Below are positions 1-34,022 of a DNA stretch of 34,022 bases, one piece after another. The DNA lies in contig JAUIJX010000002.1 in assembly GCA_030430795.1 (NCBI GenBank), forward strand, positions 1 through 34,022, in the 5' to 3' direction. The position numbers and the translations under genes are program-made. This DNA is from Alphaproteobacteria bacterium. GTDB taxonomy: Bacteria > Pseudomonadota > Alphaproteobacteria > Rickettsiales > UBA998. Positions within the stretch are counted from its first letter, which is position 1, and every line of letters begins with the position of its first letter. Below the pieces are notes generated by a model. It was given only the letters and a program-made list of their open reading frames with translations. It searched no databases and had not been told where the DNA came from.

Positions 1-1
1 C

Positions 2-1204
<1,203 letters not shown>

Positions 1205-1243
1205 CGGTTGCATTCAATCACCGAAGCAGGTAAGCAACGGGAC

Positions 1244-2041
1244 ATGCCGATTCAGATCTCCACCTGGAACATCAACTCCGTACGCATCCGCGACCATCTG
1301 ATCGCCGCGCATATGGCCGAGACCAACCCTGACATCATCTGCCTGCAGGAGACCAAGGCACAGGATATTCACTTCCCCGAAGCAGCACTGCGCGCCCACG
1401 GCTTCGACCACATCGCCTTCAGCGGGGAGAAGAGTTATAACGGCGTCGCCATCCTCTCCAAGCTGCCGCTCAGCGACGTCACCACCACCGACATTCTGGG
1501 CAACGGCAGCAAGCGCCACATCGCCGCCACTCTGCCCGACGGCACCCGCCTGCATAATCTCTATATCCCGGCGGGCGGCGACATTCCCGACCCTGAGGTC
1601 AATCCCAAATTCGCCGAGAAACTGGCCTTCGTCGACTGGCTGATCGGCTGGTCCACCCATGAGGTCAACCCCAGGGAGAAGACCATCATCGTCGGCGATT
1701 TTAACATCGCGCCGCTGGAGCATGATGTCTGGTCGCACAAACAACTCCTGAACGTCGTCAGCCACACCCCGCCGGAGACCGAACGCATGAGCGAATTGCG
1801 CGACAGCATCGGCTGGATCGATGTCGCCCGCCACTTCACTCCAGCGGAAGAAAAGCTCTATAGTTGGTGGAGCTATCGCAACAGGGATTGGAAAAAATCC
1901 GACCGCGGACGCCGCCTTGACCATATTTGGGTAACACCCGCCCTCAAAAATACACTACAAAATTGTACTATATCGAGACATGCGCGTGACTGGGACAGCC
2001 CGTCCGACCATGTGCCTGTGACTGTAACACTCGAGATATGA
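1244..2041 (+). CDS. xthA: exodeoxyribonuclease III / AP endonuclease
   Basis: ExoIII-family blocks STWNINSVR, ICLQETK, NGVAILSK, VGDFNIAP and SDHVPVTV. ATG 1244 (MPIQISTWNIN) fits XthA N-termini better than the TTG at 1208 used by the ORF track. Confidence 0.88.
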   Translation: MPIQISTWNINSVRIRDHLIAAHMAETNPDIICLQETKAQDIHFPEAALRAHGFDHIAFSGEKSYNGVAILSKLPLSDVTTTDILGNGSKRHIAATLPDGTRLHNLYIPAGGDIPDPEVNPKFAEKLAFVDWLIGWSTHEVNPREKTIIVGDFNIAPLEHDVWSHKQLLNVVSHTPPETERMSELRDSIGWIDVARHFTPAEEKLYSWWSYRNRDWKKSDRGRRLDHIWVTPALKNTLQNCTISRHARDWDSPSDHVPVTVTLEI

Positions 2042-2055
2042 TATAGAGGGAACCC

Positions 2056-3072
2056 ATGAAATTTGCCTGGCCTGCCGCCTTACTCGTATGCCTGCTACCA
2101 TTTTCCGCATCCGCCGTGATGCTGAAGCAGCCCATCGCCTGCGACATGGGAAAGAACTGTTTTATCCAGAAATATGTCGACCACGACACCTCACGCGGTT
2201 GGATCGATTATAAATGCGGCCATCTCAGCAATGACGGCCATAAAGGCACCGACTTCCGCCTGCTCGGCATCCCGCAAATGGATGCCGGAGTGAACGTGCT
2301 GGCCGCCGCCGCCGGAGAAGTGATCGGCGTCCGTGACGGCGTCGCCGACGTCCTCTTCCGTCATGCCGATAAGAAGAAAATCGCCGGCAAGGAATGCGGC
2401 AACGGGGTGGTGATCAACCACGATAATGGCTGGCAAACCCAGTATTGCCATATGAAAAAAGACAGCATCGCGGTCGAGAAAGGCCAGAAAGTAGAGCAAG
2501 GCGCCGTGCTGGGACAGGTCGGCCTCTCCGGCAACACCGACTTCCCGCATTTGCACCTGACCCTGCGTAAGGACGGCAAGACCATCGACCCATTCACCAA
2601 TCGCGGCATGGAATCCGGCTGCGGGCTCTCCGGTGCTACCAACTGGGAAGAAAAAACACTGGAGAAGATGGAATATGTATCGCCGGGGCTGATCGGCATG
2701 GGCTTCACCGACAAGAAACCGACCAATGAAAGCGTGATGAAAGGCGAAAACAACGCCACCGAATTACCGTCCGACGCGCCGATGATGCTCTTCTGGGCAC
2801 AAATTTACGGCCCGAAAGAAGGCGACACCATGACCGTAAAACTCCACGGCACCGAAACCGGCACTCTGGCGGAGAGCAGCCATGTCTTTACGGGAAATAA
2901 GGCGGATTATCTGATGTTCGTCGGCAAACGCCTGAAAGAAGAAGCCTGGCCGCAGGATGCCTACATCGGCACCATAACGCTGACCCGCGACATCACCGGC
3001 AAGGAAACGGAGCTATTGCGTGAAGAAATCAGCTTCGGCGCCGCACCGGGCGGCGAAGGCGGCGGACATTAA
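2056..3072 (+). CDS. secreted M23-family metallopeptidase with an unassigned C-terminal domain
   Basis: Signal peptide (LLPFSASAVM), M23 zinc motifs HKGTDFR (HxxxD) and PHLHLTL (HxH), and GAGGG 5 nt upstream of the ATG. The last ~150 aa match nothing I recognise. Confidence 0.85.
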   Translation: MKFAWPAALLVCLLPFSASAVMLKQPIACDMGKNCFIQKYVDHDTSRGWIDYKCGHLSNDGHKGTDFRLLGIPQMDAGVNVLAAAAGEVIGVRDGVADVLFRHADKKKIAGKECGNGVVINHDNGWQTQYCHMKKDSIAVEKGQKVEQGAVLGQVGLSGNTDFPHLHLTLRKDGKTIDPFTNRGMESGCGLSGATNWEEKTLEKMEYVSPGLIGMGFTDKKPTNESVMKGENNATELPSDAPMMLFWAQIYGPKEGDTMTVKLHGTETGTLAESSHVFTGNKADYLMFVGKRLKEEAWPQDAYIGTITLTRDITGKETELLREEISFGAAPGGEGGGH

Positions 3073-3103
3073 GAACGTCGCAACACGTACTTAATCAAAC
3101 ATA

Positions 3104-3212
3104 CCACGAGATGGGAAATGGAGCGAAAATGCGCGCTTTCCGAGAACCGGAAGTTCCAGTGTACGTATGTGTACATGAAAGCCGGAAGCGCAGGAAAGCC
3201 GCATTTGCAGCC
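3104..3212. repeat. family-1 structured intergenic repeat, copy A (second copy at 22394-22500)
   Basis: Colinear similarity to 22394-22500, including identical blocks CGAGAACCGGAAG and CCGGAAGCGCAG. The outer arms 3123-3141 and 3193-3208 are inverted repeats around a central small hairpin. Confidence 0.7.
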
Positions 3213-3250
3213 CATTTAACGCTCGTGCCCGGCAAGGGCACTAAAAAAGC

Positions 3251-3475
3251 CTAGTGAAGAACCATCGGCGTCAGGTTGAACTGACGAGCAGAGTAGAACG
3301 CCGCTTCCTGCGTGGCGAAAATCGCCAGCTGCGCACCATCCTCGGTGCATACGGCATAACCGAATCCATCCCCGACATGAACGGGCTTGATATAGGTAAT
3401 AAAGGATTCTTCCTGCGGAGCGGCGACGACATCCATATCCTGTGATTCATCAGAATAATTATTCATGTTTGTCAT
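3251..3475 (-). CDS. small DUF1150-like protein
   Basis: 74-aa acidic protein (..ITYIKPVHVGDGFGYAVCTEDGAQLAIFATQEAAFYSARQFNLTPMVLH) resembling alphaproteobacterial DUF1150. Start placed at ATG 3475 because GGAGGG lies 6 nt upstream; the ORF-track Met at 3520 has no SD. Confidence 0.65.
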   Translation of the reverse strand: MTNMNNYSDESQDMDVVAAPQEESFITYIKPVHVGDGFGYAVCTEDGAQLAIFATQEAAFYSARQFNLTPMVLH

Positions 3476-3577
3476 CGAAGTCCCTCCACATATATTGTTC
3501 TCATTGATTGATAGAAACACTATATCATCTCTTTATACCCCCGTGTGTGAAACTTCTGTGACAGTCGCATTACGTTA

Positions 3578-3774
3578 GTATTTGCTCCTGCGCTGCACTG
3601 CTGTTACGCGCAATGAGCCTAACGCACTTCGTGCGACTAAAGAACTCGGTCTCCTGACCTCGCGTCGCGTTCCAAGCGAAACCCAGCAAGGGAAAAAGCG
3701 AGGCAAGCAGGCCGAGCGAGCCTTCAGCCCGCCCATTGCTAAGCGCAGCAGGCGCGTGCAGGGGCATAAAAAAG
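3578..3774. repeat. family-2 nested-palindromic intergenic repeat, copy B (other copies at 7690-7923 and 9730-9839)
   Basis: Left end GTATTTGCTCCTGCGCTGC is the inverted repeat of right end GCGCGTGCAGGGGCATAAAAAA. Inner arms CTCGGTCTCCTGACCTCGC and GCGAGGCAAGCAGGCCGAG also pair. The core 3645-3728 matches the reverse complement of 7735-7830. Confidence 0.7.
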
Positions 3775-3826
3775 ACTATACATCCCCTGCCAGTTTCGAT
3801 AAGCAAGGGCTGAAAGGGGACGCAAC

Positions 3827-5548
3827 ATGACCAAAACCTACGGAAAATCAACGCTTGTCAGCCGTTACGTGACACAAGGCCCGGAACGTGCGCCGCACCG
3901 CTCTTATCTCTATGCTATGGGACTGGGTGAAAAGCAGATTAACCAGCCGTTGATTGGGGTTGCGACCACCTGGAATGAAGCCGCACCGTGCAATATTTCA
4001 CTGGCACGTCAGGCGCAGGTCGTGAAAAAAGGCGTTTCCGCCGCCGGGGGCACCCCGCGTGAATTCACCACCATCACCGTCACCGATGGCATCGCCATGG
4101 GGCATCAGGGCATGAAATCCTCCCTCGTCAGCCGCGAAGTCATCGCCGATTCGGTCGAACTGACCATGCGCGGCCACTGCTATGACGCACTGGTCGGACT
4201 CGCCGGATGCGACAAATCCCTGCCCGGCCTGATGATGGCGATGGTACGCCTGAACGTCCCGAGCGTCTTTATGTATGGCGGCTCCATCCTCCCCGGCCAT
4301 TACAAGGGCAAGGACGTCACCGTACAGGATGTGTTCGAGGCCGTCGGCCAGCATTCCGCCGGCAACATGTCCGAAGACGACCTGCACGAGCTGGAATCCG
4401 TGGCCTGCCCGTCTGCCGGTTCTTGCGGCGGCCAGTTCACCGCCAACACCATGGCCTGCGTTTCCGAGGCCATCGGCCTTGGTCTACCCGGCTCCGCCGG
4501 TATGCCCGCACCGTATGAGGCACGCGATAATTATGCGTTTGACTCCGGGGAAGCGGTCATGCGCCTGCTCAAAGATAAAATCCGCCCGCGCGATATCGTC
4601 ACGCGCCAGTCGCTGGAAAACGCCGCAGCCGTGGTTGCCGCGACCGGTGGTTCCACCAATGCCGCGCTGCGTTTGCCCGCCATCGCCCATGAATGCGGTA
4701 TCGCCTTTGACATCCACGATGTCGGCGAGATTTTCCACAAAACCCCGTATCTGGCCGATCTCAAGCCCGGCGGACAATATATCGCCAAGGATTTATTCGA
4801 AGCAGGCGGCATCCAGATCGTCATGAAAACCCTGCTCGAAGGCGGCTATCTGCACGGCAACTGCCTGACCGTCACCGGCAAAACCGTAGCCGAAAACCTG
4901 AAAGACCTGCCCTTCCCGACCGATCAGAAAGTCGTCTATCCGCACGACAAACCGATCACCCCGACCGGCGGCGTCGTCACCCTGAAAGGCAACCTCGCCC
5001 CGGAAGGCGCGATTGTGAAAGTCGCCGGACTGAAGAATCTGAAATTTTCCGGCCCCGCCCATGTGTTCGAATGCGAGGAAGACGCGTTCAAAGCCGTCGA
5101 AATGAGAGACTATAAAGAAGGCGAAGTGCTGGTGATCCGCAACGAAGGGCCGAAAGGCGGCCCCGGCATGCGCGAGATGCTGGCCACCACCGCCGCACTC
5201 TACGGACAGGGCACCGGCGATAAAGTTGCCCTCATCACCGATGGCCGCTTCTCCGGCGCCACCCGTGGTTTCTGTATTGGGCATGTCGGCCCGGAAGCCG
5301 CTGCCAAAGGACCAATCGGCTTGCTCAAAGACGGTGACATCATCACCATTGATGCCGAGACGCGCACCATCGAGGTCGACCTCTCCGACGAGGAACTGGA
5401 CACCCGCCGCAAGGACTGGCAGGCACGGGAAAATGACTATGCCACCGGCGCACTCTATAAATATGCGCAAACGGTCGGCTCCGCGGAAAAAGGCGCGACC
5501 ACCCATCCGGGCGGCAGCTCCGAGAAACACGTCTTCGCGGACATCTAA
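3827..5548 (+). CDS. ilvD: dihydroxy-acid dehydratase
   Basis: 573 aa with IlvD/Edd family blocks: [61 protein letters not shown] upstream. Confidence 0.95.
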
Positions 5549-5630
5549 GCCCTGCAATTGTCACCAAAACGTCACGGGCGCTTGCCCGGCGGTGCTGCTA
5601 TAGTACCCCCTATAACCGGGAGATACACAC

Positions 5631-6392
5631 ATGAGCAGCAACAAGCCCCTACTGGAACTGGAAACTGAAGCACTGGCAGCCATCGCCAACCTGAAAGATA
5701 CCGACGGTAAGCCGCTGGTCTCCACCGACAATGTCGAACGCGCCAACAGCACCGGCCCGGTGCGCGCACTGAAAGACTACGTCACGCGCTATGAAAAAGA
5801 AGTCGGCACCTTACCGGAAGAGGCCGTCGCCATCATCGCCGAAGGCTTTCCGCAGGTGGCAGAATCACTCCGTGCAGGCAATGACATCAAGGAAGCAACA
5901 CGCAACGTGGCCGTAACCGATGAACTGGCGGCACTGACCTCCCTGCGTACGCTGACCACGACGCTTGGCTTCGAAGACGCCAATACCCGACTGAGTTTCA
6001 GCCGTCTGGCTGCCGACAATGTTATCGAACCGTTCGAGGCACTGCATCAGTATGTCAGCAAACGCGGTACACAACTCACGCCGGAAGAAGCAACCGGCCT
6101 GATGGAACAATTCCCGGCACTGCGCGAAGCGGTAGAAGCGCAGGCAGGCAAGCCGGTCGATAAACTATCACCGGCAGCACTGGAAGAGGCAATTAAACGC
6201 GCCAAGGATGAATATGTCGATATTCTGGGCGTCAAGCCGAACAACCAGATTCCGGTCGGTGTCTCACTCGACAATATTCTGGGTGTGGAAGACGTTAGCC
6301 CGGCGGATGATGTCAAACCGCTGGAATTGCCGGAGGATGTTAAACCGCTCGAACTGCCAAAAGAACTACAAAAAAAGCCCATCGAGCTTTAA
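5631..6392 (+). CDS. hypothetical protein (acidic, no signal peptide, C-terminal DVKPLELP tandem repeat)
   Basis: 253-aa ORF with host-like codon usage and GGGAGA SD 7 nt upstream. No family recognised. Confidence 0.6.
   Translation: MSSNKPLLELETEALAAIANLKDTDGKPLVSTDNVERANSTGPVRALKDYVTRYEKEVGTLPEEAVAIIAEGFPQVAESLRAGNDIKEATRNVAVTDELAALTSLRTLTTTLGFEDANTRLSFSRLAADNVIEPFEALHQYVSKRGTQLTPEEATGLMEQFPALREAVEAQAGKPVDKLSPAALEEAIKRAKDEYVDILGVKPNNQIPVGVSLDNILGVEDVSPADDVKPLELPEDVKPLELPKELQKKPIEL
6308..6361 (+). repeat. 2 x 27-nt in-frame tandem duplication (DVKPLELPE / DVKPLELPK)
   Basis: gatgtcaaaccgctggaattgccggag followed by gatgttaaaccgctcgaactgccaaaa. Four of the six differences are synonymous; the other two make the single E/K change. 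Confidence 0.9.
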
Positions 6393-6401
6393 CAACGGCG
6401 A

Positions 6402-6887
6402 TTAATCCCGGAAGTTCTGATACTGAAGCGGTAGCTCCAGCCCCATCTCCTTGACCATAGCGATGGCATCCTGCAGATCGTCGCGCTTTTTGCCCGACAC
6501 ACGCACGGCGTCACCCTGAATGGACGCCTGTACCTTCATTTTCTTATCCTTGATCGCCTTGGTGATCTTCTTCGCCGTCTCAGCATCGATCCCCTGCTTG
6601 ACCACCACCTTCTGACGCAGCGTATTGCCTGACGCCGCTTCCGGCTTCCCGAAATCGAGTGCCTTGGCATCGAGGTTCCGACGCGTCACATGGCCTTTCA
6701 GCATTTGCTCAATCTGGTCGCGCTTATATTCATCATCCGCCACGATGGTAATGTCCGCTTCCTTGCGTTCGATGGAACACTGGCTGCCTTTAAAGTCGTA
6801 GCGCGTGCCGACCTCACGCTGCACATTGGACAGCGCATTGTCGATCTCCTGCAAATCGGTCTCGGATACAATGTCAAAACTAGGCAT
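6402..6887 (-). CDS. yajQ: YajQ-family nucleotide (cyclic-di-GMP)-binding protein, UPF0234
   Basis: 161 aa starting MPSFDIVSETDLQEIDNALSNVQREVGTRYDFKG, the typical YajQ N-terminus. GAGGAG SD upstream. Confidence 0.9.
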   Translation of the reverse strand: MPSFDIVSETDLQEIDNALSNVQREVGTRYDFKGSQCSIERKEADITIVADDEYKRDQIEQMLKGHVTRRNLDAKALDFGKPEAASGNTLRQKVVVKQGIDAETAKKITKAIKDKKMKVQASIQGDAVRVSGKKRDDLQDAIAMVKEMGLELPLQYQNFRD

Positions 6888-6960
6888 GATAGGTACTCCT
6901 CAATGGTTGAGGAAACCTAGCAGCGCAGTAACAGAGAATCAAGACATCAGCATCACTCTT

Positions 6961-7037
6961 GTCATTCCGTGGCGCGTGTTTTTGCCATGCAAAAACCGTG
7001 AGCCCAGAATCCAGATTCCCGCTTACGCGGGAATGAC
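6961..7037. repeat. GTCATTCC...GGAATGAC palindromic element (family 3)
   Basis: Terminal inverted repeats gtcattcc (6961-6968) and ggaatgac (7030-7037). Internal hairpins gtttttgc-cat-gcaaaaac and ttcccgc-ttac-gcgggaa. When translated it gives the IPAYAGMT-type junk peptide seen in many alphaproteobacterial genomes. Confidence 0.6.
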
Positions 7038-7052
7038 AGTGAATATCAACGA

Positions 7053-7646
7053 CTACCGATTGCGCGTAAAGTTGGGATCGCGCAGGCGAAACAGTTTGTT
7101 GTCCAGCTCCAGCCCGTACTCAGCGCCGGAGAGAGAAATATTGGTCTGCTGGTCGCGGCTGTCGCGCAGGATCATGTTCCTGAGCTGCATCGGCTTCTCG
7201 GTGAATTCCAGCGTCAGCTCACCTTCATCCGGGCGCCGCTTCTGCCGCACTTTCACCCGCACCACCCCGTCATGCGCACTGGCTTCCAGCACCTCGATCA
7301 CTTTGGGGTCGAAACGGATGTCATCCTGCGCCAGAAATCCCGCCAGCGTATCCTCTAACGGAATATTGCTGACCTGCTCCAACTCGTAATCGTAATATTT
7401 CAGCGTATCCCCGGTCGAGACCATCAGCACCGGCACCGGCGGATCATACTGCCAGCGCATCTTGCCCGGCCGCTTGAGAAAGAACGTCCCCGTCGCCAGC
7501 TCACCGCTCGGCGCAATCTGCACGAACTCGGCCTTGATGGTACTGAGACCCTGCAGGTAGGATTCCACCGAACGCAACAACCCCTCATTCGCCGCCGCAG
7601 CGGAAAGAGGCATCAATAGAAAGAGACAGAAAATCAGTCGAAGCAT
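7053..7646 (-). CDS. lolA: outer-membrane lipoprotein carrier protein LolA
   Basis: Signal peptide followed by LolA-like blocks (LSTIKAEFVQ, GTFFLKRPGKMRWQYDPP). There is no purine-rich SD; TATACT lies 8 nt upstream of the ATG. Confidence 0.85.
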   Translation of the reverse strand: MLRLIFCLFLLMPLSAAAANEGLLRSVESYLQGLSTIKAEFVQIAPSGELATGTFFLKRPGKMRWQYDPPVPVLMVSTGDTLKYYDYELEQVSNIPLEDTLAGFLAQDDIRFDPKVIEVLEASAHDGVVRVKVRQKRRPDEGELTLEFTEKPMQLRNMILRDSRDQQTNISLSGAEYGLELDNKLFRLRDPNFTRNR

Positions 7647-7664
7647 AAGGAAAGAGTATAGCGT

Positions 7665-7687
7665 TTAGAGGGTAGAGTCTAGAGGGT
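7665..7687. repeat. direct repeat TAGAGGGTA-N5-TAGAGGGTA upstream of lolA
   Basis: Two perfect 9-mers at 7665-7673 and 7679-7687. Function unknown, possibly an operator. Confidence 0.5.
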
Positions 7688-7689
7688 AT

Positions 7690-7923
7690 TCGTTTCTTGT
7701 TTCCGCGAAAATCTCCTGATTTTCGCATGAAACGAGCTCAAGGCTGACTCGGCCTGCTTGCCTCGCTTCTTTTCCCTTGCTGGTGCCTTACATGGAACAA
7801 GAAACGCGAACGCAGTGAGCAGGAGCCGACTGGCGACCGGCGATTATTCGCCGTAAAGATTGCGGAGCGGTCGTGTAAGCACGGAGCGAAGCATCAAAGT
7901 CCCGCGTGCAGGGGCATTAAAAA
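7690..7923. repeat. family-2 nested-palindromic intergenic repeat, copy D
   Basis: Contains CTCGGCCTGCTTGCCTCGCTTCTTTTCCCTTGCTGG, the reverse complement of the copy-B core. Internal inverted repeat cgtttcttgtttcc / ggaacaagaaacg. Right end CCGCGTGCAGGGGCATTAAAAA matches the copy-B terminus. Confidence 0.7.
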
Positions 7924-7924
7924 T

Positions 7925-7976
7925 CCCCCCAAAACTAGAAAGAGGGCGCACCCTTACGGATAACGATCCCTCTTTC
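7925..7976 (-). terminator. possible intrinsic terminator of the lipoprotein gene
   Basis: On the minus strand, GAAAGAGGG-(21 nt)-CCCTCTTTC is followed by TAGTTTTGG. The loop is long, so confidence is modest. Confidence 0.35.
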
Positions 7977-8023
7977 AGGTTAGCCTAAGCTAACAACTGA
8001 CCGAAGTCAGTATTCTTGGTTCT

Positions 8024-8341
8024 TCATTCGAGAACTCGTGAACATCCGTTCTCCGAGAACTTCGCGGCCAAGCCAGCAACATATCCCGCTGCCTTCTGGC
8101 CGGTCGACCCATCATCAGCGGCACGCACGATTCGACAGTCGAACTGCAAGTTACCCTCGGTAACCCGCTTTTCGTAGACGAAAGTGTTGTTCTCGCCTCT
8201 CTTTGCATCAACCTCTCCGCGATTGACGGAAAGTTCAAAAGCCTGATAGGCGAGATCTGCCGCGCTTGGCCCACTGGTTGTTTGGCATGCAGCCAGCAAC
8301 GCCAAGAAAGGTAGCAGAACCACAAGACCACGCATCCGCAT
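8024..8341 (-). CDS. small lipoprotein, unknown function
   Basis: MRMRGLVVLLPFLALLAAC gives a signal peptide with lipobox LAAC. GGGAGA lies 6 nt upstream of ATG 8341; ATG 8347 and 8335 are alternatives, and the ORF-track start 8425 is unlikely. Codon usage looks T/A-ending compared with its neighbours. Confidence 0.6.
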   Translation of the reverse strand: MRMRGLVVLLPFLALLAACQTTSGPSAADLAYQAFELSVNRGEVDAKRGENNTFVYEKRVTEGNLQFDCRIVRAADDGSTGQKAAGYVAGLAAKFSENGCSRVLE

Positions 8342-8446
8342 GATCATTCTCCCATAGATACGGTTCTCCTCCGAAGGATTTCGAAGGCTAAACCGGTTCC
8401 AAAACACATAGAGTGTAGAACACACCTATTTTACCACAGACAGTGT

Positions 8447-8461
8447 TTAACCATTGATTAA
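8447..8461. promoter_or_regulatory. perfect CtrA-type box TTAA-N7-TTAA
   Basis: ttaaccattgattaa lies in the divergent intergenic region between the lipoprotein gene and the 234-aa ORF. Confidence 0.45.
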
Positions 8462-8571
8462 AAGGTGTAAATTGTCACAGAATTGTAACAATAAGAGGTT
8501 AGGGATTAGAGGCTGGAGATAAGGGATAGTAAACCCTATACTCTGGCCTTTAACCCCTGTACTCTAACCCT

Positions 8572-9276
8572 ATGGCTGATAAACGAAAACTGGCAACCAT
8601 CACCAACCCGATGATCGAGGCGGCGACCGGCGGGCTGTTCCGTTTCAAGGAAAAGACCAAGGCACTGGAAAAACTGGAAGCCATCAGCAAACATTTCGTC
8701 ACCGCGCGTAACCAACCCGGCGACAGTGATACATTGCGCCTGTGGATCAAGGGCTATGCACTGACGGACAAAGAGCGCAAACAGGGCTATCGCGGTCATT
8801 TCGCCCTGCTCAGCTGCATCCGCGTCGATGATACGCGCTGGACCATCACCGCCACCAAGGAAGCGGTCGACCTCAAGCAGCACCCCGAACGCAAACGCAG
8901 CTATGGCGCCCAGCCCGACTGGGGACACCCGATCCTGCGCGAGATCAAAAAGCAGAAGCAATACGCCACCATCGAGGAAGCGGAAGAATACTTCATTCAG
9001 TTGCATGAGGCGTTTCCTGACGCCTCCATCCCCGGCCACGGCAAGCTCTATCTGATGGTCTATGAACGCCTGCGCAACCCGGCCATGCCGGTACAGAAAT
9101 ATATTTTCAAGATCATCCCCGCAGTTGAAGGCGCAGAAGACGGCCCGTTCATCATCCATTACATCGCCAACCCTAAAGCCAAAAAAGCCCCCACGGTGCG
9201 GAAGAAACCAACCGTCGCGCCCGAACAGCGCGAAGGCTATTTCGCCAAGATGGTCAGCCGCAAGCGCAAGAAGTAA
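8572..9276 (+). CDS. hypothetical protein with a lysine/arginine-rich C-terminal tail
   Basis: 234 aa with host-like codon usage (ctg/atc/gcc/aag). The tail is KAKKAPTVRKKPTV..SRKRKK. No SD; TGTACT lies 8 nt upstream of the ATG. The mirrored 250-aa antisense ORF looks like a shadow. Confidence 0.65.
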   Translation: MADKRKLATITNPMIEAATGGLFRFKEKTKALEKLEAISKHFVTARNQPGDSDTLRLWIKGYALTDKERKQGYRGHFALLSCIRVDDTRWTITATKEAVDLKQHPERKRSYGAQPDWGHPILREIKKQKQYATIEEAEEYFIQLHEAFPDASIPGHGKLYLMVYERLRNPAMPVQKYIFKIIPAVEGAEDGPFIIHYIANPKAKKAPTVRKKPTVAPEQREGYFAKMVSRKRKK

Positions 9277-9342
9277 CGCTTTACACATCCCGGACGATTC
9301 CTGTACATGTGAACATCATTCATTATCAAACGGGGACGAACT

Positions 9343-9729
9343 ATGTACAAACTAACCATGATCAGCCTGACCGCTCTTTCACTGACCGCCTGCGGCATGT
9401 GTAACGATAAACCCGACCATTCCGACATGGAGACAATGCCTCCGGTGGCAGCCGCTCCCCCGGCCGCACCGATGATGCAACAACGCACGGCGCCGATCCC
9501 GTTCGGCGAGCCGTCTGCTCCGATTGCGGAACATCATCAGGGCCGCTACAACCACCAGCCAATGGCAGGTGCAACCGGGTCTGCATCCGCAGCGCCAGTC
9601 TATGACACCAGTATGGCTCCGGCAGCAGCACCGGCTTCCGCTCCTGTTTACGCCGAACCTGCGTATGACGGTGCGGAAGAAGACGGCTGGATCGACCTGC
9701 TGGCTCCGAACGATAATCCCTATCAGTAA
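9343..9729 (+). CDS. Pro/Ala-rich lipoprotein
   Basis: MYKLTMISLTALSLTAC (lipobox LTAC), GGGGA SD, low-complexity mature part. Confidence 0.65.
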   Translation: MYKLTMISLTALSLTACGMCNDKPDHSDMETMPPVAAAPPAAPMMQQRTAPIPFGEPSAPIAEHHQGRYNHQPMAGATGSASAAPVYDTSMAPAAAPASAPVYAEPAYDGAEEDGWIDLLAPNDNPYQ

Positions 9730-9839
9730 GTTTCGCGTGGAACATGACGCGAGGTCAGGCTTGTCCGCCGTAGCTCATAGAGCGCAGGCGGAAAACCAAG
9801 CCCTTTAGTCGTGCACAGCGCAGGAACAAAATAAAAAAC
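9730..9839. repeat. family-2 repeat, short copy F
   Basis: 9730-9759 (gtttcgcgtggaacatgacgcgaggtcagg) matches the reverse complement of 3653-3682 at 27 of 30 positions. Terminus CAGCGCAGGAACAAAATAAAAAAC matches the reverse complement of the copy-B left end (GCAGCGCAGGAGCAAATAC). Confidence 0.65.
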
Positions 9840-9844
9840 TAACG

Positions 9845-12163
9845 CTACGCGTCTTCTTCGCGTACCAGAATCTCACGCTTGCCGACGTGATTGGCCGGGC
9901 CAACGATGCCCTCGCGCTCCATCTTCTCGATGATGCGCGCGGCGCGGTTATACCCGATCTTCAGGCAGCGCTGAATGTAGCTGGTGGACGCTTTGCGGTC
10001 GCGCGCCACCACCGCCACCGCCTTGTCGAACAACAGGCGATCCTCTTCCGTTTCCTCTTCGTCCTCGAAGCCGAACATGTCGTCTTCGTCATCCTGCGTT
10101 ACTGCTTCAATATAGAGCGGCTCACCCTGTTTCTTGAGATGCCTGACCACCTCTTCCACTTCGCGGTCGCTGACGAACGGCCCGTGCACACGGGTGATGC
10201 GCCCGCCTCCGGCCATGTAGAGCATATCCCCCTGCCCCAGCAATTGCTCGGCGCCCTGCTCGCCGAGAATGGTGCGGCTGTCGATCTTGGAGGTCACCTG
10301 AAAACTCACCCGCGTCGGGAAGTTGGCCTTGATCACCCCGGTAATTACATCCACTGACGGGCGCTGCGTCGCCATGATCAGGTGAATGCCCGACGCCCGC
10401 GCCATCTGCGCCAGCCGCTGAATCGACCCTTCGATCTCCTTGCCCGACACCAGCATCAGATCGGCCATCTCATCGACAATCACCACGATATACGGCAACG
10501 ACTCCATCGGGATGTCTTGCGTTTCATAGGTTGGCCGCCCGGTATCCGGATCGAAACCGGTCTGCACTTCCCGCGTCAGTTCTTCGCCGTCCTGCCGCGC
10601 CTCACGAATCCGCTTGTTGAAATTATCGATGTTGCGCACACCCAGCGTCGCCATCAGCCGGTAACGGTTTTCCATTTCCTTCACCGTCCATTTCAGCGCC
10701 ACCACCGCCTTGCCTGGCTCGGTCACCACCGGTGTCAGCAAATGCGGAATCCCGTCATAGACGGATAGCTCGAGCATCTTCGGATCGATCATGATGAATT
10801 TGCACTGCTCCGGCGAGAGTTGATAAACCAGCGACATAATCATGGTGTTGATCGCCACCGATTTCCCCGACCCGGTCGTCCCCGCCACCAGCAAGTGCGG
10901 CATCCGCGCCAGATCGACGATCACCGGATCGCCGCCGATATCTTTGCCGAGCGCAATCGGCAGACTGCAGGTCGTGCGGGTAAATTCATCGTCTTCCAGC
11001 ATCCCACGCAGATACACCGTATCGCGCGTCAGGTTCGGCAACTCAATCCCGATCGCATTGCGCCCCGGAATCACCGCGATCCGCGCCGAGATAGCACTCA
11101 TCGAGCGTGCGATGTCATCCGCCAGCCCGACCACGCGCGCCGACTTCGTCCCCGCCGCCGGCTCCAGCTCATAGAGCGTCACCACCGGGCCGGGACGGAT
11201 ATTGGTGATCTCGCCTTTGACGCCGAAATCCTCCAGCACCGTCGCCAGCAATTTGGCATTCTGTTTAAGCGAACTATCGGACAGCTCACGCTTCTTCGCC
11301 TTGGAACTCCCGTCCTTTAATAACGAGAAGGGCGGCATCTCATAATCACCAAGCCGTGGACGCAACTCCAGCGACGCCTGCTTCTTCGGCTCCGCCTTCT
11401 TACTACGCGAGACCTTGCTCTCAACCGCCGTCGAATTACTACTCTCCGGCGTCACAGTGGTCACTGTCGTTTGTTTCTCTTCGCCGCCTTTGACTTTCTT
11501 GATGAAGGATGGTGGCTTATTACTGGTCTCTTTGCTCTGCGTCGGCTCTTTCTTCTTCAATGCCTGTTTCAGATGCGGCCCAATCTCTCCGGTAATCGCA
11601 GCATGCACCAGATACCCCGTCTGCTTGAGATAAGACATCGGTTTAGCCACCACGCGTGACACGCCCAGCCATTCGTTACGGTTCAGCCCCAGCGCCACCG
11701 GCACCGCGCCGACCGTCACCAACGCACCGAGCAACCCGATCAGGAAACCGGGCAGCCATGCCACACCACGATCATAGATCAGCGCACCAATCGCGCCACC
11801 CAGCCCGCTGGCAATCGGCCATACGCGTGGCGACTCAAAGCAGGTCAGCATCGCCGACAGGCTCACCAGTGCGATACAGAGCGCAGAGAGTTTCAGCCAG
11901 AAAATTTTCAGCTCGGCTTCTTTCAGCAATTTCCAGCCCCAGCTCAAAAACGCCGCCACCAGCATCACGCTGGCCAGCCCCAGCGTCTGCAGCAACATAT
12001 CCGACAGCAGCGCACCGCTATTGCCGCCCAGATTATGCGCCGCCTCGCCGGTGGCACTGTTCATGGAAGGGTCGCCGCTGTGATAGGTCACCAGGCTGAG
12101 CAGAATGAACAGCCCCAGCGCTACCGATACCACACCGGAAAATTGACGCAGATATTTTCTCAT
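9845..12163 (-). CDS. ftsK: DNA translocase FtsK
   Basis: 772 aa. N-terminal TM segments, a charged linker, a FtsK/SpoIIIE motor (LLVAGTTGSGKSV Walker A, IVVIVDEMADL) and a C-terminal gamma winged-helix domain. Confidence 0.95.
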   Translation of the reverse strand: MRKYLRQFSGVVSVALGLFILLSLVTYHSGDPSMNSATGEAAHNLGGNSGALLSDMLLQTLGLASVMLVAAFLSWGWKLLKEAELKIFWLKLSALCIALVSLSAMLTCFESPRVWPIASGLGGAIGALIYDRGVAWLPGFLIGLLGALVTVGAVPVALGLNRNEWLGVSRVVAKPMSYLKQTGYLVHAAITGEIGPHLKQALKKKEPTQSKETSNKPPSFIKKVKGGEEKQTTVTTVTPESSNSTAVESKVSRSKKAEPKKQASLELRPRLGDYEMPPFSLLKDGSSKAKKRELSDSSLKQNAKLLATVLEDFGVKGEITNIRPGPVVTLYELEPAAGTKSARVVGLADDIARSMSAISARIAVIPGRNAIGIELPNLTRDTVYLRGMLEDDEFTRTTCSLPIALGKDIGGDPVIVDLARMPHLLVAGTTGSGKSVAINTMIMSLVYQLSPEQCKFIMIDPKMLELSVYDGIPHLLTPVVTEPGKAVVALKWTVKEMENRYRLMATLGVRNIDNFNKRIREARQDGEELTREVQTGFDPDTGRPTYETQDIPMESLPYIVVIVDEMADLMLVSGKEIEGSIQRLAQMARASGIHLIMATQRPSVDVITGVIKANFPTRVSFQVTSKIDSRTILGEQGAEQLLGQGDMLYMAGGGRITRVHGPFVSDREVEEVVRHLKKQGEPLYIEAVTQDDEDDMFGFEDEEETEEDRLLFDKAVAVVARDRKASTSYIQRCLKIGYNRAARIIEKMEREGIVGPANHVGKREILVREEDA

Positions 12164-12274
12164 ACTTCTTTGTTATCCTGCCGCGTAGCAGGATACAATA
12201 ATGTTTTTTCCGCTCTGGTCAGCAGAATGCCTATCGCCTGTTGCACTGAAAAGCTTTTTACGTCTATAGTGTTG

Positions 12275-12365
12275 CATGCTGGTGGCGGGCGATGGACCCG
12301 CAAACCCGGTCAGGTCCGAAAGGAAGCAGCCGTAGTGGTGCTCTAATCGGGTCGCCACCAGTCTA
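12275..12365 (+). ncRNA. ffs: signal recognition particle RNA (4.5S, small bacterial type)
   Basis: Closing helix ctggtggcg (12279-12287) pairs with cgccaccag (12353-12361). Domain IV is conserved as cccggtcaggtccGAAAggaagcagcc (GNRA tetraloop). Position immediately upstream of dnaX is the classical one. Confidence 0.85.
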
Positions 12366-12380
12366 AAAACTAGAGGTCAA

Positions 12381-14129
12381 ATGTCAGAATACAGAGTTCT
12401 TGCCAGAAAATACCGCCCCCAGACATTCGACGATTTGGTCGGGCAGGACGTACTGGTGCGTACCTTATCCAATGCCATTACCACCGGCCGCATCGCCCAC
12501 GCCTTTCTCCTCACCGGTATCCGCGGCATCGGGAAAACCACCACCGCCCGCATCATCGCCCGCGCGCTGAACTGCATCGGCGAGGACGGTCAGGGCGGCC
12601 CCACCACCAACCCGTGCGGTGTCTGCCCCAACTGTACGCAGATTGCCGACGACCGCCATGTCGACGTCATGGAAATGGACGCCGCCTCACGCACCGGGGT
12701 CGGCGATATCCGCGACCTGATCGAGACCGTGCATTACGCTCCCACCAACGCGCGCTATAAAATCTATATCATTGACGAGGTGCATATGCTCTCCACCAGC
12801 GCCTTCAACGCGCTGCTCAAAACGCTGGAAGAGCCACCGCCGCACGTCATCTTTATTTTCGCCACCACCGAGATCCGTAAAATCCCGGTCACGATTCTCT
12901 CCCGCTGCCAGCGCTTCGACCTGCGCCGGCTGGACACCGAGGCACTGGCCGGACACCTCGCCAATATCTGCGCCAAAGAAAATGTACAAGCCGACGAGGA
13001 AGGCCTGCGCCTGATGGCTATGGCTGCCGAAGGTTCGGTGCGTGACGGGCTGTCACTGCTCGATCAGGCGATTGCGCACAGCATGGGTGAGAGCGAACAG
13101 ATTCATGTCGCCACCGACACCGTCCGCGATATGCTGGGGCTGGTCGACCGCACCCGCATCTTCGCGCTGCTGGAAGCCATCTGCGAAGGCGACACCGGTA
13201 AGGCGCTGGACGGGCTGGCGCAACAACACCGTGACGGCGCCGACATGTCGATGCTGTTGCAGGACATGCTAACCACCACCCATTCCATCACCCGCTGCCA
13301 TCTGGCACCGGACAGTGATCTCGGCCCGGCCTTCTCCGATGCCGAAAAAGAATACATCAAAAAACTGGCGACCAAACTCTCCATCGCCGAGCTGACTCGC
13401 CTGTGGCAAATGCTCAGCAAAGGGCTGGAAGAAGTCCGCCGCGCCGCCAACAGCAAGATGGCCGCCGATATGGTCATCATCCGCCTGACCCACGCCTCCA
13501 GCCTGCCGACCCCGGCGGAGCTGGCGCGTAAACTGAAAGACACGCCGGCACCCGCCGCCTCCACCTCACCATCCGGCGGTGGCGGCAGTTACGCCGCCTC
13601 GGCATCATCCGGTGGTGGCAATGGCGCCCATGCCGTCGGCAGCACGTCTTCCTCACCGGCACCCGCCGCCGCACGTCAGCCGGAGCTGATGTCCGCCCCG
13701 CAGGAGCACGCGGCACCCAGCCATCTGAGCCTCGCCGCCTCCAACCCGGCGGTGGAGATCAAATGTTTTGAAGACATCCTCGGCTGGTGCGAGGAACAAC
13801 GCGAAGCCATCATGCTGCACCACCTGCGCAACGAAGCACGTCTGGTCGCATGCGAGGAAGGTAAACTGAGCCTGAGCAAGGACTGCGACTTTCCGCCGGA
13901 CATTGCCAAGAAACTCGAAGCCCTGCTGCATAAGGCTACCGACCAACGCTGGCATGTCGCCTATGTCGACCGTGAAGGCCAGCCCACCGTCGTTGAACAG
14001 GAAGCCGCCCGCCGCGAAGCGGAGATTAAGGAAGCATCCGACACACCGATGGTAAAAGCAGTGCTTGAAACCTTCCCCGGTGCCAGTATTGTCGAAGTCC
14101 GTAAGCAGGAAGACATTTCAACGGAGTAG
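12381..14129 (+). CDS. dnaX: DNA polymerase III subunits gamma/tau
   Basis: 582 aa with an AAA+ clamp-loader N-terminus (LLTGIRGIGKTTTARI, zinc module CGVCPNC, IIDEVHMLS, SRCQRF) and a Gly/Ser/Ala/Pro linker. Confidence 0.95.
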   Translation: MSEYRVLARKYRPQTFDDLVGQDVLVRTLSNAITTGRIAHAFLLTGIRGIGKTTTARIIARALNCIGEDGQGGPTTNPCGVCPNCTQIADDRHVDVMEMDAASRTGVGDIRDLIETVHYAPTNARYKIYIIDEVHMLSTSAFNALLKTLEEPPPHVIFIFATTEIRKIPVTILSRCQRFDLRRLDTEALAGHLANICAKENVQADEEGLRLMAMAAEGSVRDGLSLLDQAIAHSMGESEQIHVATDTVRDMLGLVDRTRIFALLEAICEGDTGKALDGLAQQHRDGADMSMLLQDMLTTTHSITRCHLAPDSDLGPAFSDAEKEYIKKLATKLSIAELTRLWQMLSKGLEEVRRAANSKMAADMVIIRLTHASSLPTPAELARKLKDTPAPAASTSPSGGGGSYAASASSGGGNGAHAVGSTSSSPAPAAARQPELMSAPQEHAAPSHLSLAASNPAVEIKCFEDILGWCEEQREAIMLHHLRNEARLVACEEGKLSLSKDCDFPPDIAKKLEALLHKATDQRWHVAYVDREGQPTVVEQEAARREAEIKEASDTPMVKAVLETFPGASIVEVRKQEDISTE

Positions 14130-14132
14130 TTC

Positions 14133-14453
14133 ATGAACATTCAAAAGATGATGAAACAGGCGCAGCAGATGCAGCAGAAGATTGCCGACATGCAAACGGA
14201 GCTGGAATCGCGCGAAGTGGAAGGCACCGCCGGTGGCGGCATGGTGACCGTCACGCTGACCGGCAAAGGCCATATGGTCAAGCTCGCCATTGACGACTCA
14301 CTGGTCGACAAGGAAGAAAAAGACGTGATGGAAGACCTGATCGTCGCGGCGCATAACGACGCGAAAAATAAGGTCGAGGATATGTTCAACGAGGAAATGG
14401 GCAAAGTGGCGGGAGACATGAACCTGCCTGCCGGGATGAAGCTGCCTTTCTAA
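14133..14453 (+). CDS. ybaB: YbaB/EbfC nucleoid-associated protein
   Basis: 106 aa: MMKQAQQMQQKIADMQTELE..GGGMVTVTLTGKGHMVKLAID, typical YbaB. Confidence 0.9.
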   Translation: MNIQKMMKQAQQMQQKIADMQTELESREVEGTAGGGMVTVTLTGKGHMVKLAIDDSLVDKEEKDVMEDLIVAAHNDAKNKVEDMFNEEMGKVAGDMNLPAGMKLPF

Positions 14454-14800
14454 TGAAAGAAATTGACGAAAAAGCCGTCCGGCAATTACTCCCGGAAGCC
14501 ATTGACGAGGCAACGCTGAACCGTGCTGAGGAACTGGCCGATATGGTCGGCGAAGATCTCAACCTGCTGCACGGCATTGTCGCCAAAATGTGCTTCGCGC
14601 TCGATATTGACGTCAACGACATCTCCGAAGCGGAGCAGGAACATATCGAAGCGGCGCTGAGCGTCTGCCTGACCCGGCTGGCGCTGGATGAAAAACGTAT
14701 GGAGGTGGTCTACGACACCACCAATATCGACCCGGCACTGGGCAAAGCGTTCACACAGCTGATCTCGTATATGGACGACGATCGGCCAACCATTCACTGA
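14453..14800 (+). CDS. hypothetical acidic protein inserted between ybaB and recR
   Basis: 115 aa with 26 D/E against 10 K/R by my count. Its start overlaps the ybaB stop (TAATG). Confidence 0.6.
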   Translation: MKEIDEKAVRQLLPEAIDEATLNRAEELADMVGEDLNLLHGIVAKMCFALDIDVNDISEAEQEHIEAALSVCLTRLALDEKRMEVVYDTTNIDPALGKAFTQLISYMDDDRPTIH

Positions 14801-14812
14801 TACGAGGCAGGC

Positions 14813-15406
14813 ATGGCGGAACAGAGCATTGATGAACTGATTCGCATCATTGCCAAACTGCCGGGGCTTGGCCCCCGCTCCGCCCGCCGTATCGTGCTGC
14901 AGCTGATCCGCAAGCGCGAAACCTTGCTGCAACCGATGATCCGCGCATTGCAAACGGTGGATACCAGCATCACCACCTGCCATATCTGCGGCAATCTGGA
15001 TAGCGCCGATCCATGCCATGTCTGCACCGATACCCGCCGCGATCCGTCCGTCATCTGCGTGGTCGAAGACCTTGCCGATCTATGGGCGATGGAGCGCTCA
15101 CACATGTTCCGGGGACGGTATCATGTCCTTGGCGGTGTACTTTCCGCCATTGACGGCGTCGGCCCCGACCAGCTTAATATCGGCAGCCTGCTCACCCGCG
15201 CCGCCGCCGAAGAGGTCAGCGAAATCATCCTCGCCACCAACGCCACGGTCGACGGCCAGACCACCGCGCATTACATCACCGAGCGCCTGCAGGATTGTCA
15301 GGTCAGCGTCACCCGGCTGGCGCAGGGCATCCCGGTCGGCGGCGAACTGGATTACCTCGACGACGGCACACTCGGCACCGCGCTGGCATCACGGAGGCCG
15401 TTTTGA
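14813..15406 (+). CDS. recR: recombination protein RecR
   Basis: 197 aa: LPGLGPRSARRI helix-hairpin-helix, C4 zinc finger CHICGNL..CHVC, Toprim domain. Confidence 0.95.
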   Translation: MAEQSIDELIRIIAKLPGLGPRSARRIVLQLIRKRETLLQPMIRALQTVDTSITTCHICGNLDSADPCHVCTDTRRDPSVICVVEDLADLWAMERSHMFRGRYHVLGGVLSAIDGVGPDQLNIGSLLTRAAAEEVSEIILATNATVDGQTTAHYITERLQDCQVSVTRLAQGIPVGGELDYLDDGTLGTALASRRPF

Positions 15407-15804
15407 GGTGGGTGCGCACGTATCTGGACGCCATCGCCCATTACGCAGCACTGTTATTTGTTTTTGCCCTGCTGGCACCGCTCTCTTTTACCAAACCGGG
15501 CTATAGCGGCGAAGACGCCGCGCTTTACGGCGAGCGCATCGCCATTTGTTCGATCTTCGGCATCACCTATATCGATCCGTGGAGCCATGACGACGCGCCG
15601 CCGGGCAAAGTCGACAGACCGCACTGCCCGGCTTGCCAGTTACTGAAAACCGTCAATCACACCGCTACACCCGCGGCGCCGCTACTCTACATGGCCACCG
15701 CCCGTCCCATTGCTACATTGCCACCTTTGCGGACAGAACGGGACATGCGCGACCAGATCACGGAACGCCATGCGCCCACCCGCGCCCCACCTGCATTCTC
15801 CTAA
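15403..15804 (+). CDS. DUF2946-like membrane-anchored protein with CxxC and a C-terminal RAPP motif
   Basis: One N-terminal hydrophobic helix (AALLFVFALLAPL), ICS, HCPAC (15622-15636) and C-terminus ..TRAPPAFS (RAPP codons 15781-15792). Start taken as TTG 15403 (GGAGG 5 nt upstream, overlaps the recR stop); GTG 15412 is an alternative. The ORF-track start 15295 lies inside recR. Confidence 0.55.
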   Translation: MRWVRTYLDAIAHYAALLFVFALLAPLSFTKPGYSGEDAALYGERIAICSIFGITYIDPWSHDDAPPGKVDRPHCPACQLLKTVNHTATPAAPLLYMATARPIATLPPLRTERDMRDQITERHAPTRAPPAFS

Positions 15805-15873
15805 CCACTTCATTCCTAATTTTTTAATTTCGCACGGCGACGCAACTCGCCCTGCGCATTCATGGAGAATCAC

Positions 15874-16887
15874 ATGTTTAAACACTGTTTATATCTGGCT
15901 GCCATCAGCCTCATCACCACCCCGGCACTGGCCCATAACGACCACAAACGACCGGACGACCATGCCCCTATCGGCGTCATGGGCGATCACACCCATGCCC
16001 AGGGCGAATGGATGTTTTCCTACCGCTACAGCAGCATGCACATGGCCGGTAACCGCGACGGCTCCAACCGTGTCAGCACCGCCAGCGTACTGAGCAATTT
16101 CATGGTCGCGCCCACCGAGATGGACATGGAGATGCATATGTTCGGCGCCATGTTTGCCCCCACCGACAGCCTGACCCTGATGGCCATGCTACCGTACGTC
16201 GAGAAATCGATGACCCATGTCACCCGCATGGGCGGCAGCTTCACCACCGAGTCGAACGGGTTTGGCGATCTGCGCCTGAGCGGTCTCTATACGCTCTATG
16301 ACGGCATGGAGAACCATCAGGAAACCGGCGGCAAGCTACACATCAAGCTCGGCGCCAGCCTGCCCACCGGCAGCATCGACGAGCGTGACGACACCCCGGC
16401 CATGCGCAACGCCAAGCTGCCCTACCCGATGCAGCTCGGATCCGGCACTGTCGATCCGCTGCTCGGCATCACCTGGGTGCAAAAGGAGACCAACTGGTCG
16501 TGGGGAGCCGACGCCAACGCCGTCCTGCGCGTCTATGACAACAGCGACGACTACCATCTGGGCAATGAGTATCTGGCAACCTTGTGGGCGGCGCGCCCCG
16601 TCAGCCCGTATATGAGCCTGTCTGCCCGGCTGGAAGCGCGTCACTGGGGCGATATCCGTGGCGCCGATGCCGCGCTCAACCCGATGATGGTGCCGACCGC
16701 CCGCACCGATCTGCGCGGCGGTGAGCGGGTGGATGCCCTGTTCGGCGTCAATCTCTACACCCCGGAAGGCGCGGCCGCCGGTAACCGTCTGGCGCTGGAA
16801 TTCGGCCTGCCGCTCTACCAGCATCTCGACGGCCCGCAGCTGGAAACGGATTACCGCTTCACCGTCGGCTGGCAATACGCGTTTTAA
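15874..16887 (+). CDS. His/Met-rich outer-membrane beta-barrel protein (Phenol_MetA_deg-like transporter family)
   Basis: Signal peptide ..TPALA. Mature N-terminus HNDHKRPDDHAPIGVMGDHTHAQGEWMFSYRYSSMHM, then TEMDMEMHMF. Alternating beta-strand pattern and C-terminal GWQYAF. GGAGA lies 5 nt before ATG 15874. Confidence 0.7.
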   Translation: MFKHCLYLAAISLITTPALAHNDHKRPDDHAPIGVMGDHTHAQGEWMFSYRYSSMHMAGNRDGSNRVSTASVLSNFMVAPTEMDMEMHMFGAMFAPTDSLTLMAMLPYVEKSMTHVTRMGGSFTTESNGFGDLRLSGLYTLYDGMENHQETGGKLHIKLGASLPTGSIDERDDTPAMRNAKLPYPMQLGSGTVDPLLGITWVQKETNWSWGADANAVLRVYDNSDDYHLGNEYLATLWAARPVSPYMSLSARLEARHWGDIRGADAALNPMMVPTARTDLRGGERVDALFGVNLYTPEGAAAGNRLALEFGLPLYQHLDGPQLETDYRFTVGWQYAF

Positions 16888-16899
16888 TCGTTACCGGGA

Positions 16900-16997
16900 G
16901 CTTTCCTTCTTTTGTTCTGTAGGCGGAGTGTGAGACGATGTGTAGGCCCTTCTACACGAGTCGAAACACGACAAACGACAGGGCAAAAGAGGAAAGC
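16900..16997. repeat. long imperfect hairpin (possible terminator or REP-like element)
   Basis: gctttccttcttttgttctg (16900-16919) pairs with cagggcaaaagaggaaagc (16979-16997). Inner hairpin gtgtag / ctacac at 16940-16957. Confidence 0.5.
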
Positions 16998-17063
16998 GCC
17001 GCCGTAAGGAAATTGTCATATTCTTTTGCTATACTGCCCCCTTGACGCAAGAGGGGCTGTTAT

Positions 17064-18827
17064 TTGAGCATTTTCACGCATGATCTGGACACCGTCTCCA
17101 ATGAACTGGTACGCTGGCTGTGGAATAATCAGGAACACTGGTTCATTCTGGAAGATATGGCCAAAGCCGGAAAGGATGCGGATGGCCACGACACGCTCTG
17201 CTTTGACCTCCTTAAAAACAGTGATAATTTCGGATACGACATGAAAATCGGCGGTCGCGTTGGCGATTTTTCCGAAGCCCTGCGCGCCAACAGCCCGCAA
17301 ATCCTCAGCAGACTGGAACATGGCCCGGCCATTGCACTGCTGGAGGCACTCAGTCAGCATGCCGGCACATGTCTGGAAGATTTGAGCGACGAGGAACTGC
17401 GCGACATCAACGCCAAGGCATTGCAATATGTGAAGGAAACCAATCCCGGTCTGGCGCATGTGCTGGGATATGACTGGGATCACCCGTCACTGGCATTCCT
17501 CACCGGCAATGCTGATTTCGGCTTGTTTTCCAACGGCTACCAGAAGCTGATGAACGCACTGGCAGTGCTGGACACGCTCTCCCCGGAGCAGCGCATGTCC
17601 CTGAAGGAAAACATGCTGCACACACGGCAAATCCTGCTCGACCACCCACCGGAGAATGTGGCATCGCTGGATATCCGCCACTGCTACGCCTCGGAAAGCT
17701 TTGATATGTCTACCATTGAGCGCCACCGCACCGCGTTGGCGGGCGCTTTGCTCTGCCTGCCGAAAGAGCGACTGGCAGCGCTGGAAGACACGTACCGGGC
17801 GCTGAAAGACGCCGTCGCACGCTTCGCCGACCGCGAACCGCCGATCGATATGCGCCACCTGCCGCGCACCAACAGCGATGAATATGCCGCCGGGAATATC
17901 CTGCTGGAAGCGCTGGAAGCCGTTGATCCTTATACCAAAGATCAACCACCGCACCCCTATTACGCCACCATCCGCGATGCCTTGCGTGAGGTGCAGACCG
18001 ACTGGCAAAAGAAGGAAGAGAGCGGATTGGTCAGCGCGTTGCATAAGGAAGACGGTGAGCTGGATAAAGCAGAATTGCAGGCCAGTTTGCATCAGGCGCC
18101 GGAACTGCAGCGTGGCATGCGATTGCTGGAGACGCTGCAGGATCGTGATGCGGACTATTTGTTCTGTACTCCGGATGACGACCCGGTGAGCTATAACCAA
18201 GAAGTTTTCCGCTATTTCGATCTGGATAATCGCATCGACGTCTCCACCAATGTCAGCGCGCCGCTGGCCAACCGCGCCGATTACCAACGCTATGGCCCGC
18301 TTTACGCCGCATTACACACGATCGGGTTTGAACTCAACGTCGTAGCACCGGAATACATGGCCATGACTGCCGATGCATTACAGGAACTTCCCGGCAAATC
18401 CTGGCGTTTCCCGGCATTGGACAAACATACCGATAGCTTTGACCGCTTGCAGCAGATTCAGCAGCGCTTGCGGCAGCAGCAGGAAACACAGTCCACCGAC
18501 GCAGCTACTATCCCGGTGGCATCACCGGTGCTGGCCGGGTATCCACGCCTTGACCGCGCCCTCAGCAATGGCGCGCTGGATATGATCCACGATGTCTTTG
18601 ATTTTCGTGTGCCTCAGGACAATATCGAGAAAGATGAGCGCACAGAGCGCCCCAACCGGCCGGATATGCGCGACCTCAACCGCAGTATTTTCCACGGGCT
18701 TGGTCGCCTGTCCAAAGATGTCGAGGGCTTCCAGTCCTGCCGCCCGCTGCATGGCCGCAAAGCCTTCCGCCCGGATTTTGACCCCTACCCGGAGACTACC
18801 AGCGACATTATGGGGATAGGGCGTTAA
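17064..18827 (+). CDS. large hypothetical cytoplasmic protein (orphan)
   Basis: 587-aa uninterrupted ORF with TTG start and GAGGGG 7 nt upstream. No signal peptide, TM segment or motif that I recognise. The antisense 266-aa ORF has shadow-type composition. Confidence 0.65.
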   Translation: MSIFTHDLDTVSNELVRWLWNNQEHWFILEDMAKAGKDADGHDTLCFDLLKNSDNFGYDMKIGGRVGDFSEALRANSPQILSRLEHGPAIALLEALSQHAGTCLEDLSDEELRDINAKALQYVKETNPGLAHVLGYDWDHPSLAFLTGNADFGLFSNGYQKLMNALAVLDTLSPEQRMSLKENMLHTRQILLDHPPENVASLDIRHCYASESFDMSTIERHRTALAGALLCLPKERLAALEDTYRALKDAVARFADREPPIDMRHLPRTNSDEYAAGNILLEALEAVDPYTKDQPPHPYYATIRDALREVQTDWQKKEESGLVSALHKEDGELDKAELQASLHQAPELQRGMRLLETLQDRDADYLFCTPDDDPVSYNQEVFRYFDLDNRIDVSTNVSAPLANRADYQRYGPLYAALHTIGFELNVVAPEYMAMTADALQELPGKSWRFPALDKHTDSFDRLQQIQQRLRQQQETQSTDAATIPVASPVLAGYPRLDRALSNGALDMIHDVFDFRVPQDNIEKDERTERPNRPDMRDLNRSIFHGLGRLSKDVEGFQSCRPLHGRKAFRPDFDPYPETTSDIMGIGR

Positions 18828-20339
18828 TCAGGCTGTCTCACGCTTTTTCTGCGTCAGCTGATGTACGTCAGCCTTCTTCTCTTCTTCCGCCGACAGCGTC
18901 AGCGTCTCATCGCTGCGATGCACATCGTAGGTCGGCATACGCGTCGGCACCTGCTTGTTCTTGGAGGCCTGCACGCCAAGATCGCTGAGTTTCTGCATGC
19001 GCGGCAGCAATCGGGCATTCGCCGACTTGGAGAAATCGTTGAAATGTTTCATCGCCGAGGTCAGCCCGCGCCCGACATTATTGGCGTAGGCAAACACCGT
19101 CGCGACGCTTTCCATAAGATCAGAAACCGTTTCCATAATCACTTGCTCATTCTCCGCCCGCTGCGCCGCCGCAATATTCATTTTCGCCAGAGAAAACAGG
19201 CCTGACAGGCTCGCTGGCCCGGCCAGAATGATGTTGGCTTTCTCCAGTTTCTGATTGAAATCCGGATCGGCCAGACGAATCTTCTCAATCGCCGACTCGC
19301 TCGGCAGATACATCACGTTAAACATGTAGCCGATCTGCTGTCCTTTACCTGCTTCCTTGAATTGCTGCAGCACTGCCGCCTGATACTGCTTGCTGCCCAG
19401 CGCCCGCACATGCTCATTCATCGAGCGCTTCAGCCGCTCCATCATCGCCGCTTCCTGCTCGCCGCCTTCATGTTCCGCCAGCTCGATCAGGAATTTCGAC
19501 GCCTTGCTATCCACCACGATCACCATATCCTGCGGCAGGAATACCACCGCATCCGGGCGCAGATTGGACGCGTCCTCGCGCCGGATGTGATACTGCATCA
19601 CGAAATCGCGCCCCGGCTCCAGCCCCAGATTCTTCAGCGAGTTCTCTAACCCGACCTCGGCCATCTGCCCGGCACCGCCGGGATTGGTCAGCGCGCGCAT
19701 CACCGTATCCATCTGCTGACGTGCATCCTGCGACTGGTCTTTGATCGACGCCACTGCCTTGGTCACTTCCATGAATTGCTCGGTCAGCTTCTCGGTCGTC
19801 TTCTTGATCTGCTCTTCCTGCTGCTTTTTCACGTCCTCGGCTTCGCGCTTGTGATCCGCCAGCAACTTATTCGACATCTCCCCGCCCGCTTTCAGGATCG
19901 ACGCCCGCGCCGCCAGCATCATTTCTTCCTTTTGCTTCTCCCAGTCCTGCATACGGCTGGCCGTATCCTTCATACGCTGCTCAATCAATTCCGTGCGTTT
20001 ATCGGCCTCCGCCAAATCCGACTCCGCCTCCCGCAGCTTCTCACGCGTGATATTGCGCTCCTCGCGCACCTCCTCCAACTGCCGCATAGCTTCGCTTCGT
20101 TCCGTCACCGCAATGGATTTATCCTCCAGCAACTGCATATACTCACGCTTGAGCTTCACATATTCTTCCGCCTCTTTGCGCAGCGATTCCTCGGCGTTGC
20201 GCAACCGCATCAGCTCCAGCTCCTGCGTTTTCAGCTTCAGGAAGAACTGCCGCGCCGTGTAGAGGGCAAACAGCGCGATGCCTCCCGCCACCAACAGTGC
20301 CACAGAAAAAACTACGATCATCGGGATAGCGTCCGGCAT
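18828..20339 (-). CDS. rmuC: DNA recombination protein RmuC
   Basis: 503 aa: N-terminal TM helix, long E/K/R/Q coiled coil and an RmuC C-terminal nuclease-like domain (RPDAVVFLPQDMVIVVDSKA). Confidence 0.85.
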   Translation of the reverse strand: MPDAIPMIVVFSVALLVAGGIALFALYTARQFFLKLKTQELELMRLRNAEESLRKEAEEYVKLKREYMQLLEDKSIAVTERSEAMRQLEEVREERNITREKLREAESDLAEADKRTELIEQRMKDTASRMQDWEKQKEEMMLAARASILKAGGEMSNKLLADHKREAEDVKKQQEEQIKKTTEKLTEQFMEVTKAVASIKDQSQDARQQMDTVMRALTNPGGAGQMAEVGLENSLKNLGLEPGRDFVMQYHIRREDASNLRPDAVVFLPQDMVIVVDSKASKFLIELAEHEGGEQEAAMMERLKRSMNEHVRALGSKQYQAAVLQQFKEAGKGQQIGYMFNVMYLPSESAIEKIRLADPDFNQKLEKANIILAGPASLSGLFSLAKMNIAAAQRAENEQVIMETVSDLMESVATVFAYANNVGRGLTSAMKHFNDFSKSANARLLPRMQKLSDLGVQASKNKQVPTRMPTYDVHRSDETLTLSAEEEKKADVHQLTQKKRETA

Positions 20340-20410
20340 GACTTTCTCGCTTGCGTGTCTAGGTTTCTCGCAGTATCCACTATAGAAACAACTGGCAAAA
20401 GTGCAAGACG

Positions 20411-21754
20411 ATGAACGATCAGGACCTCTCCGTAGTGATTCTTGCTGCAGGCAAGGGAACCCGTATGAAATCGGAGCTTCCCAAAGTGCTGCACCCGATT
20501 GCCGGGCAGCCGATGATCCAACACGTGCTCGACACCGCCGCCGCGCTTGACCCGCTCTACACGGTCGTAGTCACGGCACCGGGCGCTGACAGCGTCACTC
20601 AGGCGGTCGCTGACGCCTGCGAACTGGCCATCTGCACCGAACAAACCGAGCAGCTCGGCACCGGCGATGCCGTCCGTGCCGCCGAGCCGGCCATGAGCGA
20701 TTTCACCGGCACCACATTGGTACTCTACGGCGACACGCCGCTGCTGACCGCCGACACACTGCGTGACATGTGCGATGTCCTGAACGATCATGACGTGGTG
20801 GTGCTCGGCATGTGCCCGGAAGACCCCGGCGCCTATGGCCGTCTCGTCGTAGGAGAGGACGGTTCGCTCGAGGCCATCGTTGAGTATAAGGACGCCAGCG
20901 ACGAGCAACGCGCCATCGAACTGTGCAATTCCGGCGTCATGGCAGTACGCAGCGGCCAGATCTTCACATTGCTGGCCGAAGTCACCAACGACAACGCCAA
21001 AGGCGAATACTACCTCACCGACATCGTCGCCATCGCCCGCGCCAAAGGCATGAGCTGCGGCTACCTCGAAGCCCCGGAGGAAGAATTACTGGGTGTGAAC
21101 TCCCGCGTCGAACTGGCGCAGGCCGAGAGCATCTGGCAAATGCGCAAACGACTGGACGTCATGGAATCCGGTGTCACGCTGATCGACCCGGACAGCGTCT
21201 ATTTCTCAGCCGACACCGCCATCGCCGCCGACGTCACCATCCAGCCAAATGTCTGGTTCGGCAAAGGCGTCAGCATCGCCAGCGGCACCACTATTTATGC
21301 CTACAGCCATATCGAAGGTGCCAATATCGGAGAAAACTGTCGCATCGGGCCGTTCGCCCGCCTGCGCCCCGGCAGCCAGCTGGCCGGTGACAACAAGATC
21401 GGCAATTTCGTCGAGCTGAAAAAAGCCACCCTGCATCCCGGCGCACAAGCCAGCCATCTCAGCTATCTGGGCGACGCCGAGATCGGCAAGAACAGCAATA
21501 TCGGAGCCGGAACAATCACCTGTAACTATGACGGATACGACAAATACCAGACCATCATCGGCGACGATGCCTTCATCGGATCGGACACCGCCCTCATCGC
21601 CCCGGTGAAGATCGGCGACGGCGCCATCGTCGGTGCCGGCAGCGTCATCACCGAGAACGTCACCAAGGACGCGCTGGCACTCACCCGCGCCAACCAGATT
21701 GAGAAGCCCGGCTGGGCCAACACCTTCCGTGAGAAAAAGAGCAAGAAAAGCTAG
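20411..21754 (+). CDS. glmU: bifunctional UDP-N-acetylglucosamine pyrophosphorylase / glucosamine-1-phosphate N-acetyltransferase
   Basis: 447 aa: N-terminal LAAGKGTRMKS nucleotidyltransferase motif and C-terminal left-handed beta-helix hexapeptide repeats. Confidence 0.95.
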   Translation: MNDQDLSVVILAAGKGTRMKSELPKVLHPIAGQPMIQHVLDTAAALDPLYTVVVTAPGADSVTQAVADACELAICTEQTEQLGTGDAVRAAEPAMSDFTGTTLVLYGDTPLLTADTLRDMCDVLNDHDVVVLGMCPEDPGAYGRLVVGEDGSLEAIVEYKDASDEQRAIELCNSGVMAVRSGQIFTLLAEVTNDNAKGEYYLTDIVAIARAKGMSCGYLEAPEEELLGVNSRVELAQAESIWQMRKRLDVMESGVTLIDPDSVYFSADTAIAADVTIQPNVWFGKGVSIASGTTIYAYSHIEGANIGENCRIGPFARLRPGSQLAGDNKIGNFVELKKATLHPGAQASHLSYLGDAEIGKNSNIGAGTITCNYDGYDKYQTIIGDDAFIGSDTALIAPVKIGDGAIVGAGSVITENVTKDALALTRANQIEKPGWANTFREKKSKKS

Positions 21755-21818
21755 GCCCCTCTTGCAATTCACACAAAACCAACTATTTTAGTCAGACATA
21801 GACAACGGAGACGCATGG

Positions 21819-22373
21819 ATGTTTATCCAGACTGAAAGCACCCCTAATCCACTGACCATGAAATTCCTTCCCGGCACGACTGTCATGGCGGAAGGCACGC
21901 GCTTTTATACCGGCCAGAACATGGCGGAAGAATCCCCGCTGGCGATGGCGCTCTTTCAGATTCCGGGCGTCACCGCCGTCTTCCTCAGCAGCGACTTCAT
22001 CACCGTCACCCGCAAGGAAGAGGAAGAATGGGGTACGCTGAAAGCCGATATTCTGGCCACCATCATGGATCATTTTGTCGCCGGTCACCCGGTCATTCAC
22101 GCCAAAACCGCGCCCAAACCGGAAGCGGCCAGCGGCGAAGAGAGCGACATCATCAAGGAAATCAGGGAATTGATCGATACCCGCGTCCGCCCGGCGGTGG
22201 CCATGGACGGCGGCGACATCATCTTCCATTCCTATGAGGACGGCATCGTGAAACTGGAAATGCACGGCGCCTGTTCCGGCTGCCCAAGCTCAACCATGAC
22301 CCTGAAACAGGGCATTGAAAACATGTTGAAGCATTATATTCCGGAAGTGGAAGCCGTCGAACCGGTGAATTAG
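21819..22373 (+). CDS. NifU/Nfu-type Fe-S cluster scaffold protein (Nfu_N + NifU C-terminal domains)
   Basis: MFIQTESTPNPLTMKFLPG (Nfu_N) and a C-terminal GACSGCPSS CxxC motif. Confidence 0.85.
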   Translation: MFIQTESTPNPLTMKFLPGTTVMAEGTRFYTGQNMAEESPLAMALFQIPGVTAVFLSSDFITVTRKEEEEWGTLKADILATIMDHFVAGHPVIHAKTAPKPEAASGEESDIIKEIRELIDTRVRPAVAMDGGDIIFHSYEDGIVKLEMHGACSGCPSSTMTLKQGIENMLKHYIPEVEAVEPVN

Positions 22374-22393
22374 TCCATCACTAAACAATGTTG

Positions 22394-22500
22394 TCACAAG
22401 ATGGAGCATTAGGCGAGAATGCCGTGTTTTCGAGAACCGGAAGCGTAAGCGTATAAAGCATACGTGCGAACCGGAAGCGCAGAAAATGCGCATTCGCAGT
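22394..22500. repeat. family-1 structured intergenic repeat, copy E
   Basis: Colinear with 3104-3212. Arms 22413-22431 (gcgagaatgccgtgttttc) and 22481-22497 (agaaaatgcgcattcgc) are inverted repeats. Confidence 0.7.
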
Positions 22501-22526
22501 CAATGATACACTTGTGAAAACGTGGT

Positions 22527-22904
22527 TTAGCAGCGTTTGTACTGGCTGTTGGAACGCCCAGCAGCACCGGAGGTGATGATATTGCCGTCGGCATCGGCGG
22601 CACTGATCCAGGACTGATTGGTCAGCCCCATCTGCTCTGCCTGTTCCTGTACGTCGCGGGAGACAAGGAACATCAGCCGTTCAATCTGTTTTGGCTCACG
22701 CAAATCGTCCGGCAGCGCATTGAACAGACGATGCATGGAACGCGTCAGCGTATCCACACGGCCACGGCGCACGGCACTACCCGGCATTTCCTCGGAAAAA
22801 GACACCGTCATATCGAGTTGCGCCTGACGATACGCCTGCAGCGCATCCGGTGCAATCTCCTCTACGCGATCGATAATCGCTTCGTCATTCGCTGTCTTGG
22901 TCAT
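22527..22904 (-). CDS. hypothetical protein co-transcribed with the flgC-like gene
   Basis: 125 aa. Its ATG lies 2 nt after the flgC-like stop (TAATCATG). No family recognised. Confidence 0.55.
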   Translation of the reverse strand: MTKTANDEAIIDRVEEIAPDALQAYRQAQLDMTVSFSEEMPGSAVRRGRVDTLTRSMHRLFNALPDDLREPKQIERLMFLVSRDVQEQAEQMGLTNQSWISAADADGNIITSGAAGRSNSQYKRC

Positions 22905-22906
22905 GA

Positions 22907-23305
22907 TTAGCTCGTGATATCTAACAGGTTTTGTAACATTTCGTCAGCGGTCTCGATGGTCTTCAGGTTGGCCTTGTAGTCATACGACGCCACCTTTTGC
23001 TGCACCACCTCTTCGTCCAGACTGACATTCGGGTATTCGACCACGCCGTCCGCATCGGCAGCGGAACTGCCCGGCTGATAGACTTTCACCGTTGCCGGAT
23101 CACGGTCCACCAATTCCGTACGCACGCCACCCGTCGGCTCTAACGCAGACTGGTGAACGTCTCTCGGCGTATACGGCTCGTTGATCTTCTCCCCGTTGAC
23201 GGTCTTGGAGGTACTCTGAACATTCGCCACATTATTGGCACTGTTGGCCATACGCGTACTTGCCGCATGAAGACCAGTCAGTCCGATATTGATAGAATTG
23301 ATCAT
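22907..23305 (-). CDS. flgC: flagellar basal-body rod protein FlgC-like (orphan)
   Basis: 132 aa. N-terminal rod motif GLTGLHAASTRMANSANNVANVQST, C-terminal VEYPNVSLDEEVVQQKVASYDYKANLKTIETADEMLQNLLDI. GGAGGGG SD upstream. Confidence 0.7.
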   Translation of the reverse strand: MINSINIGLTGLHAASTRMANSANNVANVQSTSKTVNGEKINEPYTPRDVHQSALEPTGGVRTELVDRDPATVKVYQPGSSAADADGVVEYPNVSLDEEVVQQKVASYDYKANLKTIETADEMLQNLLDITS

Positions 23306-23366
23306 AATTACCCCTCCTCTAGAGCCATATCAGACCTGATCCTACCATGAATAAGTAAACGCGTTG

Positions 23367-23381
23367 TTAACAATTACTAAA
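23367..23381 (-). promoter_or_regulatory. CtrA-like box (TTTA-N7-TTAAC read on the minus strand) upstream of the flgC-like gene
   Basis: ttaacaattactaaa overlaps the 10-bp perfect palindrome ttgttaacaa (23364-23373), about 60 nt upstream of ATG 23305. It has one mismatch to TTAA-N7-TTAAC. Confidence 0.3.
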
Positions 23382-23500
23382 ATTTTAGCGATTTCTTCGC
23401 CCCAAACCCCGGACAATTGCTTAAAAAGCATGAATTTACCATTGCATTTCCCCCGGCAAATCCTTAGCCTGCTTGCACATTCAGTTTCATACGGGACACC

Positions 23501-24844
23501 ATGCGCACGCTCGCAATTCTTTGCTCTCTTCTCACCCTCGTTTTACTCACAGACACTGCGTCTGCCGCCAGTTTCCGCTGTCCGTATCTGGCCGACAAGA
23601 CCAAACAGACCATCAGCGAGATGACACAGGGCAAAGACGGTTGGTTCTTCCGTATTCAGGGCGATCTGGAAGAAGAATTCCTGATGACCTCGGAGACGGC
23701 GCAGTATTTCACCCGCTTGGTTGATGCGCTGGATGCACGCGATACCACCTTGATTTTTATCACCATTCCCCCACGCGGCATGGTCGCTTATGACTTCCTT
23801 GACCGCAGCATTGACGTGCAGGCGGATTTCGACAAAACCAAGGCCGAGACCTCCTTTAACGATCTGGTCGTCGCCTTGCAGGGAACCGGACTGATCGCCC
23901 CCAACATCACCAGCCAGTCCGACCTCGGCGCTGACTTCTTCTTCCACCGCGACATCCACTGGACTCCGGAAGGCGCGCGCATCGCAGCCAAAACGCTGGC
24001 CTCCATCCTCAAAGACAACACGCATTTCCAAAGCATGACCCCGGCAGCCTTTGAGACGGTCGAAGCCTCGCGCCAGACCATCAAGGAGCGTATGGGGCTG
24101 GAATTGCAGCGCCTGTGCACCTCCGATATTCCGCCGGAACCGTATGTTCAGTACGAAACCCGCCGCAAGGACACCAAAGATGCCTCTGCTCTGTTTGGTG
24201 ATGCCGAAGAAAGCGAAGCATCTGTCCTCGTCGGCTCCAGCTTCAGCGCACTGGAATGGTTCAACTTCGACGGCTTTATCTCCGAATATACCGGCCTCGA
24301 CATCGCCAACCACGCCCTCGCCGCCGGGCATTTGTTCAATGCCATCGTCTCCTACACCTCCTCACCGCAATTCGTGGGTGCCCGCCCACCCTTCATGATC
24401 TGGGAAGCCCCGGCCATCTACGACCTCAACAACGACACCGCTAAATTCTTCCGCCAAGTCATCCCGGCCATCCACGGCCCCTGCGGTCCGAGCAAAGCGC
24501 TGGCCAAAGGCTCACTCACCGTCAAAAACGGTAAAGGCGGCCTGCTGATGACCCTCGACCCGGCCAAGAAAATATCCGGCAACGGCTATTTCCTGTTCAT
24601 CGAATCCAGTAACAAAGGATTGGCTGAAATGACCCTCGATCTGGAGTATGATGATGAAGACGGCGAATGGTTCACCATCGACCGCTCCGAGCATTTTAAA
24701 AACTATGGCCGCTTTTTCATCGAACTGTCCGATGACATCGAAAGCGCGCTCAGTACCGTTCAGGTAGACGGACTGTCCAATGTCAACGCGACGCTGACCG
24801 CCTATCTCTGCCAAACCCCAACAGCAAGTAACCAAGGAGAGTAA
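23501..24844 (+). CDS. algX: AlgX-like SGNH-type polysaccharide O-acetyltransferase with a C-terminal beta-sandwich-like extension
   Basis: Signal peptide, DGWFF, FFFHRDIHWTPEGA (DxHW) and VLVGSSFS (G-S-S-x-S), plus ~120 extra C-terminal residues as in AlgX. Confidence 0.75.
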   Translation: MRTLAILCSLLTLVLLTDTASAASFRCPYLADKTKQTISEMTQGKDGWFFRIQGDLEEEFLMTSETAQYFTRLVDALDARDTTLIFITIPPRGMVAYDFLDRSIDVQADFDKTKAETSFNDLVVALQGTGLIAPNITSQSDLGADFFFHRDIHWTPEGARIAAKTLASILKDNTHFQSMTPAAFETVEASRQTIKERMGLELQRLCTSDIPPEPYVQYETRRKDTKDASALFGDAEESEASVLVGSSFSALEWFNFDGFISEYTGLDIANHALAAGHLFNAIVSYTSSPQFVGARPPFMIWEAPAIYDLNNDTAKFFRQVIPAIHGPCGPSKALAKGSLTVKNGKGGLLMTLDPAKKISGNGYFLFIESSNKGLAEMTLDLEYDDEDGEWFTIDRSEHFKNYGRFFIELSDDIESALSTVQVDGLSNVNATLTAYLCQTPTASNQGE

Positions 24845-24845
24845 C

Positions 24846-25478
24846 ATGCTGAGAACCCTACTGACCTGTCTTCTGTTTCTGATCCCTGTGACTGCCTCCG
24901 CAGTCAATGACAAAGAACTCTACGACCCTGCCCCTCCGGCCGATTCGGCCTTCGTCCGGCTGGTCAACGGCGGCACCGCCAAAATCGGTGGCGTCATCGG
25001 CAACATCCAGTTCAAGAACGTTTCGGCACCGGGTGCATCGCCTTATTCTCTACTAAAAGAAGGTGTCTACGACCTGGTAGTGAACGGCAAGAAGACCCGC
25101 ATCACCATTAAGTCCGGCGGCTATTACAGCTTTGCCGTCGCCGGTGATGGCAGCGTCATCACCATCAATGACCCGCTGATCAAAAATCCGGCCAAGGCCA
25201 TGATTTATTTCTATAACCTCTCCGACGCCAAGGAAGCGAGCCTGCGTGCACCGAGCCACAACACCGACATCATCGGCAAGCAAACATCCGGCAGCGGTTC
25301 CGCCAAGGAAATCAACGCCCTGACACTGGATATCGCCATCACCGCCAATAACATCGATGTAGCCAGATACGCCAACACCGGACTGAAACGCCGCACCGGC
25401 TACAGCTTCATCCTCTCCGGCAGCGGCGCGGAGCTGAAAGGCGCCATGGTGGAAAACGGGGTCAGTAAGGCCAAATAA
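24846..25478 (+). CDS. algF: AlgF-like alginate O-acetylation protein
   Basis: 210 aa with a signal peptide. ELYDPAPPADSAFVRLVN, IKNPAKAMIYFYNLSD, KEINALTLDIAI and FILSGSGA align with Pseudomonas AlgF as I recall it. The start lies 1 nt after the algX-like stop. Confidence 0.8.
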   Translation: MLRTLLTCLLFLIPVTASAVNDKELYDPAPPADSAFVRLVNGGTAKIGGVIGNIQFKNVSAPGASPYSLLKEGVYDLVVNGKKTRITIKSGGYYSFAVAGDGSVITINDPLIKNPAKAMIYFYNLSDAKEASLRAPSHNTDIIGKQTSGSGSAKEINALTLDIAITANNIDVARYANTGLKRRTGYSFILSGSGAELKGAMVENGVSKAK

Positions 25479-25481
25479 CCC

Positions 25482-27887
25482 ATGAAGCGACGCCTCCCCC
25501 TCATCATCGCTGCCGTTGCCTGCCTGTGGAGCACCACCGCGCTGGCCGAGGGAGAATTGCTGCCGCCGGACATTGACTTCGCCAAAGTCTGTAAGGTCAA
25601 GGAACGCATCAACAAACCCTCGCGTGACTGGACCGGCTGGAACGGCAAAAAATCGTCCCTCAGCAGCGACCAGCTGATCGAACTCGGCATGCTCTACCGT
25701 TTCGGCAGTAAAGGCACCGCCAAACAGCCAGAACTGGGAGCGAAATTCTTCAGGCTGGTGGCCAAACGCGGCGACACCCGCTCACCCAAGGCCATGAACC
25801 TCTACGCGCAGATGCTGCTCAGCGGTGACGGCGTCACGCAGGATACCGAGCAGGCGATGGCGTATTTCGAAAAGGCATTGGCCGGTGGGCGCTACAAAGC
25901 CGCGCACTATCTCGGTGAAATCTATCTCGGCTTCGGCGATTACACCAAGGCCGAGTATTATTTCAAGCAATCGGCGGCCACCGGCTACCCGAAATCGGTA
26001 CTGGCGCTGGCCTATCTCTATAAAGAAGGGCTGGTCACTCCGCCTGCCGATCAAGCCGTCGACAACCTCTACACACTGGCGCAGAATATGCTGCTCGAGC
26101 GTGTCGCAAAGGGTGACTGCGTCTCCCTGTACGATATCGGCCTGATTTACTTCAAAGGCGAGTTGGTGCCCCGGAATTACACCGTCGCCGCCAAATGGCT
26201 GGAAGCCTCTGCCAGCACCGGCCTGACCAACCCCATGCTGGTGCTGGCCGAGCTCTACCGCAGCAGCAGCGTCGAGGGTGTCGGGCTGGAGCGCGTGATC
26301 ACCTTATGGCAAACTGCTGCCGCCACCGGTTCGCGTGAGGCCATGTACCATCTCGGCATGAGCTACATGCTCGGCGAAGGCGTCGGCGTCGACCGCACCA
26401 CCGGACTGGACTGGCTGAGCAAATCCGCCGCACGTGGAGAGCTGGACGCGATGGAAGCGCTCGCCCATGCTTTCTCCGGCGAATACGGGGTAGAGAAAAA
26501 CCCGAAACAGGCCGCCGAATGGATGATCAAAGCCGCCAGGCATAAGGATGTTAGCTCCGAGATTCTGCTGATGCTCGGCCATGCCTATGAGACCGGCACC
26601 GGCCTCAAACAGGACCTTCGCCAAGCGTTTCTGAATTACGAACGCGCCGCCAAAGCTGGCAGCCGCAGCGGGGTGGTCAGACTCGCCGAATCCCACATGC
26701 AGGGGCGCGGCACCAATCAGCACGCCAAAAAAGCATTGAAATTCTATCGCCTTGCCGCCTCGCGCGGCAGCAACCACGCCATGCGCAAAATGGCACACAT
26801 CTATCGCTGCGGCACCGGCGTCCCGCAAGACATGGAGAAATCCTACAAATGGCTGGAACGCGCCGTCGCCAATAAAAGTGGCGCCGCCCTGCTGGAAGTG
26901 GCAACCCTCAGATTTGAGGAAGGCAAGGAACAGGAAGGATTGCACTTTCTGGAACGCGCCGCCGAGTTGGGCAACCGCAAAGCCATGGCGACCCTGAGCG
27001 TTTATTACCTGAAACAGGGTGATAAGGACAAAGCGGAGACGTGGGAAGACGCCGCCACCGACGACGGCAAGGGCGAACGTGCGGGCTGGCTGAAACTGGG
27101 CAAACTCTACGCCCATGACGGGCTGGATGCCGACAAGGCTGTCGATTTCTTTGAAGAAGCGATCGATCTCGGTAGCGCCGCCGCCATGTATGAATACGCC
27201 AAACATCTGGAAACCGGGCGCTACGGCATGCCGCTCGATAAGGAGGAGGCGCAGGAATTATTGCAGCAATCCGCTGACGCAGGCTTCGCCAAGGCGCTGT
27301 ACTGGCTCGGCAAGGAAGCACTCAAATCAGAGGATGGAAAAACGCAGGAGAAATCCATTCCGCTTCTGGAAAAAGCCGCAGGTGGTGGAGAGATTCGTGC
27401 CATGACATTGCTGGCTGAACTCTACAGTAAAGGCGTCGGCACCATCGCCGTCAGCCGCGAAAAATCCGCGGAATGGATGGACAAAGCCGTCCACGCCTAT
27501 CCGTGCAAGGCGCACGACATCGCCGCCGTCGCCAAGAATTACGCCAAAGGCGTCGGCACCAGGCAGAACGCCCATAAAGCACTGGATCTCTACCTGCGCG
27601 CCGCCGAACTGGGCTCTCCCAATGCCATGCGTGAGTTAGGGCGCATGTATGCGCGCGGGCTTGGCGTCAAACCGGCGCCGGAAAAGAGCATCGACTGGTT
27701 CAGGCAAGGCGCGGAAAAAGGTGATGCCGCCTCCATGCTGGAACTCGCCAACGCCTATGCCTCCGGCTACGGCATCGCCACCTCCCCGGAGTTGGCCATG
27801 GAGTGGTGGAAGAAAGCCGCCGATGCCGGCAATGAAGAAGCGCGCACCCAACTGAAGCAGATGCAGGCCACCGGTTACGGTGAGTAA
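25482..27887 (+). CDS. large secreted Sel1-repeat (SLR/TPR-like) protein, AlgK-like scaffold candidate
   Basis: 801 aa with a signal peptide (CLWSTTALA) and about 19 units of the A-x-x-L-G-x-x-Y-x-x-G-x-G-V-x-x-D-x-x-x-A-x-x-W type by eye. Confidence 0.85.
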   Translation: MKRRLPLIIAAVACLWSTTALAEGELLPPDIDFAKVCKVKERINKPSRDWTGWNGKKSSLSSDQLIELGMLYRFGSKGTAKQPELGAKFFRLVAKRGDTRSPKAMNLYAQMLLSGDGVTQDTEQAMAYFEKALAGGRYKAAHYLGEIYLGFGDYTKAEYYFKQSAATGYPKSVLALAYLYKEGLVTPPADQAVDNLYTLAQNMLLERVAKGDCVSLYDIGLIYFKGELVPRNYTVAAKWLEASASTGLTNPMLVLAELYRSSSVEGVGLERVITLWQTAAATGSREAMYHLGMSYMLGEGVGVDRTTGLDWLSKSAARGELDAMEALAHAFSGEYGVEKNPKQAAEWMIKAARHKDVSSEILLMLGHAYETGTGLKQDLRQAFLNYERAAKAGSRSGVVRLAESHMQGRGTNQHAKKALKFYRLAASRGSNHAMRKMAHIYRCGTGVPQDMEKSYKWLERAVANKSGAALLEVATLRFEEGKEQEGLHFLERAAELGNRKAMATLSVYYLKQGDKDKAETWEDAATDDGKGERAGWLKLGKLYAHDGLDADKAVDFFEEAIDLGSAAAMYEYAKHLETGRYGMPLDKEEAQELLQQSADAGFAKALYWLGKEALKSEDGKTQEKSIPLLEKAAGGGEIRAMTLLAELYSKGVGTIAVSREKSAEWMDKAVHAYPCKAHDIAAVAKNYAKGVGTRQNAHKALDLYLRAAELGSPNAMRELGRMYARGLGVKPAPEKSIDWFRQGAEKGDAASMLELANAYASGYGIATSPELAMEWWKKAADAGNEEARTQLKQMQATGYGE

Positions 27888-27901
27888 CGCACCCTAATTT
27901 T

Positions 27902-28053
27902 ATTATGGAAATTTTTCCTGTGTATATCACTTATGGAAATTTCAAAATAACGGCATATTCACGCAAGTCATTTCGGGATAACCTCTCCCCTCTTCCATAA
28001 ATGTGCCTTACGAATTATGGATACAACCAGACAACATTCGGCAAAATGGAAAA
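27902..28053. repeat. AT-rich spacer with a repeated (T)TATGGAAA(TTT) motif
   Basis: Perfect 12-mers ttatggaaattt at 27902-27913 and 27930-27941. Degenerate copies at 28014-28020 and 28045-28053, and an inverted copy ttccataaa at 27992-28000. Confidence 0.7.
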
Positions 28054-28055
28054 TA

Positions 28056-29486
28056 TTAAAACTGGAAGTAGAGGAAGGGTGAGAAAGATTGCGCGATCAT
28101 TTTGATCACCGCCAACACGAACAGTGCGATCACCAATAACTGGCGGAAAACAGGCAGGCGAGCCGCCCAATCAGGCGCCAGCGTCTCACCATTGCCATGC
28201 CAGCGACGCATCAGCGTCGGCATCAGGAAGATCAACCCGTAGGCCACCAGCAGCATAAACACGTCAAACCTTGTGATATCCCAGGCCGTGCGCCCGCTCA
28301 GCCCCAGACCAGCCTCGCTCAGACCGAACATCGCCGCATACATACCCATCGCCACCTGCACATTTTCGGCGCGGAACATCACCCAGCCCAGTATCACGAT
28401 CAGGAAAGTGGCCGGCAATGCCAGCAACTGCGGATACGGCGTACCGCGCTTGCCACCTAATAACCGCTCAATCGCCAACACCAGCCCGTGCCATGCGCCC
28501 CACAGCACAAACGTCCAGTTCGCCCCGTGCCACAGACCGCCCAGCACCATCGTCAGCAGCAGATTGACGTAAGTACGCACGGCACCCTTGCGGTTACCGC
28601 CCAGCGGAATATAGAGGTAATCGCGCAGCCAGATGGACAGCGACATATGCCAGCGCCGCCAGAATTCCGTGATAGAACGGCTGATATACGGGTGATTGAA
28701 GTTCTCGGAGAATCGGAAGCCCATCATCAGCCCGAGCCCGATCGCCATATCGCTATAGCCGGAGAAATCGAAATACAGCTGCGCCGTGTAAGCCAGTGCA
28801 CCGAGCCACGCCTCCGCCATCGTCGGATCCGGCAATGCGAACATCATATCCGCAACGGAGGCCAGACTGTCGGCAATCAGCACCTTCTTGGCAAATCCCA
28901 TCGCAAACCGCACGCAGCCTTCATTGAAACGGTCAAGACTGTGTTCGCGGCTAATAAATTGATATTCGAGGTCTTTATAACGCAGCACCGGCCCCGCGAT
29001 CAGTTGCGGGAACAGGGCGATAAAGGCGGCGAAATCCAGAAACCGCCGCGCCACATGCGCATCGCCACGGAAGACATCGACCTGATAGCTAATCGCCTGA
29101 AAAATATAAAAAGAGATACCGATCGGCAGAATCACGCTCCACGCCTCCAGCGACCCTGCCCCAAGGCTGGTCAGCAGTTGATTGAACGCATCAATGCCGA
29201 AATTGAAATATTTGAAATAGCCAAGCACCGCGAGATTACCACCCACGCCCAGCGCCAGCCATCGTCGCCGCGCCGCACCTTCGGCCTCCACCATATAGCG
29301 CGATGTCGCGTAGTTATAGACCGTCACGAAGATAAACAGGAACACGAAATCCACGCGCCACCATGCGTAGAACAGGTAGCTGCCTATCAGAATCGTCAGC
29401 GAGCGCCAGCGCATCGGCGTTAGGTAATAGCTGGCGAGAAACAGCGGCAGGAACATCAGCAGAAATACGGAAGAGGAGAAAACCAT
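28056..29486 (-). CDS. algI: MBOAT-family alginate O-acetyltransferase AlgI
   Basis: Polytopic MBOAT protein. Starting at ATG 29486 gives MVFSSSVFLLMFLPLFLASYY, matching the AlgI N-terminus. TGATG overlap with the upstream algJ-like stop. Conserved WRRWHMSLS and LWHGA blocks. Confidence 0.9.
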   Translation of the reverse strand: MVFSSSVFLLMFLPLFLASYYLTPMRWRSLTILIGSYLFYAWWRVDFVFLFIFVTVYNYATSRYMVEAEGAARRRWLALGVGGNLAVLGYFKYFNFGIDAFNQLLTSLGAGSLEAWSVILPIGISFYIFQAISYQVDVFRGDAHVARRFLDFAAFIALFPQLIAGPVLRYKDLEYQFISREHSLDRFNEGCVRFAMGFAKKVLIADSLASVADMMFALPDPTMAEAWLGALAYTAQLYFDFSGYSDMAIGLGLMMGFRFSENFNHPYISRSITEFWRRWHMSLSIWLRDYLYIPLGGNRKGAVRTYVNLLLTMVLGGLWHGANWTFVLWGAWHGLVLAIERLLGGKRGTPYPQLLALPATFLIVILGWVMFRAENVQVAMGMYAAMFGLSEAGLGLSGRTAWDITRFDVFMLLVAYGLIFLMPTLMRRWHGNGETLAPDWAARLPVFRQLLVIALFVLAVIKMIAQSFSPFLYFQF

Positions 29487-30619
29487 CAGCAATCGCCTCC
29501 GCTGCAATGCTCCGGCAGCGCCACCGCATCGTAAGTGACCGGCACGAAACGCTCCGGGATCTCCCAGATCACCAGCCGTACCCCGTCTTTCATCAGCGAA
29601 TCGCTTTGCAGAAACGCCGACATCGGCGCCATCGGCCCCTCGCCCTCTTCCGCCAGATTGAGCACATCTACCTGCAGGGCACTGGCCAGCGCCCCCTCAA
29701 AGTTCCATTGTTTTTCAAAGCTATACGAGGTTCCCACCAGCACCACCGGCATCACCTGTTCGCCAAATAAATCGCTACTATCAGCCCCGGTATCTTCCTG
29801 CAAGGTCGTCGAACGCGTCAAAACCTGCTCCGCTTCCGGACCAATCACTGGACTGAAAATACCTGTCGGAATAAAATCGTACAAATCCCCTGCATAACGC
29901 TCAGCCTCACCATCCTGTGACACATAGGCCTTCCGGACACCATTATCCAGTTGTAATACAGGAAGAATAGCATCCGCTAACGCATTCGCTACCAGCTGCG
30001 CCCCCTGCGGGCTCCAATGCGTATCGGTCTTCATGAATACCGGCACATCCGCTTTCACTGCCTGTAATGCAGGCCGCAGATCAGGCGCCAATACGTCTTC
30101 ACGCTGCAATGCCGCCAGCATCCGCGCATACATCGCCTCACGCTTCGCCGACCACTGCACGCCCGGCAGATATTCCGGGTAAATCCGTGCCTTGGCAGGA
30201 ATCAACGCCACCGCTAATGTGATCCCGCGTGCCGCCAGCACCGCCTTCACCTTTGAAATATCGAGAATTTTCTGCTCAAACGCCGCCTCGCCCTCAGGCA
30301 GGAAACGAAATTCCTCATCGGTATAGAGCCAGCCATCGCGACCAACCACCACCCCGTCACCGCCATCATCAAACAGTCCGTAGGTCAGCGATGTCCACAG
30401 CGCTATCGCCCCATCGCGCACCAGCAAGGCATCTTCAAACCGTGATTCAAACGCTGAACTGGCCGTGCCCATCAGCACATCCTCCTGCGTGAGCGGCTCA
30501 TCTCCCCACACCTCCGGGTGCTGCATCAACGTCGCCATGCTGACCCCACATGCCAGCACCAGAAAAAGAAGAAACAGCCACGCCATCGGACGCGCTGTCG
30601 CTTTCTCCATACTACTCAT
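29486..30619 (-). CDS. algJ: AlgJ-like membrane-anchored SGNH-type O-acetyltransferase
   Basis: N-terminal TM anchor (WLFLLFLVLACGV), DGWLYTDEEF, KTDTHWSPQGA (DxHW), VLVGTSYS. The alternative start ATG 30610 lies just after the upstream stop. Confidence 0.8.
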   Translation of the reverse strand: MSSMEKATARPMAWLFLLFLVLACGVSMATLMQHPEVWGDEPLTQEDVLMGTASSAFESRFEDALLVRDGAIALWTSLTYGLFDDGGDGVVVGRDGWLYTDEEFRFLPEGEAAFEQKILDISKVKAVLAARGITLAVALIPAKARIYPEYLPGVQWSAKREAMYARMLAALQREDVLAPDLRPALQAVKADVPVFMKTDTHWSPQGAQLVANALADAILPVLQLDNGVRKAYVSQDGEAERYAGDLYDFIPTGIFSPVIGPEAEQVLTRSTTLQEDTGADSSDLFGEQVMPVVLVGTSYSFEKQWNFEGALASALQVDVLNLAEEGEGPMAPMSAFLQSDSLMKDGVRLVIWEIPERFVPVTYDAVALPEHCSGGDC

Positions 30620-32816
30620 GAGATGCGCCTTTTTGCAGCATCAGCGATGCTTTGTAGTGCCCGCCAGCGGCTGCGCGCTGGAGATAACGCCGCGCTTCCG
30701 ACGGGTTGCGCACCACGCCTTCGCCGGTCAGCAACGCCCGTGCATAGGCGTAATCGGCATCCGGCTGCGCATGATGCGTTGCCCGCTCAACCCACTGAAT
30801 ATACTGCCGAATATCTTGCGATTGCCCTTCCAGCGGATAATAATAGAGATAGGCCATATTCAGCATCGCCTTACCGTTGCCGCGATCCGCCGCTTCAGCA
30901 ATCAATTCCTTGCCCTTCTCAATATCCGGCTCCACCCCGGTGCCAGCGAGATAGGCGAGGCCCAGATGCCGCATCGACTCCGCATGTCCGAGCGTCGCCC
31001 CGCGCTCAAAATAGCGGAAGGCACGTTCGGCATCGCGCGGCACCACTACCCCGGCAGTCAGCAGCAAGCCCGCTTCCAGCATGGCGTTGAGGTTGCCTTT
31101 CGCCGCCGATTGTTCCATCAACGCCACCGCATCCTCCGCCGTGTAGCCCTCAACCGCGCCCCACAGCACCATGCGCGCCAGCTCCAGCATCCCACCCGGA
31201 TCGCCGCCAGCCGCCGATTTCTCAAACCACAGAAACGCTTTCTCCAGATTCTTATCCAGCCCATAGCCATTTTTATAGGCTGACCCGATCAGCGACATCC
31301 CGGCATAATCGGTCTCACTGATCTGTTCCTCCGCCTTGGTGAAATACTCACGCGCCAGCTCTTCATCCAACGGCGCACCCTGCTCGTTGGCATACGCTTT
31401 GGCCACCGCGATGATCCCGTCGATATCCTCAGCCTCCGCCGCCCGTTCATACCAGATGAATGCTTTATCATGATCCACCGCACCGAACGTGCCGTCGCTA
31501 TAATGATCGCCGAGTGCCAGCATCGCCTGCACATGCCCCTGCTCGGCAGCGGATATCAGCAGCGTCTTGGCCACACCGTAGGCCCCACGCTCCAGATAAA
31601 TCTTACCCATCTTATAGACATCGTCCGCCGAACTGGCCGATGCTTCCCGCGCCTTTTCCAGGTACGAGAGCGCCAGCACCTCGTCCTTCTCCACGCCATT
31701 CCCCTCAGCAAACGCATGATAAAGGGAGAGCATTGCGGAGACGGAACCACTTTCCGCCGCTGAACGTAAATAGGTGACCGCCTGCTCGGTATCGCCCTCA
31801 CGCGTATAGTAACGCGACAAATCCTGAATCGAGCTGCCATGCCCGGCATGCGCCGCCTTCTCCAGCCACTCGAGCGCCTCTTCATCAGTCAGCAACAGGT
31901 AATAGCTTTCCCCAACCAGCAAGCGCTCACCCAGCTCACCGGCTGCCTTCAGCGAACCGGACGCCACCGCCATCCGCGCGTAACGCGTGGCTTCTTCACG
32001 ATCCCGCGGCACACCCTGCCCGTTACCCAGCATCCGCGCCATCGCCAGCATCGCACCGGGCTCCCCGGCATCGCTGCCTTTGCTGTACCATGCCATCGCC
32101 TGCGCATCGTCTTTCGGCACCAGCAGCCCTTCGAAATAGAGATCACCCAGCATTTCCGCCGAACGGCCATGCCCTTTTTCCGCACGGTTTTGAAGCAATG
32201 CCGTCCCCAGCGTAATCAACCCGTCCACCTCATCATCTGACTTTGCCGTAATGCTTTGTTGCTTCAGCAGTCGCGCCAGGGCCAGCGCCGCTTCCCCTCT
32301 CTGGTCGCGCAGTGCAAACCGGTACTGCTCCGCCGCCGCCTCCGCATCGGATGGATGACCTTTATAGCCGGTTTCCAACAACTTGCCGTAGGTATAGGCC
32401 GAGGATGCATGCCCCTGACGAATCGCTTCTTCCAGCAACGCCACCGCTTCCTCCGCATCGCGCTTGGTACCTTTTCCCTCAATCAGCAGCCGTGCCAGCG
32501 CATGCATGGCGCTTTGTACTTCACCGCTACGCTTGCCAATCCTATTGGCCAGATCAATCGCCTGACGGTAATAATGCGCCGCCTTGGCATTCTTCGGCTG
32601 CTCCAGCCCGTCCTTATTGATGTAATTGGCGTAAGCATCTCCCAGCGTCACATAGGCTGACACGGAGTTTTCCGCCTCCAACGCCCCCACCTGTTTCTGA
32701 AAGGCCGCCGTGTCCTGCTGGCGCAACGCCATCATCAACGCATCCAGCTGATCATCCGCCCATACGGGGGATGCCAGCAGACACAGTGACAGAGCGAGAC
32801 AGGCCGAACGCATCAT
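30612..32816 (-). CDS. large secreted Sel1-repeat protein, second AlgK-like scaffold candidate
   Basis: Start taken at ATG 32816 (MMRSACLALSLCLLASPVWA signal peptide), which overlaps the algL-like stop as TAATG. About 17-18 Sel1 units by eye. Confidence 0.85.
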   Translation of the reverse strand: MMRSACLALSLCLLASPVWADDQLDALMMALRQQDTAAFQKQVGALEAENSVSAYVTLGDAYANYINKDGLEQPKNAKAAHYYRQAIDLANRIGKRSGEVQSAMHALARLLIEGKGTKRDAEEAVALLEEAIRQGHASSAYTYGKLLETGYKGHPSDAEAAAEQYRFALRDQRGEAALALARLLKQQSITAKSDDEVDGLITLGTALLQNRAEKGHGRSAEMLGDLYFEGLLVPKDDAQAMAWYSKGSDAGEPGAMLAMARMLGNGQGVPRDREEATRYARMAVASGSLKAAGELGERLLVGESYYLLLTDEEALEWLEKAAHAGHGSSIQDLSRYYTREGDTEQAVTYLRSAAESGSVSAMLSLYHAFAEGNGVEKDEVLALSYLEKAREASASSADDVYKMGKIYLERGAYGVAKTLLISAAEQGHVQAMLALGDHYSDGTFGAVDHDKAFIWYERAAEAEDIDGIIAVAKAYANEQGAPLDEELAREYFTKAEEQISETDYAGMSLIGSAYKNGYGLDKNLEKAFLWFEKSAAGGDPGGMLELARMVLWGAVEGYTAEDAVALMEQSAAKGNLNAMLEAGLLLTAGVVVPRDAERAFRYFERGATLGHAESMRHLGLAYLAGTGVEPDIEKGKELIAEAADRGNGKAMLNMAYLYYYPLEGQSQDIRQYIQWVERATHHAQPDADYAYARALLTGEGVVRNPSEARRYLQRAAAGGHYKASLMLQKGASHE

Positions 32817-33919
32817 TAGGGAAGCACCTCCGGATTCCACCAGAAGCACGTCGCGTTCCCGCCACTGAAATCGTCAATCAGCGGCCGCTCGGCAAAAATC
32901 GGACGCATCACATGCAGCAACCGCCTGGCGGTCAGGTCTTCCTGCTCATGGGAGAGATATGCCTCGGCAAACGCCATGTAATGCCGTCCATGCGGCCGCA
33001 CCTGAAGCATCCCCATATCCTGTGTGAAATAATCCTGACTCGGCCCCGGCTTATAATTCTCCGAGGCATAAGGTAATACCACCGACGGTGATTCCAGCCC
33101 CGCCAGATAGAATTGCATAATCGTATCCAAGGTTTTGCCGTCCACCTCCATACGGTAGAAATTATCGCCGTGCGCGAGCGCTACTTCCGCCATCACCACC
33201 ATGCTGGCCAGCGACTGGCGCATATACCACAGCGCCCGCGACCCACGCCGTGTCTCCAGCGGCAGGCTGCCATCCGCGCGCGCATCGCTCAGAATCGTTC
33301 GGAACCGGGATTCACCTTTGCCATACAAGCTGTTATCCCCACTATACGCCCCCCACGCCATCAGCGTCGCATCGGCCAGATAGCGGTGATTGTTATGATC
33401 CACATCGCCGTCAAACGTCTTATCGAGCGGCCTGACCACCGCGTCAATCCATTCGCTCACCTGCTCACGTGAGGCCGTATCCATCGCCTCGTCCACCACC
33501 GAGAATCCCACGATCACCGGCAACATCGCCCGCTTCAGTGCATAATAGGTGTCATGCTCCGCATCGCCCTCTAGCAACGCTCTGGCACTGGCCCAACGTT
33601 TCAGAATCGCGATCAGCGCCTGCTGCGACTTGGCATCCCCGGCCAACGCTCGCCCGGTCAACACCGACACGTACCAGCTAAACGGCTCGGCGCTGGTATC
33701 CACACCATAGCCGTCCTTGGTCACAAGTGATGCAATCGGCTCCGGCTTCTCTTCCAGCTTCTCGCCATACGCCATGCAGGCGTCCTTCACCTTCTCATAC
33801 GCCGCGCTTTGCAACTGTTCACGCCGCTTCTCGACGTCAAACAGCACATTCGCCGCCTGAGCCTGCACCCCGGCCATCAGCCACAGTGCCATCATCCATA
33901 TCCCGACTCGCATCATCAT
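32816..33919 (-). CDS. algL: AlgL-like poly(beta-D-mannuronate) lyase (PL5 family)
   Basis: 367 aa with a signal peptide. HNNHRYL (compare NNHSYW), DGSLPLETRRGSRALWYMRQSL and a C-terminal FSGGNATCFW resemble AlgL blocks. Confidence 0.8.
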   Translation of the reverse strand: MMMRVGIWMMALWLMAGVQAQAANVLFDVEKRREQLQSAAYEKVKDACMAYGEKLEEKPEPIASLVTKDGYGVDTSAEPFSWYVSVLTGRALAGDAKSQQALIAILKRWASARALLEGDAEHDTYYALKRAMLPVIVGFSVVDEAMDTASREQVSEWIDAVVRPLDKTFDGDVDHNNHRYLADATLMAWGAYSGDNSLYGKGESRFRTILSDARADGSLPLETRRGSRALWYMRQSLASMVVMAEVALAHGDNFYRMEVDGKTLDTIMQFYLAGLESPSVVLPYASENYKPGPSQDYFTQDMGMLQVRPHGRHYMAFAEAYLSHEQEDLTARRLLHVMRPIFAERPLIDDFSGGNATCFWWNPEVLP

Positions 33920-33920
33920 C

Positions 33921-34022
33921 TTATCCTTCCTCTCCGGCAGCGGCTTTCTCCGTCAGGCACGGATTATCCCGAAACCGGTCAATCAGATCACCCTGCCCGT
34001 CACCCCTGAAAAACCCTTCCTT
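33921..34022 (-). CDS. 3' end of an upstream ORF of the same operon (product unknown)
   Basis: The minus-strand frame is open from the window edge: KEGFFRGDGQGDLIDRFRDNPCLTEKAAAGEEG-stop. TAA lies 1 nt before the algL-like ATG. It does not end in an aromatic residue, so it is unlikely to be an OM barrel. Confidence 0.35.
   Translation of the reverse strand, partial: KEGFFRGDGQGDLIDRFRDNPCLTEKAAAGEEG

Follow-up and report, generated by a model that had tools for sequence, protein, structure and literature searches.

A rearranged alginate-type exopolysaccharide cluster, probably cut by the contig end, in an alphaproteobacterium

Introduction

How should we interpret a locus that encodes the acetylation enzymes and the lyase of an alginate-type system in two convergent operons, when no synthase accompanies them? 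The locus lies at the right end of a 34,022-bp stretch of DNA (hereafter the window), which is an entire contig ending at position 34022. The alginate genes of Pseudomonas and Azotobacter follow the order algD-8-44-K-E-G-X-L-I-J-F-A (PMC3815931). An earlier interpretation of the window made from the sequence alone (the sequence-only reading) had left two options, namely that the synthase lies past the right edge or that the module serves a different polymer. It had also described the surroundings as alphaproteobacterial, in agreement with the named best matches of the flanking IlvD, which are from Rickettsiales and Alphaproteobacteria MAGs. We consider it very probable that the region makes up one half of a synthase-dependent alginate-type exopolysaccharide cluster, the half for periplasmic modification (acetylation, lyase and scaffold), and that the synthase is seemingly missing because the assembled contig stops there, an assembly artefact.

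Gene content of the two operons

The window carries an X-F-Sel1 operon on the plus strand and a converging (G)-L-Sel1-J-I operon on the minus strand, G standing for an AlgG-type fusion protein of which only the C-terminus is visible where the operon crosses the right edge. Between them lies an AT-rich spacer of 168 bp (27888..28055, delimited by reading the sequence), within which no intrinsic-terminator-like site was predicted. All seven complete ORFs matched Pfam above the gathering score and, with the PDB matches, this bears out the positions, families and operon structure given by the sequence-only reading, since profile searches placed the proteins in the ALGX, AlgF, MBOAT and PL5 families and recovered each of the motifs it had listed (DIHW, GSSFS, DTHW, GTSYS, HNNHRYL/NNHRY and RRGSRALWY).

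The plus operon begins with an AlgX-like protein (23501..24844; Pfam ALGX PF16822, 148.8 bits), which matches the AlgX structures 4KNC/7ULA in the PDB comparison (E=1e-37) in an alignment that spans the C-terminal carbohydrate-binding domain and reaches query residues 416-437. Its DIHW (residue 151) and GSSFS (residue 245) motifs place D151, H153 and S247 at the AlgX triad positions. Starting 1 nt past its stop is the gene of an AlgF-like periplasmic adaptor of 210 aa with a signal peptide (24846..25478, plus strand; Pfam AlgF PF11182, 93.1 bits), nearly full length against AlgF 6CZT (residues 24-204, E=1.9e-14 in the PDB) and consistent with AlgF being a secreted two-domain beta-sandwich adaptor.

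On the minus strand, a membrane-anchored AlgJ-like O-acetyltransferase of 377 aa (29486..30619; Pfam ALGX PF16822, 260 bits) is much closer to AlgJ 4O8V (E=3.9e-63) than to AlgX (E=1e-13) in the PDB; its DTHW (199) and GTSYS (296) motifs align with 4O8V, giving D199, H201 and S298, and a hydrophobic anchor occupies N-terminal residues ~12-31. It is followed by an AlgI-type MBOAT membrane acyltransferase (28056..29486, minus strand, the ORF extending to 29507; Pfam MBOAT PF03062, 107 bits), 476 aa long when counted from the ATG at 29486, which also matches the DltB model (156 bits), carries the conserved His motif WRRWHMSL at residue 276 and is 62-64% identical to its orthologues in related loci, one of which (in L021) is named AlgI by IMG. 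The window therefore encodes proteins with the defining features of all four members of the alginate O-acetylation apparatus, AlgI, AlgJ, AlgX and AlgF, whose predicted activity, by homology, would be the O2/O3 acetylation of mannuronate.

The minus operon also encodes an AlgL-type PL5 polysaccharide lyase of 367 aa (32816..33919; Pfam Alginate_lyase PF05426, 83 bits where the cut-off is 22.2). It has the PL5 fold, a signal peptide that predicts periplasmic export, and the catalytic Asn-His and Arg...Tyr residues, the NNH and R...Y being aligned with those of the PL5 lyase A1-III 1HV6 (E=1.7e-18 in the PDB; NNHRY at residue 176, RRGSRALWY at 224). At E<=1e-20 it has 518 homologues, several of them named poly(beta-D-mannuronate) lyase; none in the sequence collections searched was closer than ~53% lyase identity. 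The nearest PL5 enzymes include 7FHU, a 'polysaccharide lyase' entry whose name is not alginate-specific.

The three minus-strand junctions read exactly as previously described: TAATG at 32814-32818 (lyase stop and Sel1 start), ATGAGTAG at 30612-30619 (overlap of the Sel1 and AlgJ-like genes) and TGATG at 29484-29488, where the AlgJ stop overlaps the MBOAT start. All seven visible genes are full-length and intact; their catalytic residues and signal peptides are in place, and their junctions are tightly coupled.

The Sel1 proteins and AlgK

Each operon contributes a long, predicted periplasmic Sel1-repeat protein. The first, of 801 aa (25482..27887, plus strand; Pfam Sel1, 10 repeats, 270 bits), closes the X-F-Sel1 operon, and its orthologues come after AlgF in L003, L004, L015 and L024. 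The second (30612..32816, minus strand; Pfam Sel1, 8 repeats, 230 bits) has orthologues after the lyase in L001, L015, L021 and L024, at 33-34% identity; its ORF, to a GTG at 32849, exists as described, with the length of 745 aa corrected to 734 aa from the ATG at 32816.

The sequence-only reading had cast both as the AlgK scaffold, an assignment that we reject. The 801- and 734-aa proteins reach 71 and 53 bits on the AlgK model NF038194 (cut-off 700), Sel1 comparison with the PDB gives E=2e-6 for AlgK versus 2e-41 for generic Sel1 proteins, and both window proteins and their orthologues have signal peptides of the SPase-I type instead of a conserved lipobox Cys. The lipobox-bearing Sel1 protein of the relatives is a third gene, adjoining a BBP2 porin. 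The AlgK-like lipoprotein of the lineage is this third protein, outside the window, and the role of AlgK is apparently filled by it (512-743 aa).

A truncated AlgG-type gene at the contig end

A search that included tblastn found no complete Alg8, Alg44, AlgE, AlgG or AlgD gene within the window, and neither a porin nor any synthase or precursor gene was found there; the visible sequence shows neither the synthase of this genome nor its co-polymerase, porin, AlgD or AlgA. To this extent the sequence-only reading was right, having reported none of the five, but it overlooked an eighth gene, truncated by the contig end, which is the key to interpreting the absent synthase. The last 33 codons and stop of an AlgG-type (mannuronan C5-epimerase-like) fusion protein are found at 33921..34022 on the minus strand (translation KEGFFRGDGQGDLIDRFRDNPCLTEKAAAGEEG, followed by the stop). 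Its frame is open to the very last base of the contig, and a gap of 1 nt separates its stop from the lyase ATG that follows.

The assignment comes from a C-terminal profile built on the proteins that relatives encode ahead of the lyase, which matches 34022-33921 with E=8e-7 (24.4 bits), the next window segment having E=0.22, and from the motif C.FR..G.F.GDGQ..L..R....C, common to the edge ORF and those proteins. The edge ORF is also the top window match in tblastn with the L021 AlgG-type protein. In relatives the fusion protein has ~1,000-1,250 aa, including a helical N-terminal extension of ~700 aa. The AlgG part of L015 scores 320 bits on NCBIfam NF038177 (cut-off 700) and matches AlgG structures in the PDB at E=1e-70 with the DPHD motif conserved; this motif is known from L015, the window showing the last 33 residues of AlgG only.

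Related loci and alternative explanations

We compared the window with 25 distinct related loci (L001-L026, where L022 duplicates L021 and L025 is a flank locus). They are carried by uncultured MAGs labelled 'Rickettsiales', Micavibrio, Pseudoxanthobacter, Microvirga and Rhizobium, and the cluster type was found to occur in many Alphaproteobacteria. An AlgG-type protein lies directly upstream of the lyase in every one (25/25) and, wherever the contig reaches, Alg44-like and Alg8-like (GT2) genes are upstream of it; AlgD-type and AlgA-type genes are frequent. The gene order is (D)-8-44-(A)-G-L-Sel1-J-I-X-F-Sel1, with all genes colinear on one strand in L003 and L004. One relative, on contig JBGTBD010000002.1 (GCA_041749475.1), is colinear with the window flank from ExoEndoPhos-M23-IlvD to RecR-RmuC-GlmU, with an IlvD 81% identical, and has the same convergent layout of X-F-Sel1 against I-J-Sel1-L. 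Its cluster goes on with the AlgG-type fusion, Alg44 and an Alg8-like GT2, then a divergent Sel1 lipoprotein and a BBP2 porin. From the AlgG-type fragment and the synteny of the relatives, we read the cluster as an alphaproteobacterial form of the alginate machinery with rearranged genes, and not as a separate module for another polymer. That the synthase lies past the right edge, the first option of the sequence-only reading, is favoured by the contig end, the AlgG-type edge ORF and the Alg44- and Alg8-like genes of relatives.

The second option, that the module uses borrowed alginate-type enzymes on another polyuronide or polymer (acetylated glucuronan or cellulose, for example), is unlikely, although the lack of a synthase or precursor gene in the window and the proximity of 7FHU to the lyase would fit it. 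So would the fact that no cluster protein reached an alginate NCBIfam equivalog cut-off (60 of 366 bits for the lyase, besides the AlgG-type and Sel1 scores above); these proteins are distant homologues of the alginate equivalogs. In Wss systems (WssF-I), the MBOAT WssH and the AlgJ/AlgX-like SGNH protein WssI O-acetylate a synthase-dependent polymer, and the window likewise pairs an MBOAT with such an SGNH protein. A passage of the survey by Bundalovic-Torma et al. 2020 (PMC7112194) has AlgI/AlgJ homologues of these systems acting on acetylated cellulose. Against this option, the gene cut by the edge is of AlgG type, the clusters of relatives hold an AlgG with DPHD, and their co-polymerase hits both the Alg44 PilZ structure (E=1e-14) and the Alg44-specific Pfam domains BSH_ALG44 and Beta-barrel_ALG44. 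Their dehydrogenase scores 443 bits with the P. aeruginosa GDP-mannose 6-dehydrogenase versus 258 with the best UDP-glucose dehydrogenase, and their AlgA-type GMP/PMI is above its own equivalog cut-off, so that the precursor genes point, by sequence, to GDP-mannuronate. IMG names Alg8, Alg44, C5 epimerase, AlgJ and AlgI among the L021 genes. Unlike in Wss, neither the window nor any related locus was found to have Bcs/Wss genes, BcsA/B/C-type genes included, and the synthase partner carries Alg44 domains. The AlgF homologue, the AlgX with its CBM, the AlgG-type epimerase, the Alg44 domains and the GDP-mannose dehydrogenase all point to alginate, not Wss, and the edge ORF and the alginate-type genes of relatives leave the different-polymer option unsupported. 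No chemically characterised polymer of any lineage member was found in the literature searched.

Less likely again is a decaying remnant that lost its synthase and kept the modification genes with an AlgG-type fragment. The 33 visible AlgG-type codons would be compatible with such decay, as would the free gain and loss of modules in the lineage, where Rhizobium and Microvirga loci are without any acetylation genes and several others without X-F. The seven visible genes are intact, however, the AlgG-type frame stays open to the final base, the sequence is ended by the contig and not by other genes following, and the colinear relative has a complete set. Finally, a catabolic locus centred on lyase use of external alginate is highly improbable: a PL5 lyase is present and some relatives have one or two additional PL5 copies, but domain and profile annotation of the region revealed neither transporters nor oligo-alginate lyases nor genes of uronate metabolism, and translational linkage joins the lyase to acetyltransferases here and to synthase, co-polymerase and epimerase in relatives.

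Comparison with known systems

The rearranged alginate cluster shares with the Pseudomonas and Azotobacter operon its AlgX (with CBM), AlgF, AlgI, AlgJ and AlgL homologues, with catalytic residues conserved, and, in relatives, Alg8-, Alg44- (PilZ and Alg44 barrel), AlgG- (DPHD), AlgD- and AlgA-type genes; both systems are synthase-dependent and include a PilZ domain. It differs in its order, (D)-8-44-(A)-G-L-Sel1-J-I with X-F-Sel1 appended or inverted, so that the window is not one operon; in sequence identity, which is low and under the equivalog cut-offs; in the AlgG extension; and in having two soluble Sel1 proteins (730-980 aa in the lineage) in addition to the Sel1 lipoprotein that stands for AlgK. 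Porin genes of related loci match PF10082 BBP2_2, and no AlgE-family porin was found in relatives. Some loci have extra PL5 copies, and the acetylation genes behave as optional cassettes. The suggestion that this might be an ordinary, merely rearranged alginate cluster holds for the rearrangement, given AlgG-Alg44-Alg8 in relatives, but the missing AlgE porin and the AlgG extension set it apart from a canonical one. Export of the polymer in Pseudomonas requires AlgX; many loci of this lineage, in contrast, have neither AlgX nor AlgF.

In P. aeruginosa, AlgK, AlgX, AlgF and AlgJ form a periplasmic acetylation and export complex (PMC9734138, PMC10641220), and in the window the AlgX, AlgF and AlgJ homologues are similarly encoded beside TPR/Sel1-type repeat proteins. 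By analogy, this would fit a scaffold of repeat proteins that holds AlgX and AlgF, although the window Sel1 proteins are ~60-70% longer than AlgK. 'Atypical' alginate operons of environmental bacteria were described by Bundalovic-Torma et al. 2020 (PMC7112194), among them an alphaproteobacterial one, that of Dinoroseobacter shibae (AlgD-AlgA-Alg8 ... AlgF-AlgI-AlgJ-AlgX). In the passage concerned, these resemble the present cluster in occurring outside Pseudomonas and Azotobacter, in their rearranged modification genes and in AlgK and AlgE being undetected. The gene order of Dinoroseobacter is different, however, and that passage lists neither AlgG nor AlgL for it. The survey gives presence/absence calls only and does not describe the AlgG fusion, lyase-Sel1-J-I, X-F-Sel1 or Sel1 lipoprotein and BBP2 porin architecture.

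Proposed mechanism and implications

The synthase genes expected past the edge, which polymer is made and what the Sel1 proteins do are inferred here, the mechanism being that of Pseudomonas alginate (PMC3815931, PMC10641220, PMC9734138). Rightward of the edge, the minus strand would encode the rest of the ~700-aa helical domain and AlgG epimerase fusion, an Alg44-like c-di-GMP co-polymerase and an Alg8-like GT2 synthase, and beyond these a divergent Sel1 lipoprotein and a BBP2-family outer-membrane porin. Reasoning from the Pseudomonas homologues, GDP-mannuronate would be polymerised into polymannuronate by Alg8/Alg44. AlgI (the MBOAT) would hand acetyl groups across the membrane to the anchored AlgJ on the periplasmic side, AlgF would bridge AlgJ and AlgX, and AlgX, with its SGNH triad and carbohydrate-binding module, would O-acetylate mannuronate residues. 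Non-acetylated residues would be epimerised by AlgG and stray periplasmic polymer removed by the PL5 lyase, the two long soluble Sel1 proteins possibly serving as lineage-specific periplasmic scaffolds. The split into two convergent operons very probably arose by inversion of an algX-algF-Sel1 cassette; other members of the lineage carry it colinear with the rest. That each operon has a single SGNH enzyme and a single scaffold, as the sequence-only reading had observed, is then no principle of design but a result of this inverted block, as the colinear L003 and L004 illustrate.

The chances are about even that these loci represent a distinct and widespread alphaproteobacterial alginate machine, in which AlgG carries a fused helical domain of ~700 aa, AlgK/AlgE give way to a Sel1 lipoprotein with a BBP2 porin, two soluble Sel1 proteins of 730-980 aa act as periplasmic scaffold, and J-I and X-F are optional O-acetylation cassettes. 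Its architecture is unlike that of Pseudomonas, yet it is already recognised by routine annotation. If the machine is functional, AlgX would not be needed for export in this lineage, and the ability to make alginate, in some carriers an acetylated one, would reach far beyond Pseudomonas and Azotobacter.

Results

Alginate-type genes of the window

Seven intact ORFs occupy 23501-33919 of the window in two convergent operons, separated by a gap of 168 bp in which a terminator scan found none. The plus-strand genes, with spacings of 1 and 3 nt, encode an AlgX-like protein (447 aa; Pfam ALGX), an AlgF-like protein (210 aa; AlgF) and a long Sel1 protein (801 aa; Sel1, 10 repeats), and the minus operon encodes a PL5 lyase (367 aa; Alginate_lyase), a second long Sel1 protein (734 aa; Sel1, 8 repeats), an AlgJ-like protein (377 aa; ALGX) and an AlgI-like MBOAT (476 aa; MBOAT), all of them well above the Pfam gathering score. 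The two ALGX proteins were told apart by comparison with solved structures, since the 447-aa protein matches AlgX at E=1e-37, including the C-terminal carbohydrate-binding domain, and AlgJ at only E=1e-16, whereas for the 377-aa protein AlgJ is the better match (E=4e-63, against E=1e-13 for AlgX). The 210-aa protein matches the solved AlgF structure (E=2e-14) and the lyase the PL5 A1-III structure (E=2e-18), in an alignment that brings the catalytic NNH and R...Y segments into register. Pfam thus bears out the family that the sequence-only reading had given to each of the seven ORFs (7/7); the catalytic motifs it named were verified at their positions in the translated ORFs, and the three gene junctions it quoted are exact, setting the Sel1 start at ATG 32816 and the MBOAT start at ATG 29486. 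Directly upstream of the algX-like operon and divergent from it are two small genes (22527-23305, minus strand), a 132-aa flagellar basal-body rod protein (Flg_bbr_C) and a 125-aa ORF without a family match, which leave a promoter region of 195 bp.

A truncated AlgG-type gene at the contig edge

In the protein collection the lyase is listed on one contig only, of 34,022 bp, so the window is that entire contig and at its right edge the assembly stops. A minus-strand ORF is open from the last base, 34022, to a TAA at 33923-33921, leaving 1 nt between this stop and the ATG of the lyase, so that the minus operon does not start at the lyase. The convergent pair of operons described earlier stands, but this truncated gene upstream of the lyase had been missed. 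The ORF is a 33-residue fragment whose final residues include ...KEGFFRGDGQGDLIDRFRDNPC... and it carries the motif C.FR..G.F.GDGQ..L..R....C, found at the C-termini of the relatives' AlgG-type proteins. When every six-frame segment of the window was compared with a profile of 11 AlgG-type C-termini, the edge ORF was the sole match (E=8e-7; second-best segment E=0.22).

Related loci

Related loci were collected via the lyase, 15 from GTDB species genomes, five from metagenomes and five through homologous proteins (L021-L024 and L026), giving 24 distinct cluster loci, as L022 duplicates L021; L025 is a flank locus on the L024 contig. The genome and metagenome collections and a search of 5.8 billion proteins yielded no relative above about 53% identity to the window lyase, which has 518 homologues at E<=1e-20, many Microvirga species among them.

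In every cluster locus a protein of 900-1,260 aa is encoded directly upstream of the lyase (for example L015 6363-9980, L024 6408-10001 and L021 6231-10004). Its C-terminal half is of the mannuronan C5-epimerase type (NCBIfam AlgG, 320 bits; AlgG structures, E=1e-70) and keeps the DPHD motif, and the N-terminal extension of about 700 aa behind a signal peptide has only weak helical-repeat (TPR/PPR-like) matches. Wherever the contig reaches that far, Alg44-like and GT2 genes lie upstream of the AlgG-type gene. The Alg44-like protein has PilZ and HlyD domains (Pfam BSH_ALG44 and Beta-barrel_ALG44; Alg44 PilZ structure, E=1e-14). The GT2 protein (about 505-530 aa) had no match in NCBIfam or the PDB, and it is identified as Alg8 from its Pfam GT2 families, its place within the cluster and the name given by IMG, whose automatic annotation of the relatives' genes comprises Alg8, Alg44, C5 epimerase, AlgI and AlgJ. 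Many loci also encode a dehydrogenase whose best structural match is the P. aeruginosa GDP-mannose 6-dehydrogenase (443 bits, versus 258 for any UDP-glucose dehydrogenase), and several carry an AlgA-type GMP/PMI scoring above the equivalog cut-off, or a divergent Sel1 lipoprotein and BBP2_2 porin. One or two extra PL5 lyase genes end the AlgX-AlgF-Sel1 (X-F-Sel1) operon in the closest relatives (L015 16006-17088; L021 16020-18398; L024 16508-17608); the window operon has no additional PL5 gene and ends 168 bp from the converging one.

A colinear relative

Homologues of the window IlvD at 81-86% identity occur in MAGs, and those with an organism name are Rickettsiales or Alphaproteobacteria. 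In one of these genomes, GCA_041749475.1, a single 122-kb contig (JBGTBD010000002.1) contains the window's housekeeping neighbourhood (ExoEndoPhos, M23, IlvD, YajQ, YbaB, DnaX, FtsK, LolA, RecR, RmuC and GlmU) in much the same order, with local rearrangements. About 5 kb beyond this block, AlgX-AlgF-Sel1 converges with AlgI-AlgJ-Sel1-lyase, the same layout as in the window, to which the relative adds one lyase and a 157-aa gene without a family match (L024). The cluster then runs on into AlgG (with the N-terminal extension)-Alg44-GT2, followed by the divergent Sel1 lipoprotein and BBP2 porin. This layout is the strongest indirect evidence of what may lie to the right of 34022. The housekeeping proteins of window 1-23300 share 48-81% identity with those of L025 (M23 peptidase 41%), and the alginate-cluster proteins only 33-63% with those of the colinear relative; divergence has thus been faster in the cluster than in the flanking genes.

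Other features of the window

A bacterial small SRP RNA gene (ffs; 12276-12367, plus strand; Rfam RF00169, 53.9 bits) lies directly upstream of dnaX (12381-14129), ybaB and recR; the Rfam scan of the window returned nothing else, and no tRNA genes were found. Two genes unrelated to the alginate genes stand between recR and rmuC (15862-18827, plus strand), encoding a 341-aa secreted beta-barrel protein (15862-16887), which is rich in His and Met at its N-terminus and matches Pfam Phenol_MetA_deg at E=7e-10, and a 587-aa acidic protein (17064-18827) without a family match. As recR and rmuC are adjacent in L025, the pair, 3.4 kb in all, has the look of an insertion. We considered the first as the missing porin and the second as the missing scaffold and rejected both, because neither resembles the porins or Sel1 proteins of the relatives, neither has a relevant Pfam match, and the colinear relative has no such genes between recR and rmuC.

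Discussion

The region is very probably that half of a synthase-dependent EPS cluster, of alginate type, which modifies the polymer; its appearance as an orphan modification module is an artefact of the contig end, which settles the puzzle of the missing synthase. The alternative raised earlier, that the module serves another polymer, for which we considered acetylated glucuronan and cellulose, is disfavoured by what the relatives encode, namely the AlgD-type dehydrogenase, AlgA-type GMP/PMI, AlgG and Alg44 domains. That the cluster has decayed to a remnant is likewise disfavoured, given that all seven ORFs are intact and the edge frame stays open to the last base of the contig. For a catabolic role, no supporting genes were seen.

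Within this alginate-type cluster, the split into two operons reflects an inversion of the X-F-Sel1 cassette, which is inverted in L015, L024 and the window; in L003 and L004 the order lyase-(Sel1)-J-I-X-F-Sel1 is colinear on one strand. The acetylation genes are modular across the lineage: Rhizobium and Microvirga loci have none, L002, L006, L019, L020 and L023 have only AlgI and AlgJ, and L003, L004, L005, L015, L024 and the window have AlgX and AlgF besides. The mechanism proposed by homology is that of Pseudomonas, in which acetylation needs all of AlgI, AlgJ, AlgF and AlgX, with AlgF mediating AlgJ-AlgX interactions, AlgX binding the TPR protein AlgK, and AlgL clearing periplasmic polymer (PMC3815931, PMC10641220, PMC9734138).

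The Sel1 proteins had been likened to the AlgK scaffold, a view contradicted by their scores on the AlgK model (71 and 53 bits against a cut-off of 700), their far greater likeness to generic Sel1 proteins, and their signal peptides, which in these 734-801-aa proteins and in their orthologues are of the ordinary kind and lack a conserved lipobox Cys. Judged by these features, neither is an AlgK orthologue. The lipobox-bearing Sel1 protein beside the relatives' porin is a better AlgK analogue and would lie outside the window. Since Sel1 proteins of both types are kept in those Rhizobium and Microvirga loci where the acetylation genes are missing, it is more likely that the window proteins act as general scaffolds of the periplasm than that they are specific to acetylation.

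Among bacteria, Pseudomonas and Azotobacter are the two genera to which reviews attribute alginate on experimental grounds (PMC3815931). On alphaproteobacterial architecture our literature search found a single source, a 2020 survey that reports 'atypical' alginate operons in environmental bacteria and includes the alphaproteobacterium Dinoroseobacter shibae in a supplementary table (PMC7112194). The search returned no description of this combination of an AlgG fusion, a BBP2 porin standing in for AlgE, several long Sel1 proteins and acetylation genes that come as cassettes. For the question as posed, the value of the result is mainly corrective, and as a variant architecture within alginate machinery it is of modest import. 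Given the number of lyase homologues, the alginate-type architecture is widespread, and a conserved cluster of this type in many Alphaproteobacteria would broaden the known producers. Cultured carriers exist among Microvirga, Rhizobium and Pseudoxanthobacter strains: Microvirga lupini and Rhizobium wuzhouense W44 have the core only, and Pseudoxanthobacter sp. M-2 has the core plus I-J. The lineage could serve as a natural experiment on export without AlgE, on the AlgG fusion protein, and on loci without acetylation genes compared with those carrying J-I only or J-I plus X-F.
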